21,668 bases of DNA from positions 1-21,668 of the IMG/VR virus record IMGVR_UViG_3300005683_000050; one strand, written 5' to 3'. The notes below the pieces were generated by a model. The model saw only the letters and a program-made list of their open reading frames with translations. It was not told the DNA's origin and did no database searches. How positions within the stretch are numbered: the first letter of the stretch is position 1; every line of letters begins with the position of its first letter. The translations under genes were made by a program, and so were the position numbers. This stretch comes from a virus (lineage: Duplodnaviria > Heunggongvirae > Uroviricota > Caudoviricetes). Shown piece by piece: positions 1 through 21,668 of the stretch.

Positions 1-51
1 GGAAACCTGGGGCATCTTAATATATATAATATATATCAACGCTACGCGTTG
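1..51. repeat. 51-bp exact direct repeat, copy 1 (may extend beyond the window start)
   Basis: ggaaacctggggcatcttaatatatataatatatatcaacgctacgcgttg is identical to 17485-17535; weaker similarity (ttttcaccga) continues for ~25 nt. Confidence 0.97.
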
Positions 52-84
52 ACTCTTTCTTTTTCACCGAGAAAGGAATGCCTC

Positions 85-113
85 TTGACAAAACCTCTGC
101 ATCGTTGTATAAT
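85..113 (+). promoter_or_regulatory. sigma70-type promoter for the tRNA-Cys/HNH transcript
   Basis: Perfect TTGACA (85-90), 17-nt spacer, TATAAT (108-113). Confidence 0.9.
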
Positions 114-119
114 TCTAAG

Positions 120-193
120 GACGACGGAACTCATTTGGTGATGGGACTCGTCTGCAAAACGAGTAAAATCGGGTTCGACTCCCGCCGTCGTCT
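120..193 (+). tRNA. tRNA-Cys (GCA), CCA not encoded
   Basis: Acceptor stem GACGACG(120-126)/CGTCGTC(186-192); anticodon arm CTCGT-ctGCAaa-ACGAG; T arm CGGG-TTCGACT-CCCG; discriminator U as expected for tRNA-Cys. Confidence 0.9.
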
Positions 194-209
194 CTCACAA
201 GGAGATATT

Positions 210-725
210 ATGAAAAACGTATTACTGTTGAACGCAGACTTCACGCCGCGCCGAGTAGTCACGCTTGAAAGGGCTATCTTGCTGTTGTTTCGGCAACGGG
301 CTGAACTTGTCGCAGCTAGGGATGGCGAAGTGTTGCGCTCTCCGTCTATGACAATGGAATATCCGTCTGTAATTCGGATGAAACAGTACCGCAATGTTCC
401 TCGTATGAAAGCAACGTGGAGGGCAAAAGAAGTACTGAAACGGGACGACTATACTTGTATTTACTGCGGGAAAAAACTAAAGTCCGACGAAGCGACTCTT
501 GAGCATATTTACCCAAAGTCAAGGTGCAAGAAGGAGGGCATTCCAGCAAACACTTGGGTAAATACGGCGTGTGCTTGCAAAAAGTGTCAAACCAAAAAGG
601 GCGACAGAACTATCGGTGAGTCTGGGATGAAGCTATTGTGGGAGCCGCGCATTCCACGCACGAATTACGTGGTCGTCTCGGACGATTGCGACGACACGTG
701 GAAGTACTACATAGAGGGACATTAA
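210..725 (+). CDS. HNH endonuclease (McrA-like family)
   Basis: RDDYTCIYCG, TLEHIYPKSR and WVNTACACKKCQTKKG motifs; SD AAGGAG just before ATG 210. The ORF-track 5' extension overlaps the tRNA and promoter. Confidence 0.88.
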   Translation: MKNVLLLNADFTPRRVVTLERAILLLFRQRAELVAARDGEVLRSPSMTMEYPSVIRMKQYRNVPRMKATWRAKEVLKRDDYTCIYCGKKLKSDEATLEHIYPKSRCKKEGIPANTWVNTACACKKCQTKKGDRTIGESGMKLLWEPRIPRTNYVVVSDDCDDTWKYYIEGH

Positions 726-727
726 AT

Positions 728-1006
728 ATGAAAACGTTATTGCTGTTTCTTTACCTTTCCAACGAAGATATGCCACACATGCAAAGCGTTGCTGATGGTA
801 TACAGGAACACCCCATTCTCAGTAATTCGCCGCTAAAGTTCGACAAGCACTACACGGTACTAACTCACCGTTCAGTCTTAACAACATTTTCGTTTTCTGA
901 AAGTGTGCATGGTACTCAGATATATAAATTTGAACAATGGTTCACGACACGTTGCGGATATAAGTTTCAAATATGTAAGTCTATGATTTGTGAGGAGAGT
1001 GAATAA
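728..1006 (+). CDS. hypothetical protein
   Basis: ATG 2 nt after the HNH stop; TAATG overlap with the next gene. Confidence 0.6.
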   Translation: MKTLLLFLYLSNEDMPHMQSVADGIQEHPILSNSPLKFDKHYTVLTHRSVLTTFSFSESVHGTQIYKFEQWFTTRCGYKFQICKSMICEESE

Positions 1007-1365
1007 TGGGATGGTATGGGTTTGACCTTGATGGCACTCTCGCTAGAGACGACAGGGAATGGGACGGTGGGATTGGAGAGCCAATCCCACCGATGATTGA
1101 AAATGTAAAGTTCTTGCTTTCGCACGGGATAGACGTGAGAATTTTTACCGCTAGGGTTTCAAAGGCAGACGGAGTAGGCGCGTCCTCTGGACTAGAGGCA
1201 ACCGACGAATTCATTGCCGAGCAGGAAAGAGTGATTCAGGAATGGTGCTTGAAACATATAGGAAAAGTACTCCCAGTAACCTGCATTAAGGACTTTCACA
1301 TGGTGTGTCTTTTTGACGACAGGGCATATCGAGTCATTAGGAACACTGGAGAGATAGTGTACTAA
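1006..1365 (+). CDS. HAD-superfamily phosphatase (polynucleotide 3'-phosphatase/nucleotidase-like)
   Basis: HAD motif I FDLDGTL, motif II FTAR, K, and motif IV FDDR. Confidence 0.8.
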   Translation: MGWYGFDLDGTLARDDREWDGGIGEPIPPMIENVKFLLSHGIDVRIFTARVSKADGVGASSGLEATDEFIAEQERVIQEWCLKHIGKVLPVTCIKDFHMVCLFDDRAYRVIRNTGEIVY

Positions 1366-1382
1366 ACGAAAGGCATACAAAC

Positions 1383-2162
1383 ATGCTGGATTTTCACAAA
1401 AAACATGAATTCTACAATAACAATGGATTCGACCTTAACGCACATTGGCTGTTTCTGGCAGAGAATGGTAGTGTGTCTCAAAACCTTAACACACCAGAAA
1501 GTAACCATGACTTTATTGGCGTCGTCATTCCGCCAATGGATTACTCTCTCGCACCATTCCACGATGAATATCAGATGCCATTCAAGCATTGGGAGTGGAA
1601 GGACGAAGATGGCTACTCTGAGGGTAAGTTCTATTCTCTACTCAGATTTGCGGAGTTGGTGTTGAACGGGAATCCCTCTGTGGTATCGGTTCTATGGAAC
1701 ATGCCGTATCACATGCAGACACACCCACACTTCAATGGATTCATAAACAAACGACACGCTCTCGTTTCGTATGATACAGTGCGGCACTGCATGGGATTTG
1801 CAAAGAACGAAGTCCTGCAAATGCAGAGGGTTACTAAGGAATCCTCTGCGAAACGAGTACAATACGTATCTCGTTTCGGTTATTACCCGAAGAGCGCAGT
1901 AGCGGCAATCCGCATGTTGAAGATGTCTATTGAGTTGTGCAACACTGGAGAGTTGACTGTATACAGAACGGGCGATAGAGAACAACTCATGGAGATTAAA
2001 CGCGGAGAGTGGCAGCTGAGTTCTGTTCTTCAATACTATGAGGAATTGAATGCCGAACTGCTTGACGTTGGCGTGGGGAAAGTGCTGAGGGAGCATGTTG
2101 ACAAGGATGTTGTTCGCGCGCTTGTCCTCGATATTTACAGAAGGAAATACAAGTGCCTCTAG
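1383..2162 (+). CDS. DNA polymerase beta-superfamily nucleotidyltransferase (YcgL-like)
   Basis: GS-x9-SNHD-x-xGV, NP.vv..L, K...A.IR.L and L.EIKRGE motifs; the first catalytic Asp appears as Asn. Confidence 0.75.
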   Translation: MLDFHKKHEFYNNNGFDLNAHWLFLAENGSVSQNLNTPESNHDFIGVVIPPMDYSLAPFHDEYQMPFKHWEWKDEDGYSEGKFYSLLRFAELVLNGNPSVVSVLWNMPYHMQTHPHFNGFINKRHALVSYDTVRHCMGFAKNEVLQMQRVTKESSAKRVQYVSRFGYYPKSAVAAIRMLKMSIELCNTGELTVYRTGDREQLMEIKRGEWQLSSVLQYYEELNAELLDVGVGKVLREHVDKDVVRALVLDIYRRKYKCL

Positions 2163-2518
2163 TTATTAACTTGGGATGGATGCCTCCCCAGTTGTTTCGT
2201 AACCGAGAGAGAACGGAACACTGGGGAGTCAGGCAGAAGTTCTCCAAACAATGTAGAGAAGATTCTCGGATAGCAACGCTTGCATCGTTAATGGAAAATC
2301 AGATATTCAGAATTCCAGATAATGATATACCAATTTCGATATATTTTTATCCGCCAGACAAAAGACGCAGGGATGTTGATGGAATGCACTCTGCAATAAA
2401 AGCTTCATTGGATGGAATAGCAGACGCTCTCGGTATTGATGACCAAAGATTCAATCCGACACAGTTGGTCAGATGTAATCCTCAAAAGGGCGGTAAGGTA
2501 AAGGTGATTATAGGGTAA
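2153..2518 (+). CDS. rusA: RusA-family Holliday junction resolvase
   Basis: FYPPDKRRRDVDG...K..LDG......DD signature; ~120 aa. Confidence 0.8.
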   Translation: MPLVINLGWMPPQLFRNRERTEHWGVRQKFSKQCREDSRIATLASLMENQIFRIPDNDIPISIYFYPPDKRRRDVDGMHSAIKASLDGIADALGIDDQRFNPTQLVRCNPQKGGKVKVIIG

Positions 2519-3000
2519 TGCCAAACGGATATGTTCACAATAGGTTCACAATCATACTCGGAGTTTTAACGATTCCAGCGTCGTTGCTGTTTGTAGACCC
2601 TCAGACCGCAATGTGGTATGGCGCAGGCGTAGCTCTGGGAATTATTATGACTCCAGACCTAGACCAAGCAGAAATACACTCTGTCACGCCTCAGCAAATG
2701 GTCGGAAACGCGCTTGGGGAGTTCGCGGAAAATATATATCGGGTTATATGGTTTCCGTATGGATTGTTTATATCGCACCGTTCTTGGGTAAGTCATTTTC
2801 CAGTGGTTGGAACTGCAATTCGTCTTTTGTACTTGTATGTATTGTATTGGTGTGCATGTTGGACTTTGCGGATAGAGCCGATTCCACTACAAGTTCCGAT
2901 TCCACTTGTTGTCGGACTCGTCATTGCCGATACACAACATTTCATCTTAGACCAGCTTCCTTTTTTCCGCGGAGAAAAGAAGCAACGAAAAAAAGGATAA
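2518..3000 (+). CDS. metal-binding membrane protein (DUF2227/YdjM-like putative hydrolase)
   Basis: MP.G..H, PDLD, HRSWVSH and H..LD motifs between hydrophobic segments. Confidence 0.7.
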   Translation: MPNGYVHNRFTIILGVLTIPASLLFVDPQTAMWYGAGVALGIIMTPDLDQAEIHSVTPQQMVGNALGEFAENIYRVIWFPYGLFISHRSWVSHFPVVGTAIRLLYLYVLYWCACWTLRIEPIPLQVPIPLVVGLVIADTQHFILDQLPFFRGEKKQRKKG

Positions 3001-3004
3001 CAAC

Positions 3005-3103
3005 GTGAAATTCAAAACTGATGATGTGATTCCGTTTCTGCTTATAATTAACATCATATTCTACGCACTTATTTTTGGGATTGCCTTGATTATTAGTAGT
3101 TGA
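3005..3103 (+). CDS. small membrane peptide (32 aa)
   Basis: Manual translation MKFKTDDVIPFLLIINIIFYALIFGIALIISS; GTG start with AAGGA upstream; below the ORF-track cutoff. Confidence 0.45.
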   Translation: MKFKTDDVIPFLLIINIIFYALIFGIALIISS

Positions 3104-3128
3104 CATTTGCACTGATTTGTGGTATACT
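3100..3128 (+). promoter_or_regulatory. sigma70-type promoter for the non-coding transcript
   Basis: TTGACA (3100-3105), 17 nt, TGg-TATACT extended -10 (3123-3128). Confidence 0.85.
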
Positions 3129-3132
3129 TACA

Positions 3133-3422
3133 GTAAGAGGCAAAGCTTAACAGCCGCTAGATAACTCCCGAACACAGGTAAAGGGATAGTCGGATACTTC
3201 GGCGTAGTAATGCCCCACCTGTTTACTCGTTAATTCCATGCGAGTATAAATAAAGGAAACTGTCTGCCACTTTGCATGTAGTATGGTACATTATCTGAAA
3301 ATAGCCACATAAGAAATATCGGGTATGTGGCAGACAAATCATCTCTACGTAATTGTGCGTAGAGTAAAAATAAGTGTAGGTCGTTTAATCTCGATAGGGG
3401 ATGCGAACGGGTCAACTTACAC
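3133..3422 (+). ncRNA. candidate structured ncRNA, family unassigned
   Basis: Lies between a promoter and a terminator with no + strand ORF; stems at 3174-3179/3217-3222, 3224-3230/3240-3246, 3261-3270/3327-3336, 3343-3351/3356-3364 and 3374-3380/3416-3422. Confidence 0.6.
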
Positions 3423-3423
3423 G

Positions 3424-3455
3424 AAACCCCACTACTGTTAGTGGGGTTTTTGTTT
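3424..3455. terminator. intrinsic terminator, probably bidirectional
   Basis: aaaccccacta-ctgt-tagtggggttt followed by a T-run, between convergent transcription units. Confidence 0.85.
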
Positions 3456-3660
3456 ATCTTATTTCTATGGATTTTTTCCCGACCTTGCAGAATGCCACTC
3501 CTCCGATATATTCTACAGTCCCTTTTCGTTTTGAACATACCGACCTGTTATATTGAATGCTTAAACTTGCCGCGTCCGAGTATGTTTTGAAACTGGAAAC
3601 CGCAAACAAGACAGTGCTTGCTAGTATCAATAGAATTGCAACTGAAATAATCTTAGACAT
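3454..3660 (-). CDS. small protein with N-terminal signal/TM segment
   Basis: Hydrophobic N-terminus, C-x3-G...C pair; SD GGAG upstream. Confidence 0.65.
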   Translation of the reverse strand: MSKIISVAILLILASTVLFAVSSFKTYSDAASLSIQYNRSVCSKRKGTVEYIGGVAFCKVGKKSIEIR

Positions 3661-3679
3661 TCCACACTCCGTTGTGTTT

Positions 3680-3713
3680 TGCTATGCCCCAATGGGTTAC
3701 TTATTTATTGGCT
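3680..3713 (-). ncRNA. candidate tigRNA-like guide unit 2 (34 nt, possibly degenerate)
   Basis: Minus strand AGCCA-ataaata-AGTAACCCA-ttggggcat-AGCA; shares an exact 14-mer with the 6605-6640 unit. Confidence 0.4.
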
Positions 3714-3746
3714 GTCACTCTGCGCTATTTGTGGGGCTATGTTTTT

Positions 3747-3884
3747 CTACTTTGCTCCGCCTGCAAGAACATTTCCGCAAGCACAACATCCTACACACAA
3801 AATGTCGCACTTCCCAGTAAGGTAGTTAAATGCAAACCATGCAAACTGAAACTTTGGTTGGTGTTTACATTCGTTGTTTTTCAT
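3747..3884 (-). CDS. small Cys-rich protein (45 aa), possible zinc ribbon
   Basis: Manual translation MKNNECKHQPKFQFAWFAFNYLTGKCDILCVGCCACGNVLAGGAK, directly downstream of a consensus promoter. Confidence 0.55.
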   Translation of the reverse strand: MKNNECKHQPKFQFAWFAFNYLTGKCDILCVGCCACGNVLAGGAK

Positions 3885-3893
3885 GTCAATTCA

Positions 3894-3922
3894 ATTATAC
3901 TGTATCCGTAGGAATTTGTCAA
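3894..3922 (-). promoter_or_regulatory. sigma70-type promoter
   Basis: TTGACA-17-TATAAT on the minus strand; the -35 contains the radical SAM TGA stop. Confidence 0.88.
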
Positions 3923-4806
3923 GACATTGAACGTACATGGTGAAACATTTCAATCACATCCATTCCAATGAATGAATACCTATTTGGAGACGTAGAGTTT
4001 TTGGCATATGCGCCAAGCACGGCATCAATGTAGAATGTATATTTTCCGTCGTCTCCCATGTACATTTCTTCCCACTGACTTTCTGTCAAGAATCTCTTCG
4101 GGTCAAGTTGTTCGATTGCCAAATTGTCAAACGATACCAATGAGACATTTTGCATAATCTCGCCCAACGAATCGTACAATCCGCCATCTAGGGTGTCGAA
4201 ACTCTTTCCGCGACCCCAATCCTTGTATCCGAGAATCAGAATCTTTGCGTTTTCTCCGTAGAGCATACGAATTGTGTCAATCGAGTGGACTCGGTTAATG
4301 ACATGCAAAATCGCGTTCGGCAAAAGTAAAACATCCAACAGTTTTTTGTTGACCGTTGTGTGTAGAGAGACCCCAATTCCATATATCAACTTATCATCCA
4401 CAAGGCGACAAAGCAAGTCCAGATACTTTGGCTGCTCGGTATGAAACTGGTTTACCGTAATGTTGCAAATCACACCGTCTTCTTTTTGCCGCCGCAAAAA
4501 TTCAATGAGGTCTGGGTGGTCAAGTGGGTTTCCTCCACCAATCGCCAGTTCTTGTCCAGCGATGAATCGCGGCAGTGTTAACAGGTCGGCGTGTTTTCCT
4601 CTTACGGTTGACATTTCGTGACACCACCTGCATCCCGCGTCACAATAGTTCGTTATCTTTAGGTCTATGTTTTCCGCGTGGTTCGGAATAAATGCATCGT
4701 GCTTTGTGACTCGGATTTTTGTTCCGTCGTCAAAGAGAATGACCCTGTAGTTCCCGTTTTTATATGTTGCTAATTGGTTCATGTTTATAAGGGGACGACT
4801 TTTCAT
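3919..4806 (-). CDS. radical SAM enzyme
   Basis: CxxxCxxC (CDAGCRWC), GGGNP, NITVN and GVS motifs; no C-terminal SPASM cysteines; start uncertain (4815, 4806 or 4782). Confidence 0.9.
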   Translation of the reverse strand: MKSRPLINMNQLATYKNGNYRVILFDDGTKIRVTKHDAFIPNHAENIDLKITNYCDAGCRWCHEMSTVRGKHADLLTLPRFIAGQELAIGGGNPLDHPDLIEFLRRQKEDGVICNITVNQFHTEQPKYLDLLCRLVDDKLIYGIGVSLHTTVNKKLLDVLLLPNAILHVINRVHSIDTIRMLYGENAKILILGYKDWGRGKSFDTLDGGLYDSLGEIMQNVSLVSFDNLAIEQLDPKRFLTESQWEEMYMGDDGKYTFYIDAVLGAYAKNSTSPNRYSFIGMDVIEMFHHVRSMS

Positions 4807-4817
4807 CGTCCCCAATC

Positions 4818-5093
4818 CTATCCGTCGCCGCGCACGACACTAATCGCAAAAACCTTTCCGTATGGAGTGTCAATTGATTTAATCTCCGTACCGTCATCGT
4901 CGGTCACAAACTCTTCAAATGTTATATACCGCCATTGATTCCCTTGTGGTTTTTCTACGAATTTCTTGTCAATTCTGTCGTAGACAATCTCACCATTAAC
5001 GAATCTAGTGTAATCATCCGACATCATCATTACAAGTGTATGGGTTGAGCTGGAGTTGGTCTCAAAGGCAGATGCCCTAACATTAACTCTCAT
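4818..5093 (-). CDS. FETNSSSTH-motif protein 3
   Basis: Begins MRVNVRASAFETNSSSTH; ATGA-coupled to the upstream paralog. Confidence 0.85.
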   Translation of the reverse strand: MRVNVRASAFETNSSSTHTLVMMMSDDYTRFVNGEIVYDRIDKKFVEKPQGNQWRYITFEEFVTDDDGTEIKSIDTPYGKVFAISVVRGDG

Positions 5094-5383
5094 TGGTACC
5101 CATACTTTCCAAAGACAACAATCTTTTCACCATTAGGAGTGGTGTATTGTTTCATATACGTTTCCATCATATCGTCTGCGAAAAACTGCTCGTATGTTTC
5201 TTGCTCTGAGTAATCGTCGTCTTGCGGTTCTTGCAGTTCTTCTAACTTGTCGCCGTAAAGACCATATACATATACTTTCTTCCCTTGCTTGAACTGGTCA
5301 AACTCATCCTGCGTACAAATTGTCAATGTGTGTGTTGAGCTGGAATTTGTCTCGAATGCACTTTTTCTAATCTGGTATTTCAT
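5090..5383 (-). CDS. FETNSSSTH-motif protein 2
   Basis: Begins MKYQIRKSAFETNSSSTH; SD AGGAG; ATGA overlap with the methyltransferase stop. Confidence 0.85.
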   Translation of the reverse strand: MKYQIRKSAFETNSSSTHTLTICTQDEFDQFKQGKKVYVYGLYGDKLEELQEPQDDDYSEQETYEQFFADDMMETYMKQYTTPNGEKIVVFGKYGYQ

Positions 5384-6045
5384 ATGTCCGTCTCCTGATA
5401 ATATATCATTTCGTTCTTGTATCCTCGCTGAGCGTACTGCCTCTTCAATGGTACAAACTCCATCCAATCAGCTTTATCGTTTTCGCAAACAATAACTTGT
5501 CCGAGACGAGACTTTGACCACTCTCCCAGCGCAGGGTAATCTATTTTATTGTGAACATATCTCCGTCCTCCGTGTTGGTACGGAGGGTCAATGAACCATG
5601 TAGCGACACGATTCTCCGCGTCCATGCCATCTCCGAGAATAATATCCCAGTGGCGTATGCGATACAGGTTTTCTGCTATCCATTTTTTTCTATTCTCCCA
5701 CCATGTTTCGGCGTTGGAATAGTTTCCAGTGGTCTTGTGCGGTTTAGGAGTTCCCCTGTTTCCGCAAAAAGATACGATGTCGTTTTCGGCTTCCGTTAGA
5801 TAGGCGTGTCTTTGAATTGTCTTCCTCTTAACCGAAGGGAGTGCAAGAATGTCTGACGGACTAGCTTCTTGAAGATATTTCCATACCCTGAAAAGTCTGT
5901 CGTACTTTTCATACAGTACGACATTCTTCTCGAAGTGTAACAGAGAATACTGTGCCGACCCAGCGAAAGGTTCAATCACGGTGTCGTATTTGGGCGCGGG
6001 ATACACGGACGCAACTCTTATCTTACTTCCGTAATAGCTAATCAT
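5380..6045 (-). CDS. DNA adenine methyltransferase (Dam/D12-class-like)
   Basis: SYYGSK, EPFAGSA (SAM-binding) and DPPY (catalytic) motifs; start set at MISYYGSK. Confidence 0.85.
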   Translation of the reverse strand: MISYYGSKIRVASVYPAPKYDTVIEPFAGSAQYSLLHFEKNVVLYEKYDRLFRVWKYLQEASPSDILALPSVKRKTIQRHAYLTEAENDIVSFCGNRGTPKPHKTTGNYSNAETWWENRKKWIAENLYRIRHWDIILGDGMDAENRVATWFIDPPYQHGGRRYVHNKIDYPALGEWSKSRLGQVIVCENDKADWMEFVPLKRQYAQRGYKNEMIYYQETDI

Positions 6046-6535
6046 GGTTGTCGTTGTCAATGACGATATACGACCCTGTTCCAAAAATAAGGCTTTCCAA
6101 TTGTCGTATAAAGTCTTCCTTTTTAATTTTTGTGTCAAGGATAAAGTCGAGAACTCCTATTGACTGGTGGTCAATATATCCAAGCGAGAACAATTCGTCG
6201 GGATTCTTTAGTGGAATAAAATTTACAGAATGACCAGTCTTTTCTTCTATCATTCCCATTATCCATTTATACTGCCTTAGATTTTTCATACGACTGATAA
6301 TGGAAGACGGATTTAATCTAAAATTATTCGCGAGAGCGACCTTGTATGCCATATGGGTAAGTATGTATGACAACTTTTCAGACGGAGTTCTCAGGACTTC
6401 GTATCCCCACCCAAACTCTCCAGGGTAGATGTCCGCGTCTACGAGATACTTTTTCGCGCAATCAGTCTTAATGGTTACGGAATGCGTGGAGCTTGAGTTG
6501 GTTTCAAACGTTCCGTTGCGAATTTGAATTTTCAT
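6038..6535 (-). CDS. FETNSSSTH-motif protein 1
   Basis: Begins MKIQIRNGTFETNSSSTH; also YIDHQS and C-terminal DNDNHD; first gene after a promoter. Confidence 0.85.
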   Translation of the reverse strand: MKIQIRNGTFETNSSSTHSVTIKTDCAKKYLVDADIYPGEFGWGYEVLRTPSEKLSYILTHMAYKVALANNFRLNPSSIISRMKNLRQYKWIMGMIEEKTGHSVNFIPLKNPDELFSLGYIDHQSIGVLDFILDTKIKKEDFIRQLESLIFGTGSYIVIDNDNHD

Positions 6536-6541
6536 ACTATG

Positions 6542-6570
6542 ATTTTACACTACATTTTGAATTTTGTCAA
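6542..6570 (-). promoter_or_regulatory. sigma70-type promoter, leaderless, for the FETNSSSTH/radical SAM operon
   Basis: TTGACA-17-TAAAAT, 6 nt, then ATG 6535. Confidence 0.85.
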
Positions 6571-6576
6571 GATGGG

Positions 6577-6604
6577 AAAAAACAACCATTAAGTAATGGG
6601 TTGT
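6577..6604 (-). terminator. intrinsic terminator after the 36-nt unit
   Basis: Minus strand acaacccatt-actt-aatggttgt followed by TTTTT. Confidence 0.55.
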
Positions 6605-6640
6605 CGCTGTAATACAATGGGTTACTTAAACACTACGGCA
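6605..6640 (-). ncRNA. candidate tigRNA-like guide unit 1 (36 nt)
   Basis: Minus strand TGCCG-tagtgttta-AGTAACCCA-ttgtattac-AGCG (5+9+9+9+4); TATAAT 5 nt upstream (6646-6651) and a terminator directly downstream; ~730 nt downstream of the TasA-like gene on the same strand. Confidence 0.55.
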
Positions 6641-6646
6641 ACACCA

Positions 6647-7084
6647 TTATATATCGGAATCATCGTCCTTGAATTCAATTCCCATACACTCGAACATATC
6701 GGCAATCAACGACGGGTACGCTAAAATAGCCCTATCACTCTGCCATGTTGACTCAGAATGATACACGTCTTTTTCCTCCATGAATCGGAAAAGTAAATCT
6801 GCAATCCTGCGGGCGTCCATATGGATTACAACTTTGTCGTTTTCATATCTTAGGCTAGACGACATGGAAACATTTATCACTGGAACTTGCTCTTGCGGAC
6901 TGTTGTCTGGAAACGACTCGTCTCGATAAAATAAATAAGATACGTTCCTTGCTGGGTCATGTGACGAACCGACAAACTCCGCCGTTGACGGAAGACCGCG
7001 CGTACACGTTCCAACTATCAGATTTCCCTCAGTTACAATGTCTTTCAACAATCTTCCGCCTACCATTACTGATTTTACTCTCAA
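6647..7084 (-). CDS. hypothetical protein
   Basis: 145-aa ORF, overlap-coupled to the upstream gene. Confidence 0.7.
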   Translation of the reverse strand: MRVKSVMVGGRLLKDIVTEGNLIVGTCTRGLPSTAEFVGSSHDPARNVSYLFYRDESFPDNSPQEQVPVINVSMSSSLRYENDKVVIHMDARRIADLLFRFMEEKDVYHSESTWQSDRAILAYPSLIADMFECMGIEFKDDDSDI

Positions 7085-7377
7085 TGTGGAAACTCTCCAT
7101 TCAGGATACCTCTATCTGTCAATTCATCAACAACGGTTTTAATCTCGACGCCAGACATTTCTGTTCCGCCAATAAGGTTGTACAGCATTTTCCACAAAAA
7201 CTCTATCAACTCAATATCGCTCATTTTGTTTTTTGTGGATATTGCGTCTGTATCTCCAGTGAAATTGTTTCCCGACTCTAGAATCTCACGTTTCCTCTTG
7301 TTTGTGTTATATATTTCTTTCTGAATGTAATCGTCGTATAGGTCGGCAATTTCCGATTCTGTCAAAGTGTCGTTCAT
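7081..7377 (-). CDS. hypothetical protein
   Basis: SD GGAGG; ATGA overlap with the TasA-like gene. Confidence 0.7.
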   Translation of the reverse strand: MNDTLTESEIADLYDDYIQKEIYNTNKRKREILESGNNFTGDTDAISTKNKMSDIELIEFLWKMLYNLIGGTEMSGVEIKTVVDELTDRGILNGEFPH

Positions 7378-8186
7378 CTCACCCTCCCAGCGATTTTTTT
7401 CTTTGTTCTATTGTCTGTCCATCCAAAATCTTGCGGATTATAAATGTGGATATGCCCATGCAACTCGGCATACGTTTTTGTTACTGGCAAGGACTCCATC
7501 TCTCTCCACACCGCCCACAGGTGTTGTAGAAAGATTTTGTTCATCTTACGCATTGCCGCAATAGAGGCATGTCCGCGTGTCCACCCGCGACTTAGATATT
7601 CCTCTTTCGACTCGTCATATATTTTGCGATACGGAGAATTCGACTTTATAAAGCTTTGTCCAACATTGTACATCACAGATTTTAATTCTGGATTAAATGG
7701 AATAACCCATCCGTACATTTTCCTGTCCCTGACCTTAACCAAGTGCCAGTCTGGGAGCGGGTTCACTTCAGAAAAAACCTTTTGTCTTTCTGAGTTCCAC
7801 CTGTACCCATTACGCGGCGACACCACCACCCCATCAGCGTCAGCCCAATAGTCGTACAGTCCAATACCAGCGTATCTCCACATCTTCGATACGGTTGTGC
7901 ATTCTTGTATGTCTATCTCTGCTACGATGCGAGCCGCAAGCATAGCTCCGACACCTTTTATGGATAATAGTCTATTAACAATCGGAATGCCAATCGCAAT
8001 CTCGATTATCTCTGCGCTGATTTCGTCCTCATTGTCTCCGAAAACCCTAGCCCACTTTTCAACTGTTGCCGCAGAGATGGAGTCCATCTCATCAGAGTGC
8101 GAAGAACGGTTGTCCATTGCAATCCTATACTTTTGCGTCATTTGGCGCATACGTATAAGTGCTTTGAGTGCTTGCATTTGATTCAT
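7374..8186 (-). CDS. tasA: IS110/Nop-fold RNA-binding protein without a nuclease domain (TIGR-Tas TasA-like)
   Basis: Helical N-terminus, LLSIKGVG..LAARIVAEIDI....VSKMWRYAG (IS110 C-terminal/Nop-like), FNPELK, H...AAMRKM.KIFL.HLW..WR..E.LP; no DEDD RuvC domain and no IS110 catalytic SG loop after YAG. Confidence 0.7.
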   Translation of the reverse strand: MNQMQALKALIRMRQMTQKYRIAMDNRSSHSDEMDSISAATVEKWARVFGDNEDEISAEIIEIAIGIPIVNRLLSIKGVGAMLAARIVAEIDIQECTTVSKMWRYAGIGLYDYWADADGVVVSPRNGYRWNSERQKVFSEVNPLPDWHLVKVRDRKMYGWVIPFNPELKSVMYNVGQSFIKSNSPYRKIYDESKEEYLSRGWTRGHASIAAMRKMNKIFLQHLWAVWREMESLPVTKTYAELHGHIHIYNPQDFGWTDNRTKKKIAGRVR

Positions 8187-8545
8187 GCTATTTTAATCCA
8201 CTTGGGCGAATATGTCGCGTTCAGTATCATGTACAACCCATCATCACATGATTGATAAAATGTCTTTTGGCCATTAAAAACTTCATTGACATATGTAGCG
8301 ATGTTTTCCATGTTGTTTGTAGCCGAAAGTCCATGATTGTCAACGTCGTCTGTCACTAGAACCGCAACTCCGCCAATCCCAGAAAGTATAATGGCATAAT
8401 ATATTCCGCCATTAACCGAAAATCTTAGAAGTACTTTGGTTGACCCTGATATACGAGCATGAGAAAGCAACACGTCTTCGTGCTTCTTTCTCATGCCGCG
8501 CGGGTCTGTGAAATTTAATTTTACTGGAGTAGTTTTTTCTTGCAT
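8183..8545 (-). CDS. hypothetical protein
   Basis: 120-aa ORF, ATGA-coupled to the TasA-like gene. Confidence 0.65.
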   Translation of the reverse strand: MQEKTTPVKLNFTDPRGMRKKHEDVLLSHARISGSTKVLLRFSVNGGIYYAIILSGIGGVAVLVTDDVDNHGLSATNNMENIATYVNEVFNGQKTFYQSCDDGLYMILNATYSPKWIKIA

Positions 8546-8814
8546 TCTTTAATGTGCCAGCAATTTTCTCGAATTTCTTTGGCAGAGTCTTTGGTGTGTT
8601 CAAAGTGTGGACATTCGCAACTCCACTCTTTTCCATCAAACGAAACAACGTATTGCATTCCGAGATTCGTATGGGAGTTAACAGTCCATGTCTGTTGTCG
8701 TGTGGTATCGAATACAATCCCTACTTCTTCGATATTAGAAATATCAACAACAGTGCCATGTGGCACTAGAAATGTAGTCCCGTTAACTGAAATCTTGACT
8801 TTAGCTGTATTCAT
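8521..8814 (-). CDS. SWIM-type zinc finger protein
   Basis: YVV......WSCECP...CWHI (CxC...CxH); SD AGGAG before ATG 8814. Confidence 0.75.
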   Translation of the reverse strand: MNTAKVKISVNGTTFLVPHGTVVDISNIEEVGIVFDTTRQQTWTVNSHTNLGMQYVVSFDGKEWSCECPHFEHTKDSAKEIRENCWHIKECKKKLLQ

Positions 8815-9022
8815 ATGCTCTCCTGACAAACTCCCTCCATACATTGTCTTTTATCACAAGGTCTCCCGTCATGGGGTCAACCTCATCGTTCCAAGATTCC
8901 CCGTCTTGAAGTACTGGTCTCACGCCGAACTGTATAGAGTCTATGTACGCAAAAGCCAGACGCGGTATGTGGGGGGGAAACCTTTGTGGTGCAACAATCT
9001 TTTTCTTTTTTCGCCTAGCCAT
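8801..9022 (-). CDS. small basic hypothetical protein
   Basis: Begins MARRKKKK; fills the operon gap with short overlaps. Confidence 0.55.
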   Translation of the reverse strand: MARRKKKKIVAPQRFPPHIPRLAFAYIDSIQFGVRPVLQDGESWNDEVDPMTGDLVIKDNVWREFVRRAYEYS

Positions 9023-9218
9023 CCTGCAATATCCCCTCAATGTTCGATTCGACCTTTTCGGACTGTACCAAAAAGTTGTCCTCGTCTACAATTCCGCCAG
9101 AGAATGTGTATTGACTAATCGCCTTTTCTCTGGCGTCAAGGTGTGATATTGCCAGAACCTCAGTTCGGTATAGTTGCACACATTCTCTGGTGTAAAATGT
9201 TACTACGTAATTATCCAT
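9015..9218 (-). CDS. hypothetical protein (leaderless)
   Basis: ATG 6 nt after a TACAAT -10. Confidence 0.65.
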   Translation of the reverse strand: MDNYVVTFYTRECVQLYRTEVLAISHLDAREKAISQYTFSGGIVDEDNFLVQSEKVESNIEGILQDG

Positions 9219-9224
9219 GACTAC

Positions 9225-9253
9225 ATTGTATTACAAAAATCAGCCTTTGTCAA
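9225..9253 (-). promoter_or_regulatory. sigma70-type promoter for the operon containing the TasA-like gene
   Basis: TTGACA-17-TACAAT. Confidence 0.85.
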
Positions 9254-11114
9254 CCCGTTGAATTGTCATGTCGAGATATTGTGTAGACAAGTCAATTCCT
9301 ATATATTTTCTGCCAAGTCTGCGAGAAACAACAGCAGTTGTACCACTTCCGTTAAATGGGTCTAAAACTGTATCTCCAATATAGCAGTATAGTTTAATTG
9401 CTCGGCGCGGCAACTCTTCTGGAAATGGAGCTGGATGCCCCTTGTATCTGCCAGATGGCATAACCCATACGTTGCGCGTCATCTTCTTCATAAACTCTTC
9501 TTTTTCAAGGTCGGTCTCCCCTTTCCATAACAATTTCGGAGACCCTTTGTGCGCGACAACAATAAACTCAGACAAAGAGCGACAAGACGGATTGCTTGGT
9601 GATAACCATGAGTTTCCACACCAAGTAAATTTCCCGTTACGCTCAACATATAGCGTCTTGTTCGGAACAGACACACAATACACCATCCCGTCATAATGGG
9701 ATTTATTCACCATGCTACTTTCTATCCAGTGTGAGCTCGTGCGGTGTAGGTGTATAAGATATACAGTCAGATTGCCGTTAAATGGCTTCCCGTTGTATAT
9801 ACGAGACTTGGATTTCCTTTCTTCCAACCTGAAACCAAATCCACTCATGCGGAACAGATTCAACATTCCGTCCCTAAGAGACTTAGACGCGGTAACGTAA
9901 TGCATCCAATTTCCATTTGGTAGGACACATCCATCGCCAAGCATTATCCATTCCATGAATATCTCACGCTGGCGGTAAGATAAACCAAGTACAAAGTCTG
10001 GGAACACCCTTTCGTTTTTGCTACCAAACTGCCTCATGTAGCTAGCCAATTGTTTTGAAGAAGTAACGAATTCCCCCTTTGACTGTTTATATCTGAATTC
10101 AAACGGAAGTCGGTCTAGTAGTTTCTTAACGGAATCAAGCGTCCTATCCTTAGATTGGTATATTGACACATTATAAGAGCCATGCTCTTCCGAGTAATGT
10201 ACATTGCCATCTGTTAGGAATATGCCAAGAAAAGCCAGCCAGTCGTCCATTTCTATCTTTATTTCTGACTGCGCCGACACAATAGACTTAGAAGTGCTTT
10301 TCCCGTAATCAACTATTGGCAGGGTAAAGTAACGAACCTCGTCGCCATCCATATTTTTACCAACAGAGTGAGGAATTGCAATACCATTCCAATCTATCTC
10401 TCCTGCGGACTCAACCCAGATATTCCCTTTTCCGTCTGTGCGCGCCATGTTGTGGTCTGGTGTTACGCATATATCAACGCGTTTGTTTCTTATGTGCAAC
10501 ATGTTTCCGCGAAATGGTTTTTCTATATAATCAAACGCCTTTTGGTATTCCACATTACCGCTAGGAGATAACGTCGCAAACAGGTCTCTCTCTGTAATAT
10601 CCCTGAAGTACTTTAGACCATCAAGCGTTAGCACCCTAGTTTTATCGTCGTAACATCCCCACGCCGTATTTCCCATCGAGAAATTCTCTTCGGAGTCAAC
10701 GGCATCGTCCGCATTGGATTTTACCCACGTAATTACTTCGCGCATGGTAAATCCAGCATCCACAATGCAGTTAATCGCATATGGTAAGAATGGAATATAC
10801 GCGTCGCCCTTCTTTTTGTTTCTGCCGTTTCCAGTGTTTGGAACATTCAGAACGATTCTGCCGCTTGGCGCAAGGACTCTATACGCCTCCCTTAACCATT
10901 TTGATGTAAACGCCCAGTACTCCTCTTGGTTCATATCGTCATTGTATCCGTCATACTCTACTCCGACATTATACGGAGGGGATGTTACGATAAGTTGTAT
11001 AGATTCATCTGGGATAAGGCTTAGATTTTTTGCGCTCCCTTTATATAGGGATAATCCATCTATTGCGTAGTGTTCTACCATTCCATCCGATTGATTATAG
11101 TTTTCAGGCATCAT
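9240..11114 (-). CDS. N4-C/N6-A DNA methyltransferase (beta class) containing an intein
   Basis: TSPPY, HPAPFP and VLDPFNGSGTT motifs separated by a 348-aa insertion. Confidence 0.92.
   Translation of the reverse strand: MMPENYNQSDGMVEHYAIDGLSLYKGSAKNLSLIPDESIQLIVTSPPYNVGVEYDGYNDDMNQEEYWAFTSKWLREAYRVLAPSGRIVLNVPNTGNGRNKKKGDAYIPFLPYAINCIVDAGFTMREVITWVKSNADDAVDSEENFSMGNTAWGCYDDKTRVLTLDGLKYFRDITERDLFATLSPSGNVEYQKAFDYIEKPFRGNMLHIRNKRVDICVTPDHNMARTDGKGNIWVESAGEIDWNGIAIPHSVGKNMDGDEVRYFTLPIVDYGKSTSKSIVSAQSEIKIEMDDWLAFLGIFLTDGNVHYSEEHGSYNVSIYQSKDRTLDSVKKLLDRLPFEFRYKQSKGEFVTSSKQLASYMRQFGSKNERVFPDFVLGLSYRQREIFMEWIMLGDGCVLPNGNWMHYVTASKSLRDGMLNLFRMSGFGFRLEERKSKSRIYNGKPFNGNLTVYLIHLHRTSSHWIESSMVNKSHYDGMVYCVSVPNKTLYVERNGKFTWCGNSWLSPSNPSCRSLSEFIVVAHKGSPKLLWKGETDLEKEEFMKKMTRNVWVMPSGRYKGHPAPFPEELPRRAIKLYCYIGDTVLDPFNGSGTTAVVSRRLGRKYIGIDLSTQYLDMTIQRVDKG
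9612..10655 (-). mobile_element. intein with LAGLIDADG homing endonuclease
   Basis: Starts CYDDKTRVLT (Cys154); block B VTPDHNM; LAGLIDADG-like LGIFLTDG and WIMLGDG; ends VYCVSVP...VERNGKFTWCGN followed by +1 Ser. Confidence 0.9.
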
Positions 11115-11350
11115 ATTTTGTTTGTGTCCCCGAAGTCTGCTGTTTTTTCATCCGTCAAAGAAATAAGATATTTCTTAATCATACTTCTTCCTAAAAATAT
11201 AAACCTTAGAAACGACATTTGATACAGCTCAGCGATTAAACGTTCCGCCTCAATTCTTTTATCTAGGTTCATCTCTACTTGTGTGAGTAACCGTTCCAAC
11301 AAGTTGTCTTTCATTCGACCACGACCCTTTCTCGACCACGAGTATTTCAA
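11111..11350 (-). CDS. hypothetical protein
   Basis: ORF coupled to both neighbours; start may be the internal ATG (MKDNLL). Confidence 0.6.
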   Translation of the reverse strand: MKYSWSRKGRGRMKDNLLERLLTQVEMNLDKRIEAERLIAELYQMSFLRFIFLGRSMIKKYLISLTDEKTADFGDTNKI

Positions 11351-11637
11351 CTGACGTATGCTACGATTTCGTACATTCCGCTATTCATTTTGTGCCAATG
11401 GAACACCAACATTGCATTGTCAACAAGAATTCCATTCAGTGAAAGGTCAAAGGTGCAACGACCATTATCTCCACACAAGATAACTCCATCGTCAAAGTCA
11501 ATAACACGCACACTGCTCTCGTTAAACTTCTCAGAGATAGCAGAAAACGGCAAGGTTGCCGAATATCCGATTTGGGACAGATACTTATTCAAGACTCGTC
11601 TTGTTTTGGAACTAATTTTCATATTGACTGCATCCAT
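11347..11637 (-). CDS. hypothetical protein
   Basis: 96-aa ORF, GAAGG upstream. Confidence 0.7.
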   Translation of the reverse strand: MDAVNMKISSKTRRVLNKYLSQIGYSATLPFSAISEKFNESSVRVIDFDDGVILCGDNGRCTFDLSLNGILVDNAMLVFHWHKMNSGMYEIVAYVS

Positions 11638-11702
11638 ATGCCTTCACTAACATCAGGAGCTCAAAGGCTCTCGGTAGATGTAGGACAATATGGAATACAG
11701 TC

Positions 11703-12044
11703 CTACGTAGAAAATCTTACCCTGCTTGTGTCAGAATGAGTTACAAACAGCTTTTGACCCCTGAAAGACTGAACCCTTTCTAGGAACTTGTTACGCTCTA
11801 TGATTCCAGCGATTTCAAATCTTCCTGCAACTCCGCTTAGGTCTCCTGGAAAAAGCAGTACGATATACTTTCCTTTGAGCTCGTCAAAGTCATCAACGAC
11901 AAGATATTCGCCCCTCTTTGGCTGAAATATCCCATAATAATCATCTCCCCAAATAGACCTTGCGATGTATTCGCATTGCTTTTGTGGAGTAGCGTTTTGT
12001 GCAATTTCGTCTTCGGACAAAAAAACAAATGACTTTAGCCTCAT
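11703..12044 (-). CDS. hypothetical protein
   Basis: 113-aa ORF, ATGA overlap, AAGGA upstream. Confidence 0.7.
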   Translation of the reverse strand: MRLKSFVFLSEDEIAQNATPQKQCEYIARSIWGDDYYGIFQPKRGEYLVVDDFDELKGKYIVLLFPGDLSGVAGRFEIAGIIERNKFLERVQSFRGQKLFVTHSDTSRVRFST

Positions 12045-12229
12045 TCGGATTCCTTAATCGGTATCTGCTCAAGCACAATGGTTAACAACAACAATACTAA
12101 CCCAAGAGGCATGATGACAATTGAAAGGGAAATGATAATAATTGTGTCTAGTGGGCTAAGCGAAATTTTACCCGCCAAGCGCATCCCAATCAACGCCCCA
12201 GCCAGAACCCACAATGCAAGAATGTTCAT
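12041..12229 (-). CDS. small membrane protein
   Basis: Two hydrophobic segments; downstream of a promoter. Confidence 0.6.
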   Translation of the reverse strand: MNILALWVLAGALIGMRLAGKISLSPLDTIIIISLSIVIMPLGLVLLLLTIVLEQIPIKESE

Positions 12230-12231
12230 TT

Positions 12232-12423
12232 TTATACTTTCTCATTATACGTTGCGCGTCGTTCTTTGTCAAGCGATTCGTACACAGCGACAAATACCCA
12301 ATCTGCGACCATGAACGTATTCTCTTCGGTCATTGGAACATCGCCAAGACGTTTTCTGTTTTCAACTGCATCTTTGCATCTTTCATAGATGCGACGTAGG
12401 TCTTTTTCTGAAATATCCATCAC
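12232..12423 (-). CDS. hypothetical protein
   Basis: 63-aa ORF, GTGA overlap. Confidence 0.55.
   Translation of the reverse strand: MMDISEKDLRRIYERCKDAVENRKRLGDVPMTEENTFMVADWVFVAVYESLDKERRATYNEKV
12244..12272 (-). promoter_or_regulatory. sigma70-type promoter inside the 3' end of the upstream gene
   Basis: TTGACA-17-TATAAT. Confidence 0.85.
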
Positions 12424-12659
12424 ATATTACTCGTAAGAATAGAAACAACAATGATAATCGCCCATCCTTGCAGTGGATTTATCTGATAGTATGGGAACGC
12501 AATGTTCCATAAAACAGTCACAAGGACGCTCATAAAAAAACCATAAAGCACCCCGCGCACAAATACGCGGGCAACCATCTTTGGAAATCCTTCAATAAAT
12601 ACAATTACGGTAGAGAGTAGATACGAAGTAATTTCACCAATAATCTTACCTAAAATCAT
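12420..12659 (-). CDS. small membrane protein
   Basis: Hydrophobic 79-aa ORF, ATGA overlap. Confidence 0.65.
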   Translation of the reverse strand: MILGKIIGEITSYLLSTVIVFIEGFPKMVARVFVRGVLYGFFMSVLVTVLWNIAFPYYQINPLQGWAIIIVVSILTSNM

Positions 12660-13099
12660 GTATACTTTTTCCTCATTTCGTTATCAAACTCGTCCATCTT
12701 TCTTTTATTACGAGTACGCCGAACCATTTTGTATCTATACACGTCTTCTTCTGAAATCACTTTCAGAAAATCTGGATTTCCGCCCAGAATGGATATAATA
12801 TCAAGAGCTTCGGACATTGTGAATTTATATAAAGACATGAACGGTTTGAGGTAAATGTAAGATACAGAGAACAGTATATAAGAGAAAGCAAAGTGGATAA
12901 GAACTTCAAAGAATAATATCCAAAAGCTTGCGCTTATAGAATCAACCTCAATGTTGAATGCCGAGAGAGCGAAAACGATAATTGTCCCACACGCCCAGTA
13001 AATGGCAATGCGCCTGAGAGACTTTAGTACGTAGAGAAGCGAAATCTCAATTCCTAGTAAAATGTCCATATGATTTGGTGCTGTCTGGACAGACAGCAC
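12656..13099 (-). CDS. membrane protein
   Basis: 2-3 hydrophobic segments and a basic C-terminus; start may be ATG 13069. Confidence 0.65.
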   Translation of the reverse strand: MLSVQTAPNHMDILLGIEISLLYVLKSLRRIAIYWACGTIIVFALSAFNIEVDSISASFWILFFEVLIHFAFSYILFSVSYIYLKPFMSLYKFTMSEALDIISILGGNPDFLKVISEEDVYRYKMVRRTRNKRKMDEFDNEMRKKYT

Positions 13100-13105
13100 T
13101 CTTGC

Positions 13106-13426
13106 CTAGAAGCTGGTTGTGGTGGCGAAAATGCTGTGTGTTTGAAATTGGAATACGGGTTCTTTATCTACCGCACGATACACATATACTGGACGCATGT
13201 TGTATTCGCGGACAAAACGCTCAACAGAGCCATCTCCAACCATTGGGGCGAGATATTGGTACGTAGCAACATACACATCCCAACCCTTAAAACAAAAGTT
13301 TGCATTTTTTTCTCGCAAACTTTCCTTTACCGCGTGAGACGTAAACTCTTCTCCGCTTGCCAGAAGCGAATCAATTGTGTCCCTAACAGCTTGACTGAGC
13401 TGTTCTTGACTTAGTTCGATAAACAT
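13106..13426 (-). CDS. hypothetical protein, possibly winged-helix-like
   Basis: SD AAGGAG; FT...VK..LR pattern followed by a beta-hairpin-like segment (fold is inference). Confidence 0.7.
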   Translation of the reverse strand: MFIELSQEQLSQAVRDTIDSLLASGEEFTSHAVKESLREKNANFCFKGWDVYVATYQYLAPMVGDGSVERFVREYNMRPVYVYRAVDKEPVFQFQTHSIFATTTSF

Positions 13427-13446
13427 AGAAGATTCTCCTTTTCTGC

Positions 13447-13475
13447 ATTATATCACAATTGTCTGGATTTGTCAA
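13447..13475 (-). promoter_or_regulatory. sigma70-type promoter
   Basis: TTGACA-17-TATAAT with TGn extension; the -35 contains the PARP stop. Confidence 0.88.
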
Positions 13476-14626
13476 TTCCAACTTCCAATAATTAAGTGAG
13501 TAATTGTTACCTGCTCGTTCCTGTAAACGATAAATTCATTTTGGTGGAGTCCTCTGCCGTGAATCTTTGAGTGACCCTTTTTTCCCCACACAGAGTTGTA
13601 TCCCTCTGGAGCTGCCCTGTATCCGTTCCCGTATTCAGAAACATATTGATTGCCAAGAGCAAAGTCACACAAGAGCATTACCTGTGGAGACCCGTATCCC
13701 ACTGTCTGGGAAGAGTACGAACACGACTTTCCCATATAGTCAGCCCCGTAAATTCCGAAACCGAAATATCCAGACTTGGACAGCTCAACCTTTAGTCCGC
13801 CGTTCAAGATATGAGCAACGTTTCCAATTGAAGTTCCGTGAAATAATCTTTCAACATTTCCAATAGAACTTAAAAAACGACCTCTCTCGCTTGGAATGCG
13901 AACACTATAAACATTTCGGACACGGATATTGTGACTTATCGGGTCTGACTTGTCGCGCATTTTTGACTTACGAATCACCCACTCAAAATCTGGGTGACTC
14001 TCTGGAATTTCCTCGATTTCAGCTCCAATTAAGTCAACCATAGAGCCGTGAACTTTTACAGCTTCTTTCGAGCGAATTGCCGATTCTATCTGTGCAATGC
14101 GATTCCGTTGTTCGACAATATCAAATGAACGTACAACATCCGAAACGTTGATACGTCTTGGAAGCTGTGTGGGGATTGTTGTATAAAATCTTTGGACAAG
14201 ACTCTGACTTGGAAATCCTCGCATCTCATCAAGGATTAAACGCGCCTCCGCCATTTGTTCGACACTAATTGAACCCAAGTCGGTAGCAAGATAGCTGTAA
14301 ATGGAACGATTTGCCTGCTCCATCAACATTTTGACTAATTGACCAACGCTTGTAGAAAAGTCAATCGAGCCACTTGCGACCACGACACTCTGACCCATCT
14401 TAACTTCCCTATATCCATCTTTTTCCTGAGAACGAATCTTGGAGTCAAGTTGTGATTGGGTCATTGCCTTTGTAATACCACTGGAGTACGAACCATCTTC
14501 CTTGACACGTCCCCACCCAAAGCGAACAGAAAGGACGCCGTTTTTCATTTCTTCGGCAGTAAATCCCCAATACTTGTTAGAATTTAATTCAAGGTCTGTT
14601 AAGACCCACTTTCTAGTTATCCCCAT
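13472..14626 (-). CDS. WGR-domain PARP-family ADP-ribosyltransferase
   Basis: SNKYW...WGRV (WGR), FYTTIP (PARP regulatory helical domain), LFHGT, GYFGFGIY, KSCSY and NEFIVY (H-Y-E triad). Confidence 0.88.
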   Translation of the reverse strand: MGITRKWVLTDLELNSNKYWGFTAEEMKNGVLSVRFGWGRVKEDGSYSSGITKAMTQSQLDSKIRSQEKDGYREVKMGQSVVVASGSIDFSTSVGQLVKMLMEQANRSIYSYLATDLGSISVEQMAEARLILDEMRGFPSQSLVQRFYTTIPTQLPRRINVSDVVRSFDIVEQRNRIAQIESAIRSKEAVKVHGSMVDLIGAEIEEIPESHPDFEWVIRKSKMRDKSDPISHNIRVRNVYSVRIPSERGRFLSSIGNVERLFHGTSIGNVAHILNGGLKVELSKSGYFGFGIYGADYMGKSCSYSSQTVGYGSPQVMLLCDFALGNQYVSEYGNGYRAAPEGYNSVWGKKGHSKIHGRGLHQNEFIVYRNEQVTITHLIIGSWN

Positions 14627-14632
14627 GTCTGA

Positions 14633-14661
14633 AATATATCATATCTCTTGTTTTTTGTCAA
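14633..14661 (-). promoter_or_regulatory. sigma70-type promoter, leaderless, for PARP
   Basis: TTGACA-17-TGa-TATATT, 6 nt, then ATG. Confidence 0.75.
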
Positions 14662-15676
14662 GGGATATATGTTTTTTTAGGACTCTCCATGCTTCGCGCC
14701 CTGAGTCCTTGTTGTCCATTATCGCAAAGACAACACTGGAAATGTCGCTTGCTACACCCAAAATATATTTTGCCTTTTCGGAACGAGAACTCATTCGGAC
14801 AGTCTCGTTGTACACACCATACGCACGATTCATAATTTTGGCGTGTTCTTCATTGTAATGTCGTTCCAACTCTTTTGCCCAAGCAAAGAACTCATCTGGA
14901 AAATCGGAAAGGCTCGCTCCCATAGAAACAACCTCAAACACTCGACGCTCAGTTATTCCATTGATAAGCCTGTGCAGTCGAATGTAATCGTCTCCTTTTA
15001 TTTTTACGCGCGTGCCATCGTCGTACTTTAGTACAATACCCTCAACTCCTGGAACGTTTGCAATTGAAACTGCATCTTCGATACTTTCGATATGGTATGT
15101 GCGCGGAGTGCTAAAGTTAAGTCTTAATCCCTCTTGGAATAAAACATTATCAGAAACATCGTTACCGCTTTGGTTTTCAATAATGGCGAGCAAAACCATG
15201 TCTCGCATGTCTCCATAGTCAACAATAACCCTGTTTTCTGGATAAACTATCTCAAACAGATAGGTGTGTCCAGACATGAAGTCGTGCGAAAAATATCCGC
15301 GCCGCCGAATAAATGTTGTTGCCCATCCTGCCTGCACTGAAGAAAAAGAGCCGCGCGTTGTAACATACACTTCGTTATTCCGCACAAATAGAATTCCGAG
15401 CGAGCCATCAACCTTTTCGCTTACCGTCGGATTCCCCTTTGTTGCCAAGTATGCTTTGTCTATTCCCATCTCTCCAAGATTAAAGAACTTGCGGAATGGT
15501 CGGGCAACGACATTCCCATTGTCGTCAAGAACAAGCCCTCGCGCGGCAACAGTGTATTCATCCCACGCGCCTTGAAATTGACATTCACCCGTGTAGTTAA
15601 ATATAGTTAACGGGAGCGATGGGTGTCGCTGGTGTTTTATGAACGGGTGATTGATAAATTTCCTTATGTCTACCAT
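14639..15676 (-). CDS. RNA ligase (T4 Rnl1-like)
   Basis: ARGLV, RPFRKFFN, EKVDGSL (adenylated Lys), TRGSF, YLFE, EGIV and VKIK motifs. Confidence 0.88.
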   Translation of the reverse strand: MVDIRKFINHPFIKHQRHPSLPLTIFNYTGECQFQGAWDEYTVAARGLVLDDNGNVVARPFRKFFNLGEMGIDKAYLATKGNPTVSEKVDGSLGILFVRNNEVYVTTRGSFSSVQAGWATTFIRRRGYFSHDFMSGHTYLFEIVYPENRVIVDYGDMRDMVLLAIIENQSGNDVSDNVLFQEGLRLNFSTPRTYHIESIEDAVSIANVPGVEGIVLKYDDGTRVKIKGDDYIRLHRLINGITERRVFEVVSMGASLSDFPDEFFAWAKELERHYNEEHAKIMNRAYGVYNETVRMSSRSEKAKYILGVASDISSVVFAIMDNKDSGREAWRVLKKHISLDKKQEI

Positions 15677-15679
15677 ATT

Positions 15680-15850
15680 TCACCATCCCTGTCGTTCTAT
15701 TTGGTTTGTTTTATTTTCGTTGCGGATTTCAGCGTCCCATTCCTGAAAAATCCACGCGAATAAAAATATGTATAAAAGGAAAAACAGAATAATTGCGGAT
15801 AGGATATAAAAACTTGCAATATATAGAAACAGAATCATATTATCGTCCAT
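15680..15850 (-). CDS. small single-pass membrane protein (56 aa)
   Basis: Manual translation MDDNMILFLYIASFYILSAIILFFLLYIFLFAWIFQEW...; ATG 6 nt after a -10. Confidence 0.55.
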   Translation of the reverse strand: MDDNMILFLYIASFYILSAIILFFLLYIFLFAWIFQEWDAEIRNENKTNQIERQGW

Positions 15851-15856
15851 GCCTGC

Positions 15857-15885
15857 ATCATATCTTATATCTTTTGATTTTTCAA
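15857..15885 (-). promoter_or_regulatory. sigma70-type promoter, leaderless
   Basis: TTGAAA-17-TATGAT, 6 nt, then ATG. Confidence 0.6.
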
Positions 15886-15886
15886 C

Positions 15887-15914
15887 AGTGGTCTGGTTTA
15901 TGCCAGACCACTGT
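15887..15914. repeat. 11-bp perfect inverted repeat across the CCA-enzyme stop codon
   Basis: cagtggtctgg-tttatg-ccagaccactg; possible terminator or processing hairpin. Confidence 0.75.
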
Positions 15915-17220
15915 CCCTAACGAACATTACCGCATCTTCTAATGTGGAAACCTTACCATCCAACTGTGCCTCAAAAACTGCATCCAAAATCGGTCTAAAC
16001 TTCGGTGAAGGCGTCATTCCGAAAATGGAAATCAAGTGCCTACCCAGAAAGATAGGTGAGGGACGACCATCAGAAACATCAATCTGATTCGCTATCCTCA
16101 GCATGTTCGCAACATCGCTCGGCTGTCCTTGCGGCAGAGGCGGACGACCACTAGAATCACACTCCATGAATAGAGCAAGCTCATTTAAGGTAGAGGGCGA
16201 AACGGAAACTGATAGACGCCTAACTGCCGCCGTTGTTTCTATGTTGCGTCGCATGTGACATCGAATCAAGGCAACGATTCTTTCTGAAAGGGCGTTCGGA
16301 AACCCAAGACGCGCGAGCAGACCAGTAGCAATATCAGCTCCAACATGCTCGTGTCCCATCGAAGCTACGTCTCCATTTTCAAACACGATAGTTGTCTCTG
16401 GCTTTCCAATATCGTGTAATAGGGCAGCCATCCCTATCACAACCGAGTCTTCGTAACTCATGTTTAAGTCAAACGCACGCTGACTCGCGTAATCCATGAC
16501 ATGCAATGTGTGAGAAAAGACATCTCCCTCTGGGTGATATTCTGCGGATTGTGGACACCCAACCATTGCCATAATTTCTGGAGGCAATGCGCCAACGCGC
16601 ATCAGCATACCCATTCCCAGACTCGGCTTGCGACTCGTTACAATTTTTGAGAACTCGGTATACAATCTGTGAGCGTTGTTCGGATTATTGAATGCAAACA
16701 TAAATTTCTCAATAATTGCAGAGAAATAATCTTCGCCAATCAACGTCATGCCATATTTTGACATAAACCGCGCAGCTCTCAGAATACGCAACGGGTCTGA
16801 CGCGAACGCAGAGCTAATCACTCTCAAATTCATGCTGTAAATATCTTCGAGTCCGCCAACTATGTCAGTGATTTCTCCGTCAATGAAAGAGTAGTACAAA
16901 GCATTTACGGTAAAGTCTCTATTGCGCGCATCTTCGCTCAAATCTCTAAACACAGAGAATTGAAAGACATCTTCGCCATCGTGTACTTCAAAAACGTTCT
17001 TTCCGTTGGATTTTAGAGAAATATCAATTACGCGCGCTCCCAAGATATAGCGCACAGAGGCAACCCTGTCGTCTCCTCCACCAACAACCACAACGTCATA
17101 GTCGTTGACAGGATAGCCCAGAACGTAGTCTCGTACAGCTCCACCAGTGATATAACAGGAATATCCCTCACGAGTGAGAGTCCTGAAAATGCTCAATAGA
17201 TTCAAAGGAATGTTCATCAT
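15898..17220 (-). CDS. cca: CCA-adding tRNA nucleotidyltransferase with HD domain
   Basis: GGAVRD...DYD, EDARNRDFTVNAL, DPLRILRAARF, YHPEGDVFSHT and LLHDIGKP motifs. Confidence 0.88.
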   Translation of the reverse strand: MMNIPLNLLSIFRTLTREGYSCYITGGAVRDYVLGYPVNDYDVVVVGGGDDRVASVRYILGARVIDISLKSNGKNVFEVHDGEDVFQFSVFRDLSEDARNRDFTVNALYYSFIDGEITDIVGGLEDIYSMNLRVISSAFASDPLRILRAARFMSKYGMTLIGEDYFSAIIEKFMFAFNNPNNAHRLYTEFSKIVTSRKPSLGMGMLMRVGALPPEIMAMVGCPQSAEYHPEGDVFSHTLHVMDYASQRAFDLNMSYEDSVVIGMAALLHDIGKPETTIVFENGDVASMGHEHVGADIATGLLARLGFPNALSERIVALIRCHMRRNIETTAAVRRLSVSVSPSTLNELALFMECDSSGRPPLPQGQPSDVANMLRIANQIDVSDGRPSPIFLGRHLISIFGMTPSPKFRPILDAVFEAQLDGKVSTLEDAVMFVRDSGLA

Positions 17221-17226
17221 GCCCTA

Positions 17227-17255
17227 ATTATATAACATTGAAAATGATTTGTCAA
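17227..17255 (-). promoter_or_regulatory. sigma70-type promoter, leaderless, for the CCA-adding enzyme
   Basis: TTGACA-17-TATAAT, 6 nt, then ATG. Confidence 0.88.
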
Positions 17256-17297
17256 TACCTATCTATTTATCCCACATTTACAACGCTTACATTCCGA

Positions 17298-17363
17298 GAT
17301 AACGCGATTATCGCGTTAACGCGATAATCGCGCGAACGATAACGCGAACTTCGCGTTATCGCG
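17298..17363. repeat. nested CGCG-rich palindrome cluster
   Basis: Perfect 30-bp palindrome cgcgattatcgcgtt|aacgcgataatcgcg (17303-17332) and cgataacgcgaa-c-ttcgcgttatcg (17337-17361); recurring unit TAACGCGA. Confidence 0.92.
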
Positions 17364-17484
17364 CCACTTTACATAATGATACTTTTTGGAATTACCCACT
17401 GAGTCGAGTTTTTCGTGCAGAAATCGGGGTATATCCCCCACATTGACTCTAAATATGTATAGTTTTAGGAGATATGCCCCACAA

Positions 17485-17535
17485 GGAAACCTGGGGCATC
17501 TTAATATATATAATATATATCAACGCTACGCGTTG
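17485..17535. repeat. 51-bp exact direct repeat, copy 2
   Basis: Identical to 1-51; contains an AT-only run and the caacgc-tac-gcgttg hairpin. Confidence 0.97.
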
Positions 17536-18161
17536 CTGTTCTTTTCACCGATAAGGGATTTTAGGGGAGCGAGCTTATTACGCTGAATGACGCCATAGAC
17601 TTTTGCGGTCATCTTTTCGTACCACTTTACGTAAGGTGCTGGGGTGACGTATTCTGGCGAATGCGTCCTGAATGCCTTACTTCCGCTTGTAACCTGCCAC
17701 AGCTCATATGGCAGAGGGTATCGGCTGTTTGGTTTTGCCGCAATGTGTTCGTCCACAAGGCAGTTCATTTCTGCGATAGCGTCCAAGTATTTCTGGCGCA
17801 CTGCCTGAATTTTCTCTTGGGCAGCAAGCATTTCGGCGGCTTTTTTGTCGGCGCGAATTTTGTCCATCATTCTTTTAAGGTCTTCGCGCATCCATTCTGC
17901 CATCGCGGGACTGACCTGTGCATAGTTTTCGATACACACGCTACCGAGAATTTTGCGTTCGCCCTTTCGCTCTACGACAAACTCAAATCGAATTTCGTGT
18001 CCGCAAACACACTCTCCAGTCGGAGCTCCCAAATCGTTACACTCGCCACTATAAATCCATTCTTGCGGATTTGGCTGCAATGCTTCAATGAGCTTTTCCA
18101 TCTGTGTAAGAGTGCGATTTGCCTTGTTTACATACGCTTGGTTACGTGAAATGACTGTCAT
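17526..18161 (-). CDS. hypothetical protein with putative Zn-binding motif and coiled coil
   Basis: CVCGH...GSVC; strong SD TAAGGAGG; own promoter. Confidence 0.8.
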   Translation of the reverse strand: MTVISRNQAYVNKANRTLTQMEKLIEALQPNPQEWIYSGECNDLGAPTGECVCGHEIRFEFVVERKGERKILGSVCIENYAQVSPAMAEWMREDLKRMMDKIRADKKAAEMLAAQEKIQAVRQKYLDAIAEMNCLVDEHIAAKPNSRYPLPYELWQVTSGSKAFRTHSPEYVTPAPYVKWYEKMTAKVYGVIQRNKLAPLKSLIGEKNSNA

Positions 18162-18178
18162 ACGTCCTCCTTACCGTT

Positions 18179-18207
18179 AATATATCACGAGAAATTATAT
18201 TTGTCAA
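18179..18207 (-). promoter_or_regulatory. sigma70-type promoter (leftward of a divergent pair)
   Basis: TTGACA-17-TGa-TATATT. Confidence 0.75.
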
Positions 18208-18243
18208 TAGCCACTGTCTACACAGACAATTTTTTGTCAAGAC

Positions 18244-18272
18244 TTGATTTATATGGACATATGTGGTATACT
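18244..18272 (+). promoter_or_regulatory. sigma70-type promoter (rightward of a divergent pair)
   Basis: TTGATT-17-TGg-TATACT. Confidence 0.7.
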
Positions 18273-18300
18273 TTGCAAAGTGTGAGATAAAGGAGTGATT

Positions 18301-18741
18301 ATGGTAGACGCTTTGGATGAGCATATTAAGATTTTTGAAGATGCGATTGAGATATTAAAGCGAAAGCGTATTGACTACAGTGGAGCGGCAGACCCGTTTG
18401 GAAATTTCCGCAAAGCAGAGATTTTTCATGTAGAATCTTGGAGAGGGGCTGGAATACGCCTTTCGGATAAAATTTCTAGGTTTGTTAGTCTTGCCGAAAA
18501 TGATGGCAAGGGTAAGGTAACAGACGAATCTATGCGCGATACTGTAATTGATGGAGTAAATTACTTTGTGCTGATGTATCAGTTGTATATGGAGCGGTAT
18601 CGCGACGTGGAATACAGGAGTGAACATGTCTCGCTCACGCCACAAAATACCAGTAACACGTCTCGGCGGAAGGTCGAACAAGTGGTGGAAAAGAAACGCA
18701 AATCGAAAAATGCGACGACGCGTAAGGATGGGGCAATTTGA
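18301..18741 (+). CDS. DUF1599-like (nucleotide-modification-associated, all-helical NTP-pyrophosphatase-like) protein
   Basis: K..DYSG..DPFGNF, IRLSDKISR and ES.RDT.ID..NY motifs; SD AAGGAG. Confidence 0.7.
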   Translation: MVDALDEHIKIFEDAIEILKRKRIDYSGAADPFGNFRKAEIFHVESWRGAGIRLSDKISRFVSLAENDGKGKVTDESMRDTVIDGVNYFVLMYQLYMERYRDVEYRSEHVSLTPQNTSNTSRRKVEQVVEKKRKSKNATTRKDGAI

Positions 18742-18853
18742 GACTCGATTGCGAGATGTTTCTGATGTTTACGATTTTCCGTCTGACGGACTTGCTGGAT
18801 ATTGGGAAATTTATCAGGGCAGAAAACCACCAGCAAAGGCATGGAGAAAATGA
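18626..18853 (+). CDS. small basic protein overlapping the upstream gene in another frame
   Basis: SD AGGAG at 18616-18620; begins MSRSRHKIP...KRNANRKMRRR; its stop is ATGA-coupled to the next gene. Confidence 0.65.
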   Translation: MSRSRHKIPVTRLGGRSNKWWKRNANRKMRRRVRMGQFETRLRDVSDVYDFPSDGLAGYWEIYQGRKPPAKAWRK

Positions 18854-19221
18854 AAAAATCAGATAAATTAAAGATAGACCGAATCATTGCAAAAATTCAA
18901 AAAGATTTCAGGCAATTTGGATGGGAATACACTTGGGGGATTGACCCAAAAGTAGAAATCGAAGCTGACATCAAAATAGACTTTACCAGAAAGAAAGCTC
19001 ACATCTCATTGAAACCGCCACTGCCGCCACGCAAAAAACTAATTCGCATCATTGCACACGAAATGATGCACACTGTCATTGAACCAATCTGGCGCGGCAT
19101 GTCTGACTGGGCATGGATTAATATGCGCCCCAAGACATACGAAACATTTGCTGAATCAGTTAACACTCGCGAGAATGAAGTCATAGAAGCGTTGCTAGAC
19201 ATAATGGGATATGATTATTAA
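18850..19221 (+). CDS. HExxH zinc metallopeptidase-like protein
   Basis: IIAHEMMH plus a downstream Glu (NE..E). Confidence 0.65.
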   Translation: MKKSDKLKIDRIIAKIQKDFRQFGWEYTWGIDPKVEIEADIKIDFTRKKAHISLKPPLPPRKKLIRIIAHEMMHTVIEPIWRGMSDWAWINMRPKTYETFAESVNTRENEVIEALLDIMGYDY

Positions 19222-20407
19222 AGATAATGCCATTGACGGAATTCGCAAATTAAAGCATCTCGGAAAATTCGTACACTCTGGTGTTGTGTCTCCGCCATAT
19301 CTTTGGAAACAAGATTATGGAATTGGAGACTATGTTTGGGAAGTACGCGGTCATCCCCCTTGTGAACACGAATTCAGTGGCAGAGTTTCTGTCGGACATA
19401 ATCTATGGGGAGTGTCCTTTAGGCGCAGCCAAATGTGGAGAAACGCACAAATCTGTTCTTTGTGCGGAGCGTGGAAAGGACAGTTAGGGCAAGAGCCGAT
19501 TCCAGAAATGTATATCGCTCATTTGGACAATGTGTTTTACGAATTCTACGATATACTGCGTGACGACGGGACACTATGGGTTGTCATCGGAGATACTGCG
19601 ATTAGCGCAAAGTCGCGTTACTCGACAAAAAACGATACGATTCTCGGAGGGGGTCGCCACGACGCAAAGTTGGGTGCAATGCAAGACGGAATGAAGCCAG
19701 ACCTAGTTGGACAGTCCTATTTTTCTGACGGGGCAATGGCGCAAATTCCAGCAATGCTTGCAGACAGAATGCAAAGGGGTAAGTGGACACTACGTAGCCA
19801 TATTGTATGGTACAAGAGAGTGCATAAGCCAGAGTCTGTTGTGGGATGGCAATGGGACAGACACGCTGTTAACAATATCCCGTGTGATGGATGCTCCAAG
19901 TGCGACAATGGATTTATCCTCAAAAGAAATAATGGTAGGCCTACAATTGCAACAGAATCCATCTTAATGTTCAGCAAGAAGAATTCAAGATATTTCTTCG
20001 ACACCGATGCTGTAAGAGAAAAGAATGTGTCGAAAGACAAGAATAATAATCCATTTGGGAAGAACGTCAGGAATGTGTGGGAGATTGCACCGTCCCATCA
20101 TCGAAAGCATTACGCTACGTTTCCAGAGGAACTAGCAAGGAGATGTATTCTAGCATCAACCTCTCCTGCTGTTTGTTCCAATTGCGGGACTCCATACGCG
20201 CGCATCAGAGAATTAGACAAATCCACTGTGGGATGGAGGGCATGTTGTGATTGCGTCGGATTTACAACATCCAAGTCTGTCGTGGCTGATTTCTTTGGCG
20301 GCAGTGGCACAACCCCATTTGTGGCTAGGAAAAACAATAGAGAATATCTGTATATAGAGCCAAGCGAATTGTTTGTCAATATAATGCAGGACAGGATGAA
20401 TAGATGA
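19211..20407 (+). CDS. N4-C/N6-A DNA methyltransferase (beta class) with Cys-rich insertions
   Basis: SPPY, HYATFPEEL and DFFGGSGTT motifs; CxH/CxxC, CxxCxxC and CxxC...CCxC inserts. Confidence 0.88.
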   Translation: MIIKDNAIDGIRKLKHLGKFVHSGVVSPPYLWKQDYGIGDYVWEVRGHPPCEHEFSGRVSVGHNLWGVSFRRSQMWRNAQICSLCGAWKGQLGQEPIPEMYIAHLDNVFYEFYDILRDDGTLWVVIGDTAISAKSRYSTKNDTILGGGRHDAKLGAMQDGMKPDLVGQSYFSDGAMAQIPAMLADRMQRGKWTLRSHIVWYKRVHKPESVVGWQWDRHAVNNIPCDGCSKCDNGFILKRNNGRPTIATESILMFSKKNSRYFFDTDAVREKNVSKDKNNNPFGKNVRNVWEIAPSHHRKHYATFPEELARRCILASTSPAVCSNCGTPYARIRELDKSTVGWRACCDCVGFTTSKSVVADFFGGSGTTPFVARKNNREYLYIEPSELFVNIMQDRMNR

Positions 20408-21180
20408 AAACAGTTGTAGTGTCTGATATACACGCGAATAGCACAACAGCTCTTTGCCCGCCAAGTGTGTTGATGGAAGATGGTGGAACATATAAGCATA
20501 ATCAGGCGCAGAGAATGCTTTGGGATTATTGGATGAAGTTTTGCAGCACAGTCCCACTCGGCTCTCTGGTTATTGTAAATGGAGACCTTGTGCATGGCGC
20601 GAACGCTCGAAAAGATTCACAAATTATTACGCCGAACAAGGCAATAATGAGAGAGATTGCCAGACGATGTATTGAGCCATTAGCAAAGCGCGCTGGTGAA
20701 ATTTACTTCGTGCGTGGCACTGAGTGGCACGAGTCCACTGGGGCAGAGGACTTAGAGTCTGTTGCGGCATCGTTCAGAAATACTGTTCGCATTGGAGGAC
20801 AGTCATCGAACTGGGAATTGTGGATGAATATATATAATAAGTCGTTCCATTTTGCTCACCATATCGGAATGGGCAATGGTTCTGCCGACAAAGAACATCG
20901 CAACGCGGTCAATTCTTTTATAAACAAAAATCAACCGCTTCCAGATTTTATGGTTCGTTCGCACAGGCATTTTTATCAACCATACTATGATAACGGCAGA
21001 TGGTTGATTGTTACACCAGCTTGGCAACTGAAAACCGCGTTTACCGTAAAAGTAAATCCAATGTCTATTGCAGACATTGGTGGTATAATTTTCGATGAGA
21101 CCAAAGGAGATGTGTCATGGCGTCCCGTGTTGTTTCAAACACCAAAACCGCAAATCGTATTCCCACACATGAAGAAATAA
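20404..21180 (+). CDS. calcineurin-like metallophosphoesterase
   Basis: SDIH, NGDLVHG, RGTEWHE, AHH and SHRH motifs. Confidence 0.82.
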   Translation: MKTVVVSDIHANSTTALCPPSVLMEDGGTYKHNQAQRMLWDYWMKFCSTVPLGSLVIVNGDLVHGANARKDSQIITPNKAIMREIARRCIEPLAKRAGEIYFVRGTEWHESTGAEDLESVAASFRNTVRIGGQSSNWELWMNIYNKSFHFAHHIGMGNGSADKEHRNAVNSFINKNQPLPDFMVRSHRHFYQPYYDNGRWLIVTPAWQLKTAFTVKVNPMSIADIGGIIFDETKGDVSWRPVLFQTPKPQIVFPHMKK

Positions 21181-21398
21181 TGAAAATCTTTCAATCTCCG
21201 CGAGAGGTTGACGGATTTACTATGCGAGACATTGCGCTTTCAGTCGGCAAATCTGACAAGTGGGTTAGGGAAAAGATTATTCGTAGGGGCATAGAGGATG
21301 GCACTATTATTCTCAGTGGTTTCAGGAATCAAAAAAGGATTGACGGACAAAGTTATCCATGTCCTGTGTACAAATTAGTTACGAAAGGAAAGACGTAA
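21180..21398 (+). CDS. small HTH/winged-helix-like protein
   Basis: FTMRDIALSVGKSDKWVREKI; TAATG coupling. Confidence 0.55.
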   Translation: MKIFQSPREVDGFTMRDIALSVGKSDKWVREKIIRRGIEDGTIILSGFRNQKRIDGQSYPCPVYKLVTKGKT

Positions 21399-21399
21399 T

Positions 21400-21668
21400 A
21401 TGGATTTACAAAAACTGTTGGATGGATTGCACAAGGTGGTCGGAGACCCAGGCGATAAGAGAACGTCGTTTGTGTATTTTGGCATATCTCTGGTTGCTGC
21501 CGCTATCTATCTTTATCTTACTCAAGGATTCGTTTTCGACACCAGTTCCCCAGAGGTGTTTTCTGGACAGTTAGTGACAACCGCCCTAGCGGTCTTGGGA
21601 CTTGGAACGTTTGTGTATAATCTCTTGCGCGGAAAACCAAAACAAGTAGAACCAGAAGGTGAAGTTAC
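21400..21668 (+). CDS. two-TM membrane protein, holin-like (runs off the window end)
   Basis: Manual translation MDLQKLLDGLHKVVGDPGDKRTSFVYFGISLVAAAIYLYL...TTALAVLGLGTFVYNLLRGKPKQ; open to the window end. Confidence 0.55.
   Translation, partial: MDLQKLLDGLHKVVGDPGDKRTSFVYFGISLVAAAIYLYLTQGFVFDTSSPEVFSGQLVTTALAVLGLGTFVYNLLRGKPKQVEPEGEV

Follow-up and report, generated by a model that had tools for sequence, protein, structure and literature searches.

The stretch of DNA analysed here (the window, 21,668 nt, one strand) carries in a gap between convergent genes a plausible but unproven phage gene for a non-coding RNA of approximately 320 nt without known relatives. The unit is bounded by a promoter of a class that is abundant in the genome and by an intrinsic terminator; it lacks any coding signal, folds with an energy in excess of that of shuffled sequences and matches no known RNA family. 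The reading preferred here, to which a probability of roughly 0.45 is attached, is that of a non-coding RNA gene that would be transcribed independently and whose product would act in trans by binding protein, as a scaffold or a decoy, in connection with an RNA-repair programme. The genomic context is the sole clue to function and is circumstantial. The main rival is an evolutionarily young sequence that has no function of its own and lies between a real promoter and a real terminator. The coordinates of the features are collected in Table 1.

The window constitutes the first 21.7 kb of a 149,668-bp record that is rated 100% complete. The size of the record and its 46 tRNA genes, which cover nearly all amino acids (ARAGORN, whole genome), bear out the phage origin proposed in a preliminary description of the sequence, and we infer the virulent lifestyle of a large tRNA-rich phage. 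The main tRNA cluster is located at 110-147 kb and the RtcB gene at 117,035-118,135. The promoters and ribosome-binding sites look Firmicutes-like. One tRNA stands alone under its own consensus promoter at window positions 119-194: ARAGORN calls it tRNA-Cys (GCA), and its top Rfam score is with the tRNA-Sec model (54.6 bits). The RNA gene lies 3 kb from this tRNA. The RNA region is identical in a second assembly of the same phage, a Logan contig of SRR2106649. That contig (17,514 nt) corresponds to window positions 22-17535 and extends from inside copy 1 to the end of copy 2 of a 51-bp direct repeat. The SRR2106649 assembly graph breaks at this repeat, which alone is no evidence for a circular excised form.

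Table 1. Features of the RNA unit and of the genes around it (window positions)
Feature	Position	Strand	Remarks
HAD-type ORF, 119 aa, DxDGT HAD motif	1006-1365	+	weak match to polynucleotide-kinase phosphatase, phrog_415, 2e-6
RlaP-like nucleotidyltransferase	1383-2162	+	phrog_388, 3.6e-31; Pfam RlaP slightly below cut-off
32-aa hydrophobic ORF, GTG start, AAGGA 8 nt upstream	3005-3103	+	neighbour; last ORF of the upstream operon
Promoter, sigma-70-type, TTGACA-17-TATACT, extended -10 TG	3100-3128	+	11/12 positions matched, plus TG
Predicted transcript, ~320 nt	3135-3455	+	start from the -10 box, end from the terminator U-run
5' third	3135-3256	+	one firm hairpin, 3224-3230/3240-3246 (P 0.95), with 9-nt loop UAAUUCCAU
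Central domain, mutually exclusive helices	3261-3336	+	inverted repeats I6 and I9; z -2.9 alone
9-bp hairpin, AUUG loop	3343-3364	+	P 0.97; on the - strand also listed as terminator-like
3' domain, long hairpin of 8 + 5 + 5 bp	3374-3422	+	P 0.96-0.99
Intrinsic terminator, head-to-head (shared) with the convergent 68-aa gene	3423-3455	+	terminator scan; P 0.93
68-aa ORF, N-terminal hydrophobic segment, GGAG ribosome-binding site	3454-3660	-	convergent neighbour, ends at the shared terminator

The promoter that precedes the RNA is one of 104 near-consensus sites (TTGACA-17-TATAAT) in the genome, nearly all of which have a 17-nt spacer and which are densest, on both strands, at 33-65 kb. As block-shuffled genomes contain only 3-6 sites of equal quality, the promoter at 3100-3128 is no chance match. 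The stop codon of the 32-aa ORF lies within the -35 box of this promoter, and no terminator is present between that ORF and the RNA gene. At the opposite end a 12-bp G+C-containing stem (3423-3450) is followed by TTTTTGTTT, and the convergent 68-aa ORF ends 4 nt from this stem. Both signals had been described as strong, a judgement with which the promoter match and the 12-bp stem with its U-run agree. The original length estimate of ~290 nt, however, has to be revised: the -10 box puts the start near 3135 and the RNA is therefore ~320 nt long. It is the longest of 13 promoter-to-terminator units in the genome that are devoid of an ORF of at least 45 aa. The unit occupies a convergent gap, with a + strand operon upstream and the - strand 68-aa ORF downstream; past the terminator there is only this convergent gene and no same-strand target for a riboswitch or cis-regulatory leader.

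In the mechanism that we propose, host RNA polymerase would begin at ~3135 at the near-consensus promoter and halt at ~3455 at the intrinsic terminator, where read-through from the upstream operon would stop as well. Because read-through shares its terminator, the unit resembles a small RNA that is transcribed from a promoter inside an operon, at its 3' end. The enterobacterial sRNAs MicL and DapZ arise in this way. In such sRNAs, as here, the last ORF reaches into the promoter, the terminator is held in common with the operon and none intervenes, but the phage RNA is three to four times longer.

The + strand of the unit folds at -99.4 kcal/mol, against -77.8 ± 4.9 kcal/mol for dinucleotide shuffles (z -4.4); for the - strand z is -3.3. 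The minimum free energy fold contains 101 pairs, 14 of which are G-U pairs that exist only on the + strand, and these favour the + strand as the RNA. At least five helices had been proposed, and five are indeed predicted at a pair probability above 0.9 (3224-3230/3240-3246, 3343-3351/3356-3364, 3374-3381/3415-3422, 3382-3386/3405-3409 and 3388-3392/3398-3402), in addition to the terminator. The 5' third taken alone is no better folded than chance (z -0.75): outside its firm hairpin it is poorly defined and in one fold it pairs over a long range with 3260-3297 (P ~0.5). In the central domain two partners are available to the segment 3324-3336 (UAUGUGGCAGACA): pairing with 3261-3270 gives a 10-bp helix (P 0.45), and pairing with 3304-3311 an 8-bp hairpin (P 0.53). 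The alternative pairing put forward for GUGGC at 3327-3331 is thereby recovered; the two global folds are isoenergetic, at -99.3 and -99.4 kcal/mol. The other alternative put forward, that of CTTAC (3416-3420) with a GTAAG at the 5' end, is weak, as CTTAC is held in a helix of P 0.96; the GTAAG in question (3133-3137) straddles the predicted start site. What is left of the suggested conformational switch is a pair of isoenergetic predicted folds. Such pairs are common in sequences of 300 nt, and in ensemble diversity the whole RNA does not stand out from its shuffles. The segment 3340-3424 reaches z -4.2 alone, and the long hairpin of the 3' domain displays a 5-nt bulge (GGUCA), a 1x2 internal loop and a GAUAG loop. 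The RNA would thus be modular, with a rigid 3' half, in which the terminator follows the 9-bp hairpin and the long bulged one, and with 5' and central parts that may adopt two folds.

The statement that the + strand is free of ORFs holds in the sense that none is credible. The largest internal one, of 38 aa (3325-3441), runs into the terminator stem and lacks a Shine-Dalgarno sequence, whereas the neighbouring genes have a clear GGAG or AAGGA. No ORF of the RNA region is preceded by a ribosome-binding site. Pfam and PHROGs give no match for any ORF on either strand of the region, and its comparison by blastx with the complete ORF set of the phage returns nothing.

Comparison by Infernal with Rfam 15 (4227 families, which include 6S, RNase P, SRP, tmRNA, group I and II introns, HEARO, ROOL, GOLLD, raiA and riboswitches) yields no match at the gathering score. 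With E up to 10, on 601 nt, only chance matches driven by the terminator appear, such as the rimP leader (29 of 47 bits) and EF3314_EF3315 (22 of 100 bits), and the initial failure to assign the RNA to a known family thus stands. ARAGORN, applied to the window and to the whole genome, detects neither a tRNA nor a tmRNA at 3135-3455 and no tmRNA anywhere in the genome. String searches of the RNA reveal no T-loop, metazoan Ro-binding helix, box C or ACAGCAA, and the Ro-helix strings GGUCCGA and UUGACU are equally absent. No direct repeats are present within 3135-3455, where a TIGR guide array would have repeated units of ~36 nt. The RNA belongs to no described family; stand-alone non-coding RNA genes in tRNA-rich phages are already known. 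The T4 species 1 and 2 RNAs (rnaC/rnaD), 120-140 nt in length, are processed from a tRNA cluster transcript. Like the candidate described here, these stable T4 RNAs are small, have no assigned function and belong to a phage with its own tRNA genes; the present RNA, by contrast, has its own promoter and is well removed from the main tRNA cluster (110-147 kb).

Homologues were sought by sequence, by synteny and with covariance models. Neither a homologue nor a paralogue came to light in the collections searched, which returned only the window itself. At the sequence level, blastn was negative for INPHARED phages and for PLSDB plasmids, as were blastn and nhmmer for 80 IMG/VR loci that surround homologues of the radical-SAM gene, and so was a scan of IMG/VR and GTDB genomes for five 20-mers of the RNA. 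BLAST against 50 whole related phage records was negative too, a search of little power as a 1-kb control taken from another part of the genome likewise drew a blank. A covariance model of the 3' half (R1) recovers only itself among 49 related records and the phage's own genome, and in the contigs L002 and L005 gives only weak hits inside genes. A model of the central domain (R2) picks out genome positions 47458-47538 with 28.7 bits; this candidate paralogue falls within the final part of a 142-aa ORF and at the nucleotide level scores the same as the chance maximum for the whole genome, and it was taken as chance. No motif is common to the RNA and the other ORF-free units of the genome. The lineage is thinly sampled, the best radical-SAM homologue being 56% identical, and a search for synteny in IMG/VR and JGI metagenomes, with the radical-SAM and DUF2227 proteins as anchors, uncovered only one other member.

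This sole syntenic relative, which is present in the ENA samples ERZ724522 and ERZ724544, is a 7.8-kb contig (L002/L003), identical to the window phage at 64% in DUF2227, 62% in RusA and 69% in the HNH endonuclease. Its gene order is HNH, an RNA of ~240 nt, Ro60 (TROVE and vWA domains), RlaP, RusA, DUF2227 and a terminator. At the site syntenic to the RNA described here, DUF2227 is followed directly by the terminator and the RNA is absent; past the cassette there is an unrelated 112-aa ORF in place of the segment 3000-3680. Only the window phage has this orphan segment of ~680 bp, which comprises the 32-aa ORF, the RNA and the 68-aa ORF. The ~240-nt RNA of the relative (L002:6962-7245, - strand), which lies between a consensus promoter and a terminator of its own, folds with z -4.7 and has a 5' hairpin of 70 nt. 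It contains a tRNA-like module with a branched insert in place of the anticodon arm; the module scores 37 bits with the tRNA model and is not found by ARAGORN. An Rfam scan at E up to 0.1 gives no match of this RNA to a Y-RNA family; located upstream of Ro60 (L002:5369-6982), it is likely to be a phage Y RNA of unusual build. The window phage has neither an RNA of this type nor Ro60 at this place, and carries a 92-aa ORF and the HAD-type ORF at the front of the cassette instead. Genes for Ro60, TROVE, vWA_Ro60 and DUF2828 are missing from the whole 149.7-kb genome: PF05731, PF25045 and PF11443 find no match genome-wide, and the controls responded for PF05731 and PF25045, not for PF11443.

Homology between the two RNAs was considered and rejected, as their similarity, at z 3.4-4.4 with the 3' end and terminator included, drops to z 0.2-0.9 without them. 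A lone compensatory change in one hairpin is too little to establish homology, and the present RNA is found at the opposite end of the cassette from the Ro60-linked RNA. Y RNAs (YrlA/YrlB, Yrn1) with their partner Ro60/Rsr (Chen et al. 2014, PMC4201824) resemble it in being encoded by a stand-alone structured RNA gene in a repair set that contains RlaP. The phage RNA differs from a Y RNA in that it has no T-arm or D-arm and, up to E 10, matches none of the models for the tRNA clan or for Y RNAs, in that no Ro60/Rsr (TROVE) gene is adjacent in this phage, and in being ~3x longer than YrlA. As to an end stem of the Y-RNA type, only the 5-bp GTAAG/CTTAC pairing would be possible, which straddles the predicted start and competes with the helix of P 0.96.

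The genes upstream of the RNA are arranged on the same strand in the order tRNA-Cys (own promoter), HNH endonuclease, 92-aa ORF, HAD-type ORF, RlaP-like gene, RusA and DUF2227. The HAD-type ORF stands where the relative has Ro60; with RlaP alongside it, the 1-3 kb block amounts to a cassette for RNA end healing. To our knowledge, RusA and DUF2227 have no RNA role. No family match was obtained for the 32-aa ORF, and no homologue of the 68-aa protein exists among 5.8 billion proteins. Also on the - strand, just downstream of the radical-SAM operon, a 45-aa Cys-rich ORF (...CDILCVGCCACG...; window 3747-3884) begins ~3 nt past the predicted start of a perfect promoter (3922-3894) and would for this reason be leaderless; it is absent from the relative and may encode a small modified peptide or nothing. 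RlaP adds nucleotides to damaged RNA 3' ends prior to ligation (PMC12776372). In large phages it is found with RNA ligases and sometimes with Ro60 (PMC7824862), and phage RNA-repair sets include Ro60 with Y RNAs as well as RlaP (PMC7824862, PMC4201824).

Readings tested against these data (ALTERNATIVES) included a decayed gene, a protein remnant, antisense control, homology to the Ro60-linked RNA and a paralogue. The main rival, which we consider rather unlikely, holds that a functionless, lineage-specific insertion lies between a real promoter and a real terminator as transcribed debris or a cis-acting spacer, and would at most shield the convergent operons from each other or interfere with transcription of the 68-aa gene. 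It draws on the uniqueness of the segment 3000-3680, in whose place the relative has a terminator and an unrelated 112-aa ORF, on the fact that conservation of the RNA was found nowhere in the collections searched, and on a 5' third structured at chance level within an ensemble that is not unusually well defined. Against it speak the z values of -4.4 for the whole RNA and -4.2 for its 3' half, the strand asymmetry with its 14 G-U pairs, the cost of maintaining a near-consensus promoter for a useless product, and the lack of any detectable phage-protein remnant in the region. Two specific origins for such debris were rejected: a decayed copy of the 68-aa gene, suggested by a 30-aa alignment with one stop (tblastn E 0.03 in a tiny database), has a score that 131 of 1000 shuffles equal, and a search for traces of the 112-aa ORF of the relative, or of phage proteins in general, found nothing. 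That the unit is instead the mRNA of a very small protein such as the 38-aa ORF, with the structure serving as a long regulatory leader, is highly improbable. Both competing helices do cover its AUG (3325-3327), but no Shine-Dalgarno sequence precedes this codon while the neighbours' sites are strong, the ORF ends within the terminator stem and no family match supports it.

Regulation by base pairing appears improbable in both of the forms considered. Type I antitoxin RNAs such as Fst/RNA II, TxpA/RatA and BsrG/SR4 are encoded convergently with small membrane toxins, and an antisense or type I toxin-antitoxin-like RNA that controls the flanking 32-aa or 68-aa protein would share with them the convergence with a gene for a small hydrophobic protein and the common bidirectional terminator, here in a phage-borne setting. 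The geometry recalls that of Fst/RNA II and TxpA/RatA: both neighbours are small and have a hydrophobic segment, the transcripts of the RNA and of the 68-aa gene would overlap over the ~35-nt terminator, and two short complementarities (I3 and I4) link 3355-3376 to the 32-aa ORF at 3057-3076. However, I3 and I4 are in different registers and cannot join in one duplex; the windowed duplex energy with the 32-aa mRNA (-19.0 against -16.9 ± 2.1) is reached by 5 of 40 shuffles and that with the 68-aa mRNA by 23 of 40. Complementarity to the neighbouring mRNAs is confined to the overlap at the shared terminator and elsewhere is at chance, no known toxin family is represented by the 32-aa or the 68-aa ORF, the absence of homologues of the 68-aa protein means that no toxin family is implied, and known antitoxin RNAs are much shorter and less structured than this RNA with its several domains. 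The odds are equally low for an sRNA that would pair with mRNAs of the host or the phage through exposed stretches that are C-rich or lie in loops, such as CUCCC at 3165-3169 or the loop UAAUUCCAU at 3231-3239. An own promoter, a terminator with a U-tail, C-rich stretches that are single-stranded in one fold and the likeness to sRNAs made from operon 3' ends are in its favour; yet 320 nt with six helices is long for seed-pairing, and pairing to the neighbouring mRNAs is not significant.

For the preferred reading, that of an independent non-coding RNA gene, the proposed mechanism is that the RNA would bind protein in trans, as a scaffold or decoy, within a programme of RNA damage and repair. 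Such a role is preferred because the gene ends the HAD-phosphatase-like/RlaP/RusA/DUF2227 cassette and because the cassette of the relative carries Ro60 and a structured RNA; RtcB and the 46 tRNAs of the genome belong to the same favourable context. Against the reading count the failure to find homologues or paralogues in the collections searched, the absence of the RNA from the syntenic site of the relative, the lack of Ro60-type genes in the genome and of a tRNA-like module, Ro-binding helix sequence or ACAGCAA handle in the RNA, the chance-level folding of the 5' third, and the presence in the cassette of RusA and DUF2227. Large phages that possess their own tRNA sets and RNA-repair enzymes compete in an arms race with tRNA-cutting nucleases of the host; beyond Y RNAs, little is known of the RNAs that take part in this contest. 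A more specific and speculative version, to which we give little credence, sees in the RNA a Ro60-independent counterpart of a Y RNA: the module of Ro60 and tRNA-like RNA would have been exchanged for one of HAD phosphatase-like gene and RNA, the latter acting as scaffold or decoy for RlaP, RtcB or a host nuclease in the contest over tRNA cleavage, while the two states of its central domain might serve to sense damaged ends or to present them.

Further ORF-free units of the genome were noted alongside. One of ~228 nt (G000:C1:38960-39222, - strand) combines a 5' hairpin with an embedded tRNA-like element at 39023-39090, which scores 39.6 bits with the Rfam tRNA model and is not called by ARAGORN; the layout is like that of the Ro60-linked RNA of L002, without clear sequence similarity. 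Convergent with it is a 168-nt unit on the + strand (G000:C1:38318-38520) with a folding energy of -58.7 kcal/mol. The units G000:C1:43410-43567 and 60335-60500, both on the - strand, have a common 5' motif (...GGnCAGGAGUCCGnACCAGC...) and could form a two-member sRNA family; neither has an Rfam match at E up to 0.05. In the unit G000:C1:56255-56462 (- strand) a 15-nt unit (GGCUCGUGGUCGAAA) is repeated four times in tandem, which looks like a multi-site protein-binding or sponge RNA. As the genome contains several such promoter-to-terminator units, the lineage may be unusually rich in small RNAs.

At present the RNA is a single unconserved candidate from a poorly sampled phage lineage. Should it be real and act together with the repair cassette, it would add a new RNA partner to that system and exemplify the exchange of one RNA-protein module for another in a conserved cassette.

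Follow-up and report, generated by a model that had tools for sequence, protein, structure and literature searches.

The element at positions 3680–3713 (minus strand) is, on the evidence of its sequence and conservation, a guide-RNA gene of a nuclease-free TasA protein encoded at 7374–8186. It is a lone dual-repeat tigRNA unit (hereafter U1), and one that is very probably maintained by selection. The window analysed here (21,668 nt) forms the start of a phage record of 149,668 bp from bioreactor sludge, the genome of which contains 46 tRNAs and more than 100 consensus promoters. Two sister phages were available for comparison, designated S2 (contigs L045, L046 and L051) and S3 (contigs L054 and L060), giving three phages in all. 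The protein gene, the unit with its parts, and a second unit (U2) are as follows:

7374–8186, minus strand: tasA, encoding a 270-aa Nop-domain protein without nuclease (phmmer, structure model, Foldseek)
3680–3713, minus strand: U1, lone dual-repeat tigRNA unit, 34 nt (array consensus match and orthologues)
3709–3713, minus strand: 5′ half-edge of U1
3702–3708, minus strand: spacer A of U1, 7 nt, A/T-only
3693–3701, minus strand: loop repeat of U1, with the box D variant AG and the box C CCA
3684–3692, minus strand: spacer B of U1, 9 nt, TTGGGGCA, its first 8 nt identical in the three phages
3680–3683, minus strand: 3′ half-edge of U1
6605–6640, minus strand: U2, second lone tigRNA unit, 36 nt (orthologues at L046 40–75 and L054 8227–8262)

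The protein was annotated through its sequence matches (TaTasR, 9MTY, with a phmmer E of 1e-17; also TasH) and its structure model (pLDDT 88.5), which Foldseek related to TasH/TasR with an E of 2e-11. It combines a coiled coil with a Nop domain and lacks a nuclease domain; since this domain is missing from its N-terminus, the protein was classified as TasA, and it represents the single Tas of the whole genome. In structure comparisons it was closer to Tas than to Nop5. An IS110 transposon with a DEDD RuvC-like recombinase domain and a two-loop bridge RNA was rejected, as the model has no N-terminal domain, only a partial Transposase_20 match was found, and matches to IS621 were weaker than those to Tas. 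Residues Y239/H245 align with the processing dyad Y289/H296 of SpTasH from Salicola phage CGphi29 (PMC13421893), which carries an HNH domain that is lacking here. In the S2 TasA (L051 361–1101, P0134) the C-terminal Y/H processing loop has been lost, while lone units of the dual-repeat type have been kept. Compared to shorter relatives, the protein presents a 38-aa β-stranded insertion, which by our own reading of the model would lie in about the position of the wedge loop and which, speculatively, might accommodate a wider target gap.

Read from 3713 to 3680, U1 consists of a half-edge, a 7-nt segment, the loop, a 9-nt segment and a second half-edge, as the original prediction had described it. 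An exact 14-mer shared with 6605–6640, also noticed at that time, was confirmed as occurring exactly twice in the window (3690–3703 and 6615–6628) and in none of 100 shuffles of it. The proposal that the element is a guide-like unit for a TasA-like protein is supported by its scaffold, which equals the consensus of the TIGR arrays at homologous TasA loci, by its strand, which is that of tasA, and by its retention in the sister phages. Canonical 36-nt dual-repeat arrays that match U1 in their half-edges and have a loop of the AG type are found at five loci encoding related TasA proteins, and U1 has the C/D boxes of dual-repeat TIGR units. Spacers in such units are 8–10 nt long, usually 9; spacer B has 9 nt, while spacer A, with 7, 7 and 8 nt in the three phages, does not keep to this length. 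Among 280 array spacers, twelve have an A/T-only stretch as their first 7 nt and one is 7 nt long. The TTG of the shared 14-mer is the start of spacer B in all six units found in the three phages, compared with 10 of 280 in arrays, and could be part of the scaffold. In one point the original description of both segments as variable is corrected: across phages spacer B does not vary freely, and its TTG falls inside the 14-mer. The loops of U1 and U2 are equal in this phage only. Finally, U1 folds no better than its shuffles (z +0.87) and has no enclosing stem; a stem-loop TIGR architecture was rejected in the absence of a palindromic stem around the unit. Of the units compared, a clear enclosing stem is seen solely at the U2 of S3.

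A weight matrix trained solely on 50 units from homologous TasA arrays was scanned over the 149.7-kb genome, and both U1 and U2 were among the top three matches genome-wide; the third (118060–118097) lies inside coding sequence and was dismissed as a unit. As a 20-bit score is expected about 0.5 times per simulated genome, the scan alone is no proof, which comes from conservation in the two sister phages. Exact, relaxed and matrix scans of the 149.7-kb genome added no further units, all other matches being at or below null counts. A tandem array of 36-nt units beside tas is absent: the genome harbors two single units, at 0.7 and 3.7 kb downstream of tasA, and the same holds for the S2 and S3 contigs compared. 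With only two units genome-wide there is neither an array nor a wider repertoire but a pair, so that the scattered set of variable guides once suggested for this phage was not found; moreover, spacer B of U1 is fixed across phages. The lone U2, which has a −10-like hexamer just upstream and a hairpin with a T-run downstream, is also kept in S2 and S3.

In S2, U1 (L045 3027–3060) is located 8 nt after the stop codon of the radical SAM gene, is identical at 30 of 34 nt and has a spacer A that is also 7 nt long and A/T-only. In S3 (L054 9868–9902) it is located 13 nt after the stop codon of another gene and before a hairpin, with an A/T-only spacer A of 8 nt. The unit is thus always in sense in the sister phages and follows gene 3′ ends, which argues against an operator or recombination site. 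Spacer B is identical in S3 (9/9) and matches at 8/9 in S2, whereas the loop differs in all three copies. In a quick tree the TasA proteins of the three phages group together (SH-aLRT 93), and identity among the phages at four-fold degenerate sites is only 22–32%, meaning that neutral sequence is saturated. As far as sequence comparison can tell, a fixed spacer with a drifting loop is the reverse of the pattern in an array, where the scaffold is fixed and the spacers change. Together with the short, A/T-only spacer A, it points to a fixed target rather than a relic. Searches of IMG/VR by protein or pattern returned no further sister phages, and a search for the exact U1 pattern retrieved the sister phage alone among metagenome contigs, plus one chance match in 596 Gb of genomes. 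Matches in L058 and in Algoriphagus (L062) were dismissed as chance. The contig P0016 ends 38 nt past the radical SAM stop codon and contains no unit within those 38 nt.

The surroundings of U1 comprise the following features:

3894–3922, minus strand: consensus sigma-70-type promoter (12/12), predicted from sequence to transcribe U1 in sense
3747–3884, minus strand: 45-aa ORF upstream of U1 and predicted to be co-transcribed with it, without family match
3454–3660, minus strand: 68-aa ORF starting 19 nt downstream of U1, without useful family or structure match
3423–3450, called on the plus strand: terminator-like hairpin between convergent transcription units

U1 is accordingly flanked by the 45-aa ORF (3884–3747) and the 68-aa ORF (3660–3454), and the hairpin is probably used on the minus strand too. 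Plus-strand ORFs overlapping U1 have no match in the sister contigs compared, and an Rfam search over 2800–8600 gave no meaningful match. On the plus strand, 3135–3455 is non-coding but structured, has a promoter and a terminator of its own and is not matched in Rfam; within it, positions 3210–3218 are an 8/9 complement of U1 spacer B. Neither this RNA nor the 68-aa ORF has a counterpart in the sister contigs compared.

With regard to function, we tentatively read U1 as a functional single-copy tigRNA gene for TasA with one fixed target, most likely the phage's own origin-like element, a proposition that is slightly more doubtful than secure. From the published cut geometry (PMC12045711) we deduced that a target begins with the spacer-B sequence and continues with spacer A in reverse complement. 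No full two-spacer target of 16–18 bp was found above chance in the phage's own genome (best 13/16), and the candidate was identified through spacer B:

7–36, plus strand: candidate U1 target, copy 1 (spacer-B match 7–15, A/T-only run 17–36)
17474–17520, plus strand: candidate U1 target, copy 2 (spacer-B match 17491–17499, A/T-only run 17501–17520)
17474–17482: inverted second motif in copy 2

At these sites spacer B would form eight Watson-Crick pairs and one wobble, 1 nt before a 20-nt A/T-only run (17–36 and 17501–17520) that is the longest in the genome. At the syntenic site in S3 (about L060 8660–8692), an 8/9 spacer-B match precedes by 2 nt a 20-nt A/T-only run that is likewise the longest of its contig. 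The site lies upstream of a tRNA-Cys promoter in DNA that is otherwise not alignable by blastn. The order of motif and run fits the TIGR orientation in both phages. When similarly pairing sites were ordered by A/T content over the 20 nt that come next, the candidate sites came first among 237 and 57, and a random genomic 9-mer paired as well at them in 0.14% and 0.16% of trials. The site in this phage and that in S3 are homologous and hence not independent; allowing for the several target classes examined, the chance of coincidence for the match itself is a few percent, and a real spacer-B match need not be a functional target.

For S2 a prediction was fixed beforehand; a run of pure TA alternation was found at the corresponding place (L144 3–30), on a contig that starts 2 nt before the run and thus falls short of the position expected for the motif. 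The S2 spacer A is purely alternating and pairs at 7/7 with its own TA run at a gap of 5, compared with 3/7 at gap 2 and 6/7 at gap 5 in this phage and 5/8 at best in S3, and position 9 of spacer B does not covary with the site. Cleavage by TasR tolerates gaps of 1–2 bp only (PMC12045711); as good pairing of spacer A requires a gap of 5 nt, beyond this tolerance, the target is one that we infer. One spacer has been reported to be enough on ssDNA (PMC12045711) and the spacer-B duplex to persist with a mismatched spacer A (PMC13421893), while in PlTasA and SpTasH spacer A engages first (bioRxiv 10.64898/2026.08.11.744272). Binding without cutting may allow looser pairing.

The A/T run, palindromes, divergent transcription and GC skew suggest an origin, the cumulative skew reaching its minimum at the contig-junction copy (7–36) and, in S3, levelling off near the syntenic element. 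The origin-like element occurs twice as a 51-bp repeat (window 1–51 and 17485–17535). The genome end (149575–149668), which S3 synteny joins to position 1, contains a promoter in reverse orientation as well as a palindrome and a cluster rich in CGCG. Both ends of a public 17,514-nt contig fall within the 51-bp repeat, and the 17.5-kb block may exist as a circle or in tandem form. Elsewhere in the genome, the U1 spacer-B motif is repeated in inverted orientation around a 7-nt centre in intergenic DNA (91831–91855), with one arm at 9/9. Self-targeting of tasA by U1 was rejected: the S3 tasA has a 9/9 spacer-B match, but that of this phage only 6/9.

On the origin-like target, the mechanism may be envisaged as follows. 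An ancestral array would have been lost, with U1 kept as a single-copy gene with one fixed target. U1 would be transcribed in sense from the promoter at 3922–3894 and released from the mRNA, possibly by the Y/H dyad of TasA, and a TasA dimer would, by homology, bind it via two C/D box pairs. Spacer B would then pair with the G-rich motif that borders the 20-bp A/T-only run, with spacer A, short and likewise A/T-only, pairing loosely in this easily melted DNA, best across a 5-nt gap. The non-cutting complex could hold the site open and bent, or block it, and thus help or limit, in either direction, phage replication or the neighbouring tRNA-Cys promoter.

For U2, spacer A is unrelated among the three phages and spacer B is nearly fixed. 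The latter (6609–6617, minus strand) is complementary to an extended −10 element that is common in the promoters of this phage and pairs at 8.5/9 with that of seven of the 106 phage promoters, a level reached by 0.7% of random 9-mers. One of these promoters is located in the window:

9225–9253, minus strand: phage promoter with an extended −10 (9226–9234) fully complementary to U2 spacer B

Judging from sequence, U2 spacer B may therefore read promoters, and both guides may read DNA at melting places, mainly through spacer B, which is to be taken as no more than a lead. By extension, this phage clade could have turned TIGR-Tas into a hard-wired regulator of its own DNA, with one guide for the origin melting region and the other for the extended −10, a broader proposal that we consider rather unlikely as a whole. 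Further U2-complementary promoters are found at genome positions 46868, 52384, 53385, 64323, 124707 and 144457. A G at position 3 and a U/C at position 7 of U2 spacer B would read both common promoter variants by wobble. In addition, an intergenic 9/9 match to U2 spacer B, extending to 14/18 for the whole guide, is located at genome 68930–68947 in a CGCG-rich region near the GC-skew maximum.

A possible though rather doubtful alternative is that U1 is a functional lone tigRNA with its fixed target elsewhere, either a conserved host site, a competing element or phage promoters that have a G-run ahead of the −10 hexamer and would be repressed by TasA. TasA has been shown to repress transcription (bioRxiv 10.64898/2026.09.09.750476), U2 spacer B offers the promoter complementarity described above, and three promoters (genome 42343 and 65344, S3 9252) present a 7–8/9 match to U1 spacer B just before the −10 hexamer; the 8-mer TGGGGCAT occurs 14 times compared with 3.5–5.6 expected. 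However, the promoter matches of U1 are mismatched at position 7, where the guide is invariant, a single promoter reaches 8.5/9, and no full two-spacer target stands out above chance in the phage's own genome.

It is improbable that TasA-bound U1 instead pairs with RNA via spacer B alone, in the manner of box C/D guides, or that it acts as a fixed scaffold or in cis control of the 68-aa ORF. Conservation of one spacer alone would be expected for singly acting guides, the TTG opening could be scaffold, and complements of 7–8 nt are present in the 3135–3455 RNA and in conserved 16S rRNA helices. Yet the best 16S rRNA pairing (7.5/9, with one bacterial sequence that is not the host's) falls in several unrelated places, the RNA and the ORF have no counterparts in the sister contigs, and RNA is not cut by TasR (PMC12045711).

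That the element is a DNA site is very improbable, whether as an operator, a recombination site paired with 6605–6640 or an extra site for a protein that reads the origin motif. The original prediction had raised the first two because the units bracket the radical SAM operon; both indeed flank it in this phage and in S2, they share the exact 14-mer here, and the G-rich core is present again at the origin-like element. In S3, though, other genes lie between the units, and in S2 and S3 U1 and U2 share just a few bases, differing in the loop, so that the operator and recombination readings fail. Moreover, the 9-nt loop/9-nt spacer spacing and the C/D boxes are kept in the three phages while the loop sequence changes, and U1 keeps its sense position after stop codons (8 nt in S2; 13 nt, before a hairpin, in S3). 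That U1 is a decayed array relic that has lost 2 nt of spacer A, or resembles a unit by chance, is scarcely credible: the rarity of 7-nt spacers (1/280) and the 20-bit expectation speak for it, but it is largely refuted by the conservation of the short spacer A and of spacer B across saturated divergence, and by the exact-pattern search described above.

Among known systems, U1 and its protein are nearest to dual-repeat TIGR-TasA/TasR (FpTasA, TaTasR, PDB 9MTY; Faure et al. 2025, PMC12045711), which have the same Nop-domain Tas dimer fold, the same unit order (half-edge, spacer A, 9-nt loop, 9-nt spacer B, half-edge), covarying C/D boxes and units on the strand of tas; their members closest to this phage have 36-nt arrays with the same AG-type box D. 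In contrast to those arrays, there are here two single units, spacer A has 7–8 nt, spacer B is fixed across phages, and there are indications of a self target. The system is thus of the dual-repeat TIGR-TasA type in its protein and C/D boxes, not in array or spacer length. Box C/D guide RNAs, for their part, are dispersed single genes with conserved spacers and fixed targets, bound by Nop-domain proteins. U1 resembles them as a dispersed single guide gene with a conserved spacer, but it has no K-turn and its proposed target is DNA. Full edge repeats are needed for processing in minimal arrays (PMC12045711); U1 differs in being a lone unit without them. The TasA/dead TasR repressors (Xu et al. 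2026, bioRxiv 10.64898/2026.09.09.750476) are similar in their nuclease-free RNA-guided DNA binding, assigned here by homology, and in their flexible unit position, but they use stem-loop guides, while U1 forms no stem. Natural targets and arrayless Tas proteins are named as open questions in that study. Its TIGRFinder rules require at least four intervals and spacers of 8–10 nt for dual repeats, and would therefore miss U1.

Natural tigRNA targets are unknown in the TIGR papers because the spacers are short and variable, and literature searches retrieved no report of natural conserved tigRNA targets or of an RNA-guided role at a replication origin. The selected spacer of a lone guide offers a way round both the unknown-target and the arrayless-Tas problem: U1 and U2 illustrate how an array can shrink to dispersed single guides, which array finders overlook, and U1 names one short DNA site as a candidate natural target. 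Should this target prove to be the origin of the phage itself, TasA would act in replication as a factor guided by RNA, and the self-regulator reading, if true, would supply tigRNAs with natural, conserved targets and place RNA guidance at a replication origin. The known targeting rules would likewise have to be broadened if a 7-nt spacer works across a wider gap.

Lone or paired TIGR units kilobases from the main array were also observed in other TasA phages (L012 6059, L019 3547–3620, L022 9580 and 9867, L038 12694), almost invariably on the strand of tas; in L012 the unit comes after a tRNA-like sequence. Both sister phages carry a Ro60/TROVE gene between HNH and RlaP genes (L045 5369–7230; L054 15266–17350), with tRNA-like RNAs upstream, to which no match was found in this genome, and in L001 (8537–9916) TROVE directly precedes tasA. 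Genes with the FETNSS motif precede the radical SAM gene in S2 (four, L046 995–2644) and in this phage (three, window 4818–6535), while the S3 contig compared has none. The named relatives of the HNH gene at window 78–725 belong to Chloroflexota (Anaerolineae, Aggregatilineales), which hints weakly at the host. Finally, further 8-mers are strongly over-represented genome-wide, among them CGACCACG (45 occurrences vs 2–4 expected) and GTTACATA (33 vs about 5), which point to further repeat families.

Follow-up and report, generated by a model that had tools for sequence, protein, structure and literature searches.

A phage radical SAM enzyme and the proteins beside it that share an invariant N-terminal FETNSSSTH tag

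Why should three otherwise dissimilar phage proteins begin with the same short peptide, and what has this to do with the radical SAM (rSAM) enzyme encoded beside them? The question is raised by a stretch of viral DNA, 21,668 nucleotides long, that we refer to as the window. An earlier note described five closely coupled genes there, in the order motif protein 1 (P1), methyltransferase, motif protein 2 (P2), motif protein 3 (P3) and rSAM enzyme, and suggested that the enzyme recognises or modifies the Ser-rich motif, or ‘tag’, of the three proteins. The gene order is borne out, and all five genes lie on the minus strand. The features are as follows, in the direction of transcription.

6542..6570, minus strand: sigma-70-like promoter, TTGACA-17-TAAAAT (11/12 matches)
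6038..6535, minus strand: P1, tagged protein, long class, 165 aa (phrog_28997, E 1.2e-9; AF2 model pLDDT 86.6)
6482..6508, minus strand: FETNSSSTH tag of P1, residues 10-18
5380..6045, minus strand: D12/Dam-like DNA methyltransferase, 221 aa from the ATG at 6045, with YYGSK, EPFAGS and DPPY
5090..5383, minus strand: P2, tagged protein, short class, 97 aa, ending in the C-terminal TTPNGEKIVVFGKYGYQ
5330..5356, minus strand: FETNSSSTH tag of P2, residues 10-18
4818..5093, minus strand: P3, tagged protein, short class, 91 aa
5040..5066, minus strand: FETNSSSTH tag of P3, residues 10-18
3919..4806, minus strand: rSAM enzyme of 295 aa; one [4Fe-4S] motif, no SPASM/twitch domain
4621..4644, minus strand: CDAGCRWC, the CxxxCxxC cluster-binding motif of the rSAM enzyme, residues 55-62
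3894..3922, minus strand: next promoter-like site, TTGACA-17-TATAAT (12/12 matches)

The genes are as tightly coupled as the note held: they overlap at three junctions (by 8 nt between P1 and the methyltransferase, and as ATGA between the methyltransferase and P2 and between P2 and P3), and a gap of 11 nt separates P3 from the rSAM gene at the fourth. The single leaderless promoter stands in part. The best promoter-like site 5' of P1 ends 6 nt from the ATG at 6535, a position consistent with a leaderless transcript, although promoter-like sites across the region are in total no more numerous than in shuffled sequence. The next such site overlaps the rSAM stop codon and sets the 3' limit of the operon. 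At the nucleotide level, GenBank phages gave no match.

Arg6 and FETNSSSTH at residues 10-18 are present in P1, P2 and P3 alike. The 27-nt motif varies between the copies at synonymous sites only, P1 and P2 differing in 8 of the 9 codons, P1 and P3 in 4, and P2 and P3 in 5; outside the motif the proteins are just 26-33% identical, so that the divergence claimed for them is real. Because the whole phage genome (149,668 bp) holds exactly these three tagged ORFs, together with one rSAM gene of this clade, the repetition of the tag is not due to chance. In the AF2 model of P1, residues 1-30 have pLDDT values of 54-68, against more than 90 elsewhere, and the tag is thus the sole low-confidence, unstructured part of an otherwise confident model. 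The conserved blocks of this protein are GEFGWGYE, LSYxLT, GYIDHQS and IIDNDNH.

What the tagged proteins resemble is quickly told. P1, P2 and P3 have no match in Pfam or NCBIfam, and in PHROGs they meet only phrog_28997, to which no function is assigned. The P1 fold has no match in the PDB by Foldseek (best E 0.1), or among 48,161 chains by VIA-align (best Z 3.8). In the ESM Atlas, P1 retrieves hypothetical viral clusters and one cluster with a Tad2 fusion, and P2 retrieves hypothetical clusters only. Three further ideas (SGNH/GDSL hydrolase blocks, the HxT/S motifs of 2H phosphoesterases, and the nucleophile motifs of the alkaline-phosphatase superfamily) were dropped, as motif spacing or predicted fold did not fit.

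The tag is by no means confined to this phage. A profile of the first 32 residues of tagged proteins matches at least 7,455 cluster representatives (clusters at 50% identity; E<=1e-3), and in nearly all of the top 150 matches the tag lies at residue 1-2. The consensus is M-K-x-[IV]-R-x-x-x-F-E-T-N-S-S-S-x-H-S. Arg at position -4 and FETNSSSxH are invariant in 163/163 tagged ORFs, and in 155 of these the motif's Phe follows the Met by 8-9 residues. Among 407 unique tagged proteins, 194 belong to the long class, 118 to the short class and 95 to neither, and neither class is obligatory at a locus. Judged from sequence, these proteins, or ‘clients’, form at least two distinct, fast-evolving classes, and the many seemingly unrelated ones are probably divergent members of two superfamilies. 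If so, the tag might not be a portable peptide at all but the conserved core of a domain. Thirty-one representatives of the long tagged proteins, scanned against Pfam, gave nothing significant, and a search for longer homologues returned eight proteins, none with a Pfam domain and four of them rSAM fusions.

One subclass does carry something recognisable. Its 261-aa members end in a Tad2-like domain (for example L027:9229-10014, PF11195, 33.6 bits against a cutoff of 25), and the domain occurs in 97% of the members of one ESM Atlas cluster; P1, P2 and P3 themselves have no match to PF11195, the Tad2-like Thoeris anti-defence domain. From gene context, and from this one fused domain in a subset, the clients are most likely accessory or counter-defence proteins. 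The operon described here sits amid genes for DNA methyltransferases, an RNA ligase and a CCA-adding enzyme. The carriers are mostly anaerobic gut or rumen phages and metagenome-assembled genomes (MAGs), and the module also occurs in Lak megaphages and in phages of bloom-forming cyanobacteria. Phages of the oxygenic Microcystis are among these, including the cultured phage Ma-LMM01 (gp128 and gp130); the main text of a paper on the Ma-LMM01 transcriptome (PMC5780444) does not mention gp128-gp130.

Which genes belong together can be judged from conservation of the neighbourhood. Tagged proteins occur in all 80 of the related loci and the rSAM enzyme in 73; the next family reaches 19 loci, and so only these two are conserved. 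The methyltransferase is not among them. It is putatively a D12-class N6-adenine enzyme, with DPPY, EPFAGS and YYGSK in its translation, a match to phrog_56, ‘DNA methyltransferase’ (E 1.3e-7), and lesser matches to PF02086 (E 9.6e-4, 19.4 bits, under the cutoff of 22) and TIGR00571 (E 0.016). A homologue is present in 0/80 related loci, which rules it out as a member of the system. It is an incidental insertion in this phage's operon, outside the conserved module, and the five-gene operon is therefore not the conserved unit.

Tag and enzyme, by contrast, are linked almost obligately, and in both directions. Tagged proteins are not commonly found without the enzyme: where 3 kb or more of flank is available on each side, the rSAM gene adjoins tag genes in 62/67 viral loci and in 45/49 loci on genome contigs, and the five viral exceptions have it at another place within the record (E 1e-91 to 1e-125). 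Conversely, all of the 80 loci centred on the rSAM gene have one to four strict tags; these are always encoded on the same strand, and the median gap is 37 bp. The two are sometimes a single protein. In P0272-P0275 (501-520 aa) the rSAM enzyme is fused to a tagged domain like that of P1 (E 1e-100 to 1e-106), and L058 and L059 likewise have both in one frame. Fusions of one tagged domain to one rSAM enzyme fit a two-subunit enzyme as well as they fit an enzyme–substrate pair.

The enzyme itself has the marks of the radical SAM superfamily: the CxxxCxxC motif, a PF04055 score of 29.5 bits (exactly the cutoff of 29.5) and a partial TIM-barrel fold. It also matches phrog_16999 (E 2.2e-48). Across 41 sequences C55, C59 and C62 are invariant, and the GGE-like block AIGGGNP is conserved; one subclade has Cx12CxxC in place of CxxxCxxC. 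The SPASM domain, reported as absent, is indeed so. The protein ends at residue 295 and has only two Cys besides those of the SAM-cluster motif, at least 12 homologues have no Cys at all outside that motif, and the C-terminal, Cys-rich auxiliary-cluster domain that defines the SPASM/twitch subfamily is lacking. Nearly all known peptide-modifying rSAM enzymes use auxiliary clusters. Since this one has none, and many of its relatives have no further Cys, known rSAM chemistries do not transfer to it directly.

Searched against PDB sequences, the enzyme's profile gave only generic, weak matches (best E 4.9e-4). The AF2 model (pLDDT 94.1) aligns with many solved rSAM enzymes at Z 12-18. SkfB is the closest (Z 17.9, rmsd 3.5, 254 residues aligned), followed by SuiB with its peptide SuiA (Z 17.3, rmsd 3.7, 270 aligned), EpeE (Z 15.6) and the viperins (Z 14.9); anSME/AtsB reaches Z 13.2 and PFL-AE Z 10.1. 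At the N-terminus, residues 11-33 are modelled as a three-stranded sheet without helices. Neither Pfam nor NCBIfam finds an RRE in the protein; the sheet falls inside the SkfB and SuiB alignments (model residues 11-295). The complex prediction that the note had called for, made for the enzyme and P3 with SAM and the cluster included, passes its mark weakly: the median score is 0.59 (runs of 0.59, 0.72 and 0.57) and that of the best control 0.01, the runs having at least 59% contact agreement and a partner pLDDT of at least 49; individual contacts were not part of the output. The mark is reached by 58 of 80 solved complexes and by 2 of 110 mismatched pairs, and the tool rates this result as ‘weak support’; scores of 0.60 or below account for only 7 of the 80 solved complexes, yet for both of the passing mismatches.

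We somewhat favour an enzyme-plus-client module, in which the rSAM enzyme recognises the invariant N-terminal tag of P1, P2 and P3 and acts on it. The central idea of the earlier note thus survives, supported by the two-way linkage, the fusions, the complex prediction and the SkfB/SuiB neighbours, although not in the form of a five-gene system. One enzyme would serve many clients, there being from one to nine tagged genes per rSAM gene. Past gene linkage we infer each step: the binding mode, the site, the chemistry and the purpose. The first strand of the tag (MKxQIR) would dock on the enzyme, probably against the N-terminal three-stranded sheet, as peptides do in RiPP maturases, and the Ser-rich loop would then enter the lateral opening of the SAM/[4Fe-4S] barrel. 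There the 5'-deoxyadenosyl radical would take a hydrogen from a residue of the tag (Thr12, or else one of Ser14-16, being the likeliest) and so leave a covalent change behind on it. With no auxiliary cluster present, a carbonyl (formylglycine-like), a dehydration or a cross-link within the tag would be the most likely, and the clients would need the change in order to function. The enzyme and tag are, in short, probably an unrecognised way to mark or activate whole proteins chemically.

A bolder version, which we entertain tentatively and consider possible rather than likely, is that a SPASM-less rSAM enzyme installs a radical-made, protein-derived group on whole folded proteins, that the tag is the portable, genetically encoded site for it, and that phages arm fast-evolving counter-defence proteins in this way. 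The group might be a Ser-derived carbonyl or pyruvoyl type, a dehydro residue or a strained cross-link. Were this so, it would be a new class of enzyme-installed protein cofactor, and the module a new, general system of tag-directed modification.

The alternative that survives best, though we think it unlikely, is that the tag is an unmodified binding handle, and that the tagged proteins are interchangeable subunits or adaptors presenting substrates to the rSAM enzyme, or else users of its product. The substrates envisaged are small molecules, nucleotides or nucleic acids, brought to one radical-generating core. The natural one-to-one fusions of a P1-like domain and the enzyme agree with this, as do the polar blocks of the long class (E40, W43, D122-H123-Q124-S125 and D160-N-D-N-H), which look like a ligand or active site, the Tad2-like nucleotide-binding domain fused in one subclass, and the lack of the auxiliary clusters typical of peptide modifiers; the weak complex pass, too, fits binding without chemistry. 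A pure docking peptide, however, rarely needs nine residues invariant over thousands of clusters, and the invariant Thr-Asn-Ser-Ser-Ser looks less like an interface than like a core that reacts or is recognised. Clients of the short class, at about 90 aa, would have little room left to bind a substrate, and the best structural neighbours of the enzyme modify the bound peptide itself.

It is improbable, next, that the tag acts alone and is linked to the rSAM gene for another reason, either as a site of self-processing (cleavage at Ser-Ser or Asn-Ser to give a pyruvoyl group or N-terminal nucleophile) or as a sorting signal. Its strict N-terminal position and its Asn-Ser/Ser-Ser core do resemble autoprocessing sites, and there is a precedent for a shared targeting peptide: the internal proteins of phage T4 are diverse, and have in common a short N-terminal sequence that targets them to the capsid. 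This would leave the two-way linkage, the fusions and the co-variation of tag type with enzyme type without explanation, and among the conserved neighbours there is neither a protease nor a capsid gene. Least probable of all is that the enzyme is an activase that installs a protein radical or radical-derived cofactor in the tag, the long class being radical enzymes and the short class spare-part carriers like GrcA/YfiD for pyruvate formate-lyase (PFL): its small size and single cluster (as in PFL-AE and NrdG), the one invariant motif on large and mini proteins and the mostly anaerobic carriers speak for this, but the tag has no invariant Gly (there is one at position -2 in only 92/163 tagged ORFs), a stable backbone radical on Ser or Thr has no known precedent, PFL-AE is structurally more distant than SkfB and SuiB (Z 17-18), and a radical that is stable but sensitive to oxygen would be a handicap in the phages of oxygenic Microcystis that have the module.

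If the tag is modified, as our preferred reading has it, this would be a very large and undescribed family of radical post-translational modification, acting on whole proteins rather than small peptides through a minimal, single-cluster enzyme, without the auxiliary clusters that are considered important in most chemistry of this kind. The scale, the spread over Lak megaphages and gut, rumen and cyanobacterial phages, the one to nine copies per locus and the Tad2-like fusion together point to a layer of accessory or counter-defence biology in phages that has gone unrecognised, and a tag of about 20 residues that is read by a small enzyme could become a tool for protein engineering. The question can be tested in E. 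coli, and with the gp128 and gp130 proteins of cultured Ma-LMM01.

Known systems resemble this one in part. A literature search for the ETNSSS tag, for TNSSS with radical SAM, for phage-encoded radical SAM, and for radical SAM with Tad2 in phage found nothing. The RiPP maturases SkfB (PDB 6efn), SuiB/SuiA (PDB 5v1t), CteB and EpeE come nearest in structure, SkfB and SuiB being the best matches with the N-terminal domain included, and they also have one enzyme gene beside one or more substrates with a conserved motif. The RRE (PqqD-like) of such enzymes is an N-terminal winged helix of three strands and three helices that binds the leader peptide. They have this canonical RRE and SPASM/twitch clusters, whereas the enzyme here has a three-stranded sheet and no auxiliary cluster; and their substrates are short leader and core peptides, whereas each client here is an entire protein (90-320 aa) in which just 8-9 residues precede the motif. 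In anSME/AtsB, as proposed here, the target of the rSAM enzyme is a Ser (or Cys) within a short, invariant motif close to the N-terminus of full-length folded proteins, and one enzyme has many paralogous clients. anSME has two auxiliary clusters and the motif (C/S)-x-(P/A)-x-R; neither occurs here, R-x3-FETNSSSxH having no Pro/Ala-x-Arg after any Ser and the enzyme no auxiliary Cys. The clients of anSME are sulfatases; those here are not, and P1 is without a known fold.

PFL-AE, with PFL and GrcA, is likewise a small single-cluster enzyme, acting on an invariant motif that is common to large enzymes and mini-proteins, but that motif stands at the C-terminus with Gly at its centre, and no invariant Gly like that of an RVxG[FWY]-type motif occurs in the tag across the 163 sequences. 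In the VMAP ternary conflict systems (Kaur, Burroughs, Iyer and Aravind 2020, PMC7159879), rSAM-SPASM genes adjoin peptides whose C-terminal FxSxx motif is conserved, and there too genomic context predicts an rSAM enzyme whose target is a conserved peptide motif, carried by partners that vary. That system is bacterial and has a C-terminal motif, peptidase processing, a SPASM enzyme, and vWA-MoxR and AP-ATPase components, none of which is seen here.

There is also a second phage system, with the tag MKIRxDFVTNSSSSSF (126 ORFs in 80 loci). This tag, too, has a TNSSS core, lies at the extreme N-terminus and is carried by several adjacent, diverse phage proteins, and in about 34 of the 80 loci an rSAM/SPASM enzyme of about 360 aa lies beside it (A3 profile, E<1e-4). 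The enzyme here is homologous to these over residues 19-289 (hhalign probability 97.6%, E 4.7e-12). The two share an N-terminal extension and matching blocks (ALGG.GDP and AIGGGNP, FDS and FDN, SMYID and TMYID), but the enzymes of the second system have CxxCx5CxxxC-type tails, whereas the one here has lost, or never had, the C-terminal SPASM/twitch domain, and their bridging Cys are replaced in it (FDSC by FDNL, CEGGR by GDDGK). The tags differ as well, the present one being VFETNSSSxHS, with an invariant Glu and His and with its Arg one residue out of register. None of the 80 loci of the second system contains the FETNSSS tag. Both systems coexist in some phage genomes, and even within one genome the pairs never mix: as far as sequences can tell, tag and enzyme diversify together.

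The three tagged proteins of the window, P1, P2 and P3, which share the N-terminal tag FETNSSSTH, are encoded together with a radical SAM enzyme, referred to here as rSAM. The operon is laid out as follows.

Features of the tag operon, in window coordinates
6570–6542, minus strand: promoter-like site TTGACA-17-TAAAAT (11/12 matches), ending 6 nt before the P1 ATG
6038–6535, minus strand: P1, 165 aa
5380–6045, minus strand: Dam-like methyltransferase, 221 aa
5090–5383, minus strand: P2, 97 aa
4818–5093, minus strand: P3, 91 aa
3919–4806, minus strand: radical SAM enzyme (rSAM), 295 aa
3922–3894, minus strand: sigma-70-like promoter-like site (perfect, 12/12), overlapping the rSAM stop codon and closing the operon

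The five genes are tightly coupled, through one 8-nt overlap, two ATGA overlaps and one 11-nt gap, and the spacing of 6 nt between the first promoter-like site and the P1 ATG is compatible with a leaderless message, much as the earlier note had described. A second, nearly leaderless unit follows: the ATG of a 45-aa ORF (3747–3884, minus strand) lies 9 nt past the promoter-like site at 3894–3922, and this phage may often use leaderless or near-leaderless starts. All three proteins carry Arg6 and FETNSSSTH at residues 10–18, where the motif had first been read. The claim that each copy uses different synonymous codons is likewise borne out: the 27 nt that encode the tag differ only synonymously, at 4 to 8 of the 9 codons in each pair, and outside the tag the proteins are 26–33% identical. 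The complete phage genome (149,668 bp) encodes these three tagged ORFs only, and one rSAM of this clade.

More than 500 homologues of P1 can be detected, and no Pfam domain occurs in any of them. Among 163 motif-bearing ORFs in 80 viral loci retrieved with the P1 family, the residues R(−4), F, E, T, N, S, S, S and H are invariant (163/163); in 155, the motif Phe follows the initiator Met by 8 or 9 residues. When 1.84 billion cluster representatives were searched with a profile covering 32 positions of the tag region, 7,455 matched at E ≤ 1e-3, of which 1,027 did so at E ≤ 1e-10. Among the best 150 of the 7,455, the match nearly always begins at residue 1 or 2. We sorted 407 unique tagged proteins using profiles of the region beyond the tag. 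The long, P1-like class (194 proteins) has the blocks GEFGWGYE, (E/D)KLSY, GYIDHQS and IIDNDNH; the short, P2/P3-like class (118) is acidic in the middle, with TTPxGDxVVAFGYYGYD as a C-terminal hairpin; and 95 fall outside both, many of them resembling divergent relatives. Between these protein families, at least two in number and different from each other, only the tag thus stays constant. In the AF2 model of P1 (overall pLDDT 86.6), tag residues 1–30 are without secondary structure, at pLDDT 54–68, and no solved fold matched the body of the protein (best Foldseek E 0.1; best VIA Z 3.8).

Only two families proved conserved when the ORFs of the same 80 viral loci were clustered: tagged proteins are present in all 80 and rSAM in 73, and the third most widespread family is confined to 19. 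Homologues of the window methyltransferase occur in 0 of the 80, and so we regard it as a passenger in this phage. On the terms of the earlier note, motif proteins commonly occurring without the enzyme would speak against the link. Where both flanks of the tag genes extend for 3 kb or more, rSAM adjoins them at 62 of the 67 loci in viruses and at 45 of the 49 in assemblies of bacterial and archaeal genomes, most of which are MAGs from gut or rumen. For each of the five viral loci with no adjoining rSAM, the enzyme is encoded in another part of that record (E 1e-91 to 1e-125). The outcome favours the link. In the reverse direction, every one of 80 viral loci retrieved with an rSAM profile (closest relatives, and partly redundant) contains one to four strict tags, always on the rSAM strand, with a median separation of 37 bp. 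Each rSAM gene is accompanied by 1 to 9 tagged genes.

The two components also occur as single polypeptides. Four proteins from different sources (P0272–P0275, 501–520 aa) consist of a tagged P1-like domain, with FETNSSSTH kept at residue 10, followed by an rSAM domain (E 1e-100 to 1e-106). The order is reversed at two other loci, L058 and L059, where rSAM runs in frame into a tagged domain; in the 453-aa fusion at L058:8115–9476 the tag is internal, with no Met ahead of it. Fusions of this kind are evidence that the two are direct partners, physically or functionally. An unrelated Cys/Tyr-rich N-terminal domain (YNKNS..Y..YG.RGI) is fused to, or read through into, rSAM at L060:13606–15144, and is also free-standing in other loci (listed with L060 are L056:2478–3059 and L076:8602–9345); it may be a homing-endonuclease-like insertion.

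The module has a sister system. The 80 viral loci retrieved with its MKIRxDFVTNSSS tag contain 126 ORFs of consensus MKIRxDFVTNSSSSSF and no FETNSSS tag; about 34 of the loci encode a radical SAM enzyme of ~360 aa with a C-terminal Cys-rich domain. This enzyme is homologous to the window rSAM over residues 19–289 (hhalign probability 97.6%, E 4.7e-12), but the window clade has other residues where the ~360-aa enzyme has the cysteines of its bridging region and tail. Both systems, FETNSSS with the SPASM-less rSAM and MKIRxDFVTNSSS with rSAM-SPASM, are present at separate places on at least two phage contigs (loci L210 and L264 of IMGVR_UViG_3300027374_000478; L214 and L298 of IMGVR_UViG_3300005460_000028), which suggests two orthogonal enzyme–tag pairs in one genome. 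Each enzyme type, then, keeps its own tag type, as co-evolution of enzyme and substrate, or of enzyme and ligand, would predict.

The enzyme itself is minimal. It has a canonical CxxxCxxC motif, with C55, C59 and C62 invariant among homologues, and a GGE-like AIGGGNP block. It has no auxiliary-cluster cysteines, in keeping with the original observation that a SPASM domain is absent, and a dozen homologues have no cysteine beyond the cluster motif. In one subclade a cluster-loop insertion turns CxxxCxxC into Cx12CxxC (L027:7492–8433, L040:9058–9996, L062:10399–11325 and relatives); a similar insertion is known in some QueE enzymes. Sequence matches of rSAM to solved radical SAM enzymes are weak. 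Its AF2 model (pLDDT 94.1), which starts with a three-stranded sheet (residues 11–33), most resembles peptide maturases: SkfB (Z 17.9, rmsd 3.5, 254 aligned residues) and SuiB bound to SuiA (Z 17.3, rmsd 3.7, 270 residues), both alignments extending into the N-terminal domain, followed by EpeE (Z 15.6), viperins (Z 14.9), anSMEcpe (Z 13.2) and PFL-AE (Z 10.1).

Predictions of a complex between rSAM and P3, with SAM and the 4Fe-4S cluster along, scored 0.59, 0.72 and 0.57 (median 0.59; best control 0.01), with at least 59% of contacts agreeing between runs and partner pLDDT of at least 49; the tool's verdict is 'weak support'. Of 80 solved complexes, 58 attain its mark, as do 2 of 110 mismatched pairs, and scores of 0.60 or less include only 7 of those solved complexes and both passing mismatches. 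Given the strong prior from gene linkage, the prediction lends modest support to binding; it does not bear on chemistry.

We lean, by a little, towards the tag being a substrate. The tag would be bound by rSAM and its Thr/Ser-rich loop positioned at the SAM cluster; hydrogen would be abstracted from the loop, and a covalent change left on the tag that the clients need. With neither auxiliary clusters nor conserved cysteines, three chemistries seem most plausible: oxidation of Ser to a carbonyl, the SAM cluster taking back the electron in the manner of DesII-type dehydrogenation; redox-neutral dehydration; or an intra-tag cross-link. As to the cross-link, the two tag types have in common an F-x-T element reminiscent of the aromatic-x-x cyclophane motifs in triceptides. 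The tag might instead be a docking handle, never modified, on interchangeable subunits; the predicted complex would suit this as well, and the likeness of rSAM to peptide maturases speaks for modification, and we consider it unlikely, if a serious contender. An autonomous tag, engaged in self-processing or targeting, would suit its strict N-terminal position, and sits poorly with the fusions and the near-constant company of rSAM; we think it improbable. Slightly less probable still is that rSAM is an activase that makes a protein radical, PFL-AE being among its structural matches, and the lowest-scoring of those named here.

Context suggests that the tagged proteins may have accessory or counter-defence roles. 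Their copy number and sequence change quickly between phages. A 261-aa tagged subclass, which the Cx12CxxC enzymes accompany, has an added C-terminal Tad2-like domain (PF11195, 33.6 bits versus a cutoff of 25), present in 97% of a 62-member Atlas cluster (TM 0.68 to P1). The window operon has three DNA methyltransferases, an RNA ligase, a CCA-adding enzyme and a nucleotidyltransferase as its neighbourhood, which looks like a counter-defence and RNA-repair region. PHROG hits there are to a nucleotidyltransferase, two further DNA methyltransferases, a T4 Rnl-like RNA ligase and a tRNA CCA-adding enzyme (1383–2162, 9240–11114, 14639–15676, 15898–17220, 19211–20407).

Other features of the window include a 270-aa ORF (7374–8186) that matches phrog_4285 'transposase' (E 1.9e-29), and a tRNA gene (119–194, plus strand) that ARAGORN calls tRNA-Cys (GCA) and for which, within the Rfam clan, the tRNA-Sec model scores best (54.6 bits versus a cutoff of 47). 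The tRNA overlaps the 5' end of ORF 78–725, the HNH endonuclease domain of which begins only at residue 46; this ORF therefore probably starts past the tRNA.

The module occurs in many gut and rumen phages and in Lak megaphages; in Prevotella phage Lak-B7 (L336), four tagged ORFs in tandem come after rSAM (6001–9300). It occurs, too, in the cultured Microcystis phage Ma-LMM01 (L335, NC_008562.1, 4085–5891) and its relatives. There gp128 ('Fe-S oxidoreductase') is rSAM, and gp130, two genes away, is tagged, with the N-terminus MLSIQVRQGVFETNSSSTHS. Since the host of this cyanophage is oxygenic, the module is not restricted to strict anaerobes.

Full-text literature searches found no paper that mentions the tag motif. 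The nearest idea in print concerns bacterial conflict systems, in which C-terminal FxSxx peptides are the predicted targets of modification by an rSAM-SPASM enzyme (PMC7159879). The FETNSSS module is akin to known systems of a radical SAM enzyme with cognate, motif-bearing clients, and is notable for its scale, its minimal enzyme and its putative clients, which are whole proteins.

What the first reader, a model, noticed from the sequence alone, without database searches (positions are those of the whole stretch)
6577..8186. Nuclease-less TasA-like protein with a stand-alone, separately transcribed 36-nt guide-like unit
Seen: ORF 7374-8186 has the IS110-type C-terminal (Nop-like) motifs but no RuvC or HNH domain and no catalytic SG loop. 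It is ATGA-coupled inside a phage operon, so it does not look like an inserted IS. At the end of that operon the minus strand reads TATAAT, 5 nt, then TGCCG-N9-AGTAACCCA-N9-AGCG (exactly 36 nt), then a hairpin and T-run. Known: TIGR-Tas systems use Nop-domain proteins and 36-nt guides with two ~9-nt spacers between edge and loop repeats, and TasA lacks a nuclease. Inference: this is a TIGR-Tas variant whose guides are single mini-genes rather than a tandem array, with AG where I recall UG at the box positions. It may act as an RNA-guided DNA binder or repressor. The -35 for the guide promoter is poor.
Basis: partly seen in the sequence, partly recalled or inferred. Interest (0 to 1): 0.9.

Follow-up and report, generated by a model that had tools for sequence, protein, structure and literature searches.

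The report
Single-guide TIGR-TasA system in a phage
This phage gene encodes a nuclease-free RNA-guided DNA-binding protein (TasA), but where relatives have an array of guide RNAs this phage has one guide, kept at the same spot in related phages, which may explain some "arrayless" systems and suggests one fixed target.

Summary
ORF 7374-8186(-) is a true Tas protein. It scores 147.8 bits on NCBIfam TIGR_Tas_endo (cut-off 100). Its closest solved structures are TasH and TasR, not IS110. It has no nuclease domain, and it keeps the Tyr/His pair that processes guide RNA.

The 36-nt stretch 6640-6605(-) is a canonical tigRNA unit of this clade (half-edge, spacer, loop AGTAACCC, spacer, half-edge AGCG). 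Models built only from arrays in other phages rank it first in the complete 149.7-kb genome (Infernal E=0.0015 genome-wide). It is the genome's only clear unit. Nearly all of the 160 relatives fetched carry multi-unit, 36-nt-period arrays.

The two closest lineages (47-55% identical TasA) have the same gene order and also one unit. Their spacer B differs from the window's at 2 of 10 positions. None of 1,155 array units comes that close.

"AG" at the box D position is normal for this clade, not a peculiarity. Separate transcription is unproven. No full target was found. Spacer B exactly matches the -10 region of the operon's own promoter, but the relatives do not repeat this.

Verdict: a new variant of a known kind. 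This scan has already seen lone TIGR units in other phages.

The parts
7374..8186 (-). tasA: 270-aa Tas protein with an N-terminal helical hairpin (putative coiled-coil dimerisation domain), a Nop domain with a beta-rich insert, and no nuclease domain. Y239 and H245 align with the SpTasH processing residues Y289 and H296.
   Evidence: NCBIfam NF052498 scores 147.8 bits against a cut-off of 100. Sequence search of the PDB gives TasR 9mty E=1.2e-17 and TasH E=1.8e-10. The AF2 model has pLDDT 93.4. Foldseek places TasH and TasR on top and IS621 far behind. The residue mapping uses PMC13421893.
6605..6640 (-). Single 36-nt tigRNA unit: 5' half-edge TGCCG (6640-6636), spacer A (6635-6627), loop repeat AGTAACCCA (6626-6618), spacer B (6617-6609), 3' half-edge AGCG (6608-6605).
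   Evidence: Sequence read. Top site in the genome by weight matrix. Infernal E=2.1e-4 in the window and 0.0015 genome-wide, matching model positions 6-41, which is the processed unit. The loop is identical to the array loop of L013.
6577..6604 (-). Intrinsic terminator: a 9-bp bulged hairpin with a tetraloop (6604-6582), then a T-run (6581-6577). It closes the tasA operon directly after the truncated 3' edge.
   Evidence: RNA fold. Published arrays end in a truncated 3' edge repeat followed by a terminator (PMC12045711).
6595..6648 (-). Possible closing helix around the unit. The 5' arm (6648-6637) pairs with the 3' arm (6608-6595), about 12 bp with a bulge. The 3' arm overlaps the terminator's 5' arm, so the two structures exclude each other.
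   Evidence: This helix is the minimum-energy fold when the terminator's 3' arm is left out (-15.7 kcal/mol). In the full-length fold the terminator wins. The orthologous units have closing helices of unrelated sequence: 15 bp perfect in L009 and weak in L178.
6646..6651 (-). TATAAT hexamer 5 nt upstream of the unit. It overlaps the stop codon of ORF 6647-7084. It is a candidate -10 for an independent guide transcript.
   Evidence: the 9-mer ATATATAAT is shared with L178 at the equivalent place. No -35 element and no wider promoter class were found.
9225..9253 (-). Promoter of the tasA operon (TTGACA-17-TACAAT). Its last 10 nt (9234-9225) are exactly complementary to the 10 nt 6618-6609 (spacer B plus the preceding A).
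   Evidence: The adjacent spacer-A half matches only 5 of 10 (6 with one wobble pair).
6647..7377 (-). Two small ORFs (98 and 145 aa) lying between tasA and the unit. They are translationally coupled, have no family match, and are absent from the syntenic loci of the relatives.
8183..8844 (-). Two small ORFs upstream of tasA that are conserved neighbours in L178 and/or L009. Their function is unknown; one has a weak SWIM-finger hint.
3680..3713 (-). Second, non-canonical guide-like site with AGCC, the same loop repeat (an exact 14-mer shared with the main unit) and a 3' AGC. Spacer A is 2 nt short. It lies in the leader between a 45-aa Cys-rich small ORF and ATG 3660, downstream of the perfect promoter 3922-3894.
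   Evidence: Infernal gives 9.5 bits, E=0.037, matching model positions 12-39 only.
6542..6570 (-). Promoter of the next operon (radical SAM / methyltransferase). Its -10 region shares 8 of 10 nt with spacer A in the sense orientation.

Best explanation
This is a TIGR-Tas system of the dual-repeat TasA type in which the guide array has shrunk to one unit.

Shown:
- The protein is a Tas Nop-domain protein without a nuclease, and it keeps the Tyr/His processing pair.
- The 36-nt element has the exact geometry and motifs of array units of related phages.
- It is the only such unit in a genome rated 100% complete.
- The two closest lineages have the same gene order and also a single unit, with spacer B conserved.

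Inferred mechanism:
- The unit is transcribed as the 3' end of the tasA operon, from promoter 9253-9225 to terminator 6604-6577. Alternatively it is transcribed from a weak promoter of its own at TATAAT 6651-6646.
- A TasA dimer binds the box C/D motifs of the two half-edges and the loop, and trims the RNA to about 36 nt with Y239/H245.
- The complex then pairs spacer A with one DNA strand and spacer B with the other strand of an adjacent site of about 18-20 bp.
- Having no nuclease, it sits on that site and blocks transcription. One conserved guide implies one fixed, conserved target, so this looks like a dedicated regulator rather than a diversifying repertoire.

The target itself is not identified.
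For: Protein:
- NCBIfam TIGR_Tas_endo scores 147.8 bits (cut-off 100), against 18.5 bits for IS110 (cut-off 140).
- PDB sequence hits are TasR 9mty (1.2e-17) and TasH (1.8e-10).
- Fold search gives TasH E=4e-12 with TM 0.71 and TasR next. IS621 reaches only E~1e-5 and TM 0.52.
- Y239 and H245 align to SpTasH Y289 and H296.

Guide:
- The site is the top hit in the genome with two models built from foreign arrays.
- Its loop is identical to the array loop of L013.
- Its 5' and 3' truncated edges followed by a terminator match what is described for array ends.

Single state:
- No array is found by TRF, weight matrix, periodic k-mer chains, a generic box C/D scan or Infernal.
- 73 of 80 metagenome relatives gave at least three weight-matrix hits, and most of the 80 IMG/VR relatives show 36-nt-period arrays. 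The complete relative G001 has 16 units.

Conservation:
- P0001, P0017 and P0018 form one clade (support 97/83 and 100/98).
- Gene order is shared: DNA methylase, small ORFs, tasA, unit, methyltransferase operon.
- L009 has one unit at E=0.0066.
- Spacer B of L009 and of L178 each differs from the window's at 2 of 10 positions. The closest of 1,155 array units differs at 3.

Repressor role of TasA: bioRxiv 10.64898/2026.09.09.750476.
Against:
- No DNA site matches both spacers. There is none in the phage and none in IMG/VR. The four scattered hits in GTDB genomes equal the chance expectation.
- The 5' half-edge reads TGCC, not the usual AGCC.
- In the closest relative (L178) the unit scores weakly (E=0.92), and its TasA has lost the Gly-His motif. 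The system may therefore be decaying in part of the clade.
- The closing helix of the window unit competes with the terminator and is not the full-length minimum-energy fold.
- Only three lineages are known, two of them from short or partly fetched contigs.
Confidence: 0.68

Rival explanations
1. The unit is an inert relic of a lost array. TasA in this phage is guide-less, decaying, or uses some other RNA.
For: Only one unit is left. The 5' half-edge is degenerate. No target was found. The closest relative has a weak unit and a TasA lacking the Gly-His motif.
Against: - A relic should not persist at the same position in three lineages whose TasA proteins are only 47-55% identical.
- It should not keep spacer B within 2 mismatches when none of 1,155 array units comes that close.
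- tasA is intact, translationally coupled to its neighbours, and keeps Y239/H245.
Confidence: 0.1
2. The unit acts in cis on RNA rather than as a DNA guide. It would be a TasA binding and cleavage site in the operon transcript. It would separate or stabilise the tasA message from the downstream operon, or switch between the closing helix and the terminator (attenuation).
For: - The 3' arm of the closing helix is also the 5' arm of the terminator.
- In L178 and L009 the unit lies directly between tasA and the next genes with no terminator.
- The unit's position before the methyltransferase / radical-SAM operon is conserved.
Against: - No cis-regulatory role has been described for any Tas protein.
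- Conservation is concentrated in spacer B, which is not needed for protein binding in solved complexes (PMC12045711).
- The window's downstream operon has its own strong promoter.
Confidence: 0.12
3. The 36-nt match is a coincidence. The stretch is only the 3' untranslated region and terminator of the operon.
For: The informative part of the motif is short (about 16 fixed positions). One shuffled genome of 20 reached 20.6 bits against the observed 21.0.
Against: - It is the top hit genome-wide with two independent models.
- It lies on the tasA strand, 730 nt downstream, in one of the few intergenic gaps.
- Its loop is identical to that of the nearest array-bearing relative.
- Orthologous units sit at the syntenic position.
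Confidence: 0.05

Closest known systems
Dual-repeat TIGR-TasA systems, e.g. FpTasA of Flavonifractor plautii (Faure et al. 2025, Science, PMC12045711)
   Same: A nuclease-free Nop-domain Tas protein. A 36-nt unit built as half-edge, ~9-nt spacer, loop repeat, ~9-nt spacer, half-edge, with box C (CC-purine) and box D motifs. Truncated edges followed by a terminator at the end. The Tyr/His processing pair is present.
   Different: One unit instead of the usual 5-15 or more. Two unrelated ORFs separate tasA from the unit. Spacer B is conserved across diverged lineages instead of varying. A closing helix may flank the unit.
Stem-loop TIGR systems: PlTasA, MbTasA, CsTasR (PMC12045711; bioRxiv 10.64898/2026.09.09.750476)
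   Same: Few units at flexible positions. A palindromic helix closes each dual-spacer unit (perfect 15 bp in the ortholog L009). TasA acts as a repressor.
   Different: Published stem-loop clades lack the Tyr/His processing loop, but P0001 and P0018 keep it. The half-edges here are still recognisable dual-repeat edges. The locus looks like an intermediate between the two architectures.
'Arrayless' Tas branch in dense viral genomes (Xu et al. 2026 preprint, Discussion)
   Same: A tas gene packed into a phage operon with no room for an array and no array detected by an array finder.
   Different: That branch consists of compact TasR proteins without the coiled coil. This one is a TasA of the dual-repeat clade, and a guide is in fact present, as a single unit. 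TIGRFinder's dual-repeat seed step needs at least four intervals and would miss it.
IS110/IS621 bridge-RNA recombinases
   Same: A related Nop-like RNA-binding domain (Pfam Transposase_20) and a single structured guide per element.
   Different: No DEDD/RuvC domain. NCBIfam IS110 scores 18.5 bits against a cut-off of 140. The fold match is much weaker than to Tas. There is no bridge RNA with two loops, and the gene does not look like an inserted element.

Membership tests
TIGR-Tas (Tas protein) | Curated family model matched above its cut-off | tested here: met
   NF052498 TIGR_Tas_endo (equivalog) scores 147.8 bits against a cut-off of 100, E=4.1e-43.
TIGR-Tas (Tas protein) | Nop-domain fold closest to solved Tas structures | tested here: met
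   AF2 model pLDDT 93.4. Foldseek ranks 1-11 are TasH and TasR (E down to 4e-12, TM 0.57-0.78). IS621 follows at E~1e-5. Sequence hits agree.
TIGR-Tas, TasA subtype | No HNH or RuvC nuclease domain | tested here: met
   The 270 aa consist of N-terminal helices plus the Nop domain. Alignments begin at TasR residue 126 and TasH residue 79. The upstream ORF has no nuclease match.
TIGR-Tas, dual-repeat class | Tyr/His pre-tigRNA processing pair on the C-terminal loop | tested here: met
   Y239 and H245 align with SpTasH Y289 and H296 (residues from PMC13421893). H245 is nearly invariant in alignment A1. Catalysis was not tested.
TIGR-Tas | Guide unit of ~36 nt with two ~9-nt spacers flanked by box C/D motifs | tested here: met
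TIGR-Tas | Units arranged in a tandem array (typically 5-15) | tested here: not met
   One canonical unit in a genome rated 100% complete. Relatives have arrays.
TIGR-Tas | Unit expressed, processed to ~36 nt and bound by Tas | not testable with these tools
TIGR-Tas | DNA target pairing with both spacers on opposite strands | tested here: inconclusive
   No exact 20-nt site in the phage or in IMG/VR. Four scattered GTDB hits equal the chance expectation. The best own-genome site is promoter 9253-9225, with spacer B 10/10 and spacer A 5/10.
Stem-loop TIGR class | Palindromic helix closing each unit; no Tyr/His loop | tested here: inconclusive
   A helix is present but competes with the terminator in the window. 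It is 15 bp and perfect in L009. The Tyr/His pair is present, which contradicts the class definition.
IS110 family transposase | N-terminal DEDD/RuvC-like domain plus a family model above its cut-off | tested here: not met
   NF033542 scores 18.5 bits against a cut-off of 140. No PF01548 match. Rfam finds no RNA family match at this locus.

The most novel reading that the evidence does not exclude
The single conserved guide turns TasA into a dedicated phage transcription factor that reads promoters.

- Spacer B, conserved in three lineages, pairs with the non-template strand of an extended -10 element. It is exactly complementary to the -10 region of the tasA operon's own promoter (9234-9225).
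- With G-U wobble it can pair with the -10 regions of 17 of the phage's TTGACA-type promoters.
- The lineage-specific spacer A would then select which promoter is shut off.
- The result would be RNA-guided negative autoregulation or a temporal switch.
Probability: 0.15. Interest if true: 0.85.

Novelty: new variant of a known kind. Interest (0 to 1): 0.62.

Why it matters
Two questions about TIGR-Tas are stated as open in the 2026 preprint. First, what are the natural targets and biological roles? Second, why do about two-thirds of tas loci (20,096 loci against 6,685 arrays) have no detected array?

This locus bears on both. A dual-repeat-clade TasA can run on a single guide that array finders would miss. 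That guide is kept at the same genomic place, with one spacer conserved, across diverged phages. A single conserved guide shrinks the target search to one site. It makes the natural function testable with one RNA, one protein and one reporter. [quoted passage not shown]

Tried and rejected
- Single-sequence AF2 model: useless (pLDDT 38). It was redone with an alignment.
- megablast of the locus against isolated phages: no match.
- Close-relative scan of IMG/VR with P0001 alone: nothing.
- Strict DNA pattern for the conserved loop plus spacer B in IMG/VR: 0 hits.
- Full 20-nt target with a 0-2 nt gap: 0 hits in IMG/VR. The 4 hits in GTDB genomes, spread over unrelated taxa, are about the number expected by chance, so they are not used.
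- Own-genome target scan: no site with fewer than 5 mismatches apart from the guide's own DNA.
- Testing the promoter-targeting idea in the relatives: neither L178 nor L009 has a local promoter that pairs with its own spacer B or with the composite target. That reading is therefore kept only as the novel case.
- A shared AATTCA at about -35 upstream of the TATAAT in the window and L178: rejected as a promoter class, since it occurs only twice in the genome.
- The guide's own DNA as a self-target (17/20 with a 1-nt gap): not conserved in the relatives, so treated as chance.
- Periodic repeats at 65370-65520 and 67689-67786 of the genome: iteron-like or GC-rich repeats, not guides.
- A third loop-like site at 125951(+): lacks the edges and matches the chance rate.

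Full report
**Setting.** The window is the first 21,668 nt of a 149,668-nt virus record rated 100% complete. Genes around the finding lie on the minus strand in tightly coupled operons. These are driven by a family of about 56 strong sigma-70-type promoters, TTGACAAA...GTGATAYAAT.

**Observation.** ORF 7374-8186(-) encodes 270 aa and overlaps both neighbours by ATGA. Two small ORFs without family matches follow it. A bulged hairpin (6604-6582) and a T-run come next, and then the promoter of the following operon. The description is accurate.

**The protein.**
- Pfam gives only a partial Transposase_20 match. PHROGs labels the family 'transposase'.
- NCBIfam's TIGR_Tas_endo equivalog scores 147.8 bits against a cut-off of 100. 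The IS110 model scores 18.5 bits against 140.
- The best sequence matches in the PDB are TasR 9mty (1.2e-17) and TasH (1.8e-10). Both alignments begin after those proteins' nuclease domains.
- With a 30-sequence alignment, AlphaFold gives pLDDT 93.4. Foldseek then lists eleven TasH or TasR chains first (E down to 4e-12, TM up to 0.78), and IS621/ISCro4 only at E~1e-5 and TM~0.5.
- Y239 and H245 align with Y289 and H296 of SpTasH. Those are the residues shown to cut pre-tigRNA (PMC13421893; alignments). The 2026 preprint says this pair marks dual-repeat systems and is absent from stem-loop clades.
- P0001 is therefore a TasA of the dual-repeat, self-processing type.

**The guide.**
- The nearest full-length relatives were fetched with their flanks.
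- L002 carries about 31 units directly after tasA: edge AGCGAGCC, 10 nt, an 8-nt loop of the form AG-N4-CC, 10 nt, with a 36-nt period.
- Most of the 80 IMG/VR relatives show 36-nt-period arrays, usually with the same edge. Of the 80 metagenome relatives, 73 gave at least three weight-matrix hits.
- 'AG' at box D is therefore the clade norm.
- A weight matrix from 22 L002 units, restricted to the processed unit, was scanned over both strands of the whole genome. It puts 6640-6605(-) first with 21.0 bits; the next site has 12.5. Shuffled-genome maxima averaged 13.9 +/- 2.7.
- An Infernal sequence-only model from 40 units of five other phages gives E=2.1e-4 in the window and 0.0015 genome-wide, where it is the only match. 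The match covers model positions 6-41. That is a unit with both edges truncated, as published for the first and last units of arrays, which end in a terminator.
- The loop AGTAACCC is identical to the array loop of L013, the closest IMG/VR relative.

**Only one unit.**
- TRF, the full-unit matrix, a periodic k-mer chain search that recovers 61 chains in L002, a generic box C/D plus flanking-stem scan (15 matches against 19.6 expected) and Infernal all find no array and no further canonical unit.
- The complete relative G001 has 16 units around its tas gene.
- A second site at 3713-3680(-) shares an exact 14-mer that includes the loop, and it has AGCC and AGC edges. Its spacer A is two nt short, and it matches the model only from position 12 (E=0.037). 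It lies in a transcribed leader downstream of a perfect promoter. I regard it as probably related but of doubtful function.

**Comparative evidence.**
- In a maximum-likelihood tree P0001 groups with P0017 (support 100/98) and then with P0018 (97/83). The sister P0021 has a divergent multi-unit array.
- The three single-unit loci share gene order: DNA methylase, small ORFs, tasA, unit, D12-like methyltransferase operon.
- L009 has one unit (E=0.0066) enclosed by a perfect 15-bp inverted repeat. L178/L006 has one weaker unit, and its TasA lacks the Gly-His motif.
- Loop and spacer B are conserved. The spacer B of each relative differs from the window's at 2 of 10 positions. The closest of 1,155 distinct array units from relatives differs at 3. 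Spacer A differs freely.
- All three units can be closed by flanking helices of unrelated sequence. In the window this helix (about 12 bp with a bulge) is the best fold only before the terminator's 3' arm exists, because the two structures share one arm.

**Target.**
- The published cleavage geometry (5' to the nucleotide paired with the fifth spacer base, leaving 8-nt 3' overhangs) gives the predicted site. It is the spacer A sequence followed by the reverse complement of spacer B.
- No such site exists in the phage (best is 5 mismatches) or in IMG/VR. Four scattered hits in GTDB genomes match the chance expectation.
- One match is notable. The 10 nt 6618-6609 (spacer B plus the preceding A) are exactly complementary to the -10 region of promoter 9253-9225, which drives the tasA operon itself.
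- With G-U wobble, spacer B can pair with 35 genomic sites (24.6 +/- 5.6 in shuffles), and 17 of them are -10 regions of TTGACA promoters.
- The spacer A half matches poorly there, and the relatives show no equivalent. I therefore keep promoter targeting as a low-probability reading, not as the explanation.

**Mechanism proposed.** See the best explanation. The identities of the protein and the RNA unit are shown. Expression, processing, loading and DNA binding are inferred from the family.

**Known or new.**
- The components are known.
- The configuration is not described in the papers I could read. Those papers give arrays of 'most often 5 to 15' units. TIGRFinder's dual-repeat seed step needs at least four intervals. 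Arrayless tas loci are listed as an open question.
- Earlier notes of this scan report lone or scattered TIGR units in other phages, but alongside main arrays or many guides. Here the single unit is the system's only canonical guide and is evolutionarily conserved.
- I class it as a new variant of a known kind.

Noticed in passing
window 9240-11114 (-): The N6/N4 DNA methylase is split by an insertion of about 345 aa carrying a LAGLIDADG domain, which looks like an intein. The orthologs in L178 and L009 align to both halves and lack the insertion.
   Followed up: partly
window 1-51 and 17485-17535: An exact 51-nt direct repeat spaced 17,484 nt apart. The first copy lies at the record start, just upstream of a tRNA.
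   Followed up: no
window 120-194 (+): A tRNA gene. ARAGORN calls it tRNA-Cys (GCA), while Rfam's best clan member is the tRNA-Sec model (54.6 bits).
   Followed up: no
window 3746-3922 (-): A perfect consensus promoter (TTGACA-17-TATAAT, 3922-3894) followed by a 45-aa cysteine-rich small ORF (3883-3746), directly after the radical-SAM gene. It may be a peptide substrate.
   Followed up: no
whole genome G000, e.g. window 13475-13447, 17255-17227, 9253-9225 (-): About 56 near-consensus promoters share an extended form, TTGACAAA ... GTGATAYAAT. This is an unusually uniform promoter family for a 150-kb phage.
   Followed up: partly
G000 65370-65520 (outside the window): Four copies of GTTACATAAGAAT-like 13-mers at a spacing of about 42-44 nt in a non-coding stretch between promoters. 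They look like iterons or operators.
   Followed up: no
L002 4537-5916; L177 1119-2771: A TROVE/Ro60-like gene lies next to or near tasA in two unrelated relatives. In L002 it is preceded by a gene-free stretch of about 940 nt.
   Followed up: no
L009 6952-6975: A perfect 8-bp inverted repeat (ACTGTCTA / TAGACAGT) straddles the stop codon just upstream of the stem-closed guide unit. It may be an operator.
   Followed up: no
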